64,000 nucleotides of DNA, taken from sequence record MW250785. One strand, 5' to 3'. How positions within the stretch are numbered: position 1 is the first letter of the stretch; every line of letters starts with the position of its first letter. Both the position numbers and the translations under genes were made by a program. Below the pieces are notes generated by a model. It worked only from the letters and a program-made list of their open reading frames with translations, did no database searches and was not told where the DNA came from. This stretch comes from Escherichia phage UPEC03. Positions 1 through 64,000 of this stretch are shown piece after piece.

Positions 1-46
1 CCAGTAAAGGCTGTGCTGCGGCTTTCAGTTCGTCAAAAGTATACAT
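1..46 (-). CDS. hypothetical protein, 5' end only (gene runs off window start; begins MYTFDELKAAAQPLL)
   Basis: ATG at 46..44 preceded by AGGAG-like SD and a copy of the repeated GAAACGAAAC leader; rest of gene outside window. Confidence 0.3.
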   Translation of the reverse strand, partial: MYTFDELKAAAQPLL

Positions 47-125
47 GGTAAAATCTCCTAAGTGTGTTTCGTTTCTATGGGATAACTATATCAAAGCTAT
101 CCCATGAAGTCTTTAGCAAAAAGTG
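47..125 (-). promoter_or_regulatory. partial copy of repeated early promoter/leader cassette (TATAGT -10-like, GAAACGAAAC leader, SD)
   Basis: Minus-strand leader ...CCCATAGAAACGAAACACACTTAGGAGA...ATG; shares 17-mer TAGCACTTTTTGCTAAA with the cassette at 46591-46607. Confidence 0.4.
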
Positions 126-132
126 CTATTTG

Positions 133-336
133 TTAAACCCGTTTCCCTTGATACCATTTCGGGAAAACAACCCGCTCGATAAAAGTTCTTCCCAGGTTGA
201 AACTATCACCGAACAGGAGAACACCGAACAGCGGATCGCGTTTGATGTCATTTTTCCCAACAGTTTTCATTTTCCCTTCATGGATCACGGTGTCGCCCAC
301 CGTGATATCCTTGATGCTTACTTTTACATGATGCAT
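133..336 (-). CDS. hypothetical small protein
   Basis: ORF in same orientation as neighbours; no recognisable domain. Confidence 0.3.
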   Translation of the reverse strand: MHHVKVSIKDITVGDTVIHEGKMKTVGKNDIKRDPLFGVLLFGDSFNLGRTFIERVVFPKWYQGKRV

Positions 337-485
337 ACGATCACCTCTGCGAGTTTAGCAGGTTTTGCTTCTGGTCTAACTTTCAACGCATCATTCAGAT
401 TCTTTTCAACCATAACTACTGCGTCGTTTTCGTTGAAACCGTTCTTAACCAGGACTTTAACTACTTTGGCTTCTAAGTTTTTCAT
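324..485 (-). CDS. hypothetical small protein (53 aa, internal start MKNLEAK...)
   Basis: ATG directly downstream of conserved leader ...ATCGAAACGAAACAGACAAAAGGAAC; SD AAGGA. Confidence 0.4.
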   Translation of the reverse strand: MKNLEAKVVKVLVKNGFNENDAVVMVEKNLNDALKVRPEAKPAKLAEVIVCIM

Positions 486-560
486 GATGCGTTCCTTTTG
501 TCTGTTTCGTTTCGATGTGTGTAATATACTGCATATCGAAATTTGGGTCAATACCCAAAT
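486..560 (-). promoter_or_regulatory. promoter-early stem-loop (PeSL)-like cassette: hairpin ATTTGGGT-ATTG-ACCCAAAT containing -35 TTGACC, 17-nt spacer, -10 TATATT, conserved leader
   Basis: Read on minus strand; near-identical leader recurs at 46644-46680, 56187-56240, 62171-62200. Confidence 0.5.
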
Positions 561-1045
561 CAAAGAAAATCGTATTTTTCTTTTAATTTTTCGTAATACG
601 TATCCCATGCGGTTTCGTCGTTGATGATCTCAGTACCGAACCGATAAGCACGTTTGCGCAGTTCGAAACGTTCACGAATGCGCTCAACATTGATTTTCAC
701 TGATTCCGGCGTTGGTTGCCAATCTGCGCACAAATGACGATGAAACAGGGAGTTTGACAGCGGACTAAGATCGAAATCTTCGTATGCACCGTCCATGTAT
801 TCTTTACCATTACGCGCGAGGTATTCAGCACGTAATGCAGCATGACGATCGCGAAGGTATCCCAGCTTATTGTAAAAGAAGGTTACGTGTCCGGTTCCCA
901 GCGTATACACAGCAGGGATTTTTGACAGGTTGATTTTTGCCTTACCGGATAAAACGGCGTTGGGAATGCGAGGGAGTTCGCGCAGTTCTGCAATCAGGTG
1001 TTCGTTCAGCAGAAGAGAAGGATCGATTGTGTTAATACGTGTCAT
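560..1045 (-). CDS. denV: endonuclease V (pyrimidine-dimer DNA glycosylase), DenV-like
   Basis: MTRIN...ELRELPRIP...TLGTGHVTFFYNKLGYLRDRH matches T4 DenV N-terminus and core; start chosen at internal ATG (1045) with GGAGG SD. Confidence 0.85.
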   Translation of the reverse strand: MTRINTIDPSLLLNEHLIAELRELPRIPNAVLSGKAKINLSKIPAVYTLGTGHVTFFYNKLGYLRDRHAALRAEYLARNGKEYMDGAYEDFDLSPLSNSLFHRHLCADWQPTPESVKINVERIRERFELRKRAYRFGTEIINDETAWDTYYEKLKEKYDFL

Positions 1046-1071
1046 AGTTGCCTCCGTTTGGTATGTGCGCA

Positions 1072-1105
1072 ATATACAAAAAAGCCCCTTGCAATGCAAG
1101 AGGCC
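1072..1105 (-). terminator. intrinsic terminator-like hairpin (CTTGC-AAT-GCAAG) followed by U-run on minus strand
   Basis: Stem-loop immediately downstream of ORF 1113..1421; approximate coordinates. Confidence 0.45.
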
Positions 1106-1112
1106 ATTAAAA

Positions 1113-1421
1113 TTATTTTGCCAGTGGTATAAGCATCTTTCGCATACCGCCGTTTTGTGTCGCATCATACACGCGTTTAGCTTCAATAAGGGAAAGTTCG
1201 ATATGGCATGATTTTCCTTTAACATCTATATCGAAAGTTACTATACCACTTGCTACGCTTACATGAGTAAAGATAAACTCACCCGCGAAATGTTTTTGAA
1301 ACGCTTTTTCGTGATCCAGGAACCATTCAAACGCTTCCCCGTGCTGGTACAGTCTGACGATAATCATTGAAACTATGACGAAAATCAGAACTGCTGCGAC
1401 GATCGTAAGCTCTTTCATCAC
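1113..1421 (-). CDS. hypothetical membrane protein (N-terminal TM helix)
   Basis: Hydrophobic segment IVAAVLIFVIVSMIIV; no recognised domain. Confidence 0.5.
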   Translation of the reverse strand: MMKELTIVAAVLIFVIVSMIIVRLYQHGEAFEWFLDHEKAFQKHFAGEFIFTHVSVASGIVTFDIDVKGKSCHIELSLIEAKRVYDATQNGGMRKMLIPLAK

Positions 1422-1627
1422 TTGCCCCTGTTCACAGATTGACGGTGTAACGCACGGTTAATGCGTGGCGCTTGATATGGTTTCATTTTGTACGGTGTCG
1501 GATCAGAGTATTCGATCCGGTTAGGTAATGAATACATTTCAACATTTGGCTGAATCCAGCGGATTGAGTCGATTAACCCTTGAGTTAACGCACGACCGAA
1601 ACCTACACCAACTAAACATAAACGCAT
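1418..1627 (-). CDS. hypothetical protein
   Basis: ORF with 4-nt overlap to downstream gene (translational coupling pattern). Confidence 0.4.
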   Translation of the reverse strand: MRLCLVGVGFGRALTQGLIDSIRWIQPNVEMYSLPNRIEYSDPTPYKMKPYQAPRINRALHRQSVNRGK

Positions 1628-1814
1628 AATATCCCCTTACTGTGCCAGAATGTGAAGCCATTCACCCAACCACACGATCGCCTGATAAGACAACCACACC
1701 GCGCCGGACACACAAGCAATCACACCAATGATCGCGAATCCAATTAAAATGTTCAAACCTTCTTTCAAATCACCAAACATGTTTTATCCTCTTTTGTTTC
1801 AGTCCCTACAAAAT

Positions 1815-1850
1815 AACAAAGCCCCTGCACGAATGCAAGGGCTTTTTATC
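1815..1850. terminator. bidirectional GC-rich hairpin GCCCCTGCA-CGAA-TGCAAGGGC flanked by A- and T-runs
   Basis: Seen in sequence just downstream of minus-strand ORF 1849..2130. Confidence 0.55.
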
Positions 1851-2130
1851 ATAATTCGACTAACTGAGGCAATTTCAGAACCATCCCCGGAAGGATATAG
1901 CTTGCATTGCTAACGGTTTTACGGTTCAACTTAGCGATGGACTGCCAGCGCTCACCACGACCGTATAATTTTTCAGCGATTGAATACATGCTATCGCCAG
2001 GCTGAACAACATATTCATCGTATTCGACTTTAACGAACGCGGGGTTCATGAGAATGTCAAACATCTGCGCTTTTGCTTCGTTCAGTGTTTTTGCATGTAC
2101 AGTTTTACCTACAAATGATAATTTAATCAT
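1849..2130 (-). CDS. LysM-domain protein
   Basis: C-terminal YVVQPGDSMYSIAEKLYG...RWQSIAKLN...ILPGMVLKLP resembles LysM peptidoglycan-binding motif. Confidence 0.5.
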   Translation of the reverse strand: MIKLSFVGKTVHAKTLNEAKAQMFDILMNPAFVKVEYDEYVVQPGDSMYSIAEKLYGRGERWQSIAKLNRKTVSNASYILPGMVLKLPQLVEL

Positions 2131-2798
2131 CTTTTCCTCGGCAGACTCAATGGATCGGTTTCTTCTTCACTTGGGGGTTCTTCCAGCCCCAGCGCATATC
2201 TCAATGAATAGACTATCATCAAAACATCTTTCGCGCAATCGTGAATTGAATTATGCATCACAAAACCATCAAGCAACCCTTTCCGAAGAGGACAGGTCGA
2301 AGCATCACGCGTTAACAGGCGGTTTTCGATACATGTACGCACATCGCGACTATTCCAGAACACGGTCGGCATATCTTCGAAGATGTCGATCTTGCCAACC
2401 ATCTTACGCACGATATCAACCAGGATACCGCGATCGAATTCAGGGCCACGAACATAATCGAGTGATTGCCAACGGCTCACACCGTCCGCTTTCAGGTCTT
2501 CAAAGAATTGTCTGTGTCCTGCATACAGTTCCAGATCTTCCGGCGACGGTTTCAGGATTTGACGGGCTTCTTCGCTTTGTTGTTTCCACCAGGCGATTGT
2601 TCCCTGATCAGCAATACGATCAGGCTGATTGCGTAAATCAAATTTGTACTTGCGCCCCCGTGCAACCAGTTCCGCGAACGTTGGCGGGTTATGTGGATCA
2701 TCAACAAATGGAACGTATGAGAGTTCAATCACCTTCCCGTTCGGGGAAGGGCCAACCGTTTCATAATCCCATACGTAATCTACAGGTAAATGACTCAT
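2127..2798 (-). CDS. dexA: exonuclease A (DEDDh 3'-5' exonuclease), DexA-like
   Basis: WDYETVG (Exo I), HNSIHDCAKD (Exo III) and C-terminal TCPLRKGLLDGFV...LSLPRKR closely resemble T4 DexA. Confidence 0.8.
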   Translation of the reverse strand: MSHLPVDYVWDYETVGPSPNGKVIELSYVPFVDDPHNPPTFAELVARGRKYKFDLRNQPDRIADQGTIAWWKQQSEEARQILKPSPEDLELYAGHRQFFEDLKADGVSRWQSLDYVRGPEFDRGILVDIVRKMVGKIDIFEDMPTVFWNSRDVRTCIENRLLTRDASTCPLRKGLLDGFVMHNSIHDCAKDVLMIVYSLRYALGLEEPPSEEETDPLSLPRKR

Positions 2799-3106
2799 GA
2801 AGTTCTCCGCTTATACTCTTCCATGAAGTACGCCAGCGTAAGCGCAACTTCTGGGTTGATATCAAAAGTTTCAAACTCTTTGCTTTGCAAAGTCATCATA
2901 CCGAACTGACGCAGACCGGAATGATAAATTGCCTTTTCCAGACGGTTCGCGTTTTCAACAGCTTCTGTGAATTCGTCCAACACATCACGATCGATGAAAT
3001 GCGGAAGTTCTTGAACAGGGGTTTTGAAAATTAGATCTGCAATCGCTTCCGCGTGGAGGCGTGGGATCTGGATAGATATGTCTTTTTTCATGATATTAAT
3101 GTCCAT
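2795..3106 (-). CDS. hypothetical protein
   Basis: ORF, overlapping stop/start with neighbours. Confidence 0.45.
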   Translation of the reverse strand: MDINIMKKDISIQIPRLHAEAIADLIFKTPVQELPHFIDRDVLDEFTEAVENANRLEKAIYHSGLRQFGMMTLQSKEFETFDINPEVALTLAYFMEEYKRRTS

Positions 3107-3402
3107 ATGTCTTTATCTTCACGAATGTTTCGTGCCATTCGAAGGATCAGCACGATAACGCCATATTCATCATAAGTCAGTTCGACTTCTTTTGCAATAG
3201 GACTCCATGAATAACTTGGACCGTTCGGAGAATACAGAATATCGTTAGATTTTTCAATGAAGCGCAAACGGTGAATAACTTCTTGCGGATCTGCTGCGCT
3301 ATACATCCCGAACACATTGACCGCATGTGGATCTTTTTCTCGAATTTTATCGAGTGCTTCAAGAATTCGGGGAATGTCTTTTACAAGGATAGTCAATTTC
3401 AT
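3088..3402 (-). CDS. hypothetical protein
   Basis: ORF downstream of dda; SD GAGG before start. Confidence 0.45.
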   Translation of the reverse strand: MKLTILVKDIPRILEALDKIREKDPHAVNVFGMYSAADPQEVIHRLRFIEKSNDILYSPNGPSYSWSPIAKEVELTYDEYGVIVLILRMARNIREDKDIWTLIS

Positions 3403-3409
3403 AATAACC

Positions 3410-3432
3410 TCAAAAGGGGCAAAGCCCCTTAT
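3410..3432 (-). terminator. GC hairpin AAGGGGC-AAA-GCCCCTT after dda, followed by U-run
   Basis: Seen in sequence; overlaps dda stop codon. Confidence 0.5.
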
Positions 3433-4760
3433 ACATAATCAACGGTGTAACGTGCGCGGGTTACGCCCACATAGATTAACTGCTTACACAGATCGTAATC
3501 TGCGAACGCATACGCATCGCGCGTGTACATATACGCATGGTCATACGTGCTCCCCTGTGATTTGTGATACGTGCAAACCGGAAGAGGCTTAACATCCTGG
3601 AACTTGTTTTTAATCGCCCAGAACGAATGCCACGGGGCTTTATAGCCTGTTTGCTGCTTGATGCGCTTATAAGTGCTCGCAACGTAGGCCAGATAGTTAC
3701 CCAGACGGTCTTTCATCACCGGATCAACAACAACCTGAATCTGTGCTTCGGTTTCCTCTTCGAGCGATACCGTTTTCAGAAGATAGAATTCAAGTTCGAT
3801 CTTCTCGTCGCACTTCTCCGCCTTGATAACTTCCCGACGCGGGATGATCTCTAAGACTCGGATTTTTTCGTTGTTGTTATAAACAATCTCGGTGAAGATC
3901 TGCCCGTTCAACCGCATTTCCTGAACTAACGGTTCCTGCATCACGATCACTTCATCGAGAATGAACGGTTCTGTTGTTTTGTACAGGTGTTTACGGATCG
4001 TTGCGTTCAGCTTGTCTACGTTGTCGTTAGTATACGCGAACATGCGGTTCTCGATCAAGTCATCCGGCGTTTTAACACGGCGGAAATACTGACGGAGGAA
4101 GTCAACAGCGTTAGCATGTTGGAACACACCCAGATCACCGACAGACATCGGTTTCAGCATCTTACCATCACGTACAGCCCGTGAAACCTGAATAATCGGG
4201 TTCCCTTCTGCCTGACGCATGATTTTATCCATACGGATAACATCAAAGATTTCTTCATCAAAGAACGGGGAGAGTTCAACACGTCCATCGGCGTTTACCG
4301 GACGGATCTGATCTTTATCACCCAGTCCCAGAATAACAGCGTTGCTTGGAATACTGCGCCGGATGATTCGGAACAGATCCATATCAACCATCGAGACTTC
4401 TTCAACAACGAACACGCGACAGGTAGACAGATCAGGCGCTTTCTTGCCTTTCTGCTGTTCGAACACACGCAGTTCTTCGTTAGTCACAGGGCTAATCTTC
4501 AATGCAGAATGAATCGTTGTTGCGTCCATTCCCGTAGCCGCTGCTAACACGTTTTTAGCCTGGTGTGTTGGGGCAGTTAACCAAATACCGCTAATCCCCA
4601 ACCCTTTCAGAGTGTTAAAGACAAACTTAACCAGTGTTGTTTTACCAACACCAGGGCCACCCGTAATAGTTGTATGAATGGCGTTCTGGATGTTGTGGAT
4701 CACGCGATCATGCGCGGACTTCTGATCGTCGCTCAGATCATCAAATGTTAACTCGCTCAT
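3429..4760 (-). CDS. dda: Dda DNA helicase (SF1B)
   Basis: 443 aa; Walker A GGPGVGKTT; strong similarity to T4 Dda along whole length (…YVGVTRARYTVDYV C-terminus). Confidence 0.9.
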   Translation of the reverse strand: MSELTFDDLSDDQKSAHDRVIHNIQNAIHTTITGGPGVGKTTLVKFVFNTLKGLGISGIWLTAPTHQAKNVLAAATGMDATTIHSALKISPVTNEELRVFEQQKGKKAPDLSTCRVFVVEEVSMVDMDLFRIIRRSIPSNAVILGLGDKDQIRPVNADGRVELSPFFDEEIFDVIRMDKIMRQAEGNPIIQVSRAVRDGKMLKPMSVGDLGVFQHANAVDFLRQYFRRVKTPDDLIENRMFAYTNDNVDKLNATIRKHLYKTTEPFILDEVIVMQEPLVQEMRLNGQIFTEIVYNNNEKIRVLEIIPRREVIKAEKCDEKIELEFYLLKTVSLEEETEAQIQVVVDPVMKDRLGNYLAYVASTYKRIKQQTGYKAPWHSFWAIKNKFQDVKPLPVCTYHKSQGSTYDHAYMYTRDAYAFADYDLCKQLIYVGVTRARYTVDYV

Positions 4761-5044
4761 AATTTGAGTAATACCCCTTGAATTTTCGAATTCTCAATAA
4801 ACCAACGCATCTCTTTTTTCTGTTCTTCGGTTGCTGGTAGTTGCTCGGTTTTGCGGAAGAAACTGAAACGCGGTTCGTCCGGTACGTAGTTGAGTTTGCT
4901 TTCGTAGCACTTGCGGATAAAGTCTAACTTATCCTTTGCTTCTGCTGGAGTTGCAAACAGTTCCGGCGTTTTCCCGTTTTCAACGTATGGAATAGTAAAG
5001 CCGTCTTTGTCTTTCGTAACAATGATATAGTATTTGTCAATCAT
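4757..5044 (-). CDS. hypothetical protein
   Basis: ORF with 4-nt overlaps on both sides. Confidence 0.45.
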   Translation of the reverse strand: MIDKYYIIVTKDKDGFTIPYVENGKTPELFATPAEAKDKLDFIRKCYESKLNYVPDEPRFSFFRKTEQLPATEEQKKEMRWFIENSKIQGVLLKL

Positions 5045-5223
5045 TTTCGCCCCTCATAGATGACGTAGAAAAAACCTATAACCCATAGCAATGATAATAC
5101 TATCAAAGCGGCTTTTCTGTCAACACCGTTAACGTGGAAAACGCACCATCCGAAGAGATACGTTATCACCGCGCAAACGATATAAGACAAAGCAAATACG
5201 GCATGTAGCGCGGTGAGTTCCAT
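5041..5223 (-). CDS. hypothetical small membrane protein (two TM segments)
   Basis: 60 aa, hydrophobic. Confidence 0.4.
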   Translation of the reverse strand: MELTALHAVFALSYIVCAVITYLFGWCVFHVNGVDRKAALIVLSLLWVIGFFYVIYEGRK

Positions 5224-5756
5224 TAGTAGTTGTTAGCCCAACGACGCAGGTTTTCCGCCTGTTTCAGAGCATACAGCTTGTAGATGGTTTCCGCATCAAG
5301 TCCCAGCGCGAGGAACTTACACATGAAGAAGTGCCACTGGTCAATCAGTTCAAACAGGATTTCCAGTTTGTCTTCTTCTTTCATTTCTGCGAATACCTGG
5401 CTACGCAGTTCCTGGTGATTTGCTTTCCACGGTTTCCAGACACCGGAAGCCGCTTTTGCACCGCGTGACATACCGCCCAGAGCGGTGTAAAGTTCGCGGG
5501 TTTCGTCTGCGATTGCATCATCTTGCAGTTTCAGCCAGTCCAGGATCTCACCGCACGTTTTCAGGTTATCAGGGCGCGGAACCCATGAAAGGGTATCAGA
5601 CAGGCTTTGTTGTGCGTGGTTCTGGAGATCCAGCATTGATTGCAGAGGATCGCCGTTACGTGCCAGAACCTTTTGATATTCGGTATCAACAAATTCCAGA
5701 TCAGCAGGGTTAACCAGGTGCGCACAGCTATTAAAAACAGGAGTTTTATCAGTCAT
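5223..5756 (-). CDS. 56: dCTP pyrophosphatase (dCTPase/dUTPase), gp56-like
   Basis: CAHL..DPLQSMLDLQ..GGMSRGAKAASGVWKPWKA..LEILFELIDQWHF..KLYALKQAEN matches T4 gp56. Confidence 0.85.
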   Translation of the reverse strand: MTDKTPVFNSCAHLVNPADLEFVDTEYQKVLARNGDPLQSMLDLQNHAQQSLSDTLSWVPRPDNLKTCGEILDWLKLQDDAIADETRELYTALGGMSRGAKAASGVWKPWKANHQELRSQVFAEMKEEDKLEILFELIDQWHFFMCKFLALGLDAETIYKLYALKQAENLRRWANNY

Positions 5757-6250
5757 TTATTTGTCTCTTCATTATGAAAATTGCCGAAAATCTCTTTTGC
5801 GGCATCATTGTAAGCGGCTTGTGCTTCTTCAACAGTTGCAAAAGAACCCAAATGTTTTCGTTTGCCCTTATATTGAATACTTGCAGAAAATCGGTTTCCG
5901 CGAGGGTATACACCAATGGAACCGCTTGTGTTGTTTTTACGTTTGTTAATGTGATTTGCATTGTTTTCCGCTGTACTTGCTGGACGCAAGTTATCAGGAA
6001 AGTCACCAACATCAACGCCTTTGATATGGTCAATCATATCAGGGAGATACCCAAAACGCGAGTAAAATATAACACGATGACGCATATATTTCACACCTTT
6101 TGTTTCGATGCGGGTATATCCCTTTTTGGTTTTTGTCCCAGCTTCCATACCATTTTTAAGCCAGTAAACCTTTCCGGTATTGTAATCTATTCTAACCTTA
6201 GTCAGAAGATCCTTTATACCATCTATTTCTTTTTCGGACTTCGATCCCAT
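5753..6250 (-). CDS. HNH homing endonuclease with AP2 DNA-binding domain (paralogue A)
   Basis: HNH core RHRVIFYSRFGYLPDMIDHIKGVDVGDFPDNLR plus AP2-like SGSIGVY...YKGKRKHLGSFATVEEAQAAY; termini overlap genes 61 and 56. Confidence 0.8.
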   Translation of the reverse strand: MGSKSEKEIDGIKDLLTKVRIDYNTGKVYWLKNGMEAGTKTKKGYTRIETKGVKYMRHRVIFYSRFGYLPDMIDHIKGVDVGDFPDNLRPASTAENNANHINKRKNNTSGSIGVYPRGNRFSASIQYKGKRKHLGSFATVEEAQAAYNDAAKEIFGNFHNEETNK

Positions 6251-7251
6251 TGGTTGAATCTCAACTTTGCAGTTAAACCGGACACTGTATTTTCTTTCAG
6301 ATACTTAGCAATGTCTGCTTTGGTAGCACCATCACTTTTAATCATTTCGTTGATATCTTTTGACGGCCAGGGGCATTTATCCCATAAAACGACCTTTTCT
6401 CCAGCATCAATCAATTTTTTTAACCTTGCGGTAGTATCTGGATGATGTCGTTCATTGTCAAGAACCCAGACACGCATATTTTTATACGGAACATCGGACA
6501 GCGCCATTTGTCCGCCCGTAATCGCACCAGCATTATCTACAAACAGGCTATCCAGCGGCCCTTCAAGCAGGTAGACAGGTTTCAACGGATCGATGGTATC
6601 TTGACCATACACTTTCGTTGAGTGTTCACATGCTTTGATTGTCATGTATTTTGCGTTGGCATTGTCACGCAAGGCGCGTCCCTGGAATGACTCGATTTTA
6701 CCCTTTTCATCAAAGATAGGGATCACCAAACGCGGTTCATCCTTCGGTAAAGGGTATGCGTCCGCATTCACAGAGTTAACCAGGTGTTGCCATTGACGCG
6801 TAAACCAGAGGCGATCATATTTGTCTTTAGGTATGTGACGACCTGCAACATACTTAACGATAGGGTGATTTTCTGGCAACGTGTCCAGACGTTCGCAGAA
6901 CTGCAATTCAGGAATATATTTCTTTTCTTCCTTCGGCGGTTCTTCGTGCGTCTGTTTTAAATCTTTACGATCCTTGAAAGATTCCATCAAATACGCGGTA
7001 TAATCATCCGGGTAATAGTCTTTCAGAAACACAGAAAACGGCTTGCTGTAGTTGCAGTTAAAACAACCACACATCATGTGTGTGCCTCGTTTTGACGGGA
7101 ATATCCAGAAACGTTTTTTGTGCTTATCCTTCATGGAGTCGCCACAAATCGGACAACGGGAATGGATACTGAATTCTCCACCCCGTCGAACGATTTCGCT
7201 TTGTGGTAATGATCCCATGATACGAGTTGCGAACTCTATATCAAGATACAT
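6223..7251 (-). CDS. 61: DNA primase, gp61-like
   Basis: 342 aa, zinc ribbon CPICGDS...CFNCNY, TOPRIM region EGPLDSLF..., same length as T4 gp61. Confidence 0.9.
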   Translation of the reverse strand: MYLDIEFATRIMGSLPQSEIVRRGGEFSIHSRCPICGDSMKDKHKKRFWIFPSKRGTHMMCGCFNCNYSKPFSVFLKDYYPDDYTAYLMESFKDRKDLKQTHEEPPKEEKKYIPELQFCERLDTLPENHPIVKYVAGRHIPKDKYDRLWFTRQWQHLVNSVNADAYPLPKDEPRLVIPIFDEKGKIESFQGRALRDNANAKYMTIKACEHSTKVYGQDTIDPLKPVYLLEGPLDSLFVDNAGAITGGQMALSDVPYKNMRVWVLDNERHHPDTTARLKKLIDAGEKVVLWDKCPWPSKDINEMIKSDGATKADIAKYLKENTVSGLTAKLRFNQWDRSPKKK

Positions 7252-7259
7252 GTTTACCT

Positions 7260-7481
7260 CTATCGGCTAACTTCTTTCTCTGTGCCGTCTAAAGTGATTT
7301 TCCATTCATAGAATATCTTATAAAACGGATAAGGTCTAGGAATATCAACACCCGATGAAGTTTTTCTTTCGTTCGTGTACACGATCGCTGTGTCGCTCAT
7401 GTACTTGATACGGATAGGAAACCAGGTGTAATTGTTCGCAGTAACCCAGATCCGATAATTCAATGGCGGTAATGGTTTCAT
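7260..7481 (-). CDS. hypothetical protein
   Basis: ORF. Confidence 0.35.
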   Translation of the reverse strand: MKPLPPLNYRIWVTANNYTWFPIRIKYMSDTAIVYTNERKTSSGVDIPRPYPFYKIFYEWKITLDGTEKEVSR

Positions 7482-7969
7482 TCTTCACTCTTCATGATTT
7501 TACGTTTGCGTTTATGCGGACGTGTAGAACCCAGAACCTTCGGCCCTTTGTTCGTGATCGCGCCTGTAGTCACACCCGAAGCAATATTATCCACACTTCC
7601 GCCTGAATCACCTGCAACCATTTCTTCGTTGAGTCTTTCGCGAAGTTCTGGGAGGTTCATCATGATTTCTTCGTGATCTTGCTCGGTCAGGTTCCAGCGG
7701 CTCCGTAACGAGTCATAAGCACTTGTAAGGTTCATGAACCCAGACATATAAGGAACCGCGTTTAAACGGCGCTTGATGTGTCTCACAGAGCGATGGAATG
7801 GGGAATATGCTTCCAGTTCTTCCTTCGTTTTCGGGTTTTTCAATACTTCCCCTTGACCGTCGATGATACCCAGCTTGTAAGCCGTCCATTCAGTCCAGGG
7901 CTTTTTCAGTAGGCGAATCATTCGCACACTGTAGGTTAAATCCATGTTTTTGATTAATTGATCGCTCAT
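7478..7969 (-). CDS. hypothetical protein with basic C-terminal tail (RPHKRKRK)
   Basis: ORF, no recognised domain. Confidence 0.45.
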   Translation of the reverse strand: MSDQLIKNMDLTYSVRMIRLLKKPWTEWTAYKLGIIDGQGEVLKNPKTKEELEAYSPFHRSVRHIKRRLNAVPYMSGFMNLTSAYDSLRSRWNLTEQDHEEIMMNLPELRERLNEEMVAGDSGGSVDNIASGVTTGAITNKGPKVLGSTRPHKRKRKIMKSEE

Positions 7970-7974
7970 AGTCT

Positions 7975-8760
7975 TTACTCTATTGTGAAAGTGAAAAGGT
8001 TTTGCGCGGGTTCTGGCTCCGGTTCGGGGAATTCCATACAGACAACTTCACACATCGGTTTCACGCCTTTCCATTCTTCCAGATAATATCCGGTATCAAT
8101 GCCGCAACCTGGTTGCATTTCAAGGCCAGTTTCATCAAGAAACTTTTTGCATTTCGATGTTGTCGTTGATTCGTCCTGTTGGAAATAACGCCGTCCAGAG
8201 TAACGAAAATTCGCGGACATCTGCGGGAGAATGAACGTACCCGCACGGGCAATCTGTGAAGCACGTTCAATCACTTTATATTCAAATTCCGCGCCCGTAT
8301 ACTTACCCTTAAAATTGGATGTCTTTATCTTGCCGAAAGGTGGATTGCTGATCGCCATATCAAACAGAGTATCAAACTCCGTCGTTAACGCGTCTGCGTT
8401 AATCCAGGTCGCTTCCGGTACGATACGCTTACCCAACTTATAGTATGTATGGTTTAACTCAACACAGACGATTTCACGCGGTTTGGCGTACATCATCATA
8501 TGAAGCATCGCGAAGGATAGTCCACCGATACCCGCGCACAGGTCAACAACGCTTCCACTGGTACAAGCATCAATCGTGAAATCGCGAGCAAGTCCGATCG
8601 GGGTAAAGAATGCACCCAGTTCAGAGTTATTCGTAAATGCACCTTCATGGAAGTTTTCGATAATGAATAATTTTTCGTCGTAGGTTAGCGCCTTGTCAGA
8701 CTCCACCAGATCCATTATCTTGTTGTGTTGTTTGGTTTCCGCTTTCGTTAACTTCGCCAT
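7975..8760 (-). CDS. putative N6-adenine DNA methyltransferase (amino-MTase, gamma-type motif order)
   Basis: Motif X FFTP, motif I VVDLCAGIGGLS, motif IV NPPFGK in that order. Confidence 0.65.
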   Translation of the reverse strand: MAKLTKAETKQHNKIMDLVESDKALTYDEKLFIIENFHEGAFTNNSELGAFFTPIGLARDFTIDACTSGSVVDLCAGIGGLSFAMLHMMMYAKPREIVCVELNHTYYKLGKRIVPEATWINADALTTEFDTLFDMAISNPPFGKIKTSNFKGKYTGAEFEYKVIERASQIARAGTFILPQMSANFRYSGRRYFQQDESTTTSKCKKFLDETGLEMQPGCGIDTGYYLEEWKGVKPMCEVVCMEFPEPEPEPAQNLFTFTIE

Positions 8761-9091
8761 TGGCTTTTTCCGGTAATAAGAACAGAGGGGTAGATTCTAC
8801 CACATCAAAGCCCCAGTCATCAACAATATTGCTTTCCCAGTCGCGGGTTTCCCACGGGCTGCAAATCCACTTATACACCCCAGCAGGATCTTCAACCTGT
8901 TCAGGCATACCCAGCATTTCCGCATTGATACCTTCGTCCAAATAACCAGGATGAATATTAGGCCAACGCATGATATCAACATAGCCTTTGTCATCAACCG
9001 ATACGATCCATTCTGAACGATACGGGCTTTCGAACTCCGGTTCTTCGTCTGGGTATGCTGCAACTAAAATATCGTGTAATAAATCACTCAT
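8696..9091 (-). CDS. hypothetical acidic protein
   Basis: ORF; 65-nt overlap with downstream MTase start suggests one of the starts is later. Confidence 0.4.
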   Translation of the reverse strand: MSDLLHDILVAAYPDEEPEFESPYRSEWIVSVDDKGYVDIMRWPNIHPGYLDEGINAEMLGMPEQVEDPAGVYKWICSPWETRDWESNIVDDWGFDVVESTPLFLLPEKANGEVNESGNQTTQQDNGSGGV

Positions 9092-9354
9092 TTCACTAAC
9101 CCCTCTTTAACGCCCTCTTTCATGGCTTTCAGAACACCGATAAAAGCGTCTTTGCCACCGATAGCGCCGATGATAAGCATCAGGACACCAACACAACCCG
9201 CTAAACCGATTCTGAACAGGTTCCAGGCAAACGGGATAGCCAGAAGCACTAACCACGGGAACGGAAAGCCCATAAGTGCGTTTAGAACCAGTAAGATAAA
9301 AGCGATTGCAAGTTTCATGATGTCCTCCTTTGTTTGTTTAGAATAAGGTATCAC
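9088..9354 (-). CDS. hypothetical membrane protein
   Basis: Multiple hydrophobic helices. Confidence 0.45.
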   Translation of the reverse strand: MIPYSKQTKEDIMKLAIAFILLVLNALMGFPFPWLVLLAIPFAWNLFRIGLAGCVGVLMLIIGAIGGKDAFIGVLKAMKEGVKEGLVK

Positions 9355-9389
9355 CTTTCGAGAAGGATTGCAATACCTACAGATACAAA

Positions 9390-9412
9390 AAAGCCCCTTT
9401 CGGGGCTTAATT
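9390..9412. terminator. GC hairpin AGCCCC-TTTC-GGGGCT with flanking A/T runs
   Basis: Seen in sequence. Confidence 0.5.
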
Positions 9413-9413
9413 T

Positions 9414-9668
9414 TTATGCTTTGTTGATTAGATACCGAAGAACGTTTTTGGCCTGAACTTCGTTACAGCAGAGTTTGAATTCTGGGTCGATTGGGAGGAA
9501 GCCCCAGAGGAAATCAACGCTACCTTCAACATCTGCTTTCCCGCTTTTCAGCATTTCAACCAGCAAACCTCTGTTTACTACGCTGTTCACTACCGCATCG
9601 AAATAACCCGCGCTGAAATCCAGTTCTGGGTTCATCACTTCGTCGTATGGGTTGTTCAGTAAGTTCAT
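9414..9668 (-). CDS. hypothetical protein
   Basis: ORF. Confidence 0.45.
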   Translation of the reverse strand: MNLLNNPYDEVMNPELDFSAGYFDAVVNSVVNRGLLVEMLKSGKADVEGSVDFLWGFLPIDPEFKLCCNEVQAKNVLRYLINKA

Positions 9669-9747
9669 TTGGTATCTCCTAATCAGTTTTGTTGTCTACG
9701 GGAGTCATATTATCACAATCAGAACTCCCGTCAACCCCTAATCAGGA

Positions 9748-9957
9748 TTATTTTGCGTTTTTTGCAATCCAGAGAGAAAGTTTAGGGAACACGTTTGCCA
9801 TTGCTACCACAAACAGAACCCAGAAAGCCAGCTTAATCACACCGATCACGATCAGAGGGGAGAACACAATCCACCAGGAAGCATTTGCCATAACCCCGAT
9901 TGCTGCCAGTTTCAGAGACAGGAGGATCAGGAACACAATAACGAGAATCTTTTTCAT
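9748..9957 (-). CDS. hypothetical small membrane protein
   Basis: 69 aa, two hydrophobic helices. Confidence 0.45.
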   Translation of the reverse strand: MKKILVIVFLILLSLKLAAIGVMANASWWIVFSPLIVIGVIKLAFWVLFVVAMANVFPKLSLWIAKNAK

Positions 9958-9990
9958 TTCACTATACCTTTGATTGGGGCCGAAGCCCCG

Positions 9991-11430
9991 TTAAAATTGA
10001 ATGTCTGTACTATTTGCTACTTCGGCTAACTTACTGCTTCGGTTAGTCTCAGCTTGTTTTACCATAGCACCTTGTGCTTCTTCAAGCGTTTTCGGCATCT
10101 GACGACCTTTATAATCAGATTGGAACCCGATATCGCTGTTGTCGGTATCCATCCAGCGTTGATTACCCTTGCGCACTTCGAGTTTGAAGTGGTTAAAGTG
10201 GTTCTTATCGCCGTAACGGGATTTGATCTGCTTGAACAACTGCAATCCCTGATCAGCTAACTCGTCGGTCTCGATCACAGCTAACATAAAGTCAGCGGTA
10301 GCTGGAAGACCAGCAGATTCGGCAACGTCGCCCATGCTGATATCAGAAGCATCCCACGCGGCGCGGGTAGTCTGCGCACCAGTCCACATTACGGTATTTG
10401 TTTCAACAGCCAAACCGCGAAGTTCTTCGGCAATCGCTTTAACCAGGATGTATGTGTTTTCCGCCCCGCGTACACGGGTAGAAGCACAGATCCCCAGGTA
10501 GTCAACAATAATCACATCAGGTACGAAACTCTTCTTCAATTTAAGCTCTTTAATCAGCGCTTTGAAGTGGTTCGCGTTCGCCCCTGCTGTTGGGTATTGC
10601 TTAACGATTAAACGCCCGACCTTCGACTGTTTGAGGCGTTCCATACGGTTCTTATAGTCCGCATAGGTGATGTTCCCGTTGTCGATATCGTCCATCGCAA
10701 CATCAAGCAGGTTAGCGTCAATACGTTTAGAACAAACGTGTTCAGCCATTTCCATACTGATATACAGGACGTTTTTACCTGATTGCAGGTAATCAGCAGC
10801 GAGAGAACAAAGCCCCAGAGATTTACCAACGTTAACACCAGCCATTAAGATGTTCAATGTTCCACGTTCTGCGCCGCCTTTGGTAATGGCGTTCAGGATC
10901 GGGATATTGAAAGCAATCTTCATCGCTTTGGACTGGTAAAGCATCCAGCGTTTTTCGTAGTCTTCGAAGTAATCATGACCGACCGAACTATCGAAGCTAA
11001 TCGCTAACGCTTCCGCCATGATGTCAGGGATTGCCCCAACGTCAGGGATTTTGTTGTTGCGTTCGCCAGCAGGTTTTTCAGCATTCGCCTGGATCTCAAT
11101 TGCACGGGACAGAGCGCGATACATTGCCTTGTCGCGACAATAGGTTTCCGTTTCTTTCATCAACCATTCCAGATCTTCCGGCGCATTTTTCATGCTGCGG
11201 ATCATCTTTTTGGTATCTTCGTAGACTACATCACTCAGGCTCTTTTTGTCCAGAGCTACTTCTAAAGCAGTTTGTGAAGGAATGCTGTTGAATTCCTGTA
11301 CGTGCTTATCCATCAAATCAAAGAGAATCTGCGCGTTCCCTTCGAAATATTCACGGCGTAAATGGGGCCACGCCTGAACAAAATACGTACCATTAAAAAC
11401 CAGATTTGAAAATATTGTTTCGACGATCAT
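9991..11430 (-). CDS. 41: replicative DNA helicase (DnaB-like), gp41
   Basis: 479 aa; Walker A GVNVGKS; N-terminal and C-terminal similarity to T4 gp41. Confidence 0.9.
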   Translation of the reverse strand: MIVETIFSNLVFNGTYFVQAWPHLRREYFEGNAQILFDLMDKHVQEFNSIPSQTALEVALDKKSLSDVVYEDTKKMIRSMKNAPEDLEWLMKETETYCRDKAMYRALSRAIEIQANAEKPAGERNNKIPDVGAIPDIMAEALAISFDSSVGHDYFEDYEKRWMLYQSKAMKIAFNIPILNAITKGGAERGTLNILMAGVNVGKSLGLCSLAADYLQSGKNVLYISMEMAEHVCSKRIDANLLDVAMDDIDNGNITYADYKNRMERLKQSKVGRLIVKQYPTAGANANHFKALIKELKLKKSFVPDVIIVDYLGICASTRVRGAENTYILVKAIAEELRGLAVETNTVMWTGAQTTRAAWDASDISMGDVAESAGLPATADFMLAVIETDELADQGLQLFKQIKSRYGDKNHFNHFKLEVRKGNQRWMDTDNSDIGFQSDYKGRQMPKTLEEAQGAMVKQAETNRSSKLAEVANSTDIQF

Positions 11431-11439
11431 TGTTACCTC

Positions 11440-11745
11440 TTAAACCAGATTAGCGAACATCTGAAAGAAATTATACAGCTTTACTTTCAACGCCGCCCAT
11501 AAGGTCTTTTCAGGCTTTGGGAGATTAGGCTTGATCTGCGCGTAGATTGCATCGTGAACCAGCGGAATCAGTTTTTCTTTGTCTTCTTCCGGCGTACTGA
11601 ATTCGACTTTCAGGCCGTTATCCCAATACACCTTATGGATGTACACTAAGTGTGCAACATCGTTTTCATCGTTGATCAACAGTTCTTGAATAACGTCCTG
11701 CATTGCTTCATCAAGAATGTTTTTTGTTTTTTGTTCAATGTCCAT
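11440..11745 (-). CDS. hypothetical protein at the position of T4 gene 40 (between uvsX and 41)
   Basis: Synteny only (T4 uvsX-40-41 operon). Confidence 0.4.
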   Translation of the reverse strand: MDIEQKTKNILDEAMQDVIQELLINDENDVAHLVYIHKVYWDNGLKVEFSTPEEDKEKLIPLVHDAIYAQIKPNLPKPEKTLWAALKVKLYNFFQMFANLV

Positions 11746-11785
11746 GATTCACCTATTAAAAGGGGGCAAAGCCCCCAGTTGTTTA

Positions 11786-12934
11786 TTACTCTTCTGACAT
11801 ATCCACATCATCAGGGATATCGTCATCGAGATCAAATTTATTTGACGGTTCTACTTCATCGTCAGAATAAAGATCTTCGAGTGCTGCCCCGTCAGTGATC
11901 TCTTTGTCAGGAATACGGTACTTATCCTGAATAGCATCAAGGAATGGTTGGTGAGTGAACAGAGGTTTCCAGAACTCAATAGAGTTGGTTTCCGATTCAC
12001 GCCATTTCTTTTCTTCCAGTTCAAGTTCGCCCGTTTCCGTGTTCAGGAACGCACGACCGCGCCAGCCTTTCGTTGGAGTCTGAACGAAGTTCATTTCCAT
12101 AGCCAGATCCAGAAGACCAGAGAACATACTGATACCGCCCTCATAGGTAACATGAAGCGGGAATTTGGATTTCTCTTTCACGAAACGAGATTTCTCGATG
12201 TTCATGATGAAGTCATAACCGACAACTTCCGTACCTTCTTTCACCTGCTGTTTGCCCAGGATGATCGCGGTATCTGCGGAATACATCAGACCAGTACCAC
12301 CAGAAATGACTTTCTTGCTGTACATTTCTTGTGTGTCGTATGTGTGACAGATACACACCATTGGAATATCCAGATCCGCCAGGTAAGGCGTAACCATACG
12401 GAACATACCTTTAAGTGCTTTAGCGCGGGTCATGTCCTGTTTGTCGTTGTCAGACAGGGCATCAGCCAGTTCTTTTTTACTCGCGGTGTTGCCTACAGAG
12501 TCCACGAAAATGATCACTTTGTCGCCACGTTCCAGCGCGTTAAGCTGGCTCACAACGTCATTTCGAAGTTGCTCAACTGTCGTGATACGAGTATACACCA
12601 CACGATCGGGGTCAACGCCCATTGATTTCAGGTAAGACTTAGTTACGCCTTTCTCTGAATCGTAGAACAGACACACAGCATCCTCATTCGCTTTGAGGTA
12701 CGCCGCAACCGTCACCAGCCCCAGATTCGATTTAAAGTGTTTTGACGGACCAGCAAACAGAGTTAAGCCGGAAGTCAGACCACCATCGAAAGCGCCGGAC
12801 AGCGCCAGGTTCAGGATCGGTACACGGGTTCGAGTTTTGGTGATGTTATTGAAAACATCGCTTTCAGACAGAATTGACGCAGATTGACTATTCGAGTTTT
12901 TGATCAGTTTTTTCAGGAGTGCTTTATTAGACAT
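11786..12934 (-). CDS. uvsX: UvsX recombinase (RecA-like)
   Basis: 382 aa; RecA-fold motifs; close similarity to T4 UvsX. Confidence 0.9.
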   Translation of the reverse strand: MSNKALLKKLIKNSNSQSASILSESDVFNNITKTRTRVPILNLALSGAFDGGLTSGLTLFAGPSKHFKSNLGLVTVAAYLKANEDAVCLFYDSEKGVTKSYLKSMGVDPDRVVYTRITTVEQLRNDVVSQLNALERGDKVIIFVDSVGNTASKKELADALSDNDKQDMTRAKALKGMFRMVTPYLADLDIPMVCICHTYDTQEMYSKKVISGGTGLMYSADTAIILGKQQVKEGTEVVGYDFIMNIEKSRFVKEKSKFPLHVTYEGGISMFSGLLDLAMEMNFVQTPTKGWRGRAFLNTETGELELEEKKWRESETNSIEFWKPLFTHQPFLDAIQDKYRIPDKEITDGAALEDLYSDDEVEPSNKFDLDDDIPDDVDMSEE

Positions 12935-12987
12935 TTATTTTTCCGGTTTATATACACGCATAATATTTTCCTCACAAATTTATATAA

Positions 12988-13006
12988 ATGGGGCATTTCT
13001 GCCCCG
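12988..13006 (-). terminator. GC hairpin GGGGCA-TTTC-TGCCCC after gene 43, U-rich 3' side on minus strand
   Basis: Seen in sequence. Confidence 0.55.
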
Positions 13007-13013
13007 TCAGGTC

Positions 13014-15719
13014 TTACCAGTCATCACCAAACAGAGTGTTCAGGGATGTGCGTTTTTCGTAATCAATTTTACATGCTTCCGTGATGTTTTGCAACGGACT
13101 AATCACATGTTTTTCAAATAATCCGCCGTAGTCTACCCACTTCAAAATATCTTCTTCGATCTCAGTTGGTAAACGCGTACCGGATTGCCATGCGATGCAA
13201 TCAGCTTGCCACGGGTTTTTATCTCGCAACGGCAGAACCATCACCTTTTCACCTTCCATGATCGGGGTGATTCCTTGAATACCCTTCGTATGGCGGTTAA
13301 AGAACAGAACGCCTTTGATGTGGTTTGGTGTCCCTTTGATTGGGAAGCCAGCACCATCATTATATTTTGAGATATTATTAGCAGATGATACACCAGCTAT
13401 TTCTCGGTAGTCAAGTGCCTTATACTCTTCTTCAAATACTTTGAAGTGTTCGTGTAAGGATTCTTCACCTTCTTGCAGGATGCGACGGATCGCTTCTTTC
13501 AAGAACTTTTTAACCGCTGTCGGTGTACTGCTTCGCTGGGTTTCCATTCCCATGATCTTTAATTTAGGCTTCTCGTAACGGGTTCCTTCGGAGTCCCATA
13601 CGTTAGCCGCATATCGTTTCTTCGCCGTCCAGAAACTACCCAAACCTTTCGATCCCAGAGGTGGCCCAGAAATGATTTCGCGATCCATAAACATCAGGTG
13701 TTCGACGTTGTTCATGTACTCGCAAAGTTCACGGTAGCCCTTATCAATGATAGGTTCCATGCGTTCTTTACTGAACTTATCCAGGAAGTCAACCCAATGG
13801 TTGTTATCCCTGAACTTACTTTCACCGCCGACTTTCGCGATCACGTTGTCCATGCAAACATAAATGGAGTCGGTGTCACAGTAACGCACGTATGCGTAAT
13901 CCGTGGTGTTGCACAGTTCGTTAAGGTATTCGTTAACCTTACGCTCAATCCACTGAATAGCCAACTGCCCGAACATGGTGATCGCGCTGGCGTTTCGAAT
14001 ATCGAAGTAACGGAAATGTTCGTTACCCAACGCACCATAAAGGGAGTTGATACTGATTTTACGGTTAAGCTGTGCGGTGTTCGCCTGTGCGATTTTCTTC
14101 TCACACACTTTCTTCACGGCTTTAAGCATTTGCTTAGACAGCGTTTTCAGTACAGCTTTTGATTCATCACCGAAATCTTCGTAGAACTCGAAATCAGGGT
14201 TGATCATTTGGTTGTGCGCGTCTGTCAGGTGTTCGAGTTCGTGCTTAATCAGTTCGAGATTTCGCTCACCCGCCATCATTCGTTTTTTCCACGCCTTACG
14301 CTGATCAAATACTTTCTTGATCTCGACCGGAATCACGCCTTTAACATCGCGTCGGAACATCCACCCGTTAGGAGAGCAGCTAAATTCGTCGCTAGGACGC
14401 GGCGCAGTCTTATTGATGTATTCATGCATCGGACGCACTGCAAAGCTGTTAGCGATTGTCTCAGGGCTTATATTCACCTGTCGGATGATAGATGGATACA
14501 GACTGGTTAAGTCGAACGATACAATGTAACGGTATGGAGCGACAACCGGATCTTTAACGTATGCACCATCATACGGCGTTTTAGTATGGCGTTTGTTTTC
14601 TGGGATTACTTTCTTCTCTTCACGTAGAGAGTTGTAAATGATTGCGTCCCACGTTTTAAGCGGCGACATAACCCCAGGGAAGTTGATTTTCGCGTAGTAC
14701 GCTACAGACAGAACCAGTTCGATAAAGTTTCGTTTACCGTCGATATCCAACACGCGGATAACGTCAACGATGTTGTACGTGATGTATTTCTGGTGATCCG
14801 CTTGACGAAGTTCAGACAGCGAACCTTCATAATCAACTTTGCTTTTACCTGTTTCGAACTCAGCGATCGCACCCAGAGAGTAAGACGGTTGCGGGGTGAA
14901 ACTGAATTTCTTATAGAGATCCATTCCATCCATTTGAGCAACGCCGTAAATCTCATAGCCCAGTTGTTCGTTCCCGTAATGGTCGGTTGTTGTCTTCGCA
15001 GTCACTTTCCCGAACGGGCTGAAATGACGAACAACGTTTTGCCCGAAGATGTTCAGGTAACGGGTGATGATATACGCAATATCGAACTTGTTTGAGTTCC
15101 AGCCCGTAACAATAACAGGCGTCCGCTCTTTCCAGTCTTTGATATAAGCCGACAACAGCGACTTTTCGGTCTGGAATGAACGGTAAACAATTTTCTTCAA
15201 GTCTTCTTCGCTGATCTCGTTTTCGGTATCAACTTTCGACGCTACCCATTCATCTAACCCGCCCTCGACCAGATCGTACACAAAGAATTTATCTTCAACG
15301 CTGTCATAGTGTGTGATTGCGTCGATAGCATATTTTGCTTCGCGGGGATCAGGGAATTCAGGCGCGGTAACTTCGATATCAAGTGAAGCAATGCGGATCT
15401 TGTCGCGGTCGTATTCGATTTCCTTTCTGTAGGCATCGGATATATACGCCAGCCTGAAATCATCCATGCCTAGCGCTTCCATGCCTACATCTTTCATTCG
15501 CTGCATCCAGTTTTTTGCTTCTTTGATGCTTTCGAAGTTCTTTTTGATGCAGGTCTTGCCGTAAATGTCGCGATATGGCGAGTCTACACCCGCCATAGCG
15601 TGTTGAAACATTGTAGGCGCATATTTTGTTTTGCGAACCTGTTCGCGTCCCTCAGAGTCAATGAAGCGCTCGTAGATGTGATCGCCCATTTGCTCAACGG
15701 ATAGATAAAATTCATTCAT
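13014..15719 (-). CDS. 43: DNA polymerase (family B), gp43
   Basis: 901 aa; N-terminus MNEFYLSVEQMGDHIYERFID...TKYAPTMFQH parallels T4 gp43; exo and pol motifs (YCDTDS). Confidence 0.95.
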   Translation of the reverse strand: MNEFYLSVEQMGDHIYERFIDSEGREQVRKTKYAPTMFQHAMAGVDSPYRDIYGKTCIKKNFESIKEAKNWMQRMKDVGMEALGMDDFRLAYISDAYRKEIEYDRDKIRIASLDIEVTAPEFPDPREAKYAIDAITHYDSVEDKFFVYDLVEGGLDEWVASKVDTENEISEEDLKKIVYRSFQTEKSLLSAYIKDWKERTPVIVTGWNSNKFDIAYIITRYLNIFGQNVVRHFSPFGKVTAKTTTDHYGNEQLGYEIYGVAQMDGMDLYKKFSFTPQPSYSLGAIAEFETGKSKVDYEGSLSELRQADHQKYITYNIVDVIRVLDIDGKRNFIELVLSVAYYAKINFPGVMSPLKTWDAIIYNSLREEKKVIPENKRHTKTPYDGAYVKDPVVAPYRYIVSFDLTSLYPSIIRQVNISPETIANSFAVRPMHEYINKTAPRPSDEFSCSPNGWMFRRDVKGVIPVEIKKVFDQRKAWKKRMMAGERNLELIKHELEHLTDAHNQMINPDFEFYEDFGDESKAVLKTLSKQMLKAVKKVCEKKIAQANTAQLNRKISINSLYGALGNEHFRYFDIRNASAITMFGQLAIQWIERKVNEYLNELCNTTDYAYVRYCDTDSIYVCMDNVIAKVGGESKFRDNNHWVDFLDKFSKERMEPIIDKGYRELCEYMNNVEHLMFMDREIISGPPLGSKGLGSFWTAKKRYAANVWDSEGTRYEKPKLKIMGMETQRSSTPTAVKKFLKEAIRRILQEGEESLHEHFKVFEEEYKALDYREIAGVSSANNISKYNDGAGFPIKGTPNHIKGVLFFNRHTKGIQGITPIMEGEKVMVLPLRDKNPWQADCIAWQSGTRLPTEIEEDILKWVDYGGLFEKHVISPLQNITEACKIDYEKRTSLNTLFGDDW

Positions 15720-16029
15720 TACGGTTTTCTTTCTCCGTGTTTAATCGTGACAGGAATGATACCCCAGCCAGCTTGGTCAGATCAAGCGAGCGTTGCGCTA
15801 ATTTGTGATAGCGTTGGGTGTCAGGCCGATTTAGTTGTTCAACTAGCACGGTATATTCTTCCATGATGCGAGTATAGAACTTAGGGAAGTGATCCCGCGC
15901 GTATGCGTAGGTGCGCAGATCAGAGAGATTGCAAGTAAGAGACAGTTTGATGTCTTCGCTATGCAGACGGTTGATCAAGTGATCGCCGGATTCAATAGCT
16001 TTGATGATTTCTTCAATACGAATTTTCAT
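15712..16029 (-). CDS. hypothetical protein
   Basis: ORF between regA and gene 43. Confidence 0.45.
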   Translation of the reverse strand: MKIRIEEIIKAIESGDHLINRLHSEDIKLSLTCNLSDLRTYAYARDHFPKFYTRIMEEYTVLVEQLNRPDTQRYHKLAQRSLDLTKLAGVSFLSRLNTEKENRNE

Positions 16030-16065
16030 AATTTAGTCCTCACAAGTGGTGTACAACCAATATAA

Positions 16066-16094
16066 CAAAGCCCCTGCATTTCTGCAAGGGCTTT
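16066..16094 (-). terminator. GC hairpin after regA
   Basis: AAGCCCCTGCA-TTTC-TGCAAGGGCTT, T/A runs flanking. Confidence 0.5.
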
Positions 16095-16097
16095 TGA

Positions 16098-16466
16098 TTA
16101 ATGACCGATCCGGTACTTGTATTTCAAAGTCCATTCAGCTTTTTGTGCGTGAGTCAGTACGCGGAAGTTGTTCTCTTCGGAGAATTTCAGATCCGGCGTA
16201 AGGATGGAAACCATACCCCACTCTTCCAGAAGTCGCGCAATGTTATTGCGGCGCAGTTCGTCATCTTCGGTCATGTCAACCTGGCGACCGTCCAGCTTCA
16301 ACAGTTCTTTGAAGTGTACGATAAAATAACGCCCTTGTTTCTGTAGGATGTGGCAAGACTGCCACAACATTTTCTTTTTGTTATTTGCGATCCCGATGCG
16401 GGTCAGCGTTTCGCGAATTTTCAGGAAACTGTCATCGCTGGACAGTTTAATTTCGAGCATGTTCAT
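16098..16466 (-). CDS. regA: translational repressor RegA
   Basis: 122 aa (same as T4 RegA); position downstream of 62/44/45. Confidence 0.8.
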   Translation of the reverse strand: MNMLEIKLSSDDSFLKIRETLTRIGIANNKKKMLWQSCHILQKQGRYFIVHFKELLKLDGRQVDMTEDDELRRNNIARLLEEWGMVSILTPDLKFSEENNFRVLTHAQKAEWTLKYKYRIGH

Positions 16467-16469
16467 ACA

Positions 16470-17042
16470 TCACCATTTCTTTATTAGTTGTTCAACCTTT
16501 TTCTGGTCGGTTTTATTTTTCACAACATCAGCCAACACAGATAAAGCAACTTTCATATTTTTCCGCTTCCACTCGTCCAGTTTTTCAAGCTGTTTGAGTT
16601 CTTCGTAATATTCCATTGCTATACATGTATTTACACCGTATCGTTTTTGGAGAACATGAAGGATAACTTTCATTTCGTTATCTTCGGTGAGTTTAGCCCA
16701 CGCCCCGAACCGCTTACCTTTGCGCACCGTATGCAGGTAATAATCAAAGTGCGCCTGGTCTGGTAAACCGGAACCGATCATATTCATCGTGTATGCAGGA
16801 ATCAGCGTTTCGATATGCTGGCTCATTGCATTGTCGATGAAAAACTTATCGTATGAATCAAGGGCAGAGATCCGTAATGGTGTCTTCCCGTTGTTCAGTT
16901 CTTCGAGCACCATAAACAAGGTGTTTTCCTTGTCTTTGGTGTACTCTTTCACAAGTTCTTCGATCTTGTCCCAGTCTTTAGAACGCCAGGCCGCTTCATG
17001 TTCGTTCAGTTCTTCTTCATCGAGAAAAGCAGCCAGTGACAT
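16470..17042 (-). CDS. 62: clamp loader small subunit gp62
   Basis: Similarity to T4 gp62 (NEHEAAWRSKDW...MNMIGSGL...GKRFGAWAKL); start at MSLAAF. Confidence 0.8.
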   Translation of the reverse strand: MSLAAFLDEEELNEHEAAWRSKDWDKIEELVKEYTKDKENTLFMVLEELNNGKTPLRISALDSYDKFFIDNAMSQHIETLIPAYTMNMIGSGLPDQAHFDYYLHTVRKGKRFGAWAKLTEDNEMKVILHVLQKRYGVNTCIAMEYYEELKQLEKLDEWKRKNMKVALSVLADVVKNKTDQKKVEQLIKKW

Positions 17043-17044
17043 TT

Positions 17045-18043
17045 TTAAGCCTCCCACGCGAGGGTAAGCATTAAGCCCATGAACAGGTATTGCAGGTGAA
17101 TCTCTTTGTTCACTGCCAGCCCGTACTGTGCGTTGTTTTCGCCTACTGCCTGAATGAGTGCAACCTTAGATTCGTTGGTGACGATCGGGTATACCGCATC
17201 CAGAAGTTTAGCCAGGAAAGTTTCATACTCAGGCGCGTACTTGATTGCTTCGGCTCGCAGTGCTTTGAAGTTCTTCGCTTTAAGCCCCTCAATTACTGGT
17301 GTGATATCCGAACCAACAATCTCAGACAGAATACCAGCATCAATTTTGCCGCGCTTAGAATAGAACCCAAGAGCTTTAACGATGGATCGCGCGTCTGGGT
17401 AGTGCTTCTTAACGAATCCGGCGATCACCTGCTGGTCATATTCGATTTTCTCGATTTCGAGGATACCGAAACAGCGTTTGATCATTTGCTTCATCAGTTC
17501 AACGCGTTCTTCCTTCGACGGGGAACCGAACTTGACTACCGGACAGCGGGAGATCAGCGCAGGGTGAATCCCGTTGATGTTGTTCGCGGTGATCATAACA
17601 GTAACGTTCTTGCTGTACGCTTCGATAAAGCTACGCATGTGCTTCTGTGCTTCTGCCATGCCTGGGCGATCGAATTCGTCAATCAGAATGATTTTACCGC
17701 CTTTCTTCTGCGTCATAGAGGACGCGTAACGATCCAGTTCGTTACGGATGAAGTTCACACCACAATCGGAACCGTTGACAAACATCACTTCCGCATCAAC
17801 TTCGTTAGCCAGAACCAGCGCCAGCGTTGTTTTACCCGTACCTGGGGAATCAGAAACCAGAGTCATGTTGTCGATTCGTCCAGACTTGATGAAGCCGCGC
17901 ATCGTCGCTTTATCAGCAGCAGGGAGAATGCATTCATCGATCGTCGTCGGGCGATAGCGCTGATCCCATGCGAATTCTTCGGGAGACTGGGAGATTTTGC
18001 CGTATTTGGTTTCGATTAACTGTACGTTTTCACTAAGTTCCAT
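17045..18043 (-). CDS. 44: clamp loader large subunit gp44 (AAA+)
   Basis: Walker A SPGTGKTT, 332 aa. Confidence 0.9.
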   Translation of the reverse strand: MELSENVQLIETKYGKISQSPEEFAWDQRYRPTTIDECILPAADKATMRGFIKSGRIDNMTLVSDSPGTGKTTLALVLANEVDAEVMFVNGSDCGVNFIRNELDRYASSMTQKKGGKIILIDEFDRPGMAEAQKHMRSFIEAYSKNVTVMITANNINGIHPALISRCPVVKFGSPSKEERVELMKQMIKRCFGILEIEKIEYDQQVIAGFVKKHYPDARSIVKALGFYSKRGKIDAGILSEIVGSDITPVIEGLKAKNFKALRAEAIKYAPEYETFLAKLLDAVYPIVTNESKVALIQAVGENNAQYGLAVNKEIHLQYLFMGLMLTLAWEA

Positions 18044-18107
18044 AATATTACCTTCAATTGATTATCAAAAAGGGGCTTAACGCCCCTTGTGTACTACTTT
18101 GTTTATC

Positions 18108-18779
18108 TTACTTGAACTGGCTGGTTGCTTCAAGTACCACTACATACGCAACGCCGTTTTCGGACGAGAATTTCGCAGCGCCGCGAGAAGAGATTTCAAC
18201 TTTGTAATCGCTGTTGATGAACTGCATGTTGTCAATCTTCATATCGAAGTTGAACATGTTATCACCTTCGTAATCGCCCACTTCCACAGAGAAGGTTGAC
18301 TGGCTTTCTTTACTTTTCGCGGTGATTACCAGCTTGCCGTTGATTGGCTCAACAGACAGGTCGGTCAGTTTCATCATGCGTGACGCTTTGATCAGTTTTT
18401 CGAAATCGTTCGCGCTAATCTGGAAAATCAGATCCGCAACTGGCATTTCCAGACGCTTCTTAGGCTGTACGATTGTGGTTGGATCGCTTGAACGCTCAAC
18501 GATTTTCATTTTCTCACCACGAATGACGATTTCGCCAGTGGACAGATCGTGAGTTACTTCGGCATCAGTGCCTACAACGTTCAGCATGTTCAGGAATGAG
18601 TTCAGATCGTAGATACCTACATCTTCGTCAATTACGTCAGAAATCGTTGCTTCTGCGTAAACTACGCTGTTGATGGATTTCGTCATAATGAACGAACCCT
18701 TTTTCAGCATTACAGACGGGTTGATCTGGGAGAAGTTTTTCAGGATGTCGATCGTTTGTTTAGAGAATTTCATATTCAA
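18108..18779 (-). CDS. 45: sliding clamp gp45
   Basis: 223 aa; MKFSKQTIDILKNFSQINPSVMLKKGSFIMT parallels T4 gp45. Confidence 0.9.
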   Translation of the reverse strand: MNMKFSKQTIDILKNFSQINPSVMLKKGSFIMTKSINSVVYAEATISDVIDEDVGIYDLNSFLNMLNVVGTDAEVTHDLSTGEIVIRGEKMKIVERSSDPTTIVQPKKRLEMPVADLIFQISANDFEKLIKASRMMKLTDLSVEPINGKLVITAKSKESQSTFSVEVGDYEGDNMFNFDMKIDNMQFINSDYKVEISSRGAAKFSSENGVAYVVVLEATSQFK

Positions 18780-18793
18780 CCTATAGTTTTCAA

Positions 18794-19078
18794 TTAGGCA
18801 AAAGTGCCGTTAATCAGGGATTCTACAACGCGATCCGCCGCATTGTCAAGGAATTCTTTGCTTTTGGATTCTGTGATTTTCGTACCCGCTTCGCGAGCGT
18901 CGTGAATCAATCCGGTATGTACTGCGCTTACTGCTTCGTCGATCCGTTTGTAATGCTCAAAGCGTTCAGCTTGAGGCATCGCACGGAAAATCTCTTTGAT
19001 GTTTTCCGGCACTTTACCTACCCAGGATTTGCGAACGTTGTTCAGATGCGCTACATATACGTTTTGTTCTAAATTCAT
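18794..19078 (-). CDS. hypothetical protein (occupies the position of T4 rpbA upstream of gene 45)
   Basis: Synteny only. Confidence 0.35.
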   Translation of the reverse strand: MNLEQNVYVAHLNNVRKSWVGKVPENIKEIFRAMPQAERFEHYKRIDEAVSAVHTGLIHDAREAGTKITESKSKEFLDNAADRVVESLINGTFA

Positions 19079-19099
19079 ATCTACCTCAAACTTTCAAAT

Positions 19100-19117
19100 T
19101 GGGGGCTTTCGCCCCCG
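19100..19117 (-). terminator. GC hairpin GGGGGC-TTTC-GCCCCC after gene 32
   Basis: Seen in sequence. Confidence 0.5.
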
Positions 19118-19123
19118 TAAGCA

Positions 19124-20104
19124 TTACAGATCCAGCAGTTTATCCAGGTCGTCATCACCGGAACCACCTTCCAGATCAAACGGAGGGGTATTATCATCTT
19201 CCGGTACGCTTCCGCCTACGTTCAGTTGACTTACGCCACCAGATTCTTTAGCACCTTTGGACTGGTTGCCATTATCGAAGTTTTTCAGTTCGTTGTCAAA
19301 TGAGTTCAGTTCTGAATCCAGATCCGCACCAGCGCTTGCGCCAGCACCCATTGCAGCACCACCGAATACTTTGGTGAACTTCGCGGTCAATTCCGCAGTC
19401 GGTTTGAACTGGTCTGGTGCAGTGATTGGACGCAGATCGCTCATACCTTCGAAGATTTCTTTCTGACGCGCTTCGTCTTCGATGCCTTTGATTGGGACAG
19501 GAACACCAAATTTGCTGTCGTCGTAGTTAGGCCAGTCGCCTACTTTCTTCGCGGTCAGGGTGAAGTTAGCGCCACCAAACGGACAGGTTACAGCAACACC
19601 TGGTTCATCCAGATCTGGGTTCCCCGCGATAGCCGCAGTGATTTTATCCATGATCTTTTTACCGAAGCGGAACTTAAACACCTTACCTTCGTTTTCTGGG
19701 TGCATTGGATCTTTAACCACCAGAATGTTCGCCCAGAACGATTGTTTACGTCCGATCATACCCAGTGTTTTTTCGGCTTCGCTGCCTTTCACTTTCGCTT
19801 TTTCGAACAGATCGTTTTCAGAGATATACTGACACACAGGGCAAGCATCGTAATCGCCGTGGGTAGACGGGCAGTTTTCGATGAACCACTGGTTATTCTT
19901 TTTGAATGAATGGTTGACGATACGCACGAACGCCAGTTCATCATCAGATCGGTTAGGCAGGAAGCGGATCACCGCAGAACCGTTTTTCTGTGCATCGACA
20001 CCGAGTTTCCACTCTTTTTCATCTTTCTGGAAGCCGGATGAACCTTTCAGAGCGGCGACTTGTTCTTGCAGTTTGGTTGGATCTTGACGTTTAAAGAATG
20101 ACAT
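19124..20104 (-). CDS. 32: single-stranded DNA-binding protein gp32
   Basis: EWKLGVDAQKNGSAVIRFLP...HGDYDACPVC and acidic C-terminal tail, as in T4 gp32. Confidence 0.9.
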   Translation of the reverse strand: MSFFKRQDPTKLQEQVAALKGSSGFQKDEKEWKLGVDAQKNGSAVIRFLPNRSDDELAFVRIVNHSFKKNNQWFIENCPSTHGDYDACPVCQYISENDLFEKAKVKGSEAEKTLGMIGRKQSFWANILVVKDPMHPENEGKVFKFRFGKKIMDKITAAIAGNPDLDEPGVAVTCPFGGANFTLTAKKVGDWPNYDDSKFGVPVPIKGIEDEARQKEIFEGMSDLRPITAPDQFKPTAELTAKFTKVFGGAAMGAGASAGADLDSELNSFDNELKNFDNGNQSKGAKESGGVSQLNVGGSVPEDDNTPPFDLEGGSGDDDLDKLLDL

Positions 20105-20107
20105 ATG

Positions 20108-20773
20108 TTATTTCTCGTTTAAGTTAATTAAAGTTTGTTTCATTAAGTTTCGGTATTTTACGATTTCTTCGTTACTGATTTCAACTAATTTTCTGTATGC
20201 GTTTAGTTTTTTACTAAATTCATTCCAGACGAAATCCGTTGCGATTTCATCGTGTTTATTTATGATGTCTAAAAACGAGTCGAGGATCAAGAATGATTCA
20301 TAAGAAATCACCCCAGACTGTACGAGTTTGCTGATATACGAGGTTGATGATTTGACGCTATACTGAAACACCGTTGAGAGGGGAATACCTTTCATGCGGG
20401 AAAATTCATACAGGTTTTTTACATCGTCCACGAAAATATTATCAATTCGCCTCAACTTGCCTATGTATTGACGATAAAACACGATCGTATCTTCGTCTAC
20501 ATCCCCGACCCAGAAGTCGGGGTTAGCTACCATGTTGGAGAGAAGTATAAGATATATTTCTTTAAATGTAAACCTTTCGGCTAACTTTTTGAAAAAATAC
20601 TTATCTCTTCTCTTTTCGAACGCTTTTTCAGTGATCTTTATTTCCCATTTGTACTTGATCGCGTCATACTTCCCAGCAAAGTGATTTTTCATCACCAGAT
20701 ACAGTTTGTATACCGCGATCGGTTTCAAACGGGAATTAGCGTCTGAACTGTCAAACGGGGTTTTAAATTTCAC
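20108..20773 (-). CDS. 59: helicase loader gp59
   Basis: VYKLYLVMKNHFAGKYDAIKY...KRRDKYFFKKL closely parallels T4 gp59. Confidence 0.85.
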   Translation of the reverse strand: MKFKTPFDSSDANSRLKPIAVYKLYLVMKNHFAGKYDAIKYKWEIKITEKAFEKRRDKYFFKKLAERFTFKEIYLILLSNMVANPDFWVGDVDEDTIVFYRQYIGKLRRIDNIFVDDVKNLYEFSRMKGIPLSTVFQYSVKSSTSYISKLVQSGVISYESFLILDSFLDIINKHDEIATDFVWNEFSKKLNAYRKLVEISNEEIVKYRNLMKQTLINLNEK

Positions 20774-21021
20774 ATGAAATCATCCAGTGTTTGCGTCGTC
20801 GCGTGGTCTTTAGCCACAGAAGGACGCAGCAGATTGTTTTTAATGGCTTCGTCGCTAATCTTGTCGATGATCGCTTTCGGTACGGTTTTGGACAGCATAG
20901 CATAATCAATGCTGTTTTCGTCCATCCATTGTAACGTAGCTTCCATGTAGGTTGCCCCCTCAGAGGCAACCAGATTTTCGATATACAAGCCGACTTCGGT
21001 TTTGTTTCCGATTTCGCTCAT
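20770..21021 (-). CDS. 33: late transcription co-activator gp33
   Basis: YMEATLQWMDENSI...IIDKISDEAIKNNLLRPSV parallels T4 gp33. Confidence 0.75.
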   Translation of the reverse strand: MSEIGNKTEVGLYIENLVASEGATYMEATLQWMDENSIDYAMLSKTVPKAIIDKISDEAIKNNLLRPSVAKDHATTQTLDDFM

Positions 21022-21022
21022 A

Positions 21023-21286
21023 TTACGCCTTATCGATCACATCGTACAGTTCGATAAGTTCGTTGTTCTGTTCTTCGAACGCGGTACGTGCCTGTTCGTG
21101 ATACAGTTTGAACAGCTTGCCGAAGGTTTTACCGTCGATACCATAATCCGTTTTCGCTTTGGATTTGATGTCTTTGAAAGAACCCTGGAAATGTTCGATC
21201 TGAGTTTTAACGTTCGACGCTTCTTTGATCAGTTCTTTAACCGCTTTAGCGATGTCTGGGTTTTCTTGCAGTAATTCTACACTCAT
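21023..21286 (-). CDS. dsbA: dsDNA-binding protein DsbA
   Basis: ELIKEAS...GIDGKTFGKLFKLYHE...ELYDV parallels T4 DsbA (89 aa). Confidence 0.7.
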   Translation of the reverse strand: MSVELLQENPDIAKAVKELIKEASNVKTQIEHFQGSFKDIKSKAKTDYGIDGKTFGKLFKLYHEQARTAFEEQNNELIELYDVIDKA

Positions 21287-21295
21287 TTTGTTACC

Positions 21296-22231
21296 TCAAA
21301 AGTCACTTAGTTTTTCATACATACGGGTAAGTTTGCATTCCATGAAGTATTTCTCCATTTTTGCTTTGTTCCCGATTTTTGGAGCATTGTACGCTTCTTC
21401 GATTGCCGTTGCAACATCTTTCGGAATAAAATCAAAGTCGCGAAGTTCTTCGTTTTCTCTGTAGCGGATCGCCCACTCTTCGGGCATACCCACGGTCGGA
21501 TCGTCCGCTTCCAGCCAGGCTTCGAGTTCAGCAGCCCTGATTTGTGGGGCGCGTTCTCCTTCAACCTTCGTAACAATATAGTCATTTCGCATTTTAATGC
21601 AAGCGATACTATCTTTTTTATCGCCCTTGATGATCTTCATGCGCAAATCGTTACGAGGTGAACCATATTTCGGTGTAACCCATTTCTTTTGGGTTGGCGA
21701 CCACTGACGCACACCCTGATATTTTTGAAGGGCTGCAAAGTCACCATCAGCAGAAACGATCAGGACACGTTTACCTTAGGATACCGCTTTACGCGTCACC
21801 ACACCGATCACGTCATCGGCTTCTGCGAAGTCAACACGGATACCTTTGTACGGTAAATTAGCACGGATTTCATCGTATGTCGGGTGAAGGAAACCATTCA
21901 GGCGATCCCAGTCCCAATCCGATGCTTCTTGTTCCATTTTTCGTTTCTTTTTGTAGTACCAGGCTTTACTTCTGCGCCAATACTTGTTATCATCAAAGGC
22001 TAGAACAATTTCAGGGTACTCACCTTTGAATTTAACCACATTGTGACGAATGGTGTCAAGCACTATGTGACGAACAATTTGTTGGTTGATGTCATTCTGG
22101 TCTTTCGGCTTGAAGTTGTTCATCAACGTTGCTACCGAAAGGTTTGAAATATCTATACACATCACATCAACAGGATCATCGTCATTGCTCATTAAGCTGT
22201 TCAGGTTGAACATACTTGCAAATGAAGACAT
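21296..22231 (-). pseudogene. rnh: RNase H (5'-3' exonuclease, rnh) reading frame interrupted by a single in-frame TAA at 21776-21778
   Basis: ORF 21776..22276 matches T4 RNase H N-terminal half, ORF 21296..21712 the C-terminal half; both in the same frame, the 63 nt between them translate to GKRVLIVSADGDFAALQKYQGV which aligns to T4 RNase H. Confidence 0.75.
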
Positions 22232-22308
22232 TTCAATACCTCGTTGTTGTTGAATGAAACTGATTATAGTGATCACTTTTTCAAAGTCAATAGATCATTT
22301 CAAAAATC

Positions 22309-22462
22309 TGAGCGAAGCGAAGGACACGAACGTAGTGAGTGTCTATGTACTGAATGTACGTTTTAATATTTTTATATTTTATATATAGAGAAAACAGTAC
22401 ATTTCCGTATACTTTTTAACCAGTTTTAACTATCCGTTTCGCTTCGCTCACGGAAGCGCTTC
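22309..22462. repeat. 13-bp inverted repeat TGAGCGAAGCGAA (22309-22321 / 22438-22450) flanking an AT-rich 115-bp core, plus adjacent 10-bp palindrome GAAGCGCTTC
   Basis: Seen in sequence in the divergent intergenic region between rnh (-) and gene 55 (+). Confidence 0.5.
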
Positions 22463-22500
22463 GCGCTGATTTTATTAAATAATATAGATTGGAAGTAGGT

Positions 22501-22529
22501 TTGAAACACCTGATTCAATCGGCTATAAT
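22501..22529 (+). promoter_or_regulatory. sigma70-type promoter TTGAAA-17-TATAAT upstream of gene 55
   Basis: Consensus-like -35/-10 with 17-nt spacer, ~25 nt upstream of GGAG SD and ATG 22555. Confidence 0.6.
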
Positions 22530-22554
22530 GAATGTATTCAATTTGGAGAATATA

Positions 22555-23070
22555 ATGACTACAAAGATTTATGCAGATAATGATAAGCTGTATCCAGTTA
22601 TGTGTAAGTGGAAACAGCAAATCCGTGAAACTGGTGATCGTAAGATGCCGGATGAACTCGGTATTGCGATTATGAACATTGCTCACGGTTTGGCACGTCG
22701 ATACAACTTCAACCGTTATTCCGAAGACTGGAAAATGGATATGATCGATGATGGAATTTCGGCAACGATTTCCGGCCTTCATAACTTTGACGAAACCAAA
22801 TATACAAACGTCTACGGTTACATCAACAAGGCTTGCTGGCAAGCGTTTGTAACTCGTATTCTCTACGAGAAGAAAGAGAACGCGAAGAAATACAAATACT
22901 TCCTGGAACATGTCTATGACAGCGATGATACTGATATGACCACGATAGCCGATGAAACTTTCATTCAGGATATCCATGACAAACTTAATCAGTATGAAGA
23001 GTCCGCGAAAAAACCCAAAGATAAAATCGAGGTTGTGGACGAATCGCCAACATTGGAAATGTTTCTATGA
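22555..23070 (+). CDS. 55: late-promoter sigma factor gp55
   Basis: GLARRYNFNRYSEDWKMDMIDDGI...GLHNFDETKYTNVYGYI...DETFIQDIHDKLNQYEES parallels T4 gp55. Confidence 0.85.
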   Translation: MTTKIYADNDKLYPVMCKWKQQIRETGDRKMPDELGIAIMNIAHGLARRYNFNRYSEDWKMDMIDDGISATISGLHNFDETKYTNVYGYINKACWQAFVTRILYEKKENAKKYKYFLEHVYDSDDTDMTTIADETFIQDIHDKLNQYEESAKKPKDKIEVVDESPTLEMFL

Positions 23071-23294
23071 AAATTAAAATTGACCTGAACAAAATTTTAG
23101 CAGATGCTAACGACGAAATTGATCTGCTTCCTTACCTTGTGAAATTAGAGTTGCAGAGCTTAGGGATTCCGATTATCATCGACCCTACAGATGTACGAGA
23201 TCCAGACTTCCAGATAACAGAAGGTCGTCTGGACTATGTAATAAACGCCGAAACAATGATCATGGAGATCACTTACTATGAACGTGCAGCATGA
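23067..23294 (+). CDS. hypothetical protein
   Basis: ORF. Confidence 0.4.
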   Translation: MKIKIDLNKILADANDEIDLLPYLVKLELQSLGIPIIIDPTDVRDPDFQITEGRLDYVINAETMIMEITYYERAA

Positions 23295-23622
23295 AGTAAT
23301 CGACGAAGTACACCAAAAATCAGCGCTGGATCTTCGTGAAGAAGAACTGGACTCCATCAAGGGTACACGCATTGAACAGGAAGCCCTACGCAAAGCGCAA
23401 AAGTTCATGCGGAAGAACAAAGCGGAATGGAAGCGACTGCATAAACACGCAGAGAACGCACTCTTCGAAGGTAACAAAGAGCAGTACGTATACGCGATCA
23501 AAAAGATGCGTGATATGCTCAAGCAACCATACAACGATGAACTGATTGAAACGATGTGGATCACTTCGAACCAACAGTTGAAAGACCTGTTCATCATGGC
23601 TTCTGAAAAATACGGCAAATAA
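23278..23622 (+). CDS. hypothetical protein
   Basis: ORF. Confidence 0.45.
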   Translation: MNVQHEVIDEVHQKSALDLREEELDSIKGTRIEQEALRKAQKFMRKNKAEWKRLHKHAENALFEGNKEQYVYAIKKMRDMLKQPYNDELIETMWITSNQQLKDLFIMASEKYGK

Positions 23623-23645
23623 ACCCCTTCGGGGGTTTTGAGGTT
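23620..23645 (+). terminator. GC hairpin AACCCC-TTCG-GGGGTT followed by T-run
   Basis: Seen in sequence. Confidence 0.55.
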
Positions 23646-23648
23646 TAT

Positions 23649-24668
23649 ATGAACTATGTTTTAATTGGGGATACCCATGCCGGACTTCGCCAGGATAACC
23701 CATGGAACGAAGAAAACCTGTATGCGGTATTCAAACAGATCGTAGAGTATTGCAAAGAACACGGGATCACGCGCGGCTTCCATGCTGGCGACTTCTTCGA
23801 CGTTCGAAAAGCAACCACACAAACGACAATGAATTTTGTTCGTGAAAAGCTGGTTCCTCTTCTGATTGAGGCGGGGATCACTCTGGATGTTCTTGTCGGC
23901 AACCACGATTGCCAATTTAAGGACAAAATACACCCCAACGCGCCACGCGAGATACTAAGTCAATACGAATGCTTTAATGTCATCGACGAACCGACCACGG
24001 TTGATTTAGGTGGCGGAAATTCGATTGACCTGATCCCGTGGATTTGTCAGGAAAACAGCCAGCGTATTTTTGACTACATCAAACAATCGAAAGCTAACTT
24101 TTGTTTGGGACACTTCGAACTGTCTGGTTACTATTTCTACAAGAACAGCAAAGCCGATCATGGGCTGGAACCTGATTTCTTGAAGAAGTACGATCGTGTT
24201 TACTCTGGACACTATCACCACGCTAACGAAGGTGACAACGTGTTTTACATCGGTACGCCTCTGACTATGAGCGCGAACGACGAAGACGAAACACGCGGTT
24301 TCTATGTGTTTACGGGCAAGCCTGAATTGACTTTCATCGCTAACCCTGTGTGCCACCATCGCCGGATCATGTATCCAGCACAGAAAGATGTTGATCTTGA
24401 ACAGTTCCGCAACTGCGCGGTGCGTCTGATTGTTAGTGAAATTGATCAGGGGCTTGCAAAGTTCCAAACCAAAATCGAAGAAATTGCCTATGAAATCAAC
24501 ATCATAGACAAAGTTAAAACAGATTCAGATGTCGATACCGACTTTGAAATCAAAACCGTTCGTGGGCTTATCACTGAGTATGTCGCCAACATGCAGATCA
24601 CCGACGATGAAAAAGAGGAAGTGAATAAGCTGATCAGCGAACTATACGCGGAGGTGTCAAGTGCATAG
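23649..24668 (+). CDS. 47: recombination endonuclease subunit gp47 (Mre11-like)
   Basis: 339 aa; phosphoesterase motifs GDTHAG, GDFFDVRKA, GNHD; co-linear with T4 gp47. Confidence 0.9.
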   Translation: MNYVLIGDTHAGLRQDNPWNEENLYAVFKQIVEYCKEHGITRGFHAGDFFDVRKATTQTTMNFVREKLVPLLIEAGITLDVLVGNHDCQFKDKIHPNAPREILSQYECFNVIDEPTTVDLGGGNSIDLIPWICQENSQRIFDYIKQSKANFCLGHFELSGYYFYKNSKADHGLEPDFLKKYDRVYSGHYHHANEGDNVFYIGTPLTMSANDEDETRGFYVFTGKPELTFIANPVCHHRRIMYPAQKDVDLEQFRNCAVRLIVSEIDQGLAKFQTKIEEIAYEINIIDKVKTDSDVDTDFEIKTVRGLITEYVANMQITDDEKEEVNKLISELYAEVSSA

Positions 24669-24942
24669 CCGTTATGATGAATATTTCGGGGCGAACCCCC
24701 GATATTCTCACCTGTTGCGTATGTTGGGAATGAAACACATCATTTCCACATCCAACGAAGCAGGGGAAACCAGCGCAGTTTGTTTGACCATCATGAAGGG
24801 TGCATGGCATTCATCACGAACATGGTCAATATTCATGCTTGATACACTGGACGACGATACTCTATCATATAGTATTGATTCATCAGTTGTTCAAATGATC
24901 ACTGAATTATGTGAACGGATTTTAAATGAAACTAAAAACTAA
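24661..24942 (+). CDS. hypothetical protein
   Basis: ORF between 47 and HNH gene, overlaps both. Confidence 0.35.
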   Translation: MHSRYDEYFGANPRYSHLLRMLGMKHIISTSNEAGETSAVCLTIMKGAWHSSRTWSIFMLDTLDDDTLSYSIDSSVVQMITELCERILNETKN

Positions 24943-25456
24943 ATCACATGGAGGTGGAAACCGAACAATTGATGATGAAATTTCTTCAATAAATGAACTA
25001 CTTCCTATGTTGGATGTTGATGTTGTATTAGGAAAGATATACTGGAAAAACTCACCTCGTAAGAGCGTCCCTGCTGGAACTGAAGCAGGGAGTAAGACAA
25101 AACATGGTTACGTTGCTATCGGGTATAAAAAGACGTATTATAGACGACATCGAATAATATTTTACGTCGCTAATGGTTATCTTCCTCTCGTAGTAGATCA
25201 CAAACACGGTGTTGAATCTGGTGATGGAATAGATAACCTGCAAGACATCACGCAACAACAAAACTCCGTTAAAATGAGAATGAGTAGAAGGAATTCTTCT
25301 GGGTTTAGAGGGGTTTCCTTTCACCAAAAATCAGGAAAATGGCAATCATGTATTGTGTATAATAGAAAAACAATATATCTTGGTTTGTATGAAACACCAG
25401 AACTTGCACATAGTGCATATACAGACAAGCGAAAAGAATTATTTGGTGAAATATGA
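24926..25456 (+). CDS. HNH homing endonuclease with AP2 domain (paralogue B)
   Basis: RRHRIIFYVANGYLPLVVDHKHGVESGDGIDNLQ + AP2-like SGFRGVSF...GLYETPELAHSAY; inserted between genes 47 and 46 with ATGA overlap to 46. Confidence 0.8.
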   Translation: MKLKTKSHGGGNRTIDDEISSINELLPMLDVDVVLGKIYWKNSPRKSVPAGTEAGSKTKHGYVAIGYKKTYYRRHRIIFYVANGYLPLVVDHKHGVESGDGIDNLQDITQQQNSVKMRMSRRNSSGFRGVSFHQKSGKWQSCIVYNRKTIYLGLYETPELAHSAYTDKRKELFGEI

Positions 25457-27144
25457 AATTAAATTTCCGTAAAATTAAGTATCAAAATATTCTGTCGGTC
25501 GGGAACACCCCGATCGAACTGGAATTTGATACGGCAAAGAAAACCCTGATCACGGGGAAAAACGGTGGCGGTAAATCGACACTGATCGAGGCGTTAACCT
25601 ATGCCCTGTTCGGTAAATCATTCCGCGATCTAAAAGTCGGGCAGTTGGTGAACAGCGTCAACAAAAAGAAATGCCTGGTTGAACTGGAAATCGAATACGG
25701 GAAAGACTCGTACAAAGTGGTGCGCGGACAAAAGCCGAAGGTGTTCGAGATCTGGAAGAACGGTGAGAAGTTGCCGGAAGACTCCGCAGCAGGTGATTAT
25801 CAGGCACAGCTTGAATCTATGCTGAACATCAACCTTGTGGGCTTCAAACAGGTTATCGTTCTGGGTACAGCGGGTTACACCCCATTCATGGAACTGAAAA
25901 CCCCAGAACGCCGGAAACTGGTTGAAGATTTGCTGTCTCTGTCCGTCATCAGTGAAATGGATAAGCTGAACAAGTCATACATTCGCGGTGTTAATCAGCA
26001 GTTGGATACGCTCTCAATGCAGGGTAATCACATCCAGCAGCAGATCGCAACACATCAGCGCTTCATTGACGAACAGCGAGCGAAAGCGAACCAGAACAAC
26101 GCCCGATACAAAGAGATCTATGATAGCCACGTAGAAACCGCAAAGAACATCAAAGCACAGCTTATGCAGTTGCAAGCGGAGATTGCGGAATCGGTGATCA
26201 CTGGAGAAGACCGGACGGAAGATATCAACAAACTCCGTGACGGTTATTCGCGGCTCTCAATGACTGTAGAACAGTTTAAAAAGCTGGAGGTGATGTATCA
26301 GAAAGGCGGTGAGTGTCCGGCCTGTAAGCAAGCGATTAAACCCACTCCTGAGCGTATGGCGGAGATCGCAGAGAACATCAAAGCGGGCACACAACGTTTA
26401 ACCCTGATCAAAACCAAACAGGACGAGTTACAAGGGATCATGAATGACTTGCTGCAACAGCAACGCGCACTCAATGCCCTGAAAACCAAATATGAAGCCC
26501 TGAAAGGTACTCTGCAAAACGAAGTTGCCAATGCTAAACGAGCACAGGCGATCATGGAACAGGCAAGCGCGGAAGTAGTCATTGATGAAGAACCCGTGAA
26601 GCAGTTGCAACAGCAGGAAGCAGAACTGAACGAAAAACGACAAGGCTACGTCAAGGAAAAATACATTCGTGGTATTGTTACTGATATGTTGAAAGATTCC
26701 GGCGTTAAGGCCAGCATTGTTAAGCGCTATATTCCGTACTTCAACAAACAGATAGCATATTATCTGGATCTGTTGGGTGCGGATTACCAGTTCACTTTAG
26801 ATGACGAGTTCAACGAATCGATCAAATCACTGGGGCGCGATGATTTCAGTTATGCGTCATTCAGTCAAGGCGAACGTGCTCGCATCAACTTGTCTATTCT
26901 GTTCACATGGCGTGACGTGACAAGTAAAGTATCAGGCGTGGATCTGTCTCTGCTGATTATGGACGAAGTTTTCGATAACGCTCTTGATAAAGAAGGTGCG
27001 TTTGCTGTAGGGGCTGTTCTGAATGGTATTGATGGTAATATCATGGTGATTAGCCACAACGATTTAGACCCTGGTGATTTCGATCGTCATATCGTCATGG
27101 CTAAATTGGGGCGCTTCTCGAAGATGGAAATCAAGAAGTCTTAA
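25453..27144 (+). CDS. 46: recombination endonuclease subunit gp46 (Rad50/SbcC-like ATPase)
   Basis: 563 aa; Walker A GKNGGGKST, coiled coil with CPAC zinc hook, C-terminal signature; co-linear with T4 gp46. Confidence 0.9.
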   Translation: MKLNFRKIKYQNILSVGNTPIELEFDTAKKTLITGKNGGGKSTLIEALTYALFGKSFRDLKVGQLVNSVNKKKCLVELEIEYGKDSYKVVRGQKPKVFEIWKNGEKLPEDSAAGDYQAQLESMLNINLVGFKQVIVLGTAGYTPFMELKTPERRKLVEDLLSLSVISEMDKLNKSYIRGVNQQLDTLSMQGNHIQQQIATHQRFIDEQRAKANQNNARYKEIYDSHVETAKNIKAQLMQLQAEIAESVITGEDRTEDINKLRDGYSRLSMTVEQFKKLEVMYQKGGECPACKQAIKPTPERMAEIAENIKAGTQRLTLIKTKQDELQGIMNDLLQQQRALNALKTKYEALKGTLQNEVANAKRAQAIMEQASAEVVIDEEPVKQLQQQEAELNEKRQGYVKEKYIRGIVTDMLKDSGVKASIVKRYIPYFNKQIAYYLDLLGADYQFTLDDEFNESIKSLGRDDFSYASFSQGERARINLSILFTWRDVTSKVSGVDLSLLIMDEVFDNALDKEGAFAVGAVLNGIDGNIMVISHNDLDPGDFDRHIVMAKLGRFSKMEIKKS

Positions 27145-27841
27145 ACTTGCAGTTGTCAAAATGCCATCGTTTCATATTGGTGGCATCACCAACTTTAGCG
27201 CAATGGGGGCAAGTTAATTGCTCCCTTTTCTTTTGTATTTTTCTGTCTGGGTTCTGGGTACAATATGGAATATGGCTGTTCAAGTAATGCACTGTCGATT
27301 CTGTACCACAATGAGGACAAGAACCGCGATCTGATACTACGTTGCTGTTTTTATGTGCTCGCATGACTCCTGCAAATGCATTCACTTTCCCTTCATTGCC
27401 TGGCTTGTGCTTGCAGTTGTCGAAGTGCCAGCGGTTCATATTACCTACTAAGCCGGACGTATTGCAATGAGGACACGTAACCCTGTTCTGTTGAAGTTTG
27501 GCCTGTCTCATGCGTAAGCGTGTCTCTTCGCTGAACTCTTTTTGTTTCTGGGCTTCAAGTGCTTTTTCTTTTAACCATCCATAGCGGCGGTTTGCTGTAC
27601 GCGCAGACGATCGAGAAGTGCCGACTGTAAGCATGTTAGCAGCATAAATTAGTTTATGGTTGCCTGGATACATCTTAACCAATAGCAGATGTGCTATGAA
27701 ATGTTGACGTGCTGACAGTTCAACCAGATTTTCGGGATCGTCCGATCCTCCCATACATTTTGGAACGATGTGATGTTTCTCTTTGTACTTTGCATCCGTT
27801 CCGGTAGTCATGAGTTGTTCGTAAATCTTATGATAATTCAT
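27131..27841 (-). CDS. HNH endonuclease with repeated CxxC zinc-finger modules
   Basis: HHIVPKCMGGSDDPENLVELSARQHFIAH HNH core; three CPHC...W(H)FDNCK repeats; 3' end overlaps 3' end of gene 46 convergently. Confidence 0.75.
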   Translation of the reverse strand: MNYHKIYEQLMTTGTDAKYKEKHHIVPKCMGGSDDPENLVELSARQHFIAHLLLVKMYPGNHKLIYAANMLTVGTSRSSARTANRRYGWLKEKALEAQKQKEFSEETRLRMRQAKLQQNRVTCPHCNTSGLVGNMNRWHFDNCKHKPGNEGKVNAFAGVMRAHKNSNVVSDRGSCPHCGTESTVHYLNSHIPYCTQNPDRKIQKKREQLTCPHCAKVGDATNMKRWHFDNCKFKTS

Positions 27842-27889
27842 GATGATGAACCCTGTTTGATAGTCCGTTAGATACCCCTATTTAGGAAC

Positions 27890-28087
27890 ATGATTATGTT
27901 AGAACGTGAATTTGATTTAAAGACCTCTCCCGAAGTGGAGAGGTTTTATCTCCATAATGAACTATTGGAAGAAAAACATGTAGTTACAATGGCAGATGTT
28001 GAGGAAGCATTCAAAGATAACCCCATTGAATTGACACGCATCAAGAATAATAAATCTTCGGTGTGGTTCCTCGAAAAAATCTATTGA
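27890..28087 (+). CDS. hypothetical small protein
   Basis: ORF. Confidence 0.3.
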   Translation: MIMLEREFDLKTSPEVERFYLHNELLEEKHVVTMADVEEAFKDNPIELTRIKNNKSSVWFLEKIY

Positions 28088-28112
28088 CAGCAAAACATAA
28101 ATACCTTAAAGT
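28084..28112 (+). promoter_or_regulatory. candidate sigma70-type promoter TTGACA-17-TAAAGT upstream of J-domain gene
   Basis: Perfect -35, weak -10; followed by GAGG SD and ATG 28159. Confidence 0.4.
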
Positions 28113-28158
28113 TGCCCGTGTACTGAGTTACATGGGCTTTTATTTTGAGGAACGGAAA

Positions 28159-29859
28159 ATGATTAACGAACAAATGTCACACAGCGAAGCATTGAAGATT
28201 TTGGGCGCTACTGGCGACGAATCTAAAGCTGAACTGTCAAAGCTCTTTAAACGTGCTTCTCTGCGCAATCACCCCGACCGTGGTGGTAGCACTGAACTCA
28301 TGCAGAAAATCAACCAGGCGTATGACGTTGTAACCAAAACAAACAGCGCTGGTAAAACTTACAGTGATGTTCGCGCAGAACACGCAGCAAACAAAAAAGC
28401 ATGGGAAGAAAAATTTGCAGCGTATTTCGTGGTTGCGAAAAACTATTTCAGCACGAAATTCAACGCGCAAGAGTTCGCGGAATACTTCACGAAATTCACC
28501 GGACAACCAACAACCTATACTCAGTCAATCAGCGAAGTTCGCGGTCATACTGTTCACGCGACATATCGTTTCACCTCTGGTGATGCGTTCTTTGACTTCT
28601 CTTTCTCTTGTCAACCGCCGAACGGTCAAGGTTTAGCAGCGCCGGACGCGTCCGCACTGGGTAGCGTATCGGTTAATACTCTGGTTCTGGTTGGTACGAA
28701 GAAACACAAAATGGCAAGCCGTGATTACCAATGGGGCAAGAACCCAGACAAAATCACGCCGGAAAGCCTGTTCCCTGCTAAGAAACTGGAATCCATCTTT
28801 AGCCCGACTAAGAAGGATCTCAAGTTCAAACGCGCAGACTACATGACATCCTTTGCCCGTATCTTGGGTGCGAAGGTTAGCGGTAACGATGTTATTGTTG
28901 ATGTTGGACACTATAAAGTTCACTTCTACCGTCACGTATTCATGCGTAAAGGCGCGTATGTGTTCCAGTATGTTGTTGACCCAACTGTGAACAAATTCAA
29001 ACCTGCTGAACGTCTGAAAGGTACTATGCTGGAAGATGAAGACGGTGCATGTCTGGATATGATCATCGACACTTTCAAAGAAATGCAGAAAGTGAAACCA
29101 GACGCAAGCGGCATCGCAGCGGTAATCGACCGGATGAACGCAGAGTTTGCAGCGGGGCATCGTTCAGCATCTTTTGTTAAACGTACCGCACAGCAAGCAG
29201 CAGCACCAGCGCCGGAAGAGAAACCAAAACGCACCGTTAACCGCATCAATAAAGATGACTATTTCAACGCACTGAAACAAGCAGGGGCAACATTCCGCAG
29301 TAACTACGGTGAGTTTGATAACGGCGCGGGTTTGACTTTCCACTTCAAACGCGAGATCAGCAACCGCAAAGGTTTCTGGAGTTTCAGCAGCTTTGATTTC
29401 ATGCACTCCGGTCAGAAACATGTGGAATGGTTGAAAGATATCGACATTGATGAGGATAGCAAAGGCGCAAGTATCGGTTTGCTGGTTGATACCCTGAAAC
29501 AACTTCGTGGTGTTGCTGACTGGTACACAGCCCGTAAGATCCTTGAAGGTATGCGTGATAACTTCAAGGCTGGTAAATTCTCCGCACCTCATGTGAAGAA
29601 AGAAGCCGAACAGAAACGCACTGAAACGCAAGCTAAGGACGAGTTAGGCGCACAGCCTACGAAACCACAGGCAGCGAATAAAGAATCCCCAGCGGTTGAT
29701 AAGGCGCATCAGGCACAGATGGATCGTGAGAAGTCACAGATGAATGCAACCATTCGTTCTATGCTCTCTGCCCTGGTTAAAGCCGGACGCAAAGACACGC
29801 CGGAAGAAATTAAAAAAGCAGTCGATGAAGCAATCGCTCTTTGGCGCTTGAAACACTAA
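28159..29859 (+). CDS. J-domain (DnaJ-like) protein, Rki-like
   Basis: N-terminal J domain ALKILGATGDESKAELSKLFKRASLRNHPDRGG...INQAYDVV with HPD motif; ~490-aa C-terminal region without recognisable domain. Confidence 0.8.
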   Translation: MINEQMSHSEALKILGATGDESKAELSKLFKRASLRNHPDRGGSTELMQKINQAYDVVTKTNSAGKTYSDVRAEHAANKKAWEEKFAAYFVVAKNYFSTKFNAQEFAEYFTKFTGQPTTYTQSISEVRGHTVHATYRFTSGDAFFDFSFSCQPPNGQGLAAPDASALGSVSVNTLVLVGTKKHKMASRDYQWGKNPDKITPESLFPAKKLESIFSPTKKDLKFKRADYMTSFARILGAKVSGNDVIVDVGHYKVHFYRHVFMRKGAYVFQYVVDPTVNKFKPAERLKGTMLEDEDGACLDMIIDTFKEMQKVKPDASGIAAVIDRMNAEFAAGHRSASFVKRTAQQAAAPAPEEKPKRTVNRINKDDYFNALKQAGATFRSNYGEFDNGAGLTFHFKREISNRKGFWSFSSFDFMHSGQKHVEWLKDIDIDEDSKGASIGLLVDTLKQLRGVADWYTARKILEGMRDNFKAGKFSAPHVKKEAEQKRTETQAKDELGAQPTKPQAANKESPAVDKAHQAQMDREKSQMNATIRSMLSALVKAGRKDTPEEIKKAVDEAIALWRLKH

Positions 29860-29875
29860 CTGGTTATGCTATAAT
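29848..29875 (+). promoter_or_regulatory. sigma70-type promoter TTGAAA-16-TATAAT
   Basis: Seen in sequence immediately before the hairpin at 29876-29907. Confidence 0.55.
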
Positions 29876-29907
29876 GGGAACTGTTGAAAAGCAGTTCCCT
29901 TTTTTAT
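29876..29907 (+). terminator. hairpin GGGAACTG-TTGAAAA-GCAGTTCCC followed by TTTTTT
   Basis: Seen in sequence after J-domain gene. Confidence 0.6.
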
Positions 29908-29916
29908 GAGGTGAGT

Positions 29917-30144
29917 ATGATTATTCAGGTATCGGTTCAGGGTAACACTCTGACAGTAACCAATTCCATTATGACCGCTATGGCTGCATGTCGTGATTAT
30001 GTGATGTCAAACCCTCCGGTAACGGAAATTCTGGAAATTGATGTATGGGAAGACGGTGTGATCGAAGAATCCTTTGGGTTCACTCCGTTAGAAGAAGATT
30101 TACGCAAAATGGAACAATGGTTATGGCAAACTGTACCCCAATGA
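29917..30144 (+). CDS. hypothetical protein
   Basis: ORF with GAGGTGAG SD. Confidence 0.4.
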   Translation: MIIQVSVQGNTLTVTNSIMTAMAACRDYVMSNPPVTEILEIDVWEDGVIEESFGFTPLEEDLRKMEQWLWQTVPQ

Positions 30145-30398
30145 AACTACCAAAACACACAACCCTGTTAACCCGCGAAAAACTCCATTCTGTTGAATGG
30201 AGTCCGTTAGATGTGATGGTTTTCGATCTGGAATCCAAAATCATTAACGAGCATGTTAACGGATTGAGTATCTTTTCTGTTGAATTTGGAAAGATTCGCG
30301 GGTATAATGAATCCTGTAAAGACAAATTGCGTGTCATGGTTGAAGCTATGGGCTACATCGTGACTATTGAAGACAACAAAATGTGGATCGCGCTATGA
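30141..30398 (+). CDS. hypothetical protein
   Basis: ATGA start/stop overlap with upstream gene. Confidence 0.4.
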   Translation: MKLPKHTTLLTREKLHSVEWSPLDVMVFDLESKIINEHVNGLSIFSVEFGKIRGYNESCKDKLRVMVEAMGYIVTIEDNKMWIAL

Positions 30399-30976
30399 GC
30401 AAAGTAAAAGCAGTTTTCGCCGTTGGTCATGATATGTACGAAGTGGACTATGCTTTCGGTTATGAACAGGGTTTGCCGTGGGGCCACTGCAAAGAGGATT
30501 TGCAGAACTTCAAAGCAGAAACCGCAAATAGCGTCCTGATCATGGGTGCGAACACTTTTACTTCTCTGCCTGGTAAATTGCCAGGGCGAGTTCATTGCGT
30601 TCTGTCTGCGTCCGGTCAACGTCTGGTAACGAAGAACGGGAATACCGCTGATTACATCATCCACGGCGGCGGGTTGTCTGCTGCAATCGACGTGATGAAA
30701 GCAACGCATCCAGATAGTGATGTGTGTATCATTGGCGGTAAGGGGTTGCTTCTGGAAGCAATCAATAATAAACTGGTTGATGAAGTGGTTGTGACCCACA
30801 TTTACGGACATCATGCATATAATGCACCCGCGTTTAAACGTGATGTTTCGTTCACTGTTCCTGAATTCTGCGAAGCGGTTCTGAAATATGAACTGACCGA
30901 TTTCAAAATTCAACAGATCGAATCAAACGAACGCGTCAGAAAAATTATCGTCGATCGACATACGAAAAAGGCATAA
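30395..30976 (+). CDS. frd: dihydrofolate reductase
   Basis: 193 aa; GLPWG..KEDLQNFKAET...IMGANTF.SLP matches T4 Frd. Confidence 0.85.
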   Translation: MSKVKAVFAVGHDMYEVDYAFGYEQGLPWGHCKEDLQNFKAETANSVLIMGANTFTSLPGKLPGRVHCVLSASGQRLVTKNGNTADYIIHGGGLSAAIDVMKATHPDSDVCIIGGKGLLLEAINNKLVDEVVVTHIYGHHAYNAPAFKRDVSFTVPEFCEAVLKYELTDFKIQQIESNERVRKIIVDRHTKKA

Positions 30977-30977
30977 A

Positions 30978-31832
30978 ATGAAACAATATCTTGATATCGT
31001 CAACACCGTTCTAACACACGGTACTGAATCAACCGATCGTACTGGTGTTGGTACACTGCGCATCTTCGGGATGCAAGCACGTTGGAACCTCGCAGAAGGT
31101 TTCCCAGCTACTACCAGCAAACAGCTATTCTTCAAACCGTGTAAGCATGAATTACAATGGTTCCTCGAAGGTTCTACCAACGTGGAAACACTGCGTAAAA
31201 TGACGTGGGGTGAAGATAGCGATAAGCGGACGATCTGGGACGATAACTACGAAAATCAGGCTAAAGCGCTGGGTTATACGCATGGTTATCTGGGGCCGAT
31301 CTACGGGCATCAATGGCGCTCGTTTGGTGAGGAAGGTTCTTTTTATGGTGTTGACCAGATTGCAAAAATCATCGAACAACTGAAAACCACACCAGACGAT
31401 CGCGGGATCATCGTTTCCGCATGGAACCCTGTTGATCTGGATGATATGGCTCTGCGTCCGTGTCACTGTTTCTTCCAGTTCGTCGTAATCAACGGTAAAC
31501 TGTCTCTACAGTGGTATCAGCGTTCAGTTGATGTCTTCTTAGGGTTGCCGTTCAATATCGCCTCCTACGCTCTCCTGACGCATATTATCGCTGATATTTG
31601 CGGGTATGAAGTGGGCGATCTGGTTTGGACTGGCGGTGATGTCCATATCTACAAAAACGCAGTAGAACAAGCGAAAGAGTTGTTGAAGCCGGAACGCGCA
31701 CCGCTTCCACTTCCGACCCTCGTAATGCCGAAGGTAAATAGCTTACTTGATTTGGATCAAGAATTCTTTGACTCCATCCATTTGAAAGACTATAATCACC
31801 ACGGCTCGCTAAAAGCAGCTATGGCAGTATAA
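30978..31832 (+). CDS. td: thymidylate synthase
   Basis: DRTGVGT...AWNP...PCHCFFQF...QRSVDVFLGLPFNIASYALLTH; no intron. Confidence 0.9.
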   Translation: MKQYLDIVNTVLTHGTESTDRTGVGTLRIFGMQARWNLAEGFPATTSKQLFFKPCKHELQWFLEGSTNVETLRKMTWGEDSDKRTIWDDNYENQAKALGYTHGYLGPIYGHQWRSFGEEGSFYGVDQIAKIIEQLKTTPDDRGIIVSAWNPVDLDDMALRPCHCFFQFVVINGKLSLQWYQRSVDVFLGLPFNIASYALLTHIIADICGYEVGDLVWTGGDVHIYKNAVEQAKELLKPERAPLPLPTLVMPKVNSLLDLDQEFFDSIHLKDYNHHGSLKAAMAV

Positions 31833-31835
31833 ACA

Positions 31836-31860
31836 AAGGGGGCGAAAGCCCCTTTCTTAA
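31836..31860 (+). terminator. GC hairpin GGGGGC-GAAA-GCCCCC + T-run
   Basis: Seen in sequence after td. Confidence 0.55.
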
Positions 31861-31872
31861 CAAGGTAAGATA

Positions 31873-34119
31873 ATGAGTGATATTAAAACAGTAGTGAAGT
31901 CTTCTGGCGTAAGTCAAACGTTCGAAAAAGAAAAACTGTTCAAAGTCCTTAATTGGGCGAGTATTGGAAGAAATATTGATGTTAACGCATTCCTTGAAAG
32001 TGTCGTTGACCTGCTTCGTGATGGTATGACTACCAAACAGATCCAGGCTGTAGCGATCAAGTATGCAGCGGATCGAATCTCCGCAAAAGAACCTGACTGG
32101 CAGTATGTAGCGGCTAACCTCGAAATGTTCGCCCTTCGTAAAACCGTTTACGGGCAGTTTGACCCGATTCCGTTCTACGACCACATCGCTAATCTGGTTC
32201 TCGCTGGGAAATACGATAAAGAAATCCTGGCAAAATGGACTCCAGCGGAGATTGATTATCTGGAATCGAAAATCAATCACGATAAAGATTTTGAATTTTC
32301 GTATGCTGGCGTTCAGCAGTTGATCGGGAAATATCTGTTACAGGATCGCACGTCCGGCGACATCTACGAAACACCACAGTATGCATTCATGCTGATCGCG
32401 ATGTGTCTGCATCAGGACGAAAAACACGCTGATAAAATCAGTCATGTGGTTGACTTCTATAACGCAATTTCGGATCGTAAACTGTCATTACCTACGCCTA
32501 TTATGGCGGGTGTGCGTACTCCTACGCGTCAGTTCTCCAGTTGTGTTGTAATCGAATCTGGTGATTCTCTGGGTTCTCTGAACGCTGTTACGTCCGCGAT
32601 CGTGAAATATATCTCTCAACGTGCGGGTATCGGTGTCAACGCCGGACACATTCGCGCTATGGGTTCAAAAATCCGTGGTGGTGAAGCAGTCCATACAGGC
32701 GTTATCCCGTTCTGGAAACACATTCAGACGGCGGTTAAATCCTGTTCACAGGGCGGTGTTCGTGGTGGTGCAGCAACCCTGTATTATCCGATCTGGCATC
32801 TTGAAGTTGAAAACCTGCTGGTTCTGAAAAATAACCGTGGTGTTGAAGAAAACCGTATTCGTCACCTGGACTATGGCGTACAGCTTAACGATTTGATGTA
32901 TAAGCGTTTAATCAATAACGATTACATCACCCTGTTCAGCCCTGACGTTGCAAACGATCGCCTGTATGACGCGTTCTATCAAGCGGATCAGAGTGAGTTT
33001 GAAGAACTCTATACCAGTCTGGAAAAAGACCCAACGGTACGCAAGAAACGCATCAAAGCGGTAGATCTGTTCCAGTTGCTTGTTCAGGAACGCGCACAGA
33101 CCGGACGCAAATACATTTTCAACAGTCATCACGTAAACCAGCAGGGTAGTTTCTCTGTTCCGGTTCGTATGTCGAACCTGTGTTGTGAAATCGCGATCCC
33201 AACTTCACCACTGGACGACGATGATAAACTGGCTGGCGAAATTGGACTGTGTACGCTTATGGCGATCGTTCTCGATAATGCCGATATAAGCGAATTCCCA
33301 GCCCTTACACGCATCGCAGTACGCGCACTGGATAACCTGCTGGATTATCAGAACTACCCTGTTGCAGCGGCTCTGAAAGCCAAACAGCGTCGTTCTCTGG
33401 GTGTTGGTATTACTAACTATGCATCATGGCTGGCAAGCAACTATTGCGACTACTCCGAAGCATACGCCGGAAACGTTCATGAGTTGATGGAAGCGTTTCA
33501 ATTTAACCTGCTGGTTGCCTCTATGGAACTCGCACAGGAACGCGGTGCATGTGGACTGTTCCACGAAACGAAATATGCACAAGGGCTGTTGCCTATTGAC
33601 TGGTACTGCAAAAACGTTGATGAACTGGCAGCGCCTGTGTATAACTGCGACTGGGAATGGTTACGCGGTGAAATTAAAAAACACGGTTTGCGTAACTCAA
33701 CGCTTTCTGCTTTAATGCCTTGTGAAAGTAGCTCGCAGGTAAGTAACTCAACTAACGGGATCGAACCTCCGCGCGGCCCTGTGAGTGTGAAATCTTCGAA
33801 AGAAGGTTCATTCAATCAGGTAGTACCAAACCAGAATAATCAGATTGACTTCTATGATTATCTCTGGACAATGGCAAAACGTGGAAACAAAGGTTATCTG
33901 TCGCACGTAGCGGTTATGCAGAAGTTTGTTGATCAGGCTATCTCTGCAAACACAAACTATGATCCGGCTAACTTCCCAGATGGTAAAGTGAAATCTGAAA
34001 TCATCCTTGAAGATCTGCTGTATGCAAACTATTTCGGCATCAAAACGCTGTACTACCACAACACCCGTGACGGTGCAGGTGAGGAAGAAGCGGAAGATTG
34101 CGAAGGTTGCAAAATTTGA
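31873..34119 (+). CDS. nrdA: ribonucleotide reductase large subunit (class Ia)
   Basis: 748 aa; ATP-cone N-terminus, catalytic NLCCEI, C-terminal CEGCKI. Confidence 0.95.
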   Translation: MSDIKTVVKSSGVSQTFEKEKLFKVLNWASIGRNIDVNAFLESVVDLLRDGMTTKQIQAVAIKYAADRISAKEPDWQYVAANLEMFALRKTVYGQFDPIPFYDHIANLVLAGKYDKEILAKWTPAEIDYLESKINHDKDFEFSYAGVQQLIGKYLLQDRTSGDIYETPQYAFMLIAMCLHQDEKHADKISHVVDFYNAISDRKLSLPTPIMAGVRTPTRQFSSCVVIESGDSLGSLNAVTSAIVKYISQRAGIGVNAGHIRAMGSKIRGGEAVHTGVIPFWKHIQTAVKSCSQGGVRGGAATLYYPIWHLEVENLLVLKNNRGVEENRIRHLDYGVQLNDLMYKRLINNDYITLFSPDVANDRLYDAFYQADQSEFEELYTSLEKDPTVRKKRIKAVDLFQLLVQERAQTGRKYIFNSHHVNQQGSFSVPVRMSNLCCEIAIPTSPLDDDDKLAGEIGLCTLMAIVLDNADISEFPALTRIAVRALDNLLDYQNYPVAAALKAKQRRSLGVGITNYASWLASNYCDYSEAYAGNVHELMEAFQFNLLVASMELAQERGACGLFHETKYAQGLLPIDWYCKNVDELAAPVYNCDWEWLRGEIKKHGLRNSTLSALMPCESSSQVSNSTNGIEPPRGPVSVKSSKEGSFNQVVPNQNNQIDFYDYLWTMAKRGNKGYLSHVAVMQKFVDQAISANTNYDPANFPDGKVKSEIILEDLLYANYFGIKTLYYHNTRDGAGEEEAEDCEGCKI

Positions 34120-34123
34120 TTCA

Positions 34124-34147
34124 ATGCCCCTTCGGGGGCTTTTTATA
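34124..34147 (+). terminator. GC hairpin GCCCC-TTCG-GGGGC + T-run
   Basis: Seen in sequence after nrdA. Confidence 0.5.
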
Positions 34148-34157
34148 AGGTAAATCC

Positions 34158-35333
34158 ATGTTAACTGTAATGAACACAAACCCAGATCACAAACACTTAG
34201 AACAGCCTATGTTCTTTGGTGAGGATACGGGCGTAGCACGATACGAAGAACAGAAACACCGTGTATTCGAAACCCTGACTGAAAAACAACTGTCATTCTT
34301 CTGGCGACCGGAAGAAGTGGATCTGTCGATCGACCGTATGCAGTACGCGAAAATGCCGGAACACGAAAAAATCATTTTCGATTCGAACCTGCAATATCAA
34401 ACCCTGTTGGATACCATTCAGGGGCGCGGCCCTAACCTGGCTTTCCTCCCTATCGCTTCCGATGTCTCAATGGAAACGTGGATCGAAACATGGGCGTTCA
34501 GTGAAACAATTCATAGCCGCAGTTATACGCACATTCAGCGCAATTTACACATCGACCCGTCGAAAGAGTTCGATAAAATTCTGCGCAACGAAGCGATCAT
34601 GAAACGTTCGGCTTCCATGACAAAATACTACGATGACCTGATCGCAGAATGTCACGAACTGAAAAACATTGTGCTCAAAATCGAAATGTTAACGTCCCAC
34701 GGATACCCAGACGAATCGATCGCAGAGTACGAAAAGAAACGCAAAGAGCAAATGCGTAAATGCAAGGTTGCTCTATACCTGTGTATGCACGCTGTCAACG
34801 CTCTGGAAGCGATCCGCTTCTACGTGTCGTTTACCTTCACGTTCAACTTTGCCGAACAAGGCAAGATGGAAGGTAACGCGAAGATCATGCGTCTGATTGC
34901 CCGTGATGAAGCACTTCACCAGAAAGGCACTCAAAGCAAGATCCGACTCTGGCAGATGGGTAAAGATGACCCAGAAATGGCGGAAATCGCTTACCAGTAC
35001 GAAGAGGAAGCGACAAAGATTTTCCTGGAAGTATACGAACAGGAAAAAGAATGGGCTGAACACCTGTTCTCTATCGGTGATGTAGACGGCGTATCCCTGA
35101 AAAGTACGATCGCTTATATCGAACACCTGACAGATCAGCGTATGCGAGCGGTTGGCTTGCAGTCTCCATTTAAACCAACGCCGAACCCGTATCCGTGGAT
35201 GAACAAATGGTTGAAGTCTGACAACGTACAGGTAGCCCCACAGGAAGTAGAAGTGAGTTCTTACCTGGTTGGCAACCTCAACACCGAGATCAGCGACGAA
35301 TCCTATGCAAAATGGCGACAAAAATACGCTTGA
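34158..35333 (+). CDS. nrdB: ribonucleotide reductase small subunit
   Basis: 391 aa; diiron/tyrosyl radical family; no intron. Confidence 0.9.
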   Translation: MLTVMNTNPDHKHLEQPMFFGEDTGVARYEEQKHRVFETLTEKQLSFFWRPEEVDLSIDRMQYAKMPEHEKIIFDSNLQYQTLLDTIQGRGPNLAFLPIASDVSMETWIETWAFSETIHSRSYTHIQRNLHIDPSKEFDKILRNEAIMKRSASMTKYYDDLIAECHELKNIVLKIEMLTSHGYPDESIAEYEKKRKEQMRKCKVALYLCMHAVNALEAIRFYVSFTFTFNFAEQGKMEGNAKIMRLIARDEALHQKGTQSKIRLWQMGKDDPEMAEIAYQYEEEATKIFLEVYEQEKEWAEHLFSIGDVDGVSLKSTIAYIEHLTDQRMRAVGLQSPFKPTPNPYPWMNKWLKSDNVQVAPQEVEVSSYLVGNLNTEISDESYAKWRQKYA

Positions 35334-35616
35334 TTGTCGCGTCGTAAACAAGTATAAAGGTAGCTGGGATGTCGATATTCAGAGAGGTACGAAATTCGGC
35401 AATCCCTTCTACAAGGGAACACGGGCTGAAAACATAATGAACTTCATCCCGTATTTCCAAAACTTGATTCGAACTGGCGTGATCACAATCGACGAACTGA
35501 AAGCATTGGACGGGAAGCGGTTAGGATGTACATGCAAACCTCTACCGTGCCACGGTGATTATATTGCTCACTGCGTCAATGTGTTGACCGGAAAGGTGAA
35601 TAAGTTGGATATATAA
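35305..35616 (+). CDS. small protein with GNPF ... CxC...PCHGD motif (DUF4326-like)
   Basis: Motif-level resemblance only; start chosen at internal ATG. Confidence 0.4.
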   Translation: MQNGDKNTLDCRVVNKYKGSWDVDIQRGTKFGNPFYKGTRAENIMNFIPYFQNLIRTGVITIDELKALDGKRLGCTCKPLPCHGDYIAHCVNVLTGKVNKLDI

Positions 35617-36014
35617 TGGACGATGTAACATTTGGTGTAATATTTCCTTTGCGTCTGGGTTCAGACAAGAGGATAGACCGGAGTTTCGTTAAATGTGGCG
35701 AATTCCGGCATTGTGTGTATTTTATTGAAATTGACGGTCGGATAGTGTATGTTGGAAAATGTCGTGATTTGTGGAAGCGGTTAGACACATACCGCAATTC
35801 GAAATACTGGCGGGAAGCAAACCCCAGTAATATTCTGAAAACCGCACGTCTGGAAATGGCAATCAAAAAACGTAAGCGTGTAAATCTTATCGTGACAACA
35901 CACGATGAAGACACATATCATGATTTTGAAATAAACATGATCCGAAAAATCAATCCTGAATGGAACAAACAGCACTATGACAAAGCTAACCAAAAATCAG
36001 AAAACCCTCTTTGA
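35616..36014 (+). CDS. GIY-YIG nuclease-domain protein (short, homing-endonuclease-like)
   Basis: VYFIEIDGRIVYVGKCRDLWKRLDTY resembles GIY-x10-YIG motif with conserved R and downstream E/N; lacks long DNA-binding tail. Confidence 0.5.
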   Translation: MDDVTFGVIFPLRLGSDKRIDRSFVKCGEFRHCVYFIEIDGRIVYVGKCRDLWKRLDTYRNSKYWREANPSNILKTARLEMAIKKRKRVNLIVTTHDEDTYHDFEINMIRKINPEWNKQHYDKANQKSENPL

Positions 36015-37134
36015 CCAGTTGATGAAACTGTGTAACGAAAGCGAATGCTTCTACTTCATTGATCAAAAAACTGTGATGCAAACCAATGTTCGCATCTTTA
36101 ACTATCGCATGGCGAGCTATTCCGACTGGTTAAAACCTGGTGCGCTGGAATGTCGCGGCATCATGTTTGTAATGGATGGGGATACCCCCGTAAAACTCGC
36201 CAGTCGCCCTATGGAGAAGTTTTTCAACTATGCCGAGGTAAAGGCATGGGAAGCGCTGAAAGCCTCTCCTGTGACGATTGGTGAAACCGTAGTGGATGTG
36301 ATGATTAAGGAAGATGGTTCCCTGATCTCCACCTTCTGTGATTCCGGCTATCTGGGCGTTAAGTCTAAAGCATCCGTTCAATCTGAACAGGCTATGGACG
36401 CTATGAGCGTGATCCAGACTAACCGCGCATTGTTCGACCGCCTGACCGAACTGGTTAACGATGGTTTCACAGTCAACATGGAATACGTCGCACCGACAAA
36501 CCGTATTGTAATTGGCTATCAGGAACCAGCAGTGGTGATCCTGAACATCCGTAATAACGACACGGGCGAATATGTCGATTATCAGGATATCTTCGCAGAT
36601 GGTGTATTACGTCCGTTCCTGGTTGAGCGCGAGAAAATCGAAATCACCGATCTGGATGCGTTCATTACCGAAGCCTACACGAAAGAAGGTTTCGAGGGTT
36701 ACGTGATCAAAACTGATAAAGGTTTTGTGAAAGCGAAAACCAACTGGTATGTAAACCTTCACCGCACTAAGGATAGCATCAACAATAATAAGGATCTGTT
36801 CTTAAATATTGTTGAAAATACCGTCGATGACCTGAAACAAATGTTCCTCGATGATATGTACGCACTCAAGAAGATCGACGCGTTCGAAACGTTATTCCTT
36901 GATAGTCTGAATCGTCTGACTGCAAAAGCATTCCAGGCAATCGAAGACACGAAAGGCAAATCACGCAAAGATTACGCGATCGCCCTGAGCGCTGACTTAA
37001 CCCCTGACGGTCGTATTATCTTCGGGCCTATGATGCGTTATTTCGATGATACCGATAAGCAAAAGCTGGTCGATAACATCGTTGCATTAATGGCGAAGAA
37101 CTACGAACAGTTTATACCGGAAGAATATAAATGA
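35977..37134 (+). CDS. rnlA: RNA ligase 1
   Basis: YSDWLKPGALECRGIMFVMDGDTPVKLASRPMEKFFN parallels T4 Rnl1 (gene 63). Confidence 0.85.
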   Translation: MTKLTKNQKTLFDQLMKLCNESECFYFIDQKTVMQTNVRIFNYRMASYSDWLKPGALECRGIMFVMDGDTPVKLASRPMEKFFNYAEVKAWEALKASPVTIGETVVDVMIKEDGSLISTFCDSGYLGVKSKASVQSEQAMDAMSVIQTNRALFDRLTELVNDGFTVNMEYVAPTNRIVIGYQEPAVVILNIRNNDTGEYVDYQDIFADGVLRPFLVEREKIEITDLDAFITEAYTKEGFEGYVIKTDKGFVKAKTNWYVNLHRTKDSINNNKDLFLNIVENTVDDLKQMFLDDMYALKKIDAFETLFLDSLNRLTAKAFQAIEDTKGKSRKDYAIALSADLTPDGRIIFGPMMRYFDDTDKQKLVDNIVALMAKNYEQFIPEEYK

Positions 37135-37457
37135 CATTACCAGCCTTTCCAAAGTTAACTTCTTTGGTGTGGCCTGTCATTGTAGCCCTGTCTTTGGCAG
37201 GGCTTTTGTACATGACAATCACGCTAAAGAGCGAAAACGATCAATTGGCTAAAGATATCAAAGAGTTACAGGCTGATATCAAAAAAGTCAAAGAGACAAA
37301 CAACACCAATACGGTGATCTATGTCGAACAGAAAGCGAAGGATCAGCAGTTGGTCAAGGATGCCGGACGTAAAGACCTGCTGTTCAAGAAACCAGGACTG
37401 ATCGAAATCAAGATCAACAAGTCCTTCGAAGAGTATATGGCGGAGTACGACAAATGA
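37131..37457 (+). CDS. inner-membrane spanin (i-spanin, Rz-like)
   Basis: N-terminal TM helix + coiled-coil periplasmic region; located upstream of pseT as T4 pseT.3. Confidence 0.6.
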   Translation: MTLPAFPKLTSLVWPVIVALSLAGLLYMTITLKSENDQLAKDIKELQADIKKVKETNNTNTVIYVEQKAKDQQLVKDAGRKDLLFKKPGLIEIKINKSFEEYMAEYDK

Positions 37458-37771
37458 AAATTGCAACGATAGCCCTTGTTCTGGGCGTTCTGTTGGTTGG
37501 GTGTGCGGAGAAGCCCCCAGAAAAGATTTTGCCTACACTCCCCGCTAAGGTGAATCCGGTGAATGTGAAATGGAAAGTGGTTGCAGAAGTCCGAGAGATT
37601 GACGGTAAAAAATACCTTGTCATGCCTTATGACGGAAACCCATACGTTGCCCTTTCATATCCCGATTCGTTAATCTTCCGTAGCTGGATGAATGACGTTA
37701 AGCGTCAGAAAGACCAGACGGATAACATTCTGTGTACCGTGGGATACCCTGAGAAATGCAAGTCAAAATAA
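37454..37771 (+). CDS. outer-membrane spanin lipoprotein (o-spanin, Rz1-like)
   Basis: Lipoprotein signal LVLGVLLVGC (lipobox) ; adjacent to i-spanin. Confidence 0.6.
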   Translation: MKIATIALVLGVLLVGCAEKPPEKILPTLPAKVNPVNVKWKVVAEVREIDGKKYLVMPYDGNPYVALSYPDSLIFRSWMNDVKRQKDQTDNILCTVGYPEKCKSK

Positions 37772-37925
37772 TCAAGTCATTTTTCCGTGACATAACCGAA
37801 GGAAAGGTTTATGATGCGAAGAAGGACAAAGAAGGTCTCTGGATCGAAAATGACTGGAACCGTGATATGTGGCTCAATCTAACGAATGAGCATAACAAAG
37901 AACTGATTGAATATGAGATTGTGAA

Positions 37926-38813
37926 ATGAATCTGTTTATTACTGTAGGCGTACCAGGTAGCGGGAAAACTACATGGGCGAAAGAAAAAGCGCGTCAACTG
38001 GGGAACACGCTGACTGTTTCCCGTGACGATATCCGCAAAACCCTTTACTGTGCTGGCGGTGATCTGACTAACTACCGATTCACCGAAGAGAAAGAACTGT
38101 TTGTTTGCCGTGTGCAAGAAGATACAGTTCGTAATGCCCTGGCGAGTGGAAAGAACGTTATCGTTCACAATACCCATTTACACCAAAAAGATCATGATGT
38201 GTGGCGAGAGATCGCGAAAGAGTTCAATGCTGATTTCCATATCGAATGGATTGATGCCGATATCGTAGAACTCCTGAAACGCAACCATAAACGCGGTGTG
38301 AATGCTCTACCTGTTTCCCGTGTCTGGGCGATGTTCGAACAGTACCGTAAACTCCGTGGCTGGGTTCCGGCTATGAGCTATGCAGATCCGAGCAAACCGA
38401 AATGCGTTATCTTCGACGTTGACGGGACATTAACCAAAGTTGGACAACGTAGCCCGTATGACTTCACGAAGGTTATCAACGATCCGCCTAACCCTCCTGT
38501 TCAAGAACTGTTCAGGATGTATAAGGCCGCTGGTTATGCCTGTGTTGTTGTGTCTGGGCGTGAGGGTACTGCACAGTGCGCACATGATACCGCTGCAAGC
38601 CTGATCGGGTACGATATTGACCTGAGTGATGGTATCTACATGCGCGAAGAAGGTGATCATCGTCACGATTTCCACGTAAAAGAGCAAATACTTGTTGAAA
38701 AGATTCTCGATAAGTATTATCCTGTTCTTGCAGTGGACGACAGGGATACACCAGTCGGGATGTGGCGAATGAACGGTATCCCATGTTTCCAGGTTGATTA
38801 CGGCGACTTCTAA
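37926..38813 (+). CDS. pseT: polynucleotide 5'-kinase/3'-phosphatase
   Basis: P-loop GVPGSGKTT, HAD phosphatase DVDGTL; co-linear with T4 Pnk. Confidence 0.9.
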   Translation: MNLFITVGVPGSGKTTWAKEKARQLGNTLTVSRDDIRKTLYCAGGDLTNYRFTEEKELFVCRVQEDTVRNALASGKNVIVHNTHLHQKDHDVWREIAKEFNADFHIEWIDADIVELLKRNHKRGVNALPVSRVWAMFEQYRKLRGWVPAMSYADPSKPKCVIFDVDGTLTKVGQRSPYDFTKVINDPPNPPVQELFRMYKAAGYACVVVSGREGTAQCAHDTAASLIGYDIDLSDGIYMREEGDHRHDFHVKEQILVEKILDKYYPVLAVDDRDTPVGMWRMNGIPCFQVDYGDF

Positions 38814-38873
38814 AAACAGTTGACAGTGAAGTGCGGGTGTGATAAGATACCCGCACAAACAAAGGAGAATATT

Positions 38874-39140
38874 ATGGTTATTCGTGAAAATGAAAATGTG
38901 ATGGTTGAACTGGGTGATCGTGTTAAAGTTGAGAATCCTGTTGAACTTCAACTGAAACTCAACCAGTTAGGCCAGCGCATTGCTGATAAAATTCCTGCTG
39001 GTTATACAGTGAAGATTGTCCGCGATGGTCAGTTCTCCTTCCTCCTGGGTATTTTGAGTCAACGCAACATCGTTGAACAACAGTTCGGGATTCAGTGGAA
39101 TCCGGTAACTAAATTCGTAACATGGGCGGCAGTATTATGA
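38874..39140 (+). CDS. hypothetical protein
   Basis: AAGGAG SD, ORF. Confidence 0.4.
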   Translation: MVIRENENVMVELGDRVKVENPVELQLKLNQLGQRIADKIPAGYTVKIVRDGQFSFLLGILSQRNIVEQQFGIQWNPVTKFVTWAAVL

Positions 39141-39391
39141 GTGACAAAATCAGAAAGATCCATCAAGCATGGTTCTGTACTGAACCAACGATGCTTCGGT
39201 ATGGTTGTGTGTTTGGGTTGGTTGATAATGATCCGCAACAGGACATTGCAACAAGTCCGGTTGTTGAATACGCGATTCCGGCGAACAAATCGTTTGTTGA
39301 AGTAGTGACACGTTCAGGTACTACGTATCACATCGTTAACCCTGATAACGATTTCATCAAAGACATTCTGAAATATATGGATGACCGTTAA
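39122..39391 (+). CDS. hypothetical protein
   Basis: ORF. Confidence 0.4.
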   Translation: MGGSIMSDKIRKIHQAWFCTEPTMLRYGCVFGLVDNDPQQDIATSPVVEYAIPANKSFVEVVTRSGTTYHIVNPDNDFIKDILKYMDDR

Positions 39392-39921
39392 TGAAATTCA
39401 AAGTAATGAATATGCTGAGAGCAATCGATCGGAGTCAACGTTCTCAATGTATTTCGAATCGTGTAGGTGCTATTATCGCGATGGGTGGTCGTGCCGTCGC
39501 GTGGGGAGAAAATAATACGGTTGACCTTGATTGTCGTTGCAACTCATGCAACAATCATATGGTGAATGATGACGGTAAACTGAAAGCGGTTGATCGTCCT
39601 GAACATTCAGCGTGGTCAAACGATAACGAAATTCATGCAGAAATGAAAGCGCTATTGAGTGCGCACACAAGAGGTGTTATACTCAAAGATGCAGCACTTT
39701 ACACAACTGCATCGCCTTGCCCTAACTGCGCGAAACATATCGAATGGTATGTTGCTAGCGGGGCGATTACATCGGTGTATTATCTCGATAAATACGATCG
39801 TGGTAATGATGAATGGATTTCACGCTTGCAGAAATATGGCTGTGTCGTGGAACAAATTAAACGGGAAGAGTTAGAATCGTTTATCGACTTTTCCAAAGTA
39901 GTGTTTAACAACAATGAGTAA
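39391..39921 (+). CDS. cd: dCMP deaminase
   Basis: HAEM...PCPNC zinc-binding deaminase motifs. Confidence 0.85.
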   Translation: MKFKVMNMLRAIDRSQRSQCISNRVGAIIAMGGRAVAWGENNTVDLDCRCNSCNNHMVNDDGKLKAVDRPEHSAWSNDNEIHAEMKALLSAHTRGVILKDAALYTTASPCPNCAKHIEWYVASGAITSVYYLDKYDRGNDEWISRLQKYGCVVEQIKREELESFIDFSKVVFNNNE

Positions 39922-40270
39922 AGAAATGTCTGAACTGAAAGTAAAAGCATCCGGCGAATATGTGATCATCGAAGCTACTGCGCGTCCGCAGGGTTCCGAA
40001 ATCAAATCTGAATCTGGTATCGTGGTTGGTGTACGCCAGCACGGGGAACAACCTTTTTATGGTAAAGTTGTTTCTGTAGGCGTAGACGTTCCAGCAGAAG
40101 CGGCAGAACGAATCCTGGGTAAATATATCCCACTGCCAAGCGCTCACATGGCGAATGTTCCTGACCCTGATCTGGTTGCGGGTTACATTTCCGAAAAAGA
40201 AGCAAAAGAGAAGGAAACAAAATACGTTTCCGCACATTACAAAGCAATCCAGGCAATCTACGAGATCTAA
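39914..40270 (+). CDS. 31: co-chaperonin gp31 (GroES-like)
   Basis: GEYVIIEA...ESGIVVG parallels T4 gp31. Confidence 0.8.
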   Translation: MSKEMSELKVKASGEYVIIEATARPQGSEIKSESGIVVGVRQHGEQPFYGKVVSVGVDVPAEAAERILGKYIPLPSAHMANVPDPDLVAGYISEKEAKEKETKYVSAHYKAIQAIYEI

Positions 40271-40272
40271 AA

Positions 40273-40524
40273 ATGGCTAAATCAATTCAAGCAATTATCG
40301 CTGATACCGTCAGCAAATCCAAAAAGCTGTTCGACAAAGGCGAAATTCTGGAAGCCCCGACGCGTATTGACGTAATGACATCAATGATCATTGATGCGCA
40401 TCAGGGTAAACTAAAATCCCGTGCCGATGAAGTCATGGCGTACATCGTCCAGTTCGAAGACGTATGTAAGTACGCGAAAGATGTTGATCCGCTGGTTCGC
40501 GAAATCTATCGCAAACAGTTCTAA
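40273..40524 (+). CDS. hypothetical protein (position and size of T4 rIII)
   Basis: Synteny/size only. Confidence 0.35.
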   Translation: MAKSIQAIIADTVSKSKKLFDKGEILEAPTRIDVMTSMIIDAHQGKLKSRADEVMAYIVQFEDVCKYAKDVDPLVREIYRKQF

Positions 40525-40531
40525 AAATTCC

Positions 40532-40608
40532 GGCCCTTTAGCTTAATTGGTTAGAGCGGGTGACTCATAATCGCGCGGTTGCTGGTTCGAATCCAGCAGG
40601 GGCCACCA
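40532..40608 (+). tRNA. tRNA with CAU anticodon (Met, or Ile if lysidine-modified), encoded CCA
   Basis: Acceptor GGCCCTT/AGGGGCC, T-arm GCTGG-TTCGAAT-CCAGC, anticodon loop CTCATAA; hand-folded. Confidence 0.75.
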
Positions 40609-40613
40609 AATAC

Positions 40614-40689
40614 GCAGGTGTAGTTCAATTGGTAGAATATCTGGTTTCCATCCAGATTGTTGAGGGTTCGAGTCCCTTCACCTGCTCCA
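40614..40689 (+). tRNA. tRNA-Gly (UCC), encoded CCA
   Basis: Acceptor GCAGGTG/CACCTGC, anticodon arm TCTGG-TTTCCAT-CCAGA, T-loop TTCGAGT; hand-folded. Confidence 0.8.
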
Positions 40690-40838
40690 ATTCGGGTGCG
40701 TAGCGCAATGCCGTTAAATGGTTCGGAATATGCAACCTTATCGTATGCGATAGGCTCTGTTGGTATCCGGTAATAGGTTCCCCGGAATGCGGGGTGAAGT
40801 AAAGAAACTTCCAGCCCACAAATTTAAAAGAGAAAAAT

Positions 40839-41258
40839 ATGAAAGGTCTCCAAAAGCTGTTTGAGTTAACCCCAAAAATTCGCGAAATCGTCGCTGCATC
40901 AACTGAAAAAGAAATCAACGGTAAATTGATGAAACTGTTTACCGAAGAAATCACTGATTTCGATAAAGAATATCGTAAAGCGTTCGATGCGTATTCTGTT
41001 GATGGTTTCTTTGCATCACCGCAGGTGAATAGCAAACATGAATATCATCGACGATTCTTTGACTGGTCGATCGTCAATATCGTTCGACGAACTGATATCG
41101 AACCTACGAACCATCAGTTGATCTCTATGGATTCTTCTGTGTTCTTTATCCAGTATCTTATTACTGGTGGATTTAAAGCAGAAGGTATTCCGTTCTACAA
41201 CGAAGCTCTGGAAGAAGAATTCGCAGAAGCGTATAAGTATATCAAAGCAGTTCGTTAA
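40839..41258 (+). CDS. hypothetical protein
   Basis: ORF. Confidence 0.45.
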   Translation: MKGLQKLFELTPKIREIVAASTEKEINGKLMKLFTEEITDFDKEYRKAFDAYSVDGFFASPQVNSKHEYHRRFFDWSIVNIVRRTDIEPTNHQLISMDSSVFFIQYLITGGFKAEGIPFYNEALEEEFAEAYKYIKAVR

Positions 41259-41300
41259 TCAACAGGCTATCTTCGGATAGCCTTTTTTCTGGAGAAGCAC

Positions 41301-41870
41301 ATGCGCTTTTTAAAATACGCAAGCTGGTTTGTACTGGTTCCCCTGGATATTCTGTCCGGTGTTCTGGCTATTCTGCTGGCTCCTTTCGTGGTTCCGTTCT
41401 ACAGTGACGAAACAGGACATTTGCCTAAAGGGTTCCGTTGGATGGAAACATTCGATAACCCGATCGATGGTGATGGTGGACATATCCGGCGTTGGGCTAA
41501 CATCCGGTATCACTTAGGCGCTCTGGGTGTGTATGCGCAGCGTGTAGGCTGGTTGTGGCGTAACAAGGCGTACAACTTCGCTTATAACGTCTTAGGGCGT
41601 GAAGCACAATCAGACTTCGACTGGAAGGGAAACCCGAAAACAGAAGGTGGTTCCGACCCATCACGTCACGGTTATCTGTTGATGTGGAATGATTCGGCAT
41701 GGGGGCTTTATGTCTTCAAACCGTGGCTTAAAGTCGGAAAGGTTCAGTTCTGCTTACGCGTGTATTGCGGGTGGAAACTGAAACAGGAAGTAACTGACCC
41801 TAACGGGCTGGATCGTGCAATGCTGGCGTTCCATATCAACCCGTTACGTTATTATGTCGTAGAAAGGTAA
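41301..41870 (+). CDS. hypothetical membrane protein
   Basis: N-terminal TM helix. Confidence 0.45.
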
Positions 41871-41874
41871 TACA

Positions 41875-42237
41875 ATGAAAGCATATCAGATTTTAGAAGG
41901 TTTACACACTGGTACAATCTACCTGGAAGAAGGTAATGATGTTCGTGTGGTGGTATCCAAAACCCTCGAAATGGATTCAGTGATCGGTAAAGCTCGCGTT
42001 GCTCCATTCGCAAAACGTGAAGTCGATATTGAATTTCAACCCACTGTTAAAGTGGAAGGTGGACAACACTTAAACGTAAACGTGTTGCGCCGTGAAACTC
42101 TGGAAGACGCTGTGAAGCATCCAGAAAAATACCCACAGTTAACGATCCGTGTGTCCGGCTATGCAGTGCGTTTCAATTCACTGACTCCTGAACAACAGCG
42201 CGACGTTATCGCCCGAACCTTTACAGAGAGTCTATAA
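41875..42237 (+). CDS. grcA: autonomous glycyl-radical cofactor (GrcA/YfiD-like)
   Basis: C-terminal ...[61 protein letters not shown] with RVSGY glycyl-radical motif. Confidence 0.85.
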
Positions 42238-42518
42238 TGGCGATTGAAGACGTACAGGGCTATAAGCCCCATTCAAAAGAAAAGATCGACAAAGTAAACC
42301 ACATCAAGGCCGCTGAAATTGCCCTGGGCGAAATCTTCAAAGAACTGGATGAAGAGTATTCAAGCGATTACGCGGTATCAGATACCGATTCATTCACCAC
42401 AGAAGAACTCGATGCGATGCTTGAACGTGTCCATCAAATCCAACTGGCGAAAGACCGACTGAAAGAAGCCTCTATGTGGGCGTGTCGTGCGGTGTTCCAG
42501 CCAGAAGAAAAGTATTAA
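42237..42518 (+). CDS. hypothetical protein
   Basis: ORF, ATGA-type coupling. Confidence 0.4.
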   Translation: MAIEDVQGYKPHSKEKIDKVNHIKAAEIALGEIFKELDEEYSSDYAVSDTDSFTTEELDAMLERVHQIQLAKDRLKEASMWACRAVFQPEEKY

Positions 42519-42526
42519 AATCCAGC

Positions 42527-42553
42527 CGTTGCCGAAAGGTAGCGGCTTTTTTC
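42527..42553 (+). terminator. hairpin CCGTTGCC-GAAA-GGTAGCGG + TTTTTT
   Basis: Seen in sequence. Confidence 0.55.
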
Positions 42554-42643
42554 GTTTTTATGCAAAATAATGCTTGCACTGAATCAGGCTTTCTTGTATC
42601 TTTAACCACGTAGGCAAGACAACTTAACTTTGAGGATGACATT

Positions 42644-42937
42644 ATGAAAACTTACAACATGAAAGAACTGGTTTGCTTCAACACTCGTCGTGAAGCCCGT
42701 GCGTATGTTCTGGCGGCTGGTAAGAATACCTCTGCTGTAATCGACCTGGGTACTGATAAAGCTGTTGGCGCACGTTGGGCTGCTGTTGTGGTTATCGCTG
42801 CTCCTGTGACTCCTGTTAAAACTCTGGTTCTGGGTGCGCGTAAAGCCGAAACTCTGAAAACCAGCACTTGCGGGGCGGGTGGTGTTCATAATGTTACGGT
42901 CATTCGAAAAAGATCTTTTAATCGAGTCGGTGTATGA
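42644..42937 (+). CDS. hypothetical protein
   Basis: ORF. Confidence 0.35.
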   Translation: MKTYNMKELVCFNTRREARAYVLAAGKNTSAVIDLGTDKAVGARWAAVVVIAAPVTPVKTLVLGARKAETLKTSTCGAGGVHNVTVIRKRSFNRVGV

Positions 42938-43027
42938 AGGTATACGGGGAAAACATAAAGAACAATCTCCGAAGAGATTGATGTAATCAATGAATTTCTA
43001 TGTAGACCATACGTTAAGAGAGTTATT

Positions 43028-43468
43028 ATGAATATTGGTAGTGGTGATTCATACCCATCATGCGCATTGAGCAACTTCGCCCCGCATCCGTTTACGTTTG
43101 ACGGGGTAGAATGTGCATCAATGGAGGGCTTTTTACAAAGTCTGAAATTCAGCAATCCAGATATGCAAGCGCATGTGTGTACGCTGGTTGGTAAAGCCGC
43201 CAAGTTCAAAGGCAAGAAAAAGAAATGGTATCGCGATCAGACCCTATACTGGAAGGGTATGCCGATTCACCGTGAATCAGAAGCATATCAAATCCTGATT
43301 GAAAACGCGTACAATGCTCTTTTCCTGAATGACGGGTTCCGCCGTGCGCTGGCTGCAACCGGAAAAAGTACCTTGACTCATTCAATGGGAAAGAATAAGA
43401 TGAATGAAACGGTACTCACTGAACGTGAGTTTGTCCGAAATTTAACCCGATTGAGAGATCTGTTATGA
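43028..43468 (+). CDS. NADAR-domain (YbiA-like) protein
   Basis: CALSNFAPHPFTFDGVECASMEGFLQSLKF resembles the NADAR signature. Confidence 0.6.
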   Translation: MNIGSGDSYPSCALSNFAPHPFTFDGVECASMEGFLQSLKFSNPDMQAHVCTLVGKAAKFKGKKKKWYRDQTLYWKGMPIHRESEAYQILIENAYNALFLNDGFRRALAATGKSTLTHSMGKNKMNETVLTEREFVRNLTRLRDLL

Positions 43469-43743
43469 TAGGTTATAAAGATTATGATGAAAGAGTAGAA
43501 TGCGCGTTCCTGTTCAAAGGCGCGATTAACCCGTTGGCATTACTCCACGCACAGGGTGCTTTGAGTTCTACCCTGATTATGGGTGTTATCTACAAAGCAG
43601 GTGTGTATTACGTTACCATCGGCGCAAACAACATTAACGTGATCAACAGCTACGTTGAAAAATGTAAGCTGAAAGATATTGTGTTCGATAAAGTCGAAAT
43701 GGATGTTCCAGGCTTCGACGCTGTTTATATGTACAAGGGCTGA
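43465..43743 (+). CDS. hypothetical protein
   Basis: ORF. Confidence 0.4.
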   Translation: MIGYKDYDERVECAFLFKGAINPLALLHAQGALSSTLIMGVIYKAGVYYVTIGANNINVINSYVEKCKLKDIVFDKVEMDVPGFDAVYMYKG

Positions 43744-43745
43744 TA

Positions 43746-43991
43746 ATGAGTTACGTAATTTATTTCGATTGTTCGGATCTTGATCCTTTCGTTCTGCAAC
43801 AGGCAAAGAAATATCATCAAGATATCACTGGTATCAGTGTCACGAACGATGATATGCTGTGCATCGAATTTGATTATTATCGTACATTTGAGCGTGACAA
43901 ATTCCTTGCGGATATTGAAGCGTTTAAAGTACCCTTTTCTTTGATCGTTATGAGGTTAAATCTTGAAACCAGTTATTCTTACCGACATTGA
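43746..43991 (+). CDS. hypothetical protein
   Basis: ORF. Confidence 0.4.
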   Translation: MSYVIYFDCSDLDPFVLQQAKKYHQDITGISVTNDDMLCIEFDYYRTFERDKFLADIEAFKVPFSLIVMRLNLETSYSYRH

Positions 43992-44568
43992 CGGGATCGC
44001 CGTAAAATGGCAGTCGGGGTTGCCGTTCTTTTTGTCTAAACACAACATGCCGACCGATATCGCGCTGGATATGGTTACGGATGAAAAGTTCCGCGATATG
44101 ACCGAAATCTTCGGGTGTGATCACCAACTGGCGAAAATTCTCATGGAAGAATACAACAACAGTTCGTTTATTCGCTATCTAAGCGCGTATGACGATGCGT
44201 TAATTGTTATCAACCGTCTGAAAGCCAAATATGATTTTGTGGCTGTCACGGCGCTGGGAACCACTCCTACGGCAAGCCTTAACCGTATTGCAAACCTGAA
44301 CACGCTGTTCCCTTCTGCATTCAAAGAGGTTTGTGTTGTCGGTCACGGCGAAACGAAAGTACATCGTTACCTGGAAGCCAAAGCAAAATATGGCGATCGT
44401 TTAGTATGTTTCATTGATGACCTTGCAGTAAACTTGAATGAGTGTCATAACGTCATCAGTCAGTTGCCGTTATTCCATATGTTGCGTGGCGAACGTAGTG
44501 AACCGAGTGTACCTCATACTAAAGTGAATAACTGGCATGAAATTGAAAAAGCAATTGAGAACTCTTGA
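43963..44568 (+). CDS. HAD-superfamily hydrolase (possible deoxynucleotide 5'-monophosphatase)
   Basis: Motif I LTDIDGI, C-terminal FIDD. Confidence 0.45.
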   Translation: MKPVILTDIDGIAVKWQSGLPFFLSKHNMPTDIALDMVTDEKFRDMTEIFGCDHQLAKILMEEYNNSSFIRYLSAYDDALIVINRLKAKYDFVAVTALGTTPTASLNRIANLNTLFPSAFKEVCVVGHGETKVHRYLEAKAKYGDRLVCFIDDLAVNLNECHNVISQLPLFHMLRGERSEPSVPHTKVNNWHEIEKAIENS

Positions 44569-45088
44569 TGAAGAAACGCAAGGTATAGAAAACCTACTAC
44601 AATGTATTCGAGTAGAACCAGAAACCGGAAAATGTTTCTGGTTGGAAAAGAGAAGTAATAAAATTCCTGCTGGAAGTGAAGCAGGTTCTTTTCATAAATC
44701 AAGTGGATATACGCGAATAAAATTCGAAAATGCGATGTACATCCGGTCACGGGTGATATTTTATTACGTTAATGGTTATCTTCCAGTGATGGTTGACCAT
44801 GTTCACGGTGTTGAATGCGGTGATATGATTTCTAATCTAAGGGAGTCCAATCAGGTAACAAATCAACAAAACCGCACACGGAATAAAAATAATACCGTTG
44901 GGTTTAAGGGCGTGTCATTCAACAAGAAATCGCAAAAATATAGCGCCAAAATCACTTTACATGGAGTGACTAAGTGGTTAGGATTTTATGATTCTGCCGA
45001 GGAAGCAAGTGAAGCATATAAGGCCAAAGCACTCGTTTCCTTTACACATAATGAAAGGTACTTAAATGATCTTACAGATTCTAAATGA
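44537..45088 (+). CDS. HNH homing endonuclease with AP2 domain (paralogue C)
   Basis: RSRVIFYYVNGYLPVMVDHVHGVECGDMISNLR + AP2-like VGFKGVSF...GFYDSAEEASEAY; overlaps both flanking genes. Confidence 0.8.
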   Translation: MKLKKQLRTLDEETQGIENLLQCIRVEPETGKCFWLEKRSNKIPAGSEAGSFHKSSGYTRIKFENAMYIRSRVIFYYVNGYLPVMVDHVHGVECGDMISNLRESNQVTNQQNRTRNKNNTVGFKGVSFNKKSQKYSAKITLHGVTKWLGFYDSAEEASEAYKAKALVSFTHNERYLNDLTDSK

Positions 45089-46589
45089 ACTCGCTTCGAC
45101 TCTGAAAATTTCAGAGAAGGAAGCGATCCTGAAACGTAATGCAGGTAATGATCTGCTGAAAGAGATTTTCCGCATTACGTACACGAAACAGATTATGTTT
45201 CACATTAAGAAGTTTCCGCAGGTGGACGGTAAGCCAGGCACAACCCCGCTATCGAATGCTATCGCGGATTTGATGTCTGATTTGGCAACGCGAAAATATA
45301 CGGGCAACGCAGCCCGTGATCGTCTGCTGGATATCGTATCATCGGTGAACGAGAATGATCGCGAAGTGCTTCGCCGTATCATTAACCGCGATCTGGAATG
45401 TGGTGCTGGTACAACGTTACCGAACCGCGTATGGAAGAAACTCATTCCAGAACAGCCTCAATGCCTCGCTACGCCGTTTAGTGAGAAAGCCTTAAAACGT
45501 ATTCGCTTCCCTGCTTACTCGCAGCTTAAAGCCGATGGTGCGCGTTGTATGTCCGATCTGTTAGAGAATCAGATCCGCAAAGCAACCCGCGCGGGAAATG
45601 AGTATGAAGGTTTGGTGAATCTGGACAAGGATCTGAAAAAGATTCGTGAATATCTGGGTTATGATGTTGTACTTGATGGAGAACTGATTTATGTCCCTGC
45701 TGAAAAAACTGCTGTCGTTCCTTCAAACAGCGTTCCATTTAGTCTTGCTGGGTTTATGGGCGATGACGACGATTCTGTTTCTGACCTTGTGGCAGATGTT
45801 AGGCGGGAAGCTACCGAGAACGAGACACAAGCGGAAGCGAAACGCGAAGAGGGCAACGGGATTGTAAACAAATCCCTGAAAGGTACTATCAGCGACGAAG
45901 AACAGCGCAATATCGTTTATGTTGTCTGGGATATCGTACCGTATGAAGTATACTATGGCGATGCTCCGAGTGTTCAACCATATTGCGATCGTTTCTCTAT
46001 CCTGGAAGGTGCGCTGGCTGGCTCTGGTGTAACATCGGTTAAGTTGATCCCTTCTATCCTGGTGCAGAACTACGCGGAAGCGAAAAAGGATTACAACAAT
46101 TACCGCAATGACGGTAAAGAGGGTTCAATCCTGAAAAACGTTGATTTCAAATGGAAGGATTCACGCGTTGCGGATCAGGTGAAGTTGAAGAACAAAACCC
46201 CGATTGAACTGCGAATCATCGACGTGTACGAACACACCAAAGAAGCTCATAAGGTCGGAGGGTTCGTGGTTGAGGACTTATCAGGAGAAGCCAGAACAAA
46301 CACAGGTTCCGGTCTGACTGATACGGACTACCGATACGATGAAGACGGTATTAACCGCGTGTACATCCCGTTAGAAGAACGTGGTGAACTGGATCGCGAA
46401 TACATCATGGCGAACAAAGATGACTATATCGGCGCTATCGTCGAAATGGAAGTTGACGGACTCCAGAAGTCTAAAACGCGTAAGAAGGGCGAACCTGAGT
46501 TCAGTTTCTTCTTGCCAATCATCAAGAAGATCCGACGCGATAAGACCGAACCGGATGATATTCACGTTATCTTCGCTGATCTGTTTTAA
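45066..46589 (+). CDS. 30: ATP-dependent DNA ligase gp30
   Basis: MILQILNELAS...FPAYSQLKADGARC (adenylation Lys)...co-linear with T4 DNA ligase. Confidence 0.9.
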   Translation: MILQILNELASTLKISEKEAILKRNAGNDLLKEIFRITYTKQIMFHIKKFPQVDGKPGTTPLSNAIADLMSDLATRKYTGNAARDRLLDIVSSVNENDREVLRRIINRDLECGAGTTLPNRVWKKLIPEQPQCLATPFSEKALKRIRFPAYSQLKADGARCMSDLLENQIRKATRAGNEYEGLVNLDKDLKKIREYLGYDVVLDGELIYVPAEKTAVVPSNSVPFSLAGFMGDDDDSVSDLVADVRREATENETQAEAKREEGNGIVNKSLKGTISDEEQRNIVYVVWDIVPYEVYYGDAPSVQPYCDRFSILEGALAGSGVTSVKLIPSILVQNYAEAKKDYNNYRNDGKEGSILKNVDFKWKDSRVADQVKLKNKTPIELRIIDVYEHTKEAHKVGGFVVEDLSGEARTNTGSGLTDTDYRYDEDGINRVYIPLEERGELDREYIMANKDDYIGAIVEMEVDGLQKSKTRKKGEPEFSFFLPIIKKIRRDKTEPDDIHVIFADLF

Positions 46590-46605
46590 ATAGCACTTTT
46601 TGCTA

Positions 46606-46680
46606 AAAAGCCCCTTGCATGAGTAAGGGGCTTTTGTTATATTACAAACATCGAAACGAAACAGACAAAAGGAACATCCC
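46606..46680 (+). promoter_or_regulatory. PeSL-like cassette: terminator hairpin containing -35 TTGCAT, 17-nt spacer, -10 TATATT, conserved leader ACAAACATCGAAACGAAACAGACAAAAGGAAC
   Basis: Seen in sequence; best-preserved copy. Confidence 0.55.
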
Positions 46681-46953
46681 ATGCAAATCACTAAAGAACT
46701 CGAAGGCAAAGTAATCGTTCTGGTAAATGAAGACCGTTTGGCACAACTGGGTAACGGTGGTGAAAAACTGCCAGCGGACGCACTCGAAAGCCTTTCTAAA
46801 ATGCGTGTGATGCGTGTTACTGACGGTTGGGTTACTTGTCTGCCTCTGAACGACGAAGACAAAGCCGTATACGATGCACAAGCGGATTCATGGGATATCG
46901 AAGTACCTCTGGTAAACATCGAAGTTGAAGAGTGCTACGAAATCGAAAAATAA
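46681..46953 (+). CDS. hypothetical acidic protein
   Basis: ORF directly after cassette. Confidence 0.45.
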   Translation: MQITKELEGKVIVLVNEDRLAQLGNGGEKLPADALESLSKMRVMRVTDGWVTCLPLNDEDKAVYDAQADSWDIEVPLVNIEVEECYEIEK

Positions 46954-47014
46954 TGCTTGCTTACTGGGTAATGTAGTGGTACATTACCCATATCGAAACG
47001 AAAGGAGAAACATC
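46930..47014 (+). promoter_or_regulatory. cassette variant: -35 TTGCTT, spacer containing perfect 10-bp inverted repeat GGGTAATGTA/TACATTACCC, -10 TACATT, leader ATATCGAAACGAAAGGAG
   Basis: Seen in sequence. Confidence 0.5.
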
Positions 47015-47194
47015 ATGAAAATTATGCACACTGCAAATCAACTTCAAAACGGCAACTACGCTATCCACGATGCTATCGGTGCGCTGGTTGGGGTTTATCT
47101 TCATGGTATCAAACTCCTTGAAGTAAGTGGGAATACCTTTTATGGTGTTGAAAACATCGAAGCAGCGATGGAAATTATCGGTGACCTGAAATGA
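47015..47194 (+). CDS. hypothetical small protein
   Basis: ORF from internal ATG with AAGGAG SD. Confidence 0.4.
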   Translation: MKIMHTANQLQNGNYAIHDAIGALVGVYLHGIKLLEVSGNTFYGVENIEAAMEIIGDLK

Positions 47195-47382
47195 GTAAGA
47201 AACTCGAAATATTCGAAACTATCAGCGAAGACCCTAATCATCGCTGGTGCTGTGCGAAAACTGGTTTTGATGCTGCATGGGGTGATACTCCAGAACAGGC
47301 GCGTAAAAACTGGGAACACCAACAATTGTTTTTTGCCTGTCGGGTTCCTACCAATTATGAGGGGAGTCAATTGTTAGCATGA
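47191..47382 (+). CDS. hypothetical small protein
   Basis: ORF. Confidence 0.35.
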   Translation: MSKKLEIFETISEDPNHRWCCAKTGFDAAWGDTPEQARKNWEHQQLFFACRVPTNYEGSQLLA

Positions 47383-47675
47383 AAAATAAAGAATATGACC
47401 CAATAGAAGTTAAAGAGCGGTTATCGGTAGCAAGAAGATTCCTTGAATCTATCGACCCTGATAAACTTGGAAAATGCCCTGATACGATTTGCCTTAATTG
47501 TGGGCGATCCGTAATGGTTGGAAAGTGCTGTGATAATCAGAATATCGTTATCATGGACAGGAAAGAAGTTTCACCGGAAGTATGGGATCGGATTCAAGAG
47601 ATCATCAAAAACCCACCTGAACCGACGAAACGTTTACGCGAACTTATGAGCAGGAAACCACGTTATGAAAAATGA
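47379..47675 (+). CDS. hypothetical protein with Cys-rich zinc-ribbon-like motif (CPDTICLNCG...KCC)
   Basis: ORF. Confidence 0.4.
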   Translation: MKNKEYDPIEVKERLSVARRFLESIDPDKLGKCPDTICLNCGRSVMVGKCCDNQNIVIMDRKEVSPEVWDRIQEIIKNPPEPTKRLRELMSRKPRYEK

Positions 47676-48039
47676 ACCAAGTAAAACTATCCGCCTGATC
47701 CGTTGGGAAGGGCAAGAAATCCGTTATGAAGACGACGACCGCGAATTCGTCCATGAAATGCTTGCGCATAATCTGGGATTCAAAAACGCCGCACTGGTGA
47801 TGATGCAACAAACCAGCGATGAAGACACCTGGCAATGCGTCATTCTCGATCTGGACAAAAACAAGGAATACACCGAAGATGAACTGTTTGCGCTCACAGA
47901 GAACGCTACAGCGCGTCAGAAGTGCTTCATGATCGATATGCCTCGCGAGAACTACGAGAATATCAAGAAAGCCCGTAAACAGAACAAGAACAACGTGTTC
48001 GACCTGTTCATGGGCTATCATGAAGAAACTACGGCCTAA
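47665..48039 (+). CDS. hypothetical protein
   Basis: ORF. Confidence 0.4.
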   Translation: MKNEPSKTIRLIRWEGQEIRYEDDDREFVHEMLAHNLGFKNAALVMMQQTSDEDTWQCVILDLDKNKEYTEDELFALTENATARQKCFMIDMPRENYENIKKARKQNKNNVFDLFMGYHEETTA

Positions 48040-49139
48040 GCCTCACTTGTTTTGCTGGTGTCGTTAGTAGCCGCTGCCACCTGTACACATTCCAATGTTT
48101 GCAGGTGGAAATCTTTTGATACGTCGCGGACACATTCAACGATCAGATACTTCCCTGAATATTCATCCCCTAACACCTCAATCAATGCCCCCACTTTAAC
48201 ATCCATTCGACCCTGATTGATATCAAACCGAATACGTTTTTCATAGCTGGATAACGTCTGACACTTCACAGCCTGGAACGGTTGACCCTGTTTGTCTGGG
48301 TTCTGGAAGTTGTTCTCATATACCGCGTTTCTGTTCATGGTGATCCATGCGTTTTCAATATCGGTACTCGCAAGGATATCACTATACAGTTTTTTATCCG
48401 TCATCGAGAAACTAAAGAAACTTGCATCCCCTAACAGGGTAGTGTTATCCTTATGGGTAATGTATTCACCTTTCGTGAATACCAAAGCGTCACCTAAAAA
48501 CGGGTTACTTACGTTGAACTTGTAAGCCTTTAACGGGGTTTGTGCGAGGATCTCCGTATTGCTTTTCATAAAGATACCGGAACCATCTTCCCACAGATAA
48601 CAGAAGTCAGACGAATCTACGCTCTGCCCGTTGTCACGGATGTAATCAAACACGGTTTCATACGTCCCGCTCAGGCAAGCCGGAGGAATACGCACGTTTG
48701 ATGCGTCGATATGCGGCGTGATCAACTTCATATCGTTATACAGTGCCGTCATGCACTCTGTAATCGTCTGTACGGCGTTGTTACTGAACGAACGGGAAAA
48801 CTTACGACGAAACACCGTATGCACCGGAGAAAGGTTTAGGCGCAGTATAGAGCGGTTCATATCATCGGTTTCGACGTTTGAATACAGAACACCGTAGTAA
48901 TGCTGTTCTAACGTTTCGTTATACTGGAAGGATACCTGAATAATCGGTTTTTCTGTCAACTGATAGATTAACTGGTTATCATAGATCTGCATCAATGTTT
49001 CAGAAGTACCGTTAATGATGGTTTTCTCACTCATTGAGACAAGGGCAGGTAACAATTCAAGATAGACGTTATCAGCGAACTTTTCATATGTTGGATATAA
49101 TTTAACCGACACGACGCGGTTTATAACTTTACTGGACAT
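48036..49139 (-). CDS. 27: baseplate hub subunit, gp27-like
   Basis: Size 367 aa and position divergent from gp28-29-48-54; loose similarity to T4 gp27 segments. Confidence 0.5.
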   Translation of the reverse strand: MSSKVINRVVSVKLYPTYEKFADNVYLELLPALVSMSEKTIINGTSETLMQIYDNQLIYQLTEKPIIQVSFQYNETLEQHYYGVLYSNVETDDMNRSILRLNLSPVHTVFRRKFSRSFSNNAVQTITECMTALYNDMKLITPHIDASNVRIPPACLSGTYETVFDYIRDNGQSVDSSDFCYLWEDGSGIFMKSNTEILAQTPLKAYKFNVSNPFLGDALVFTKGEYITHKDNTTLLGDASFFSFSMTDKKLYSDILASTDIENAWITMNRNAVYENNFQNPDKQGQPFQAVKCQTLSSYEKRIRFDINQGRMDVKVGALIEVLGDEYSGKYLIVECVRDVSKDFHLQTLECVQVAAATNDTSKTSEA

Positions 49140-49201
49140 TAGACATCCTCCCTTTATATTCTATTTACTAAATAGTAAATATCGGGATACTTGAGGCGAT
49201 C

Positions 49202-49780
49202 ATGAAAGAGAAGAAAAACACACTTGATAAATTTATGGTTACGCGTTTAAACATCAAGAACAGCAAAAATAAAGTAGTCACGTTGCCTACTGGTGAACAG
49301 GTTACGATCCCCCGTCTGGGCTATCGTCATTTCACCCAGATTAAAGCAATGAAAGACCCAATGCAGTTGCTTGAGTATATCATCAAAGAGATTCAACCGC
49401 GCGAATTAACCGCAGCAGAAACCGAATTCCTTTTGATTCACCTGCATTATCACAATGACGATAAAGCAATGGCGATACTGAAAGAGATCGGTATTAATCT
49501 GGATGATATGAAAATCAGCGAAGCTAAGTATGAACATACTTTTGATAACCTTCGATTGGTCTTCAATAAACCGACCCTAATGCTGGATGATCTGGCATTA
49601 CTGCTTAAAGAAGCGTATGACAACGGGAAGCCGATCGAACTGACGGACGAAAACCGTATTCAATTAATTAACTGCCTGTATCGTTATGAATATGACGATG
49701 TAAAACGTGGCGTACTCCAGGAAGTCTATATTGTGCATGAGGGGAAAACCATTAAAGGGCTTAACATCATCGGTGAATGA
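49202..49780 (+). CDS. baseplate hub distal subunit, gp28-like
   Basis: Position immediately upstream of gp29; size 192 aa. Confidence 0.45.
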   Translation: MKEKKNTLDKFMVTRLNIKNSKNKVVTLPTGEQVTIPRLGYRHFTQIKAMKDPMQLLEYIIKEIQPRELTAAETEFLLIHLHYHNDDKAMAILKEIGINLDDMKISEAKYEHTFDNLRLVFNKPTLMLDDLALLLKEAYDNGKPIELTDENRIQLINCLYRYEYDDVKRGVLQEVYIVHEGKTIKGLNIIGE

Positions 49781-51525
49781 TAATGGCTAGCAATCCATAT
49801 TTTAACGAAGAACAACGTCGCCGGATGCAGAATCCACCAAAACCACAGGCGCAACCGACTGTTCGTAAGATCCAGGCAACGTTAGATAAAGATTCGATGC
49901 GCGAGTTAAAGGATATCAATGATAATACCCTTGAAACCGCGCTGAATACACTGGACATCAAAGACAGTGTGAAATCCTTTGAGGATCGTTTCAAAGAGAA
50001 ATTCGCTGGCTTCCAGGAACAATACGAACAGGATCAGCAACCACTTGCTGAACAGTTGCCCGATTTTGTTGGGCCAGCGCGTCCACCATCATTAACAGAC
50101 AACAGCACAACCAGTGTTGATAACTCCGTCAGTGTATCGAACCAGCATAACCCATTTGCGAAAATCGAAACATACACCGGAACGATTGCAGAAGCAATCA
50201 CCAAGTTTATCGAACTCGCTGAAAAGAAACCAGCCCCCGCGCCGGAACCTGAACCAGTACCGGAAGAGGAACCGGAGGTCGATCGGGACAAGAAGAAGAT
50301 CCGCGATAAGGATAAAGACGAGAAGAAATTCAGCAAGAAAGTATTGTCTTTGCTGGGTGCAATCAAGGATAATACATCCGGTCTTCTGGCTCGCTTTATC
50401 GGTTATTCTCTCGAAGCGCTGGCGAAGTTTGCAAAATGGACTCTGATTATCGGTAGTATCGTATTTGCGATCGACGTACTGAGTAAGGTTGTTCAGAAGT
50501 GGTTCCAGGATATTCTTGCAGAGGGTGAAGCCTCGAAAGATTTGTTTGGTTCATACTTCGGGAATATCAAAACCCTTGCTGAGAAAATCAACGAAGGTCT
50601 GCAAAACTTTGATATGAGTAATTTGGGCGAATCGCTGAAAAACTTGTTCCTTGAACCGTTTAAGGTTCTGGGCGATACCATCAAAACCGCAATCACGGAA
50701 GGTATCGGTAATCTGATTTACGCTCTGGGTGAATATACCGGATCTGAAACAATTACCAACGCCGGACGCGGAATGAAAGTATCAGCACTGCGCGACAAAC
50801 AAAAATACGGTCTTGAAATTGATCCCGATGACCTGATTCTGCTGAAACAGCAGGAGATCCAGGATCAGAATGATAAAGTGGTTGAGGCACGTTCTAAGGT
50901 TGTCGAACAGGTTAAGGCTACCCAGGGCGCATTCTCATATAGTTTCGGACAGCAAACAGACGCACAGAAAGCATTGTCTAAGCAATTGGAACAGATGCGC
51001 GATCGTGTGGCTATTGAAGAAAAGATCACCGAAGAGAAGAAGAAAGAACTGAAAGCATTGCAGGAAAACCCCGCACTGTTACAGGCTGAGGTTGATAAAG
51101 AGAATACCGCTAATCGTAAGCGCGTGGACGAAACCAAACAGATCGAAGCCGCGCAAGCGAAAGCGAAACCTAAAGCGGATAATGAATTCGATCAGGGCGA
51201 TGAAATCCTGAACAAAGACAATCTGACGGGCAACGATAAAAAGGTAATGGAAAAACTCATAGAATCGCTTGAAGAGAAAAACAACTCCAAGAAACTTGAC
51301 GAAGACGATAGCGAACGATTCCGCTCAATGCTTGACCAGTGGCAGAACAAGATCGCCGCAGTACCGGAAAGCAGTGCAAGTATTGACAAGCAACCGGAAG
51401 CAGTGAAAGCCCCTGTTCAGCCTACAACGCCTAACAGCGTTCAGGTCAACAACAAAACAGTAAACAACACGGTTCAGCATTCAGTACAACGAACTGACCG
51501 TAAATCATTGATTGCATTAGCTTAA
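49777..51525 (+). CDS. 29: baseplate hub / tail-length determinant, gp29-like
   Basis: 582 aa (T4 gp29 590), charged coiled-coil-rich middle, upstream of gp48/gp54. Confidence 0.65.
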   Translation: MIMASNPYFNEEQRRRMQNPPKPQAQPTVRKIQATLDKDSMRELKDINDNTLETALNTLDIKDSVKSFEDRFKEKFAGFQEQYEQDQQPLAEQLPDFVGPARPPSLTDNSTTSVDNSVSVSNQHNPFAKIETYTGTIAEAITKFIELAEKKPAPAPEPEPVPEEEPEVDRDKKKIRDKDKDEKKFSKKVLSLLGAIKDNTSGLLARFIGYSLEALAKFAKWTLIIGSIVFAIDVLSKVVQKWFQDILAEGEASKDLFGSYFGNIKTLAEKINEGLQNFDMSNLGESLKNLFLEPFKVLGDTIKTAITEGIGNLIYALGEYTGSETITNAGRGMKVSALRDKQKYGLEIDPDDLILLKQQEIQDQNDKVVEARSKVVEQVKATQGAFSYSFGQQTDAQKALSKQLEQMRDRVAIEEKITEEKKKELKALQENPALLQAEVDKENTANRKRVDETKQIEAAQAKAKPKADNEFDQGDEILNKDNLTGNDKKVMEKLIESLEEKNNSKKLDEDDSERFRSMLDQWQNKIAAVPESSASIDKQPEAVKAPVQPTTPNSVQVNNKTVNNTVQHSVQRTDRKSLIALA

Positions 51526-51536
51526 AGGAAATTTAA

Positions 51537-52622
51537 ATGAAAATTACAGTATTGCAAGACACTGTACAATCATTTGCTGAAATCAAAAATGCTGGCATCC
51601 CCTCTGGGGGTGCTGCAACAACTAAAAACGCGTTGACTCAACCGATCGTAACAGCGGAATTTCCTTCCCAACGTGCAGCAGGTATTGATAACGCTTATAA
51701 TGCATCAAGCCTGTATAATAACGGCTTGCTGTTCACAGCATATGATTTCACGGGTGGACTTGCACCAGGCAGTAAAGACAACTACCGCTCATTACGTCAG
51801 GCAGCACAGAACGCGCAACAGATCCTTAGTGCCAACACTGGGAACGTTCGATACAAACAGGTTTTGAATACCCGTACTATGGGTACACTTAACCCCATTT
51901 GTCAAATACTTTTACCGCGAAGCCTGAACGATAACGAAGTGAACTCACACCGTTATCAGGATGCAACCGATAGTATTGTTGCTAAAGGTTTATCCCGTGC
52001 GGTATCAAACGTTATCTGGGGCGCTGTAGAATCCGTTTCTGGTGGTATTCTGGCAGACCGTAGGGAAGCAATCGACATCGGTACGAAAGCAGCGTTTCAA
52101 GGCTCTGATAAGCGCACAAAGATGTATTACAATACATTCGTTATCGAAAGCCGTTATGACCTGCTGGAACTGATTAAAATCTATTACCTGTTCACGGTGC
52201 TGGGTTATGGTACTACTTCTGGCGGTACTCCAGCAGAATTAGCCGGACTGGTTAAACAAGCGTATAATTCCAGCGCTTCGAAGGTTGCAAACGTTTTTGC
52301 ACCATCAACAAACCAGACGACAGCAAGCGATTTCAACGGCAGCATCGGGGATCAGATTGTTGACTTCGTATCGAACGTTGAAGTTATTAAATCGCCTCCT
52401 GTGTGGTTTATTCGTGACTTCCAGACAGGTGACAGTTTGCGGTTCCCTCATTCCACGTTCGGGCCAGCAGGTATTACCAGCGTTCGTTTCGGGCGTACAA
52501 TGGACAACATTGTAAATACGTTGAGAGAATCACCGAACACCCCGATCGCAGTTGAAATCGAAATTCAGTTTATGGAACTGATCGATATGCGTCAGGATTC
52601 GATTTTTGATACGCAGTATTAA
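51537..52622 (+). CDS. 48: baseplate tail-tube junction protein gp48
   Basis: 361 aa, immediately upstream of gp54 as in T4. Confidence 0.7.
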   Translation: MKITVLQDTVQSFAEIKNAGIPSGGAATTKNALTQPIVTAEFPSQRAAGIDNAYNASSLYNNGLLFTAYDFTGGLAPGSKDNYRSLRQAAQNAQQILSANTGNVRYKQVLNTRTMGTLNPICQILLPRSLNDNEVNSHRYQDATDSIVAKGLSRAVSNVIWGAVESVSGGILADRREAIDIGTKAAFQGSDKRTKMYYNTFVIESRYDLLELIKIYYLFTVLGYGTTSGGTPAELAGLVKQAYNSSASKVANVFAPSTNQTTASDFNGSIGDQIVDFVSNVEVIKSPPVWFIRDFQTGDSLRFPHSTFGPAGITSVRFGRTMDNIVNTLRESPNTPIAVEIEIQFMELIDMRQDSIFDTQY

Positions 52623-52631
52623 GGGGGAACA

Positions 52632-53495
52632 ATGTTCTATAGCGTAGATGAATTTTTGTCAGGAATGGCAAATAGAGACTTTCAGCGAAGCAACCTGTTT
52701 AGTGTTGTATTCGCAACCAGTCCTGCATCACGCATTCTCGACAGCACGATCGGGAGTATCCGCGATACTTTAATAGATGGTACTATGAGTTCCATTAACG
52801 CGAATAACCCGAACGAGTTCATGAACGCTATTACAGGGGGCGTAAGCAAGCTATTCAGCTATACAGTTGATAAAGCTATTATGTCCCTGAACAAAACAGG
52901 TTTCAGTAAAATCATGGGGGCGTTAAGCCCTCGTTTAATTACTTCCCTGTTTGGTGATAGTGTTTACGGACAGATGCTAACAGAATTCCGTGACAAAATG
53001 ATGTATAATATGGGGTTGAGCATCGTTGGTGTTCAGTTGCCTGGCAAAACGCTGGGTTATGAATACGTGTATAATGGCGGTGTACCCCAGATCCGATTCA
53101 CCCGACCGGAGAATGGAGAATTATCACTAACGTTCCGTGTGGATTCAGAAGCGCGTAACCTGAAAGTATTCAACGAATGGTTATCGGCTATTCGCGATGA
53201 TATTACAGGCCAGTTCGCATTCATTGATGAAGTATCAAGCGCGATCCAGGTAAACTTACACAATCGCGATGGTGTCCCGCACAGCACGTATGTATTCCAG
53301 AAGTGTTTGCCTGTTAAAGTCAGCAACCCAGAACTGAGTTATGAAAGCAATAACGAAATCTGGACATTCACTGTTGACTTTGCATATAAAACAGGCTGGC
53401 TTGTCGAAGCAGATAAAGAAGGTTGGGACGGATTCAAACAATCACTTATCGAAGGGGCAGCAATTGCCGTTCGTGGTGTGGTTACAGGACAATAA
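52632..53495 (+). CDS. 54: baseplate tail-tube initiator gp54
   Basis: N-terminus ...ANRDFQRSNLFSVVFATSP... parallels T4 gp54 (NADFQRNNMFSCVFATTP). Confidence 0.85.
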   Translation: MFYSVDEFLSGMANRDFQRSNLFSVVFATSPASRILDSTIGSIRDTLIDGTMSSINANNPNEFMNAITGGVSKLFSYTVDKAIMSLNKTGFSKIMGALSPRLITSLFGDSVYGQMLTEFRDKMMYNMGLSIVGVQLPGKTLGYEYVYNGGVPQIRFTRPENGELSLTFRVDSEARNLKVFNEWLSAIRDDITGQFAFIDEVSSAIQVNLHNRDGVPHSTYVFQKCLPVKVSNPELSYESNNEIWTFTVDFAYKTGWLVEADKEGWDGFKQSLIEGAAIAVRGVVTGQ

Positions 53496-53515
53496 GGGGC
53501 GAAAGCCCCTTTTGA
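53493..53515 (+). terminator. GC hairpin AAGGGGC-GAAA-GCCCCTT + T-run
   Basis: Seen in sequence after gp54. Confidence 0.5.
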
Positions 53516-53522
53516 GGTTAAA

Positions 53523-54266
53523 ATGATTGACATAATCCGCGTAAAACTCCCAGGTGGAGTGAAGCGATTCCCTATGTTTACCGTGCGCGATCAATTGAGT
53601 TTCTTACTCACAAGCGCGGACATGGAAGGGAAGACGCTCACAGAACAGCAAGAAATGCTGGATGAAATTTTAGATATTCTGTATCCGGGTTATTCCCGCA
53701 CCGAACAGGAAAACATTTTCACTAAGGTGTATTGTGTATCGTTCGGTAAGAACGCAATCAAGATCCGAATCAAAGGCAGCAGCGGACAATCAGAAGCATT
53801 CATGCATGTAACTGATTACGTTTTGCAAAATGAATATGCCCTTGATGATTCGCTTACTCTGGGATTCAAATTCCCGAAACATCGTAACAACAGTGAACAA
53901 TTATTCCTTGAATGTATCCAGTATGTCAAGCAGGACGGCGAAAGATACGAATGGAATGCATTAGACGAGGATACAAAGAACGCGATCCTGGATCTGGTGT
54001 CTATTGAAGATATGGAAAATATCGTTAAACTGTTACGCAAGTCCTGTCATGTTACCGTGCGTGATATTGAGTTCAGCGACTTATTGACACTGTACAAAAT
54101 CCTGTTCAACAAATCAGAACTGAATGAGTTCTTCAAAACCAACTATTTGTTAAATAAGAATACCGTACAGATTGAACCTATAATGAATGGAAGCCCGATG
54201 GAACGTTCAATTTACGTTGCATTGCTGGCAGAAGACTTGAAACGAAAAGAGAATGCAAATGCGTAA
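53523..54266 (+). CDS. putative baseplate hub assembly protein (gp51-like by size/position)
   Basis: 247 aa; location in baseplate cluster next to gp25. Confidence 0.35.
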   Translation: MIDIIRVKLPGGVKRFPMFTVRDQLSFLLTSADMEGKTLTEQQEMLDEILDILYPGYSRTEQENIFTKVYCVSFGKNAIKIRIKGSSGQSEAFMHVTDYVLQNEYALDDSLTLGFKFPKHRNNSEQLFLECIQYVKQDGERYEWNALDEDTKNAILDLVSIEDMENIVKLLRKSCHVTVRDIEFSDLLTLYKILFNKSELNEFFKTNYLLNKNTVQIEPIMNGSPMERSIYVALLAEDLKRKENANA

Positions 54267-54816
54267 ACATACCCCCCGACATATCCCAAAATATAATGTG
54301 ACTTATCGCCCGTTAACCATTGGCGATCTTGATGATACGGATAACTTCATCATTGAAGGTGATGTGTTCAGGCATCAGCGCGATTATGTTTACATTATGG
54401 CTCTGTTCGACAGTATCAACAAAGAGACTGTAGATCTCCAAATCAAATGCCCTGAATGCGGGGAACTGATTAAGTTTGTGCTCAACCGTCATCATATCAT
54501 GGTGGATGAATACGAAGAAAAGCTGTATGGCAATGAGATCAAGATTTCAGTTGAACCACGTCGCACCGGAAAGGAAGAGTTACCCGAACTGATTAAGTTT
54601 GTTGTCATCGACGGTGAACAAATCTTATGGGATGACTGTAAAGAGTCAGAGAAAGAAGCCGTTCTGGATAGTATCGACTATCCGGTCTTTAAATCAATAA
54701 ATAGCGCCCTGGATAAGCCAGCAATCGTTGCAAACATTCCGGTAAGGTGTTCGTGTGGCTACGAGCATATCGTTGCACTGAGAGGCTTAGAGGCGTTTCT
54801 AAAGGTGGTTGGATAA
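54253..54816 (+). CDS. putative baseplate hub protein with zinc-ribbon motifs (gp26-like by position)
   Basis: CPECG...CSCG pairs; adjacent to gp25. Confidence 0.35.
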   Translation: MQMRKHTPRHIPKYNVTYRPLTIGDLDDTDNFIIEGDVFRHQRDYVYIMALFDSINKETVDLQIKCPECGELIKFVLNRHHIMVDEYEEKLYGNEIKISVEPRRTGKEELPELIKFVVIDGEQILWDDCKESEKEAVLDSIDYPVFKSINSALDKPAIVANIPVRCSCGYEHIVALRGLEAFLKVVG

Positions 54817-55210
54817 AATGGGTGTTAACCTTCGCTTACTGTATAGCGATATCGATCCCAACTTAACAAAAGACTGGAACAATGACGTAACCGCCTCGAA
54901 AGGGGCGGCAGCGGTAAAGAATAGTCTGATCGGTATCGTAACAACACAAAAAGGCACACGGCCTTTCGATAGCAACTTTGGTTGTGAGATCGGGGAACAG
55001 ATTTTCGAGAACATGAACCCGCTAACAGCGGAAGCAGTAAGGACTTCGATTGTCTCCGCGATCCGCACATACGAACCCCGTGTTTACAATCTGGATGTTG
55101 AAGTGATTCCGCAGTATGACGAAAACGCAATCACCGTGACGATTTACTACAGCATCATTGATGAACCGGAAGAAGTAGAAAGAATCAAACTCCAGCTATC
55201 ATCCTCATAA
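54809..55210 (+). CDS. 25: baseplate wedge protein gp25
   Basis: LYSDIDPNLTKDWNNDV...KNSLIGIVTTQKGTRPFDSNFGCEIGEQIFENMNPLTAEAV...IKLQLSSS closely parallels T4 gp25. Confidence 0.9.
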   Translation: MDKMGVNLRLLYSDIDPNLTKDWNNDVTASKGAAAVKNSLIGIVTTQKGTRPFDSNFGCEIGEQIFENMNPLTAEAVRTSIVSAIRTYEPRVYNLDVEVIPQYDENAITVTIYYSIIDEPEEVERIKLQLSSS

Positions 55211-55233
55211 CAAAAAGCCCCTTTCGGGGCTTT
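55211..55233. terminator. bidirectional hairpin AAAAGCCCC-TTTC-GGGGCTTTT between convergent genes
   Basis: Seen in sequence. Confidence 0.6.
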
Positions 55234-55235
55234 TC

Positions 55236-55733
55236 TTATTCCATCACGATCCAGCCCATTAGCTGTTGATATCGCAATTCGAACGGGGTGATGAAAGAGC
55301 GGTTATTGATAACCTTCGTCCCGTTGTAGGACTTAATCACTTCTTCACCACGAAGTACATATTCGTATACTTCGTCCATAGTGTCGTAACGCACTTCTTC
55401 GACTTCGAAGCAGAAGTTGGAATATTCAATCATCCCGATCTTGTTCGCGTAACGACGTTCGATACAACCCTGTTTTTCAATCTGAGTAATCGCAGTATCA
55501 ATGAACTGCGCAAGTGCTTGCATGAAATTACCACATTCGACTTCACGGCCCCCGCTTGAGATAGCCAGGTAAACGCGGTTCAATCCATCATTACCGATGT
55601 AGCCGATGCAATCGCCACCGATATTAACAGCCCACACTTTACCCATTGGCCCCATACCCATTCTGTTCTCACTACGAGAAACACCTTTCAGTAACAGTGC
55701 CATGATACCGCCGCGAACGTAATTCATTTTCAT
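55236..55733 (-). CDS. hypothetical protein
   Basis: 165 aa ORF, no recognised domain. Confidence 0.4.
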   Translation of the reverse strand: MKMNYVRGGIMALLLKGVSRSENRMGMGPMGKVWAVNIGGDCIGYIGNDGLNRVYLAISSGGREVECGNFMQALAQFIDTAITQIEKQGCIERRYANKIGMIEYSNFCFEVEEVRYDTMDEVYEYVLRGEEVIKSYNGTKVINNRSFITPFELRYQQLMGWIVME

Positions 55734-55743
55734 GATAAGCCCC

Positions 55744-55974
55744 TTATTTTTTCAGGTTGATTAACCAAGATGGTTGGGTTTCTAAACTAACCGCTTTCCA
55801 AGCATATGCAACACTATAACCGGAATACGTCTGACATACAACAGCATTTTCATTTAAATATTTCACTTTGTGATTTGCCTCTTGTTCATCCAGGGCAGCA
55901 CACACGATATTCTTTTCATACACCCCGCCGTTTGGCTGGATAATGGTTTCTTCAATCAGATAAACGCTGTTCAT
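55744..55974 (-). CDS. hypothetical small protein
   Basis: ORF. Confidence 0.35.
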   Translation of the reverse strand: MNSVYLIEETIIQPNGGVYEKNIVCAALDEQEANHKVKYLNENAVVCQTYSGYSVAYAWKAVSLETQPSWLINLKK

Positions 55975-56186
55975 GCTAATTCCTTCTCGATTGCTTCGAT
56001 GATGTGGAGAACGTAACCGTTCAGTTCTTTTGCTTTATCAGCGGCTTCAACCATACCGTAACGAGGAACTTCTAAAACGTTCGCACCTTCGAGCAGGTTG
56101 CTTTCGATGTCTACGATTACGTAGCTCTCACCGATTACTGCGCCTTTTCTCCAGTCTTTTACGAACTTCATCATTTTAGCTTTCAT
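55971..56186 (-). CDS. hypothetical small protein (start MKAKMMKF)
   Basis: ATG directly after conserved leader copy. Confidence 0.4.
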   Translation of the reverse strand: MKAKMMKFVKDWRKGAVIGESYVIVDIESNLLEGANVLEVPRYGMVEAADKAKELNGYVLHIIEAIEKELA

Positions 56187-56265
56187 GTTCTCGTTCCTTT
56201 TGGCTGTTCCGTTTCGATATGTGTAATATAACAAAGCCCTCACCGAGAGGCAAGGGCTTTTTTGA
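56187..56265 (-). promoter_or_regulatory. PeSL-like cassette (hairpin with -35 TTGCCT, -10 TATATT, leader ACACATATCGAAACGGAACAGCCAAAAGGAAC)
   Basis: Read on minus strand. Confidence 0.5.
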
Positions 56266-56266
56266 T

Positions 56267-56557
56267 TTAATGCATAAAAGATTTGACGTACTTCACGATT
56301 TCTTCACGACACATATCGACCGGAGTATCCTCTGCAATAGCAGCATGACAGAAGATTTCACCATCCAGCCAGAACGATAGCATGTACTGAATATCCCGAC
56401 CTTCGTTTTCTTTCTGGTGTTTCTTGATGCGATCAAATGCATCATCCATACTTTCGGTAGCTGTAAGCATTTCAGATTCACCCGCTACAGCAGCCATTTC
56501 CCCAGCTTCATCACTGAATTCGCTTTCCAGTTCTTCCCAGTATACTATCGTTATCAT
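56267..56557 (-). CDS. hypothetical highly acidic small protein
   Basis: 96 aa rich in E/D. Confidence 0.4.
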   Translation of the reverse strand: MITIVYWEELESEFSDEAGEMAAVAGESEMLTATESMDDAFDRIKKHQKENEGRDIQYMLSFWLDGEIFCHAAIAEDTPVDMCREEIVKYVKSFMH

Positions 56558-56690
56558 GGATTACCCCAAACAGATTTTACATTTACAGAGAGGACATTCC
56601 GCCTCTTTAACGCGCAAGCGCTTTGTTGCTGTTCGCTTCGCTGTGTTGTGATCATACACATGCAAACAGCGATAACAGATCACCAATCGT

Positions 56691-57164
56691 TTAGCCGTCA
56701 TAACCACCACCGCAACGAACATCACCTTCAATGAACAGTTCGCGGTTATCTCTCAGGAGATTGTATTTCTTTTCGAGTTCCGGCCCGAATGCGTCCGCGT
56801 CGTCATACCAGTCATAGTTATAACTTCCGGTTTCCTCGTCGTATTCCGGTTCGTCGCCGCACTCATTGAAGTGAACGATTTTAACATCATCCAGATTCAG
56901 TTCTTTCAGCTTGTCCCAGATGCGGGTTATTTCGACGCTATTACATCCGAACGCTTCCAGTGTGATTGTACCGTCATCATGTACTTGAGGAACACCCCAG
57001 CGCGGACGATGATGAATTTCGGTGATCATATCCATCAGCGATTCAACGTTTGACTCACCGTAAATCTTTGCAACTTCCTGTTCTTTACCAGGGCGGACAA
57101 GTCCTATCCCGATAATGAAACTACTGCTTGAGCTATTGCTCACGAACCCAGAACGGATCTTCAT
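56691..57164 (-). CDS. hypothetical protein, paralogue 1 with N-terminal MKIRSGFVSNSSSSSFI motif
   Basis: First 17 residues identical to ORF 60599..61111, remainder unrelated. Confidence 0.5.
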   Translation of the reverse strand: MKIRSGFVSNSSSSSFIIGIGLVRPGKEQEVAKIYGESNVESLMDMITEIHHRPRWGVPQVHDDGTITLEAFGCNSVEITRIWDKLKELNLDDVKIVHFNECGDEPEYDEETGSYNYDWYDDADAFGPELEKKYNLLRDNRELFIEGDVRCGGGYDG

Positions 57165-57352
57165 CGCCTTGCCTCGTATTTCGCGTTATCTGCGATTTTC
57201 TCATGATACAGGTTGTATGACAACACCAGCGGGATACAAGCTACTATAAGCCCGATGATAGCCAGTTGATATTCGCGTTTATCGAACGCCATGAATGTAA
57301 TCGTAGCGCCCAGAATAAACACACCTAACGCAATGATGAAGAATAATGTCAT
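57161..57352 (-). CDS. hypothetical small membrane protein (two TM helices)
   Basis: ORF with 4-nt overlaps on both sides. Confidence 0.4.
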   Translation of the reverse strand: MTLFFIIALGVFILGATITFMAFDKREYQLAIIGLIVACIPLVLSYNLYHEKIADNAKYEARR

Positions 57353-57975
57353 TTTGGCAGGGTATCCATTTCACGAGATTTTGCTTTCAGGATGTCAATC
57401 ACAGTAGTCATCGCCTGTTCTACATCACCATCATAGTGAACCAGGAATGTTTTGTGAAGTCCCATGATCAGACGATTGATGATATAAGCCATTTCTGACG
57501 GTAACAGTTTACCATTCTGGCGATCGTACTTTCCAAACAAGCGGTAGAGTTCTGCGCTGTTGCCTGGCTTCTCAATGCTGAAATTATGCATCCCAGACAG
57601 AATACCATCCAGATACAGAACAGTTTTGTTATCACTACGCAGGTGTCCGCCGACCTTGTAGTAGTTGCTGAATACATACGGTTTTTCGCGGATATCTTCG
57701 ATATCGAAATCACCATGATCTTCGATGTTGCCAACATGGGCGAAGAAATGATGATCTTCCAGTTCGAGAAGGATTGCACCCTTTTTGTATGGGAATCCGA
57801 CTAAATCGATCTGCCAGCCATTTTCACCGACAAAGACATCATCGACAACCACGAAATCCGGCAGCATAGGCGCGTATGCGTGGTTCTTTTCGTTGTTTTC
57901 ACGATAGGCTTGTGGTTCGGACAGATACAGGATATCGCCTTTTACAACTTCACCCCAGAATACGTTACGTGACAT
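57349..57975 (-). CDS. hypothetical protein (208 aa)
   Basis: Start moved to internal ATG with GAGGAAA SD because the longer ORF would translate through the hairpin at ~57993-58008. Confidence 0.45.
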   Translation of the reverse strand: MSRNVFWGEVVKGDILYLSEPQAYRENNEKNHAYAPMLPDFVVVDDVFVGENGWQIDLVGFPYKKGAILLELEDHHFFAHVGNIEDHGDFDIEDIREKPYVFSNYYKVGGHLRSDNKTVLYLDGILSGMHNFSIEKPGNSAELYRLFGKYDRQNGKLLPSEMAYIINRLIMGLHKTFLVHYDGDVEQAMTTVIDILKAKSREMDTLPK

Positions 57976-58016
57976 ATTATTTTCCTCAATATGCCCCCTT
58001 TCGGGGGCGGTCATTG

Positions 58017-60263
58017 TTAGATTTTGACTTCTTTTTCTTCCAGGACGATTTCACATTCGAATGATGTGGTTTCCCAGACTTTCCAGAAATCGGATGGAAT
58101 ATTATCTTCTTTCGGAAGAATATCTTTTGCAGCGATAGAAACTTTGGTTTCTTCGAAGTCCAGATCCGCGAACCATGCATGGGCTACTACAACACCGTAC
58201 ATTACGCGACTTAAACGGGCATTCAGTTTACGGACTTCCTGAATCGTTGCCTTTGTCTGCTTATCAAGATACTCGACTACCTGATCTTTGTCAAGCGCAT
58301 CCAGTTCAGATTTCACCTGATCGTAAGCCCACAGGATAATCAGGTCGCCGTTGTTCAGTTTCTTCTTACCTTCGTCACGTTTCGCGACGGTAGCCGCTAC
58401 AGCAGGAAGGGAGGAAACACCCTTGACTTTCACGTTCAGTTCTTTCGACATGTAAACATCAGTCGATTCTGTGCGCTCAACCTTCGGAGAGAACCCGTAA
58501 TCACGAATATCCTGTTCAGACAGCCATTCACCCGCTGCATCACCAAAGCGCTGTTTCAGCCCTTCTGCGTTGCGCAGTCCGATCGCGTTGTCACGGAAGA
58601 ACTTCATAACCTTCTGACGGCCTTTCAGGATTTCCAGACGCACGTTATCAGTCACGAACTCTTTACCGCTTAACCCGCGAGTCATGCCACGGTTAACCAG
58701 AGGCAGAGAGGTAAAGTCTACCAGTACCGACATACGGTCATCACCGATTTTTTCCAGCGGCTTGATAGTCAGGCCAGAAGCGCGAAGGTTTTTCAGTGTC
58801 GGAATATCAGTTTCCAGCGGCAGAACTTTCACGTTCACGATACCATCTTTAACGATGGTGAAGTTACGCACCTGCTTAGTTTCGATTTTTTCCGGCAGAC
58901 CGAATTCTTTCTGTTTGCTTTCTGGGATAGTCACATACCCTTCCAGATCCGTGTTGATGGAAATGTTAGGACGGGAACTGTTACCCACCAGATGTTTAAC
59001 CGATACTTTGGTTGTGGTCTGGGTAAATTTCGGTGTCCAGACTTCATGCGCTACCATTTGCGCCGCCAGTGCTTTACGTTCTTCTGGGATTGCAGCGTTT
59101 GCGATCTGTTCGGTCAGTTGATCCAGTGTATCATCTTCTTTCTGTACAGTCTGACGGCCTGTGCGGTTATACGCCCAGTGCTCAGAAGACAGGTCGATCA
59201 CTGTGTCAGTTTGTGCCAGCAGTTCGAGCGCATCAACCAGAGTGAACGCGTTTTCGTCTGGAACCATGTTGTAATCAATACCATCAACGAAACGCTGTGA
59301 TGGATCTACAACAGCCTGTGCAATCAGGTCTTTCGCGTTGGAGTAGTCCTGTTTGGTAAAGCAGTTGTCATACGCCTTGATCAGACGGACATCACCCAGC
59401 TTTTGAAGCACTTTCCATGCCAGATCAGGGTTCATTGTGTGCAGTGCATGATAAAGCACGACATACAGAACTTGCTGTTCGCTGGCGATGTTCGGATCGA
59501 ATCCGTCAACATCATTAATCGCGTTTTCACCCAGCGCCCAGATGTTTTTGATGTGTTCTGGAACTAGCACAACACCGTTTGCAGCGTTCAGGACATACAC
59601 GCACCCTTCGTCCAGGTAGATCGCATGGGTAGCATCAGCAACTTTGACTTCGATACGCGCGGAAGTCTGCGCGGTGATGATTTCGTTAAATGCTGGTTCG
59701 TATGCGTCGAAACCTTCAACGAATTTGTGCAATGCGTTGGTTGCTTCTGCCATTTTTTCCAGCAGAGGACGGTTTACATAATAACCGTATTCCAGGAACG
59801 CGATACTGTTGAAAGTCAGTGGCAGAACCGCACACGCTTTCAGAATATCATCGGTACGCCAGCAGTTATCATAACCATCAGTCAGGAAGATCAGGCTGTT
59901 CAGGTTGCCGTTTTCAGATTGCAGATCGGTAGCGATTTCCGCAGCCAGATTCAACGGCTCAACAAAGCCAGTACAACCCGTAGGTTTCAGGTAACGGTCG
60001 ATAGCCGCGCAGATGTTAGACAGGTCAGAGACATTGCTAACCTTCTCACCACGGAACACCGTGCCGTAATCGCCTTTGCTGGAGAAGTACAGGATCGAAA
60101 CGGTGTCATCCTGTTTAACCAGACTCGCCAGATTTGCTTTCAGGTGTTTACGGATCTTAGGCAGTTCGTTGTACATTGAACCGGATACGTCACACACGAA
60201 AACGTGGTTTGTCGGGGTTGGCTTCGATACAGCGTTTTTGAATTCGATATTTGTGATTGACAT
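58017..60263 (-). CDS. large von Willebrand factor A (vWA) domain protein, 748 aa
   Basis: N-terminal MIDAS-type motif VFVCDVSGSM (DxSxS) and downstream FLTDGYDN; C-terminal ~550 aa without recognisable domain. Confidence 0.7.
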   Translation of the reverse strand: MSITNIEFKNAVSKPTPTNHVFVCDVSGSMYNELPKIRKHLKANLASLVKQDDTVSILYFSSKGDYGTVFRGEKVSNVSDLSNICAAIDRYLKPTGCTGFVEPLNLAAEIATDLQSENGNLNSLIFLTDGYDNCWRTDDILKACAVLPLTFNSIAFLEYGYYVNRPLLEKMAEATNALHKFVEGFDAYEPAFNEIITAQTSARIEVKVADATHAIYLDEGCVYVLNAANGVVLVPEHIKNIWALGENAINDVDGFDPNIASEQQVLYVVLYHALHTMNPDLAWKVLQKLGDVRLIKAYDNCFTKQDYSNAKDLIAQAVVDPSQRFVDGIDYNMVPDENAFTLVDALELLAQTDTVIDLSSEHWAYNRTGRQTVQKEDDTLDQLTEQIANAAIPEERKALAAQMVAHEVWTPKFTQTTTKVSVKHLVGNSSRPNISINTDLEGYVTIPESKQKEFGLPEKIETKQVRNFTIVKDGIVNVKVLPLETDIPTLKNLRASGLTIKPLEKIGDDRMSVLVDFTSLPLVNRGMTRGLSGKEFVTDNVRLEILKGRQKVMKFFRDNAIGLRNAEGLKQRFGDAAGEWLSEQDIRDYGFSPKVERTESTDVYMSKELNVKVKGVSSLPAVAATVAKRDEGKKKLNNGDLIILWAYDQVKSELDALDKDQVVEYLDKQTKATIQEVRKLNARLSRVMYGVVVAHAWFADLDFEETKVSIAAKDILPKEDNIPSDFWKVWETTSFECEIVLEEKEVKI

Positions 60264-60599
60264 TTAAATTTTCTCGTATTTGAATTTTTCTAAAATTTCG
60301 TTAACTTTATTGCTTACTGCTTCGACTGTACGATCACACCCGAACTTACGCGCCAGGAGTTCAACGTATTCATCCATCGTAGTGAGTTTGGATTCTGCAA
60401 CGTCAAACGCAAGCGCATACATTACTGGATTCAATACTCGAACGATTTGGAGAGTATACTCGTTCAGTTCAAAACGTTCAAGATATTTTCGCAGAGAAAA
60501 TACATCAAACGGTGCGGGGCGATCCTGGCTAAAGGGGATCGACTCCCCTAATGCATAGCGAGGCATAACAACACAGACTTCGGTTTTTAACTTATCCAT
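60264..60599 (-). CDS. hypothetical protein
   Basis: ORF abutting vWA gene start. Confidence 0.45.
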   Translation of the reverse strand: MDKLKTEVCVVMPRYALGESIPFSQDRPAPFDVFSLRKYLERFELNEYTLQIVRVLNPVMYALAFDVAESKLTTMDEYVELLARKFGCDRTVEAVSNKVNEILEKFKYEKI

Positions 60600-61111
60600 C
60601 AGTGATGACTCTTTGATGTGTGTTCAAGGTTACGGAAGATGTTTCCATGTTCCAGTTGAGTTCCGATCGGGCCGCATTCATCGGAGTACGTGAATTCATA
60701 GATAAACACGCCGTCCTGATTGCCATACTTCGTGTTGTACTCTTCATACAACCACATTTTGATCAGAGCGTCTTTCTCTTCTGTGTCCAGATCGTACCAG
60801 TCTCGCCCGTCATACGCAAGCGCAATTTGAGGGTTTGAACGGTAGCGGGTTTCTGCGCTTTCTTCGGTTTCCCAGTCATAGCGTTTATCGTCGTAGAACG
60901 ATTCAAAGCTATTACCCAGATGACCGCCTAAGTCACGGTGAACATGATTGACCACTTCTTCCGCTGTTAACGGAGGATTGTAGTAACCGCAGTTCGGAAC
61001 GCAATCACCCATCATTTCGCGCAGGTTGTCGATATTAGTCGGATCTTTCGGGAACCGGACGATGAAACTACTTGATGAACTGTTGCTCACAAAACCAGAA
61101 CGGATTTTCAT
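60599..61111 (-). CDS. hypothetical protein, paralogue 2 with N-terminal MKIRSGFVSNSSSSSFI motif
   Basis: See 56691..57164. Confidence 0.5.
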   Translation of the reverse strand: MKIRSGFVSNSSSSSFIVRFPKDPTNIDNLREMMGDCVPNCGYYNPPLTAEEVVNHVHRDLGGHLGNSFESFYDDKRYDWETEESAETRYRSNPQIALAYDGRDWYDLDTEEKDALIKMWLYEEYNTKYGNQDGVFIYEFTYSDECGPIGTQLEHGNIFRNLEHTSKSHH

Positions 61112-61341
61112 TTTACATCCTCAAATTGTAAGTTTTCTTTGGTTGCGTTCGCAATGGCTTTTTCGTTGCTCAGTGTTACTATGCGCAGACGTTCTCCAGT
61201 AAAGCCGTCGCATTCAGTGATACTTACCCAGTCAAAAGGTTTAGCCATTTCAATCGCACGTTCCAGCGATACGGTAGAACCGACCAAATCACTAAATGTA
61301 TAGTAATCTTCGCTTAAACTTTCAACAGTATAAATTTTCAC
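61108..61341 (-). CDS. hypothetical small protein (MKIYTVESL...)
   Basis: ORF, 4-nt overlaps. Confidence 0.4.
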   Translation of the reverse strand: MKIYTVESLSEDYYTFSDLVGSTVSLERAIEMAKPFDWVSITECDGFTGERLRIVTLSNEKAIANATKENLQFEDVK

Positions 61342-61580
61342 GATACTTTACCTTTTGTTTCAGATTTCAGGACGATGTTACTGTAAGGATCTTTTGCTAC
61401 CAGTTCCCACAGGTCGCCAGGATGTTCCCCGCTACGGTAGACGGATGAACGGATGATTTCGTTAAACTTGCTCAGGGCTTCGTCTATGTCGTCATACCCG
61501 CATTTGAGAGGCTTACGGTTGCAACGAATGAAGAACATTTCGTTGGTATTCTCCCAGCGTTCGGCGTTTTTAACCTTCAT
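61338..61580 (-). CDS. hypothetical small protein
   Basis: ORF. Confidence 0.4.
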   Translation of the reverse strand: MKVKNAERWENTNEMFFIRCNRKPLKCGYDDIDEALSKFNEIIRSSVYRSGEHPGDLWELVAKDPYSNIVLKSETKGKVS

Positions 61581-61849
61581 ACCGCCTCCATTTTACCAAT
61601 GACTTCTTCGTATGTCACAGGGTTAGGTTCATAGCCGTTAGCGCCTATTGTATCGCCTACTCTGTTTCCTACTAAAGAAGCAACCGCAACTTTCTTGCCG
61701 TCTTTCCACGCAGTGAAATGCAGATTATCCGCAACATACGGGAAGGTTTCGTGATTGTTCACCGCGTCGATGCAGTCCATAACGGTATCAGACGCGCAGA
61801 TCAGATTACCAGGTTCATAATCAACCAAACATTCAACAGTGTAAATCAT
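61577..61849 (-). CDS. hypothetical small protein (MIYTVECL...)
   Basis: ORF. Confidence 0.4.
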   Translation of the reverse strand: MIYTVECLVDYEPGNLICASDTVMDCIDAVNNHETFPYVADNLHFTAWKDGKKVAVASLVGNRVGDTIGANGYEPNPVTYEEVIGKMEAV

Positions 61850-61865
61850 AATAATTTCCTCACGA

Positions 61866-61888
61866 AAAAGCCCCTTTCGGGGCTTGAT
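61866..61888 (-). terminator. GC hairpin AAAGCCCC-TTTC-GGGGCTT
   Basis: Seen in sequence. Confidence 0.5.
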
Positions 61889-61891
61889 TAA

Positions 61892-62170
61892 TCAGTGTCC
61901 GAACACACCACGAATAGACTCTGCGAACGCGTACAGTTCAGGGTTTTTCGCTTTCACTGTTTCGATTTGTTCCAGGATGTAATCTGGTTTGTATTTCGCA
62001 CCGAACCAGCAGTAAGAGAAAGAACGATCCCACATGAACACGTTGTAGTATTCACCGTTACGCACTTCAACCATCACGTAACCTGGATTAGAACCCAGCG
62101 GGTAATCTTTCAGTAGATTAAATTTCGCACCAGCGCCAGTACATCCGTTAAACAGGTCATTAAAAGTCAT
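61892..62170 (-). CDS. hypothetical small protein
   Basis: ATG after conserved leader copy. Confidence 0.4.
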   Translation of the reverse strand: MTFNDLFNGCTGAGAKFNLLKDYPLGSNPGYVMVEVRNGEYYNVFMWDRSFSYCWFGAKYKPDYILEQIETVKAKNPELYAFAESIRGVFGH

Positions 62171-62250
62171 GGTATGTTCCTTTTCAGTTTCGTTTCGGTA
62201 AAGCTAATGTATCACTATCCTGGTCAGTATGCAATGTTTAATTTTGCAAA
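62171..62250 (-). promoter_or_regulatory. cassette copy: -35 TTGCAT, 17-nt spacer, -10 TACATT, leader ...CCGAAACGAAACTGAAAAGGAAC
   Basis: Read on minus strand. Confidence 0.45.
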
Positions 62251-62760
62251 TTTACCAAAATGTTTTATCGCTTCCCGATCGTATGCTTTTGCAGCCTCGT
62301 ATTCGTCACGATAGGAACCGATATGTTTAACCTTGCCGTCAATCTTTATCTGTGCAATGTAACGTATTCCAGTAGGTTGATCACGTACACATACACCCTT
62401 GAATCGACTGGTTGCTACTCTTCGTTTAGTCCGGTTCTGACAGTTTCGGGATTGATCCGCTTCACGCAAGTTATCAATCCCGTCGCCAGCCTCAACACCA
62501 TTTTTATGATCAATCACATCAGGCAGTTTTCCGGTTGCAACGTAGTAGATGATTCGATGACGTAGATATCCTTTGCTTTTGAAATAAACGCGGGTATATC
62601 CTCCTTTAATCTTCGAACCTACTTCCTTTCCGATCAAGTCAGAACGTTTGTGTGACGTTCGTATAATTGTCCCCGTTTGTATATCAACAGAAACAGTTTT
62701 AAGGAATTCGTCAATTCCTTTCTGTTCTTCTTCGATTGTTCTTAGTCCGTTGTGTGACAT
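62224..62760 (-). CDS. HNH homing endonuclease with AP2 domain (paralogue D)
   Basis: RHRIIYYVATGKLPDVIDHKNGVEAGDGIDNLR + AP2-like SRFKGVCV...HIGSYRDEYEAAKAY; overlaps 3' end of C5-MTase gene. Confidence 0.8.
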   Translation of the reverse strand: MSHNGLRTIEEEQKGIDEFLKTVSVDIQTGTIIRTSHKRSDLIGKEVGSKIKGGYTRVYFKSKGYLRHRIIYYVATGKLPDVIDHKNGVEAGDGIDNLREADQSRNCQNRTKRRVATSRFKGVCVRDQPTGIRYIAQIKIDGKVKHIGSYRDEYEAAKAYDREAIKHFGKFAKLNIAY

Positions 62761-63665
62761 AACACCTTCTTGATTTGTTTTGCTATAGCCTCGATTACTG
62801 GTATTGAAACAGAATTACCTGCTTGTTTATACGCTTGCATCTTGCTTTTGTTGATAATAAACGAATCTGGGAAACCCTGCAAACGAAAACACTCACGGGG
62901 AGTAAGTCTTCGGGGGTTCTTTCCTTCCTGCAATACCAGACATTGAACACCATCTTTATAGTAATTTGCAGTGATAGTCCCAGTGTGCGTAGAATCGCTT
63001 GTGACGGCCTGATAACCGAAACCCTTACCGTTTGCCTTATTTCGTTCCTTACGCTCTCTAAAGCCCTTCCATGCGTTATCTGACAGGGTGAACGAATCAT
63101 CAGCATCTTCGAGGATGTCGCCTACGCGTGTAGGGGTACGCGGGGGAACCGGAAACGAAAAGAATACATCATCCAGGAAGCAGACAATAAACACGCGTTC
63201 CCGTCTTTGGGGTAGTCCGAAATCCTTTGTGTTCAGGCGTTGATAGAATACGTTATATCCTTCGGCCTCCAGAAGCCCGTAAATCGTTTTAAACGTCTTC
63301 CCCTTGTCATGGGTTAGCAGTTCAGGCACGTTCTCAAAGAACAACACACGGGGCTTTTTAGCGCGTATAATGCGGAGGATTTCGAAGAACACCGTACCGC
63401 GTACATCATCAAAGCCCAGTTTCAATCCGGCTTTACTGAACGCCTGACACGGGAACCCCGCGAGCAGGATATCATGATCAGGTACTTTGTTTTCATCAAT
63501 GGCGAATAGATCACCCTGTAGGTTATCATCGCCCCAGTTTTCGATATATGTTTGCTGTGCGAACTTGTCGATTTCAGACGTTAAAAGGCATTCGACACCG
63601 CCGAACGCCTTATCAAATCCTAATCGAACCCCGCCCACACCAGCGCAGAGGTCAATTATTTTCAT
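62742..63665 (-). CDS. DNA (cytosine-5)-methyltransferase (Dcm-like)
   Basis: Motif I DLCAGVGG, motif IV GFPCQAFS, motif VI ENV, motif VIII QRRERVFIV, motif X GNSV. Confidence 0.8.
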   Translation of the reverse strand: MKIIDLCAGVGGVRLGFDKAFGGVECLLTSEIDKFAQQTYIENWGDDNLQGDLFAIDENKVPDHDILLAGFPCQAFSKAGLKLGFDDVRGTVFFEILRIIRAKKPRVLFFENVPELLTHDKGKTFKTIYGLLEAEGYNVFYQRLNTKDFGLPQRRERVFIVCFLDDVFFSFPVPPRTPTRVGDILEDADDSFTLSDNAWKGFRERKERNKANGKGFGYQAVTSDSTHTGTITANYYKDGVQCLVLQEGKNPRRLTPRECFRLQGFPDSFIINKSKMQAYKQAGNSVSIPVIEAIAKQIKKVLCHTTD

Positions 63666-63931
63666 ACGTCAAAATCAATCTCGTCGATTTTGTATGAGTT
63701 TTCGTCAATGTCCGCCCATAGGGTTACATTAACGTGTTTGCTATCTTCGTACAACTGGCGACCATCAATCCCGCCCGTGTAATTGCTTTCGGTACGTTCA
63801 GTAACTTCCAGTCGGAGGCTATCGCGCATGATCTGAACAACAGCCTGTTCCAGTGTAACTGCGTCTGGGTTTTTGGTATCGCCCAGTACAACATCTTTAA
63901 CGTTCAAAATAATATCAGTCATTAGTGCCAC
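63662..63931 (-). CDS. hypothetical acidic protein
   Basis: ORF with 4-nt overlap. Confidence 0.4.
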   Translation of the reverse strand: MALMTDIILNVKDVVLGDTKNPDAVTLEQAVVQIMRDSLRLEVTERTESNYTGGIDGRQLYEDSKHVNVTLWADIDENSYKIDEIDFDV

Positions 63932-64000
63932 TCCGTTTTAATACCATGTCGGTATGCGTCAATCCCCAGCGGGGTAATCAGCAACCATGCTTTCGAATTA

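Follow-up and report, generated by a model that had tools for sequence, protein, structure and literature searches.

According to Andorfer et al. 2021 (PMC8683613), which cites Wagner et al. 2001, the only validated spare-part proteins are E. coli YfiD, also called GrcA, and bacteriophage T4 Y06I. Both are described there as receiving their radical from the activating enzyme of pyruvate formate-lyase (PFL-AE) and as binding oxygen-cleaved PFL, whose activity is thereby restored. On GrcA the radical resides on G102, from which it is transferred to C419 of PflB (PMC12338860). YfiD residues 1–60 lack an ordered structure; without them cleaved PFL (cPFL) is not measurably bound and a fourfold gain in activation is lost, but catalysis does not depend on them (PMC8683613).

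The gene described here lies in a 64,000-nucleotide stretch of Escherichia phage UPEC03 (sequence record MW250785), which is called the window below. Comparison with the systems above identifies it, with good confidence, as the ortholog in Pseudotevenvirus of T4 Vs.6/Y06I; its product would be an autonomous glycyl-radical cofactor, or "spare part", carried by the phage. Both the list of open reading frames and direct reading of the sequence give an ATG-to-TAA frame of 120 aa at 41875–42237 on the plus strand, exactly where an initial annotation, made from the letters alone, had placed a GrcA-like protein. The gene and its surroundings comprise the following features.

41264..41283, plus strand: terminator-like hairpin and T-run, upstream of the three-gene block (consensus scan)
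41301..41870, plus strand: DUF7338 gene (189 aa), upstream of vs.6 with a 4 nt gap (Pfam PF24027, E = 1.1e-64; phrog_2143)
41862..41867, plus strand: putative Shine-Dalgarno-like GAAAGG, 7 nt before the ATG (sequence reading)
41875..42237, plus strand: vs.6 / GrcA-like coding sequence, 120 aa plus TAA (ORF list; ortholog of T4 vs.6, Y06I)
41875..42054, plus strand: N-terminal half, aa 1–60, divergent phage-type GrcA N-terminal region (15/60 identical to E. coli GrcA; hhalign)
42055..42234, plus strand: C-terminal glycyl-radical domain, aa 61–120 (protein identical to E. coli GrcA 68–127; Pfam PF01228)
42148..42162, plus strand: RVSGY glycyl-radical fingerprint, residues 92–96 (read from the sequence)
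42157–42159, plus strand: G95 (GGC), predicted radical site (aligned with G102 of GrcA and G734 of PFL)
42237..42518, plus strand: vs.4 homolog, downstream (Acb2/Tad1 hairpin family, 93 aa; Pfam PF24729, E = 5.4e-17; vs.4 in the RB16 annotation)
42524..42547, plus strand: terminator-like hairpin (10 bp stem, 6 G-C pairs) and T-run, directly after the vs.4 homolog (consensus scan)

The 120-aa product is a stand-alone protein, with a stop codon upstream, an ATG of its own and unrelated genes on either side. Its stop codon overlaps the ATG of the vs.4 homolog by 1 nt (CTATAATGG, read from the sequence), and the DUF7338, vs.6 and vs.4 (Acb2-family) genes form a tight three-gene block with terminator-like hairpins on both sides, in which the order DUF7338 gene–vs.6 is the same as in RB16, EC-W2 and Roth88. 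No sigma-70-like promoter was found by the consensus scan in 40200–43200, and TATAAATA is absent from the entire window.

At the protein level, alignment with E. coli GrcA (WP_000627804, 127 aa) returned 74/112 identities (BLASTP, E = 3e-52), a match far above chance. The initial annotation had named low identity to host GrcA on alignment as the outcome that would count against it, and identity is not low; its description of a GrcA/YfiD-like stand-alone glycyl-radical protein agrees with the BLASTP result, with the Pfam Gly_radical domain PF01228 on residues 60–101 (66.9 bits where the cut-off is 22.2; E = 2.6e-18) and with the top NCBIfam match, the GrcA equivalog model TIGR04365. It had further described a near-exact match over the C-terminal ~70 residues. 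Residues 61–120 are indeed identical to GrcA 68–127 at 60/60 positions, RVSGY included, and the length of ~70 proved slightly generous, about 64 of the last 70 residues matching GrcA when counted from the BLASTP alignment. The N-terminal residues differ, as had also been said (15/60 identical over the first 60, or ~25%), though they are still homologous. Searches against the PDB (phmmer) gave matches to GrcA (6owr, E = 3.3e-42) and to PFL (1h16/1cm5), whose residues 689–759 align over 71 residues with residues 50–120 of the phage protein (E = 1.7e-26); the radical domain belongs to the PFL type, and the RVSGY at residues 92–96 fits the GrcA fingerprint RVxG[FWY].

The TIGR04365 match (E = 7.5e-46, 155.5 bits) lies under the curated cut-off of 170 because the N-terminal half is divergent, and for this reason we class it with the phage-type GrcA homologs of the Vs.6/Y06I family and not as a bacterial GrcA equivalog. 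When the N-terminal halves of 10 phage proteins were compared as a profile with those of 75 bacterial GrcAs, hhalign returned a probability of 97.3% (E = 2.3e-11) over 59 collinear columns at 25% identity. The N-terminal halves being homologous, the phage protein is homologous to GrcA over its full length, with strong divergence in the N-terminal half (pN ~0.54 vs bacteria); bacterial GrcAs of different orders are 58–78% identical to one another in this half. A chimera of an unrelated phage N-terminus and a host C-terminus was considered and ruled out by the homology and collinearity of the N-termini.

Set beside its nearest described relatives, the phage protein resembles E. coli GrcA/YfiD (P68066; NMR structure 6OWR) in being a small stand-alone protein with an identical C-terminal 60 and a collinear, homologous N-terminal half, but it is 7 residues shorter at the N-terminus, is only ~25% identical in the N-terminal half and is encoded in a phage early-gene block, whereas E. 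coli GrcA sits in an ung-grcA neighbourhood. With the C-terminal radical domain of PflB (~689–759; 1H16, 2PFL) it shares 71 alignable residues and a common core beginning GGQHLNVNV; PflB, however, is a 759-residue chain, and the phage protein is a free-standing 120 aa without the rest. The radical domain is also common to GrcA2 and GrcA3 (NCBIfam NF008341 and NF038360, ~80 aa; E = 8e-27 and 5.5e-31), although here the match extends over residues 59–120 only and stays under the cut-offs of both models, whose profiles have only 78–80 positions and therefore little N-terminal extension.

The closest characterised protein is T4 Vs.6 (NP_049730, GrcA in the RefSeq annotation), with 91/120 identities (76%), no gaps and E = 2e-67. 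The initial annotation had mentioned a comparable T4 gene of probably known function; that gene is vs.6, encoding Y06I, and its spare-part biochemistry is published. Both proteins have 120 aa, belong to phrog_1209 (PHROGs; positions 1–121 matched in full length by residues 1–120, E = 1.1e-59) and have an Acb2-family vs.4 downstream. Their C-terminal halves are identical at 59/60 positions, T4 Vs.6 differing by R73H, and the N-terminal half is identical to that of T4/T2 Vs.6 at 32/60 (counted on the T2 copy, the T4 alignment being the same there). Full-length similarity to T4 vs.6 is thus combined with a T4-type position beside vs.4, the annotated gene order being vs.6-vs.4 in RB16 and vs.6-vs.5-vs.4 in T4. 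The two orthologs differ in the DNA of the 3′ half, which in T4 is ~98% identical to E. coli grcA and apparently host-overwritten, and in the window is 83% identical and evolves vertically.

Within its own lineage the gene is widespread. The window, from an RB16-like Pseudotevenvirus, is collinear with RB16 positions ~9–74 kb at 76–94% nucleotide identity. At the DNA level the gene matches that of Enterobacter phages EC-W2, EC-F1 and phi5 at 100%, is 98.9% identical to RB16 vs.6, and 98.9–99.7% identical to that of many RB16/RB43-type phages (genus Pseudotevenvirus) of Cronobacter, Klebsiella, Citrobacter and Escherichia. In all, 46 phage records with at least 95% nucleotide identity were found, with hosts in Enterobacter, Cronobacter, Klebsiella, Citrobacter and E. 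coli; an assembly artefact or host contamination, also considered, is ruled out by this allele in 46 independent phage records together with 30 DNA differences from E. coli. More distant homologs bring the total to 1590 of 50,697 phage records, among T4-like Straboviridae, T5-like Demerecviridae, a Yersinia jumbo phage and Aeromonas phages. GenBank already labels the identical EC-W2 sequence "autonomous glycyl radical cofactor". What the gene does is thus a supported and already known reading: this is an annotated, conserved phage auxiliary metabolic gene. For the window itself its significance is accordingly low, the T4 ortholog having been characterised in 2001 and the gene being conserved and annotated.

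By analogy with Y06I, to which it is 76% identical, the window's ortholog would in all likelihood be activated by PFL-AE and rescue oxygen-cleaved PFL. In the mechanism that we propose, the protein would be produced during infection, and the host radical-SAM activase PflA (PFL-AE) would abstract hydrogen at G95, within the RVSGY loop. The C-terminal 60-residue domain would then dock into host PFL that oxygen has cut at G734, the radical would pass from the phage protein to Cys419 of PflB, and the conversion of pyruvate and CoA to acetyl-CoA and formate would be restored, supplying fermentative ATP and acetyl-CoA in a microaerobic or anaerobic host that, to judge from general knowledge of T4-type infection, may be unable to resynthesise its own GrcA or PFL. 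The N-terminal half would correspond, as a divergent homolog, to the region of GrcA on which binding of cleaved PFL and efficient activation depend in E. coli YfiD. What the phage gains, we infer, would be that fermentation is kept running despite a damaged host enzyme. No deletion phenotype showing such a gain was found in the searchable literature, and a search for the evolution or phenotype of phage GrcA turned up only biochemical papers.

The C-terminal match is imperfect for one likely host group, 2/60 residues differing from the GrcA of Enterobacter sichuanensis (LMDAVEH), so perfect host matching is not required. A phage-encoded activase was also sought: the "putative radical SAM protein" RB16p156 of RB16, outside the window, weakly matches SPASM/twitch-type maturase models only and is not a PflA/NrdG-type activase. 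The N-terminal half is conserved across T4-like phages and only ~25% identical to bacterial GrcA. There is some small chance, though we think it unlikely, that this phage-specific half confers a role absent from bacterial GrcA; possible roles are to outcompete host GrcA, to load the protein onto undamaged or differently damaged PFL or onto TdcE, or to accept a radical from phage NrdG.

The last of these roles touches on a different partner altogether, as NrdD is also a glycyl-radical enzyme that oxygen can cleave. The protein might serve as a spare part for, or be activated by, the NrdD/NrdG anaerobic ribonucleotide reductase of the phage rather than host PFL and PflA. RB16-type phages encode NrdD and NrdG, and the homolog of Aeromonas phage Ah1 lies between nrdG and nrdC, that of the Yersinia jumbo phage fHe-Yen9-04 within an nrdD...nrdG cluster; occurrence beside nrdD/nrdG in two such distant phages leaves room for another partner, and the clustering suggests a co-regulated anaerobic module. 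In the lineage of the window, however, the two genes are far from vs.6. Following a check proposed in the initial annotation, tblastn with RB16 NrdD and NrdG as queries detected neither within the window, and in the collinear relative RB16 both are present ~100 kb from vs.6, a position that in this lineage falls outside the window. The domain itself also argues for PFL: the 10-residue stretch around the radical site is the same as in GrcA and PFL and unlike the site of RB16 NrdD, RRTCGYLG, and the 71-residue alignment to the PFL C-terminus (E = 1.7e-26) is joined by no NrdD structure among the PDB matches listed. With T4 Y06I validated with PFL and PFL-AE, as described in PMC8683613, an NrdD/NrdG partnership is very improbable. 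We give just as little credence to a decoy or competitor that would mimic the radical domain of GrcA or PFL and titrate PflA or occupy PFL, redirecting or shutting down host fermentation. Such a role would suit a C-terminus that perfectly mimics the host interface and an N-terminal half that is conserved in phages at ~25% identity to bacteria, but the radical glycine and the entire catalytic loop are strictly kept (dN = 0), which a protein that only blocks could do without, and the T4 protein restores PFL activity in vitro, again according to PMC8683613. The gene's neighbours raise one further reading, in which the protein acts with the translationally coupled Acb2/Tad1-family anti-defence sponge (vs.4) in counter-defence and not in metabolism. 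The stop/start overlap and the vs.6-vs.4 order kept in RB16 and EC-W2 speak for it; in T4 and Shfl2, vs.5 stands between vs.6 and vs.4. Against it, no vs.4-annotated gene adjoins the homolog in RB49, Pm5461, T5-like S126, Ah1 or Yen9-04, in T4-type genomes small early genes stand close together even when unrelated, and we know of no defence system that involves PFL; of a counter-defence role we are extremely sceptical.

A remaining alternative concerns the origin of the gene and not its function, namely that transfer or gene conversion recently brought the 3′ half over from the host chromosome, and that this accounts for its identity to host GrcA. Host-like tracts of this kind do occur in other phages: the 3′ half differs from E. 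coli grcA at 1–5 nt of ~185 in T4, T2, Shfl2 and RPN187, ~520 phage records are 95–99.5% identical to E. coli grcA positions 200–384, and T2 has a GC3 of 0.18 over the N-terminal half that jumps to 0.45 over the C-terminal half. The initial annotation had read the near-host identity of the window's protein in the same sense, as recent host-derived sequence, and had proposed a nucleotide alignment with host grcA. For this window that alignment does not support a recent transfer: the 60 identical codons are only 83.3% identical in DNA to grcA in 5426 of 5426 complete E. coli genomes, with 30 synonymous differences, spread evenly along the tract, and 0 non-synonymous ones (pS = 0.67, dS ~1.7, dN 0); dN = 0 with dS ~1.7 in the C-terminal half is also reported against T2. 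None of the sampled bacteria exceeds 84%. Among 81 bacterial grcA genes (that of E. coli and those of 80 species representatives found by a genome scan, with Cronobacter and Klebsiella grcA not included) the closest is that of Morganella (83.9% nucleotide identity, with the lowest pS, 0.60), and the median pS of the phage against the 81 is 0.78, compared with a median of 0.71 for random bacterial pairs. Against an Enterobacteriaceae-like set the minimum pS is 0.67 and the median 0.76, compared with a median of 0.51 within that set and 0.11 between T2 and E. coli. Recorded host groups are among those compared: the grcA of Enterobacter sichuanensis is 79.4% identical in DNA (58/60 aa), that of Citrobacter amalonaticus 81.7% and that of E. 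coli 83.3%. These alignments already contradict a recent transfer from an E. coli, Enterobacter or Citrobacter donor. A metagenome scan with a window-specific 23-mer, a search of low sensitivity, found no bacterial-type grcA with window-type DNA; its 5 matches were 4 full-length PFL genes and 1 bacterial-type grcA, 71.6% identical in the 3′ half.

Divergence within the phage lineage points the same way. When Roth88, a sister phage that infects Klebsiella, is taken for comparison, the C-terminal half has a pS of 0.57 and the N-terminal half one of 0.53, close to the values of the flanking genes (0.55 for the downstream acb2-like gene, 0.71 for the upstream DUF7338 gene), and this match between the C-terminal half and its phage neighbours indicates vertical descent in the phage lineage. 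The N-terminal half is 53/60 identical to that of Roth88 with pN/pS 0.07/0.53, and is therefore under purifying selection within phages. GC3 in the C-terminal half is 0.45, near the 0.495 average of the window's long ORFs, and one allele is found across phages of five host genera. The near-host protein identity that had been taken as a sign of recent origin is thus accompanied by DNA only 83.3% identical, by saturated synonymous sites and by a phage-lineage divergence that matches the neighbours, and recent copying from the host is scarcely probable for this phage. The same 60 residues occur in 13 sampled species of nine genera (Escherichia, Citrobacter, Trabulsiella, Huaxiibacter, Serratia, Edwardsiella, Pectobacterium, Pantoea and Xenorhabdus) with synonymous sites saturated (pS up to ~1), so that the protein identity holds no dating information. 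Protein identity with host GrcA is kept by extreme purifying selection at the interface with host PFL and PFL-AE and does not stem from a recent acquisition. The case carries a caution, in that 100% phage–host protein identity over 60 residues looked recent while synonymous divergence in the DNA was saturated: identity within an ultra-conserved domain cannot date a transfer.

The idea of a recent host origin is right for T4, T2 and related phages, and not for the phage of the window. A blastn search of a phage collection with E. coli grcA returned 520 records at 95% identity or above and 90 records at 90–95%, with nearly all alignments beginning at grcA position 199/200 and a few at 162. Upstream of codons 61–120, nearly every codon of T2, T4, Shigella phage Shfl2 and Mosigvirus RPN187 differs from E. 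coli grcA. The C-terminal half of T2 has a pS of only 0.11 to E. coli, its N-terminal half one of 0.67, and between Tequatrovirus and Mosigvirus pS is 0.04–0.09 in the C-terminal half compared with 0.28 in the N-terminal half. The T-even pattern fits a putative gene conversion, maybe a repeated one, in which host grcA replaced the 3′ half of the phage gene. There may accordingly be two evolutionary modes, one in T-even phages, where the radical half would be repeatedly overwritten by host grcA, and one in Pseudotevenvirus, where the same residues would be held by selection alone. The searchable literature yielded no earlier report of half-gene conversion in T-even phages. For E. coli phages of the T-even type, T4, T2 and hundreds more, this would be a clean natural instance of host-to-lytic-phage gene conversion limited to half a gene, and the wider interest of the family is limited to this host-identical DNA tract of the T-even orthologs, which lies outside the window. 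A similar jump in GC3, from 0.23 to 0.58, is seen in the Klebsiella Jiaodavirus phages KMI13 and 15882-6-2, which carry the variant LLDAVEH that is also present in some Enterobacteriaceae GrcAs.

Within T-even phages infecting E. coli and Shigella, the last ~185 nt of vs.6 share 95–99.5% DNA identity with positions 200–384 of E. coli grcA, and this tract differs from the bacterial gene at four positions in T4 and one in Shfl2. The 5′ half of T-even vs.6 is saturated relative to E. coli grcA (synonymous divergence, pS, of 0.67), and GC3 in the T2 copy jumps from 0.18 to 0.45 between the two halves. A grcA-like 3′ tract is present in ~520 phage records, with a junction at grcA position 162 in a few of them. 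Judged from these sequence comparisons, T-even vs.6 looks like a lytic-phage gene of which one half has been converted by the host chromosome (gene conversion), possibly repeatedly. We found no report of a host-grcA-like 3′ half in T-even vs.6 in the searchable literature. Representative copies, numbered within each extracted locus, are:

L102:5558–5920, minus strand, vs.6 of T4
L083:1501–1863, vs.6 of T2
L099:223–585, vs.6 of Shfl2
L098:261–623, vs.6 of RPN187

Copies from Klebsiella phages, one of them half-length, were located as follows:

L092:1001–1363, vs.6 homolog of Klebsiella phage KMI13
L100:224–586, vs.6 homolog of Klebsiella phage 15882-6-2
L090:1001–1363, vs.6 homolog of Klebsiella phage Roth88
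L089:1462–1698, radical-domain half only, Klebsiella phage vB_Kpn_AM.K1 (UNVERIFIED_ORG, 100 kb record)

The radical domain in KMI13, 15882-6-2, and Roth88 carries an LLDAVEH variant that is also present in some Enterobacteriaceae GrcAs (Phytobacter, UBA7338), and GC3 in Jiaodavirus copies rises from 0.23 in one half to 0.58 in the other. This pattern suggests that the 3′ half may be host-derived or host-tracking. In vB_Kpn_AM.K1, the open frame spans 78 codons without the phage-type N-terminus; either the gene is truncated or this unverified record is misassembled.

The neighborhood of vs.6 in the window includes the following features:

40532–40608, plus strand, tRNA-Met (CAT)
40614–40689, plus strand, tRNA-Gly (TCC)
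41301–41870, plus strand, DUF7338 protein, 189 aa (Pfam E = 1.1e-64, phrog_2143)
42237–42518, plus strand, vs.4 homolog, Acb2/Tad1 hairpin family (Pfam PF24729, E = 5.4e-17)

The DUF7338 gene lies directly upstream of vs.6 with a gap of 4 nt, an order also seen in RB16, EC-W2, and Roth88, and the tRNA pair lies ~1.2 kb upstream, as in RB16. Downstream, the ATG of the vs.4 homolog shares 1 nt with the vs.6 stop codon. Members of the Acb2/Tad1 hairpin family are anti-CBASS/Thoeris sponges. In Roth88, the label “anti-CBASS protein acb2” is attached to another gene, two genes upstream of vs.6, whose positional counterpart in the window may be 40839–41258.

In two distant phages, the vs.6 homolog sits within or adjoining an nrdD-nrdG cluster, which encodes the anaerobic ribonucleotide reductase and its activase, an arrangement that suggests an “anaerobic module”:

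L087:1501–1884, vs.6 homolog of Aeromonas phage Ah1
L088:1495–1857, vs.6 homolog of Yersinia phage fHe-Yen9-04

In RB16-type phages, vs.6 and nrdD/nrdG are ~100 kb apart. These phages also encode, outside the window, a radical SAM protein:

L096:16404–17558, RB16p156, 384 aa

Its C-terminus is SPASM/twitch-like, it matches maturase families only weakly, and it does not belong to the PflA/NrdG type of activase.

The T4 late-promoter consensus TATAAATA has no match in the whole window (1–64000; ~2 expected by chance), even though the collinear RB16 region includes baseplate genes; the genus may use late promoters that depart from those of T4.

Public annotation of vs.6 homologs is inconsistent across records: the T2 copy (AP018813.1) is labelled “tail sheath monomer”, copies in several T5-like records “ribonucleotide reductase subunit”, “2-ketobutyrate formate-lyase”, or “acetyltransferase”, and many Pseudotevenvirus copies “hypothetical protein”. 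Among bacterial records, contig NZ_JBQPOM010000029.1 (L078), labelled Vagococcus sp. WN89Y, bears a grcA of the Enterobacteriaceae type, whose product is identical to E. coli GrcA at 58/67 N-terminal positions. Vagococcus is a Gram-positive genus, and the contig probably reflects assembly contamination or mislabelling.

Follow-up and report, generated by a model that had tools for sequence, protein, structure and literature searches.

Gene organization at the locus

The window analysed here is the whole stretch of 64,000 nucleotides from Escherichia phage UPEC03 (sequence record MW250785). At positions 43028..43468 of its plus strand lies an ORF with an ATG start, encoding a phage-type NADAR of 146 aa (16.6 kDa, pI 9.3). 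It is the ortholog of T4 gp30.3, the product of the gene renamed adfN (anti-DarT factor NADAR) by Johannesman et al. (Nat Commun 2025; PMC11825919). The original prediction had called a NADAR-like protein of 146 aa at this very place, and the ORF list agrees in position and strand; the peptide quoted in its favour, CALSNFAPHPFTFDGVECASMEGFLQSLKF, corresponds to residues 12-41 of the ORF. Judged by its profile matches and the breadth of its homologs, the ORF stands far beyond chance. Its GC content equals that of the window (44.9% and 44.6%, respectively). A putative, purine-rich Shine-Dalgarno-like sequence, AAGAGAG, can be read 5 nt before the ATG (43016..43022, +), and the adfN stop codon shares an ATGA (43465..43468, +) with the start codon of the ORF that follows (92 aa, phrog_7604).

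An alternative-frame ORF of 41 aa lies inside adfN (43173-43298, +, frame +1). It has the same frame as the overlapping T4 ORF 30.3' (75 aa) and a similar offset, but the two share no sequence similarity, indicating that ORF 30.3' is not conserved in the window. A promoter scan returned 12 sites against 11.2 expected in shuffled sequences, none of them upstream of adfN, and a MotA-box-like TGCTT at 42571-42575 stands about 19 nt from a TAnnnT, which is the wrong spacing. Since the scan was at the level of the shuffles and the MotA-like box is mis-spaced, neither a promoter nor a timing was assigned to adfN. Terminator-like sites numbered 16, against 5.7 expected in shuffles. Strong hairpins of this type were found on the plus strand at 41264-41283, after the ORF that ends at 41258; at 42524-42547, after vs.4 and before the small ORF upstream of adfN; and at 46606-46635, after the DNA ligase gene. 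At 42963-42980, some 50 nt ahead of the adfN start, there is a further hairpin with a 7-bp stem (CAATCTCCGAAGAGATTG on the plus strand), which lacks a T-tract on that strand.

Over 3 kb around adfN, the window aligns gap-free and at 98.5% identity with Escherichia phage RB16 (Straboviridae, Pseudotevenvirus), and at 97-98% identity with several Klebsiella, Enterobacter, Citrobacter and Cronobacter phages. The RB16 co-directional block comprises, in this order, cd, 31, two tRNAs, vs.6, vs.4, one small ORF, 30.3, two small ORFs, 30.2, a homing endonuclease and DNA ligase 30. According to the RB16 annotation and the ORFs of the window, adfN is placed upstream of 30.2 and of ligase gene 30 (45066-46589, +) as in T4, with two small ORFs and the homing endonuclease interposed. 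The location among early genes that had been proposed for it fits this block from cd to ligase 30, while the timing itself is extrapolated from the T4 ortholog.

Upstream of adfN, an ORF of 189 aa (41301-41870, +) matches DUF7338 (E = 1.1e-64), and its hydrophobic N-terminus suggests a membrane protein. The vs.6 ortholog (41875-42237, +) contains a glycine-radical domain (PF01228, E = 2.6e-18) and resembles the autonomous glycyl radical cofactor GrcA. It is followed by the vs.4 ortholog (93 aa, 42237-42518, +), which matches the Acb2/Tad1 hairpin domain (PF24729, E = 5.4e-17); the members of the Acb2/Tad1 family are phage sponges for cyclic-nucleotide immune signals. Since about 0.5 kb separates vs.4 from adfN, which follows it in this co-directional block, two counter-defence genes adjoin here. 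In T4, by contrast, vs.4 is outside the 30.x cluster, the vs genes being about 60 kb away. Three small ORFs flanking adfN, all on the plus strand, encode proteins of 97 aa (phrog_7596, 42644-42937), 92 aa (phrog_7604, 43465-43743) and 81 aa (phrog_6222, 43746-43991); they have no Pfam match and are not found in the T4 30.x cluster. Because they are positioned between two known anti-defence genes, the three would be candidate anti-defence genes by position only.

On the other side, the gene 30.2 ortholog (201 aa, 43963-44568, +) starts with MKPVILTDIDG, including a HAD-like DxDG, and has no Pfam match. It aligns solely to residues 1-195 of the 278-aa T4 gp30.2, with 47% identity. The AP2/HNH homing-endonuclease ORF (44537-45088, +) begins 32 nt before the 30.2 stop codon and overlaps the start of the ligase gene, and its insertion may have truncated 30.2. 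Gene 30.1 is absent.

The region beyond the ligase bears on one possible role of the gene. In T4, alt is located about 3 kb from 30.3, just beyond the ligase, and a NADAR in such a position could undo the modifications made by the phage's Alt/ModA/ModB-type ADP-ribosyltransferases and thereby tune these enzymes. In the window, no alt-like gene follows the ligase, where the RB16 annotation has small hypothetical ORFs and then baseplate genes. Moreover, the tested NADARs act on base N-glycosidic linkages and are not known to act on the arginine-ADPr generated by Alt and Mod, and T4 adfN is dispensable when DarTG1 is absent (bioRxiv 10.1101/2025.11.20.689424). We therefore regard this role as extremely unlikely.

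Family assignment

The protein matches the Pfam family PF08010 (Phage_30_3) over profile positions 2-138 of 138, with 188.5 bits against a cut-off of 36 (E = 5.9e-56), and PHROG 652 with E = 2e-52. Compared with T4 gp30.3 by BLASTP, it is 42% identical from end to end (residues 1-146 against 4-152, E = 1e-35). It is 99% identical to RB16 gp30.3, annotated as '30.3, gp30.3 conserved hypothetical protein' (RB16p082), and 100% identical to the protein of Klebsiella phage Olmo. The protein of Klebsiella phage KpV477, which is 75% identical to that of the window, is counted among the 'Phage NADARs' by two NADAR papers in their supplementary tables. The PF08010 match, the identity to T4 gp30.3 and the shared 30.3-30.2-ligase neighbourhood bear out the NADAR-like call made beforehand. 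The gene is the Pseudotevenvirus (RB16-type) ortholog of T4 30.3/adfN, and its product represents the NADAR superfamily in a minimal, 'core-only' form.

The general NADAR profiles gave weaker results. The Pfam NADAR model PF08719 scored 14.3 bits, below its gathering score of 35.1 (E = 0.049), and TIGR02464, which describes riboflavin intermediates N-glycosidases, scored 17.9 bits, below its cut-off of 73.7 (E = 0.0029). Within the family, PF08719 matched 7 of 22 members weakly, with a best E of 0.0021. The expectation of a significant NADAR profile match, on which the original prediction had staked itself, thus did not hold in its literal form, neither for PF08719 nor for TIGR02464; superfamily membership is carried by the fold search, hhalign and residue mapping. 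As the gp30.3 clade has a Pfam model of its own, the sub-threshold scores do not refute that membership. Searches of PDB sequences were not decisive, given that phmmer with the window protein had no match at E <= 10 and hmmsearch with the family profile had YbiA as a marginal top match (E = 0.063), so that the fold search and hhalign were needed. Using the 22-member family profile against E. coli YbiA, hhalign gave a probability of 91.9% (E = 7e-07, 95 columns).

A YbiA-like N-glycosidase acting on intermediates of the riboflavin pathway, or else a protein that is an inactive relic, could be read from the weak TIGR02464 match and from YbiA being the best structural match. The TIGR02464 score is nevertheless far under its cut-off, and the last-strand Glu that defines YbiA is replaced here by His118. 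Decay is argued against by the conservation of the catalytic residues and of the full length under strong family-wide constraint. The chance that the protein is a YbiA-like enzyme or a relic seems to us next to negligible.

The family is widespread. By tblastn, matches were found in 1,507 phage records, whose hosts are far apart from one another and include Vibrio, Aeromonas, Acinetobacter, Rhizobium and Brevundimonas. At E <= 1e-3, 4,449 protein clusters were matched, and clustering at 50% identity leaves at least 1,435 representatives of the family. A C-terminal truncation of some close relatives, suggested by an apparent tblastn coverage of 93%, was rejected, since the protein of Cronobacter phage D6b is full length with an identical C-terminus. 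Fusions of the gp30.3 domain were seen among metagenome-derived proteins: to YpsA/SLOG in P0205, to BspA-type leucine-rich repeats in P0208, to Lgt in P0168 and to an FtsW-like region in P0203. In P0125, which is 480 aa long and was matched in three stretches, the domain may be repeated in tandem. Gene-call fusions may account for some of these cases, and the partners are heterogeneous and uninformative on function.

Predicted structure and conserved residues

The AlphaFold2 model, built from a 28-sequence alignment, is confident, with a mean pLDDT of 87 and a pTM of 0.84. The structure prediction proposed as a check of the NADAR-like call came out in its favour: the model has the YbiA-like alpha+beta fold, and fold searches including Foldseek gave YbiA (2B3W) as the best structural match. 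The top three structures were the same in Foldseek and in the other fold search, and T4 AdfN had given these three as well, with similar Z (Johannesman et al., PMC11825919). The model shows a beta-hairpin at residues ~71-86, which corresponds to a family insertion of ~11-16 residues relative to YbiA and PnNADAR, and a C-terminal alpha-helix (132-145). This helix, residues 132-146 (43421..43465, +), is complete to the stop codon and aligns with the last 15 residues of T4 AdfN, the alignment running to the last residue of the T4 protein.

Residues were mapped in a joint MAFFT alignment of the family with the YbiA sequence and the 8BAU chain sequence obtained from the PDB search, and conservation was calculated over 150 diverse representatives from clusters at 50% identity or less. 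The N-terminal NADAR signature block, CALSNF...EGFLQSLKF (residues 12-41; 43061..43150, +), aligns with YbiA residues 27-57 in both hmmsearch and hhalign, and its S15 and N16 are 99% conserved. The catalytic glutamate is E33 (GAG, 43124..43126, +), which by alignment corresponds to T4 AdfN E36, PnNADAR E43 and E. coli C7 DarG1 E88. The lysine binding the phosphate/adenine of ADP-ribose is K40 (AAA, 43145..43147, +), equivalent to T4 K43, PnNADAR K50 and C7 K95. In the last beta-strand, within TLTHSMG, the histidine H118 (CAT, 43379..43381, +) aligns with T4 H123, with the Glu in the 'LVEH' of YbiA and with PnNADAR E125. E33 and K40 are in invariant alignment columns, and the representatives have E at the first position in 95%, K at the second in 97% and H at the third in 97% of cases. 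The loss of catalytic residues, which would have spoken against the original prediction, was thus not observed: E33, K40 and H118 are all kept in relation to T4 E36, K43 and H123.

A basic loop, K59-F-K-G62-K63-K-K-K-W67 (43202..43228, +), was also placed by MAFFT. In this alignment, K59 (90% K) corresponds to PnNADAR K75, which equals E. coli C7 DarG1 K115; G62 to PnNADAR G78; K63 to PnNADAR R79, keeping a basic residue; and W67 (82% W) to PnNADAR W89. The hhalign register agrees with that of MAFFT for A58, G62 and K63 and differs at W67, for which reason the W67/W89 equivalence is tentative. Of the PnNADAR contacts to ADP-ribose (E43, K50, R79, W89, E125, D130 and W133), four have aligned counterparts in E33, K40, K63 and H118, while the pyrophosphate-binding D-x-x-W-G motif of classical NADARs (D130/W133 in PnNADAR) is absent. 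A T128-x-x-T131-x-x-E134 block is found instead, and R82, T128, T131 and E134 are near-invariant in the family. Gene identity, family membership and NADAR fold are shown here, together with an intact C-terminal helix and the conservation of the residues E33, K40 and H118.

Probable function of the RB16-type AdfN

Much is known about the T4 protein. T4 AdfN is a DNA ADP-ribosylglycohydrolase of NADAR fold that neutralises DarTG1 during infection without binding DarT1 (PMC11825919). The purified protein strips ADP-ribose from DarT1-modified DNA, and its E36A variant does not; rescue is impaired by E36A, by K43A and by truncation of the C-terminus (PMC11825919). Full-length adfN alleles confer DarTG1 resistance on T-even phages, including T4 and T2, whereas the RB69 allele has lost its last 15 residues (one helix) by a frameshift and RB69 is sensitive to DarTG1 (PMC11825919). 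Guanine-specific activity of T4 gp30.3 was independently observed in vitro (PMC11125620), and in a transposon screen 30.3/adfN was conditionally essential only under DarTG1 (bioRxiv 10.1101/2025.11.20.689424).

According to these data, it is highly probable that the RB16-type AdfN erases the guanine ADP-ribosylation that DarT1 introduces into phage DNA, and so counters DarTG1. By orthology to T4 AdfN, we infer that the substrate would be G-ADPr DNA, the target DarTG1 and the expression early. Infection of hosts carrying DarTG1-type toxin-antitoxin systems would release DarT1, which would ADP-ribosylate guanines of the phage DNA and block its replication. The phage enzyme, presumably produced from the pre-replicative gene block, would bind the ADP-ribose moiety through K40 and the K59/G62/K63 loop, and E33 and H118 would hydrolyse the N-glycosidic bond between ribose and guanine, restoring unmodified DNA so that replication could go on. 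Such an enzyme would be an orphan resembling a type IV antitoxin and acting without binding the toxin. Against this explanation it must be taken into account that the protein is only 42% identical to the tested T4 protein, that PF08719 is not significantly matched and that the promoter is unassigned.

The proposal that the gene is a candidate anti-DarT counter-defence factor thus finds backing, through T4 AdfN orthology (PMC11825919, PMC11125620, bioRxiv 10.1101/2025.11.20.689424), in a narrower form than first put forward. The part concerning guanine and DarT1 stands. The part concerning DarT2 does not, because no phage NADAR tested so far reverses the thymidine modification made by this toxin (PMC11825919, PMC11125620, bioRxiv 10.1101/2025.11.20.689424). 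For the same reason, a plaque assay on DarT2 hosts would be expected to be negative. T4 AdfN has no effect against DarTG2 (PMC11825919).

It has been proposed from comparative genomics (Iyer et al.) that most phage NADARs degrade soluble ADP-ribose-derived immune signals or toxins, such as cADPR isomers and ADPr derivatives, and this rather than the removal of DNA adducts could be the main role of the enzyme. The neighbouring vs.4, a nucleotide-signal sponge of the Acb2/Tad1 type, and the SLOG (YpsA) fusions of some family members point in that direction. However, the proposal is older than the AdfN experiments, in which the T4 ortholog acted on ADP-ribosylated DNA in vitro and was conditionally essential specifically under DarTG1, and NADARs are not known to act on cyclic ADPr signals. 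In our view, a main role against soluble signals is quite unlikely.

The range of substrates is a different question. All NADAR families, including that of T4, clear G-ADPr in vitro from RNA as well as from DNA (PMC12945103), and as a T4-type NADAR also acts on RNA, the physiological substrate could exceed DarT1-modified DNA. The enzyme might then be a broader eraser of guanine-ADP-ribose, acting on RNA (tRNA, mRNA) or on DNA modified by guanine ADP-ribosyltransferases other than DarT (pierisin/ScARP-like or YarT-like), with DarT1 as one of several adversaries. Such a role would be consistent with the presence of the family in 1,507 phage records over distant hosts, the range of AdfA, limited to Tevenvirinae, being much narrower. 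On the other hand, the sole in vivo phenotype so far is specific to DarTG1, and the T4 NADAR leaves C-ADPr (PMC12945103) and T-ADPr in place. Such a broader activity, which we consider unlikely, would extend the DarT1-directed explanation and would neither contradict nor replace it.

As the gene belongs to an experimentally characterised and named family, the finding is already known in kind: an RB16-like phage of Klebsiella, Enterobacter or E. coli has what appears to be a working copy of an anti-DarTG1 enzyme that is already characterised. Its value lies in annotation, since the majority of database records still read 'hypothetical protein', and in telling which of the therapeutic phages of Klebsiella and Enterobacter are expected to withstand DarTG1 hosts.

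Comparison with known NADARs and anti-DarT factors

Several phage anti-DarT factors act by other means. AdfA (T4 gp61.2) and AdfB (ICP1) are non-enzymatic DarT binders, and AdfM (T4 Tk.4) is a macrodomain protein directed against DarTG2; all three are without sequence similarity to the window protein. Homologs of AdfA and AdfM were sought in the window and only noise was obtained (E >= 0.39). The 61-41 interval, where adfA/61.2 lies in T4, corresponds to positions ~5800-11000 of the window and to 15091-20287 of RB16, where a DNA methyltransferase and several small hypothetical ORFs are annotated, and this syntenic interval of the window has no AdfA homolog. AdfA homologs were found in 487 records, all of Tevenvirinae. 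With AdfA so confined and AdfN present in 1,507 phage records and at least 1,435 clusters, AdfN is probably the general anti-DarT1 device of T4-like phages.

Phage NADARs of the gp30.3 type form one of four recognised NADAR families and are defined by His in the last strand, as opposed to Glu in YbiA and Asp in DarG1 (PMC11125620, PMC11543638). The DarG1 proteins of E. coli C7 and Geobacter lovleyi (8BAT; Schuller et al., Mol Cell 2023, PMC11543638) belong to host toxin-antitoxin modules, whereas the gene of the window is a phage-encoded orphan: among its neighbours (vs.6, vs.4, the small ORFs, 30.2, the HNH endonuclease and the ligase), none matched an ADP-ribosyltransferase or DarT. DarG1 also differs in its length of 219 aa, with an N-terminal beta-sheet/helix extension, while the window protein has a core of 146 aa whose NADAR motif begins at residue 12. 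E. coli YbiA (2B3W), an N-glycosidase of the NADAR/YbiA family, differs in its last-strand Glu, in having D-x-x-W-G in place of the TxxTxxE block and in lacking the beta-hairpin insertion, and it rescues DarT1 toxicity inefficiently (PMC11125620).

AdfN-Bas32 and AdfN-Bas60, from Markadamsvirinae and Vequintavirinae, are likewise orphan phage NADARs that counter DarTG1 through G-ADPr removal (PMC11825919). By description, they were independently acquired, belong to other NADAR branches and are autonomous antitoxins, unlike T4 AdfN, which is fully functional only in T-even infection (PMC11825919). As T4 AdfN depends in this way on its context, the context dependence of the window enzyme may be different.

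T4 AdfN itself is the closest parallel. The two proteins share PF08010, the length class (146 against 152 aa), the catalytic triplet E33/K40/H118 (E36/K43/H123 in T4) and the C-terminal helix, and their genes share the placement upstream of 30.2 and ligase 30 as well as a 4-nt ATGA overlap with the downstream gene (30.3/30.2 in T4). They differ in that identity is limited to 42% between Pseudotevenvirus and Tequatrovirus, and in the two extra small ORFs and the homing endonuclease that separate 30.3 from the ligase in the window. They differ also in the basic loop. The Tevenvirinae copies, those of T4 and IME08, have Q at the position of K59 and no W at that of W67, whereas the window protein has the family-consensus K59 and W67. 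Both residues are kept in the copies of KVP40 and of Rhizobium and Brevundimonas phages, as in most other clades; Aeromonas Aswh_1 and Ochrobactrum ORM_20 keep the tryptophan and have Y and Q, respectively, in place of the lysine. In E. coli C7 DarG1, K95 is essential, and K115 is dispensable for catalysis yet essential to neutralise DarT1 in cells. The equivalent of K115 is kept here, and T4 AdfN, with Q, fails outside T-even infection, which suggests that context might not matter to the RB16-type enzyme. That K59 and W67 would make it an autonomous DarT1 antidote like AdfN-Bas32 and AdfN-Bas60 is a possibility that we put forward with considerable doubt. If K59 and W67 mediate engagement of the DNA substrate, their loss could explain why T4 AdfN fails as an antitoxin outside T-even infection, and the natural variation at these positions between this clade and the T-evens offers a directly testable hypothesis for the context dependence of T4 AdfN.

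Follow-up and report, generated by a model that had tools for sequence, protein, structure and literature searches.

Background

The closest described relatives of the elements analysed here are the promoter-early stem-loops (PeSLs) of T4-type phages, which Arbiol et al. 2010 (PMC2839356) defined at the sequence level as an upstream stop codon, a sigma-70 promoter, a variably placed stem-loop, an SD and an ATG, lying near small ORFs. In the phi1/RB49 system studied by those authors, whole PeSLs gave about 13,000 Miller units and the stem-loop terminated transcription like rrnB T1. PeSLs also occur in PST/T4 and nt-1/KVP40 (Comeau et al. 2014, PMC4122927); for RB43 the literature gives only "PeSL-like sequences ... 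data not shown". The class is further characterised by mini-circles that arise when flanking copies recombine. A 21-nt intergenic direct repeat, aaATAGCACnnnTTGnTAAAA, was reported in 2024 in phages TLS, T1, Rtp and Rogue1 and was listed there as an open question (PMC11447400). The initial transcribed sequence (ITS) of promoters has its own literature. Heyduk & Heyduk 2018 (PMC5961368), whose text cites Kammerer et al. 1986 for the concept of a functional initial transcribed or downstream region, reports that the ITS alters promoter output more than 10-fold. Slow ITSs there contain two or three T among their first 7 nt together with Y-G steps around +5 to +7; a high purine content and a GG or GA near +6 aid escape, and C-G steps can slow it at some positions. 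The promoter-escape literature has so far reported no conserved ITS motif, and no 13-nt consensus for initial transcribed regions is described in the searchable literature.

The window analysed here is a 64,000-nt stretch of Escherichia phage UPEC03 (MW250785), whose genome is of the RB16/RB43 type (Pseudotevenvirus). A first-pass annotation of these letters had proposed that a composite promoter, hairpin and leader element recurs at six or more loci and is a PeSL of the T4-type kind. The elements do fit the definition of Arbiol et al., an ordinary result which extends the described class to the RB16/RB43 group; their start-site module, however, reaches far beyond T4-type phages.

Six complete cassettes in the window

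All six proposed loci carry the element, in the order hairpin, sigma-70 promoter (mostly with an extended -10), TCGAAACGAAAC, A/C-rich spacer, SD and ATG. Positions of +1 below are predicted.

Cassette 1 (reference copy): 46590..46683, + strand, upstream of a 90-aa ORF (46681-46953)
46590-46607, +: T1-type 21-nt repeat
46606-46635, +: hairpin followed by a U-run; dG -21.1 kcal/mol, z -4.8
46615-46620, +: -35 box TTGCAT
46635-46643, +: TGT and -10 TATATT; discriminator ACAAAC
46650, +: predicted +1; start-site module ATCGAAACGAAAC at 46650-46662, then an A/C-rich spacer
46669-46673, +: SD AAGGA; ATG at 46681
Cassette 2: 46957..47017, + strand, upstream of a 59-aa ORF (47015-47194)
46957-46962, +: -35 box TTGCTT
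46965-46990, +: hairpin embedding the -10, without a U-run; dG -15.6, z -4.0
46977-46985, +: TGG and -10 TACATT; predicted +1 at 46992
short leader of 23 nt, +: ATCGAAACGAAAG, SD GGAG, ATG at 47015
Cassette 3: 483..562, - strand, upstream of a 53-aa ORF (485 down to 324)
562-560, -: stop codon of the upstream gene, denV
560-541, -: hairpin embedding the -35 box TTGACC at 551-546; dG -10.2, z -2.3
528-523, -: -10 TATATT, no TGn; predicted +1 at 516
leader, -: same as in cassette 1 as far as the SD; ATG 485-483
Cassette 4: 56184..56269, - strand, upstream of a 71-aa ORF (56186 down to 55971)
56269-56267, -: upstream stop codon
56260-56233, -: hairpin followed by a U-run, embedding the -35 box TTGCCT at 56253-56248; dG -19.2, z -5.1
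56233-56225, -: TGT and -10 TATATT; predicted +1 at 56218
leader, -: ATCGAAACGGAAC, SD AAGGA, ATG 56186-56184
Cassette 5: 62168..62234, - strand, upstream of a 92-aa ORF (62170 down to 61892)
62234-62229, -: -35 box TTGCAT, within the 3' end of an HNH-AP2 endonuclease ORF (62224-62760)
62214-62206, -: TGA and -10 TACATT; predicted +1 at 62199
leader, -: ACCGAAACGAAAC, SD AAGGA, ATG 62170-62168; no significant hairpin (z -1.7)
Cassette 6 (T1-type architecture): 44..135, - strand, upstream of an ORF running past the window end
135-133, -: upstream stop codon; 21-nt repeat at 129-112; no -35 box
104-78, -: hairpin embedding the -10; dG -13.4, z -3.7
93-85, -: TGA and -10 TATAGT; predicted +1 at 78
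leader, -: ATAGAAACGAAAC, SD GGAG, ATG 46-44

A chance origin of these copies is ruled out by shuffling: TCGAAACGAAAC has six matches in the window at up to one mismatch against 0.93 +/- 0.87 expected, a count that none of 100 shuffles reached, and the 23-nt leader GAAACGAAACAGACAAAAGGAAC occurs three times against 0.00 expected. Three copies are near-identical across 40 nt. A profile built on 46 independent copies from other phages recovered precisely the six cassettes from the window, at E values of 1e-6 to 0.03, and found no seventh at E < 1, so "six or more" becomes exactly six. The window holds seven further promoter/hairpin cassettes without the start-site module, and there are about 11 module-bearing copies per genome. 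The downstream genes, which had been called unrelated, are indeed so: these ORFs of 53-92 aa show no similarity to one another and belong to five separate PHROGs, none with a known function, and their RB16 counterparts are all annotated "hypothetical protein", which agrees with the siting of PeSLs, in variable regions and ahead of small ORFs whose function is unknown.

The proposed promoter, a -35 box and a -10 of TATATT or TACATT separated by 17 nt, holds for five of the six copies. Their -35 boxes read TTGCAT (twice), TTGCCT, TTGACC and, in addition to the variants first listed, TTGCTT, and lie 17 nt from TAnnnT hexamers that are TATATT in three cases and TACATT in two; the copy at 47-135 lacks a -35 box and has TATAGT. 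That copy had been taken for a partial one at 47-125 but is complete, with a T1-like architecture. An extended -10 (TGn) is present in five of the six. A stop codon lies upstream of every cassette (46587-89, 46951-53, 562-560, 56269-67, 62226-24 and 135-133), an SD (AAGGA, or GGAG in two copies) stands 6-8 nt ahead of every ATG at the 3' end, and leaders measure 23-32 nt.

Hairpins are significant in five cassettes (dG -10 to -21 kcal/mol, z -2.3 to -5.1), the exception being the copy at 62171. As had been described, the hairpin embeds the -35 in three copies (46606, 56187 and 486), but in two others (46930 and 47-135) it embeds the -10. The stems covary between copies (GCCCC/GGGGC, GCCTC/GAGGC, ACCCC/GGGGT), that of cassette 4 covaries with its RB16/RB43 orthologue, and in Certrevirus cassettes the polarity of the stems is reversed. 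The hairpin-plus-U-run pattern of intrinsic (Rho-independent) terminators is found at 46606 and 56187, weakly at 486 (UUU), and is absent at 46930, 47-135 and 62171; over 20 kb the U-run hairpins of cassettes 1 and 4 rank highest among terminator-like sites, and that of cassette 1 is the best in 40-60 kb. Since the copy at 62171 lacks a hairpin and three hairpins lack a proper U-run, "terminator" is not a term that applies to every copy. A search of the window against Rfam 15 at the gathering score returned only two tRNAs and no family for the cassettes.

A start-site module tied to the -10

The conserved leader is in fact two parts, a promoter-tied start-site module and a translation leader. 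Among 77 distinct IMG/VR contexts of the motif, TAnnnT lies exactly 6 nt upstream in 52 and in only 0-4 at any other offset, whereas the distance from motif to start codon varies between 27 and 42 nt. Two features that the search had not specified accompany it in the independent copies, C at -1 (40 of 46) and TG at -15/-14 (about 70%). By analogy with annotated promoters, the predicted first transcribed base is the A of ATCGAAACGAAAC, 7 nt past the -10. The annotated +1 of T7 A1 is the A of ATCGAGAGGG, preceded by TTACAGCC, and the T7 A3 transcript begins ATGAAACGACAG; in phi80 the "O-L region" feature ends precisely at the motif, and in HK639 the "putative pL" feature stops 6 nt ahead of it.

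The pL transcripts of phi80, HK225 and HK639 begin with the same module, and there nut/put leader RNA comes next, with no start codon after it. The first-pass annotation had suggested that the leader might be a translational-control site; for its 5' half this fails, because that half is fixed relative to the -10 and is present on non-coding pL leaders. A RegA-type operator would keep its position relative to the SD and AUG and occur on translated leaders only, and the 5' half does neither. The window leaders contain 62-77% A+C and one or two T in five of the six copies (seven in copy 47-135); folded along with the first codons, they have at most as much structure as shuffled sequences, and mostly less (z 0 to +1.7).

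Between syntenic orthologues 3.8% of the sites in the start module differ, against 12.3% across the opening 60 nt of the ORFs (p = 1.7e-4), 25% in the hairpin region and 6.5% in the 3' half of the leader (AAAAGGAAC...ATG), which overlaps the ribosome-binding site. No other segment of the cassette is as conserved as the module, which exceeds the -10, the discriminator and the coding sequence in this respect. Homogenisation among copies, rather than site-by-site selection, might account for part of this conservation. In composition ATCGAAACGAAAC has a single T, purines at nine of its 13 positions, AA at +5 to +7, and C-G steps at +3/+4 and +8/+9. Near-identity over 13 nt is more than the general rules of escape, which are loose, can explain.

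Distribution among phages

ATCGAAACGAAAC is found in T4-like, T1-like, rV5-like and lambdoid phages, the module-bearing lineages being Straboviridae (Pseudotevenvirus, Krischvirus), Drexlerviridae, Vequintavirinae, phi80, HK225 and HK639. Only about 21 nt are common to the phi80-type pL and the cassettes of lytic phages, both flanks being unrelated, and among phi80-type prophages with different operators (immunity) the upstream sequence differs while the module is kept. A bacterial scan gave 120 matches, mostly scattered chance ones, with loci in Vibrio and Clostridia among them; its interpretation covers the Enterobacterales prophage loci, over which Rfam had no match. Some apparent cross-family copies were discarded: the 49-kb IMG/VR contig L008 is a GC-rich chance match without a -10, and L007 and KKP_3664 are partial Pseudotevenvirus sequences rather than new families. 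The 89-kb contig L019 had no megablast match. A literature search for the motif string retrieved no phage paper, a weak result as figures are unsearchable.

By inspection alone, several known motifs were rejected. A sigma-54 promoter reading of ATAGCAC-N4-TTGCTA has AG in place of the invariant GG and a spacing 2 nt short; an IHF site does not fit; a MotA box would be wrongly spaced from the -10; AACGAA is missing the last T of the sigma-70-dependent pause element; the NAD-capping consensus is mismatched at -1 and +2 to +4; and Hfq A-R-N repeats would be in inconsistent frame.

The T1-type repeat and exchange between genomes

Two cassettes carry an additional upstream element, ATAGCACTTTTTGCTAAA, at 46590-46607 (+) and 112-129 (-), and the other four lack it. 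It corresponds to the 21-nt repeat of T1-like phages, ATAGCACNNNNTGCTAAA having two copies in the window at 0 mismatches against 0.34 expected at up to two. In T1 itself the repeat lies 22 nt upstream of a -10 in 13 of 20 copies, which, in a cassette of the same kind, suggests that it is the upstream half of a promoter; in cassette 1 that spacing is lost because a GC hairpin with its own -35 is interposed. Many Drexlerviridae have cassettes that share 76-83% identity with cassette 6 (47-135), which is also 79% identical over 86 nt to an IMG/VR contig of T1 size and matches 528 phage records, many of them 44-52-kb Drexlerviridae. A binding protein that arrived together with the repeat was considered and rejected, as neither the window nor RB16 contains a relative of ST23, the annotated regulator of T1 (best E = 0.6).

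The first-pass annotation had also cast the cassettes as recombination substrates, for which the evidence is only suggestive. Compared with RB16, Olmo and RB43, breakpoints fall inside four of the six cassettes. RB16 homology begins exactly at the -10 of cassette 3; RB16, Olmo and RB43 have an additional gene of about 660 nt directly upstream of the cassette 4 hairpin; the region upstream of cassette 5 is replaced in all three relatives, with a breakpoint at 62216-62219; and cassette 6 is an island of homology against RB16/RB43. When a junction is scored as broken if any of Olmo, RB16 or RB43 breaks it, four of six cassette junctions qualify against 33 of 91 (36%) ordinary ones, an enrichment that is not significant (OR 3.5, one-sided p = 0.15).

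Function of the cassettes and alternative explanations

We consider it probable that each copy is a self-contained, PeSL-type early-gene expression cassette read by host sigma-70 RNA polymerase, which most likely serves as an insulated and very strong unit of early expression, with selection acting on its initial transcribed sequence. The hairpin over the -35 or -10 would form in RNA transcribed from upstream and terminate or attenuate incoming transcription, cassettes 1 and 4 having a true hairpin-plus-U-run terminator and cassette 3 a weak one. The strong, mostly extended -10 promoter, preceded in two copies by the 21-nt element typical of T1-like phage promoters, would then restart transcription. 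The purine-rich, nearly T-free ATCGAAACGAAAC would act as a promoter-proximal element that fixes the start and may aid rapid promoter escape, give a favourable 5' RNA end, or both, and the unstructured, A/C-rich and U-poor 5' UTR with AAGGA or GGAG would allow efficient translation of any small gene placed downstream. The cassette, being the sole sequence common to otherwise unrelated neighbours, may in addition serve as a homology patch for the exchange of gene modules.

A stronger proposal is possible, though we hold it only tentatively: that ATCGAAACGAAAC, with C at -1 and the fixed 6-nt distance to the -10, is a discrete, previously unrecognised promoter-proximal element which marks the immediate-early transcripts of unrelated phage lineages (T4-like, T1-like, rV5-like, lambdoid and partly T7-like), is read by host RNA polymerase or an Enterobacterales-wide host factor, and with the T1-type 21-nt repeat forms a promoter cassette exchanged between phage families. 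If true, this reading would also account for the T1 repeat.

We think it doubtful that the leader, together with the start module, does no more than form part of a working promoter and ribosome-binding site and owes its near-identity to common descent through within-genome copying, homogenisation by recombination and horizontal passage among co-infecting phages. Shared ancestry of whole cassettes is suggested by cross-family similarity that spans 40-120 nt and ends at the cassette edges, with downstream proteins that have no tblastn match, and by the three window copies that are so alike over 40 nt. The full leader variant AGACAAAAGGAAC, including non-essential positions, is common to T4-like phages, Certrevirus and Webervirus, and Klebsiella phage AYM matches an RB16 cassette for nine codons beyond its edge, into a truncated ORF that looks like a transfer scar. 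However, descent leaves the invariant distance to the -10 unaccounted for; it sits poorly with a module kept at phi80-type pL, where some 21 nt are shared between unrelated flanks, and with one that outlasts the -10, discriminator and coding sequence in orthologues diverged by 12-25% around it.

It is unlikely that the start module is a recognition site for a trans-acting factor, either host RNA polymerase or an Enterobacterales-wide RNA- or DNA-binding protein, that would confer a privileged fate on immediate-early transcripts (escape from shut-off, 5'-end protection, or ribosome or elongation-factor loading), the common use of one host component being the reason why unrelated phages keep the 13 nt. 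Identical 13 nt at the same 6-nt spacing in lineages with little in common except their hosts would be expected of such a site, as would its retention in phi80-type prophages of differing immunity, its rank as the most conserved segment of the cassette, and a precision beyond what generic escape rules need. Yet no candidate factor and no Rfam family was found, and by inspection the module is unlike IHF, sigma-54 and sigma-70 pause-element sites. Moreover, about half of the phage's other early-type cassettes do without it and T1 has only degenerate versions (ATCGACAACGA, ATCAAAACGA), so the module is not obligatory.

Finally, the leader is very improbable as a translational operator for a phage repressor (RegA, encoded at 16098-16466 of the window) or as a RegB-type nuclease cut that would shut off early proteins: regA is present in this phage group, the leader's 3' half overlaps the ribosome-binding site with 6.5% difference and two SDs contain GGAG, but four do not, RB16 has no annotated regB, the conserved 5' half is placed relative to the -10 and not the ATG, the module occurs in T1-like, rV5-like and lambdoid phages with no regA annotated in the records examined, its presence at the start of non-coding pL leaders contradicts the whole-leader version, and the leaders are A/C-rich. 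RegA sites are A/U-rich.

The division of the leader into a promoter-tied module and a translation leader turns the region first transcribed from very strong natural phage promoters into a concrete, testable object. The T1-like 21-nt repeat belongs to the same kind of cassette as the window copies. Virulent phages of different families that infect the same hosts have this regulatory cassette in common but none of its flanking genes, which is direct evidence for the movement of regulatory DNA, in addition to genes, from one phage family to another. Such cassettes are also compact natural parts for engineering, which pack a terminator, a promoter and a 5' UTR into about 90 nt.

Comparison with known systems

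The window cassettes share their start-site module with the founding PeSLs. C-ATCGAAACGAAAC occurs 6 nt after the -10 in phi1 PeSLs (L235: 14020, 14980, 20333 and 12028), those at 14020 and 14980 reading ...TATAGCATAATACACCC-ATCGAAACGAAACAC and that at 20333 TAATATACCCCC-ATCGAAACAAAGGAG; the module is also present in the PeSLs of RB49 and JSE, and RB49, phi1 and JSE have 7-8 similar places each. As in phi1/RB49, PST/T4 and nt-1/KVP40, the stem-loop position varies, there over the -35, over the -10 or between them, and, as in the accounts of Arbiol et al. and Comeau et al., homology breakpoints fall between the -10 and the SD. The published PeSLs differ in having near-perfect TTGACA/TATAAT promoters, as against TTGC(A/C/T)T with an extended -10 here, and polyG...polyC stems, as against polyC...polyG; RB49 carries them in dense sets, compared with the roughly 11 module copies per genome found here. 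Conservation of the initial transcribed sequence is no part of their published definition. Two of the window copies also differ in carrying the T1-type 21-nt repeat.

With the repeat of T1-like phages the window copies share the consensus aaATAGCACnnnTTGnTAAAA, an intergenic position, the orientation of the downstream gene and a similar distance to the ATG (83 and 91 nt, compared with about 76 in TLS), but here the repeat belongs to a T4-like myovirus and to only two of six cassettes; the TLS paper (PMC11447400) does not connect it with a fixed-distance -10, a start module or PeSLs. The pL promoters of phi80, HK225 and HK639 are alike in being sigma-70 promoters whose transcript begins with ATCGAAACGAAAC at an equal distance from the -10, with discriminator TTACTCC/TTATCCC. 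They differ in that they belong to temperate phages, that CI-repressor operators flank the promoter with no hairpin cassette, and that nut or put antitermination RNA follows the module in place of an SD and ATG. T7 A1 (TTACAGCC-ATCGAGAGGG) and A3 (ATGAAACGACAG) resemble the cassettes in a mapped +1 at A, although their identity to the module is only partial (ATCGA, GAAACGA).

Six copies of one cassette in the window

The motif TCGAAACGAAAC, allowing at most one mismatch, occurs six times in the window against 0.93 expected, a count reached in none of 100 shuffles, and the longer leader GAAACGAAACAGACAAAAGGAAC is present three times where 0.00 copies were expected. A search with a profile HMM derived from 46 independent copies in other phages found precisely these six, with no other match at E < 1. 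The repeated cassette proposed in the first-pass annotation is therefore real, with small corrections. All copies are intergenic and on the same strand as the downstream gene:

46606 (+), cassette 1
46930 (+), cassette 2
486 (-), cassette 3
56187 (-), cassette 4
62171 (-), cassette 5
47-135 (-), cassette 6

A -35 TTGnnn with a 17-nt spacer is present in five of the six, as is a TGn extended -10; the -10 hexamers are TATATT, TACATT or TATAGT, always 6 nt from the motif start, and leaders are 23-32 nt long. Five copies have a significant hairpin (dG -10 to -21 kcal/mol, z -2.3 to -5.1), and folding against shuffles gave no significant hairpin at 62171. The claim that the GC hairpin embeds the -35 box thus holds for 46606, 56187 and 486, but at 46930 and 47-135 the stem lies over the -10. 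A U-run follows the hairpin only at 46606 and 56187, and weakly at 486; 46606 and 56187 are the top terminator-like sites of the 40-60 kb stretch. The ORFs that follow the cassettes were assigned to five different PHROGs of unknown function, and no similarity was found among them, in agreement with the earlier statement that these genes are unrelated.

Around cassette 1, where small hypothetical ORFs lie between DNA ligase (gp30) and baseplate hub gene 27, identity is 98-99% with Enterobacter phage EcL22g and Klebsiella phage Olmo and about 98% with Escherichia phage RB16. The whole window aligns collinearly with RB16 ~10.2-74.2 kb (67-94% identity), and on this collinearity and identity the phage is a Pseudotevenvirus, an RB16/RB43-type "pseudo-T-even" myovirus of the Straboviridae. 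Two tRNA genes, 40532-40605 (+) and 40614-40686 (+), are Met and Gly by RB16/Olmo annotation; RB43 has one tRNA at this site, annotated Ile.

At least seven further intergenic regions are built alike (hairpin, TTGnnn-N17-TGnTAnnnT, A/C-rich leader, SD) but have other sequence 3' of the -10. Cassettes without the GAAACGAAAC module, on the strand of the downstream gene, include:

9319-9413
9669-9747
16030-16097, before regA
38814-38873
42519-42643
22232-22425

The regA cassette has a -35-embedding hairpin and TGTTATATT as in cassettes 1 and 4, with a leader unrelated to theirs. Since such regions differ 3' of the -10, the GAAACGAAAC leader marks one sub-family among the early-type promoters of this phage; RB16 has about 11 copies of this type genome-wide. 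An odd arrangement was seen at 29860-29930 (+), where a promoter with a perfect extended -10 (TGCTATAAT) leads within 10 nt directly into a terminator-like hairpin, GGGAACTG...CAGTTCCC plus T6, that directly adjoins the ATG downstream of it. At 29911-29916, Olmo and RB43 carry an insertion of ~330 nt.

The cassettes as PeSL elements

By the definition of Arbiol et al. (PMC2839356), a PeSL (promoter-early stem-loop) element comprises the upstream gene's stop codon, lying in an AT-rich tract, then sigma-70 -35/-10 boxes, a stem-loop that can take any of five registers, and the downstream gene's SD and ATG. As described there, PeSLs cluster in hyperplastic regions, whole elements show very strong promoter activity (~13,000 Miller units; most clones gained down-mutations), and the stem-loop terminates like rrnB T1 (PMC2839356). 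Comeau et al. widened the class to PST/T4 and nt-1/KVP40 (PMC4122927), and for RB43 the literature has only "PeSL-like sequences ... (data not shown)".

All sequence-level features of the definition are present in the window cassettes. A 164.7-kb IMG/VR contig with TTGACA-N17-AATAAT-ACACAT-ATCGAAACGAAAC is phage ECD7, a Krischvirus, and RB49, phi1 and JSE have 7-8 similar places each. PeSLs in phi1's own hyperplastic region twice read ...TATAGCATAATACACCC-ATCGAAACGAAACAC, like the module of the window cassettes, and others read ...TAATATACCCCC-ATCGAAACAAAGGAG and ...CACATAGAAACGAAAA. By this direct sequence link to ECD7, RB49, JSE and the phi1 PeSLs, the window cassettes are members of the PeSL class and have its start-site module in common, so the first-pass assignment stands. 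As PeSLs the six cassettes are ordinary, and the repeat family is real; the start-site module is not mentioned in published PeSL descriptions.

The conserved 5' half of the leader is tied to the promoter

It had been suggested that the leader could be a translational-control site. Scanning IMG/VR for ATCGAAACGAAACANAC gave 77 distinct contexts; TAnnnT lies precisely 6 nt 5' of the motif in 52 (other offsets 0-4 each), and the motif lies 27 to 42 nt from the start codon. This fixed distance to the -10 and variable distance to the ATG tie the conserved 5' half to the promoter, not to the ribosome-binding site. Traits not set by the search include C at -1 (40/46), the absence of G from -3 to -1 and, in about 70% of copies, TG at -15/-14.

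A scan of bacterial genomes gave mostly chance matches and one recurrent Enterobacterales locus, the immunity region of lambdoid prophages (CI-type S24 repressor, Cro/YdaS, YdaT, replication O and P), whose leader matches phages phi80, HK225 and HK639. In the phi80 record the "O-L region" feature stops exactly at the motif start, with gene N 410 nt further downstream; a promoter is annotated in HK225; and in HK639 "putative pL" is followed by the motif and, 68 nt on, by a "putL-like antiterminator RNA". Neither SD nor ATG follows the motif in these three phages, and the conserved 5' half therefore cannot be a translational operator. The 3' half (62-77% A+C, U-poor, ending AAGGA or GGAG) shows, together with the first codons, no excess of structure over shuffled controls (z 0 to +1.7), and by its sequence appears to be an ordinary good translation initiation region.

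We infer that +1 is the A of ATCGAAAC; the T7 record likewise places +1 at the A of ATCGAGAGGG (A1, after TTACAGCC) and of ATGAAACGACAG (A3). In phi80-type prophages with different operator sets, inter-immunity homology starts precisely at this predicted start, the module, and continues into a leader with a boxA-like TGCTT(C/T)TTTAACAA. The loci compared were:

3560-3760 (-), Citrobacter sp. FP75 prophage (L123)
401-470, phi80 (L227)

Constraint and mechanism

Constraint was measured as the fraction of differing sites per segment among syntenic orthologues.

Sites differing among syntenic orthologues
Start module (+1 to +13): 3.8%
-10: 6.2%
Rest of leader: 6.5%
Discriminator: 10.4%
First 60 nt of ORFs: 12.3%
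Hairpin/-35 region: 25.3%

The module differs less than the ORFs (p = 1.7e-4). The hairpin region varies with pairing maintained (GCCCC/GGGGC, GCCTC/GAGGC, ACCCC/GGGGT), and Certrevirus stems have the opposite G/C polarity; thus the hairpin is kept as structure and the start module as sequence.

The best-supported reading is that the cassette is an insulated early expression unit, in which the hairpin would halt or damp transcription from upstream, the strong extended -10 promoter would start it afresh, the module would set the predicted start and aid productive initiation, and the unstructured leader would allow efficient translation. A role in promoter escape is compatible with high-throughput ITS data: slow ITSs contain 2-3 T among their first 7 nt and have Y-G steps close to +5 to +7, escape is helped by purine richness and by GG/GA near +6, and the effect of the ITS on promoter output can exceed 10-fold (PMC5961368). 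The module has one T, 9/13 purines and AA at +5 to +7. It also contains C-G steps at +3/+4 and +8/+9, and since the escape rules are loose they do not explain 13-nt near-identity across unrelated phages. A host component that specifically recognises the module might account for it, as might inheritance of the cassette by transfer and homogenisation; the two are not mutually exclusive.

Spread beyond T4-like phages

The segment of cassette 1 from its -10 to the ATG matched 266 phage records at 1021 places. Outside the ~175-kb Straboviridae, matches include Klebsiella phage AYM (Webervirus, Drexlerviridae), E. coli phage LF82-12 (53 kb) and, in Certrevirus (Vequintavirinae), Enterobacter phage F4M1E and Cronobacter phage CR9, each with hairpin, -10, ATCGAAACGAAAC-A(G/A)AC(A/G)AAAGGAAC and ATG. 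Cross-family similarity is limited to the cassette, and the proteins downstream gave no tblastn match in T4-like genomes. In AYM (3972-4090) the match to an RB16 cassette runs on into a tiny truncated ORF (MKLKRESIKHQI...), whose first nine codons resemble the start of the RB16 gene after the cassette at 93234 (MKLVREAIK...); this looks like the scar left when a cassette and its gene passed between a T4-like and a T1-like phage. Cassette 47-135 gave matches in 528 records; 44-52-kb siphoviruses of Escherichia, Shigella, Klebsiella, Citrobacter and Salmonella account for many of these. The start-site module is thus common to T4-like, T1-like, rV5-like and lambdoid phages.

Conserved loci with a good -10, 6 nt and ATCGAAACGAAAC also occur outside Enterobacterales. 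Those in Vibrio chromosomes (L126, L130, L176, L190) continue ATCGAAGC..., like phi80 pL, and those in Clostridia MAGs (L107, L121, L122, L163, L183, L199) read TTGACA-N17-TATCAT-ATGTTT-ATCGAAACGAAACTTG; they may be prophage promoters, or else coincidence.

Homology breakpoints

Comparison by synteny with RB16, Olmo and RB43 placed homology breakpoints inside cassettes, as the PeSL model predicts. RB16 homology starts precisely at the -10 of cassette 486, where RB16 has another gene and another hairpin/-35 before an identical -10 and leader; denV (endonuclease V; 560-1225 (-)), which adjoins this cassette upstream, is in Olmo and RB43, not RB16. RB43 homology starts at the -10 of 46930. Upstream of 62171, all three relatives have other sequence in place of what in the window is an HNH-AP2 endonuclease; the breakpoint lies 5-8 nt 5' of the -10. 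At 56187 all three have an extra ~660-nt gene against the hairpin, and no second cassette was found beyond it. Homology at cassette 47-135 forms an island: in RB16 and RB43 another gene follows downstream, starting directly 3' of the start module, and in RB43 the upstream side differs as well.

When all junctions were tested uniformly, base by base, 4/6 leader-cassette junctions were broken in at least one relative against 33/91 ordinary junctions (OR 3.5, one-sided p = 0.15). For RB16 alone the counts were 4/6 and 14/91 (p = 0.01), but the three comparisons are not independent. The genome is mosaic throughout and many indels are homing-endonuclease insertions. ORFs of this type, present or absent among Olmo, RB16 and RB43, are:

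62224-62760 (-)
24926-25456 (+)
27131-27841 (-)
44537-45088 (+)

The proposal that the cassettes serve as recombination substrates is plausible from the position of the breakpoints; their enrichment at cassettes was not significant over the three relatives.

A T1 repeat upstream of cassettes 1 and 6

Cassettes 1 and 6 have an upstream element, ATAGCACTTTTTGCTAAA, at 46590-46607 (+) and 112-129 (-). The related ATAGCAC-N4-TG(C/T)TA occurs 20 times in phage T1 against 0.38 expected; in 13 of the 20 a -10 hexamer follows at precisely 22 nt, and often this hexamer is spanned by an inverted repeat and has ATCGA, ATCAA or ATAGAAAC after it. The same spacing is seen in 4/5 copies in AYM. This fixed spacing, with the repeat's place in a PeSL-like cassette, suggests that the repeat forms a promoter's upstream half. 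A phage protein co-travelling with the repeat is unlikely, because no relative of T1's annotated regulator was found in T4-like genomes. When TLS, a T1-like phage, was re-annotated in 2024, a direct repeat of 21 nt, aaATAGCACnnnTTGnTAAAA, was described, with 18 intergenic copies ~76 nt ahead of start codons; its function ("stoperator", enhancer site or UP element) is listed there as an open question (PMC11447400). The element upstream of cassettes 1 and 6 is this TLS repeat, here in a T4-like phage, which links PeSLs to the unexplained repeat of T1.
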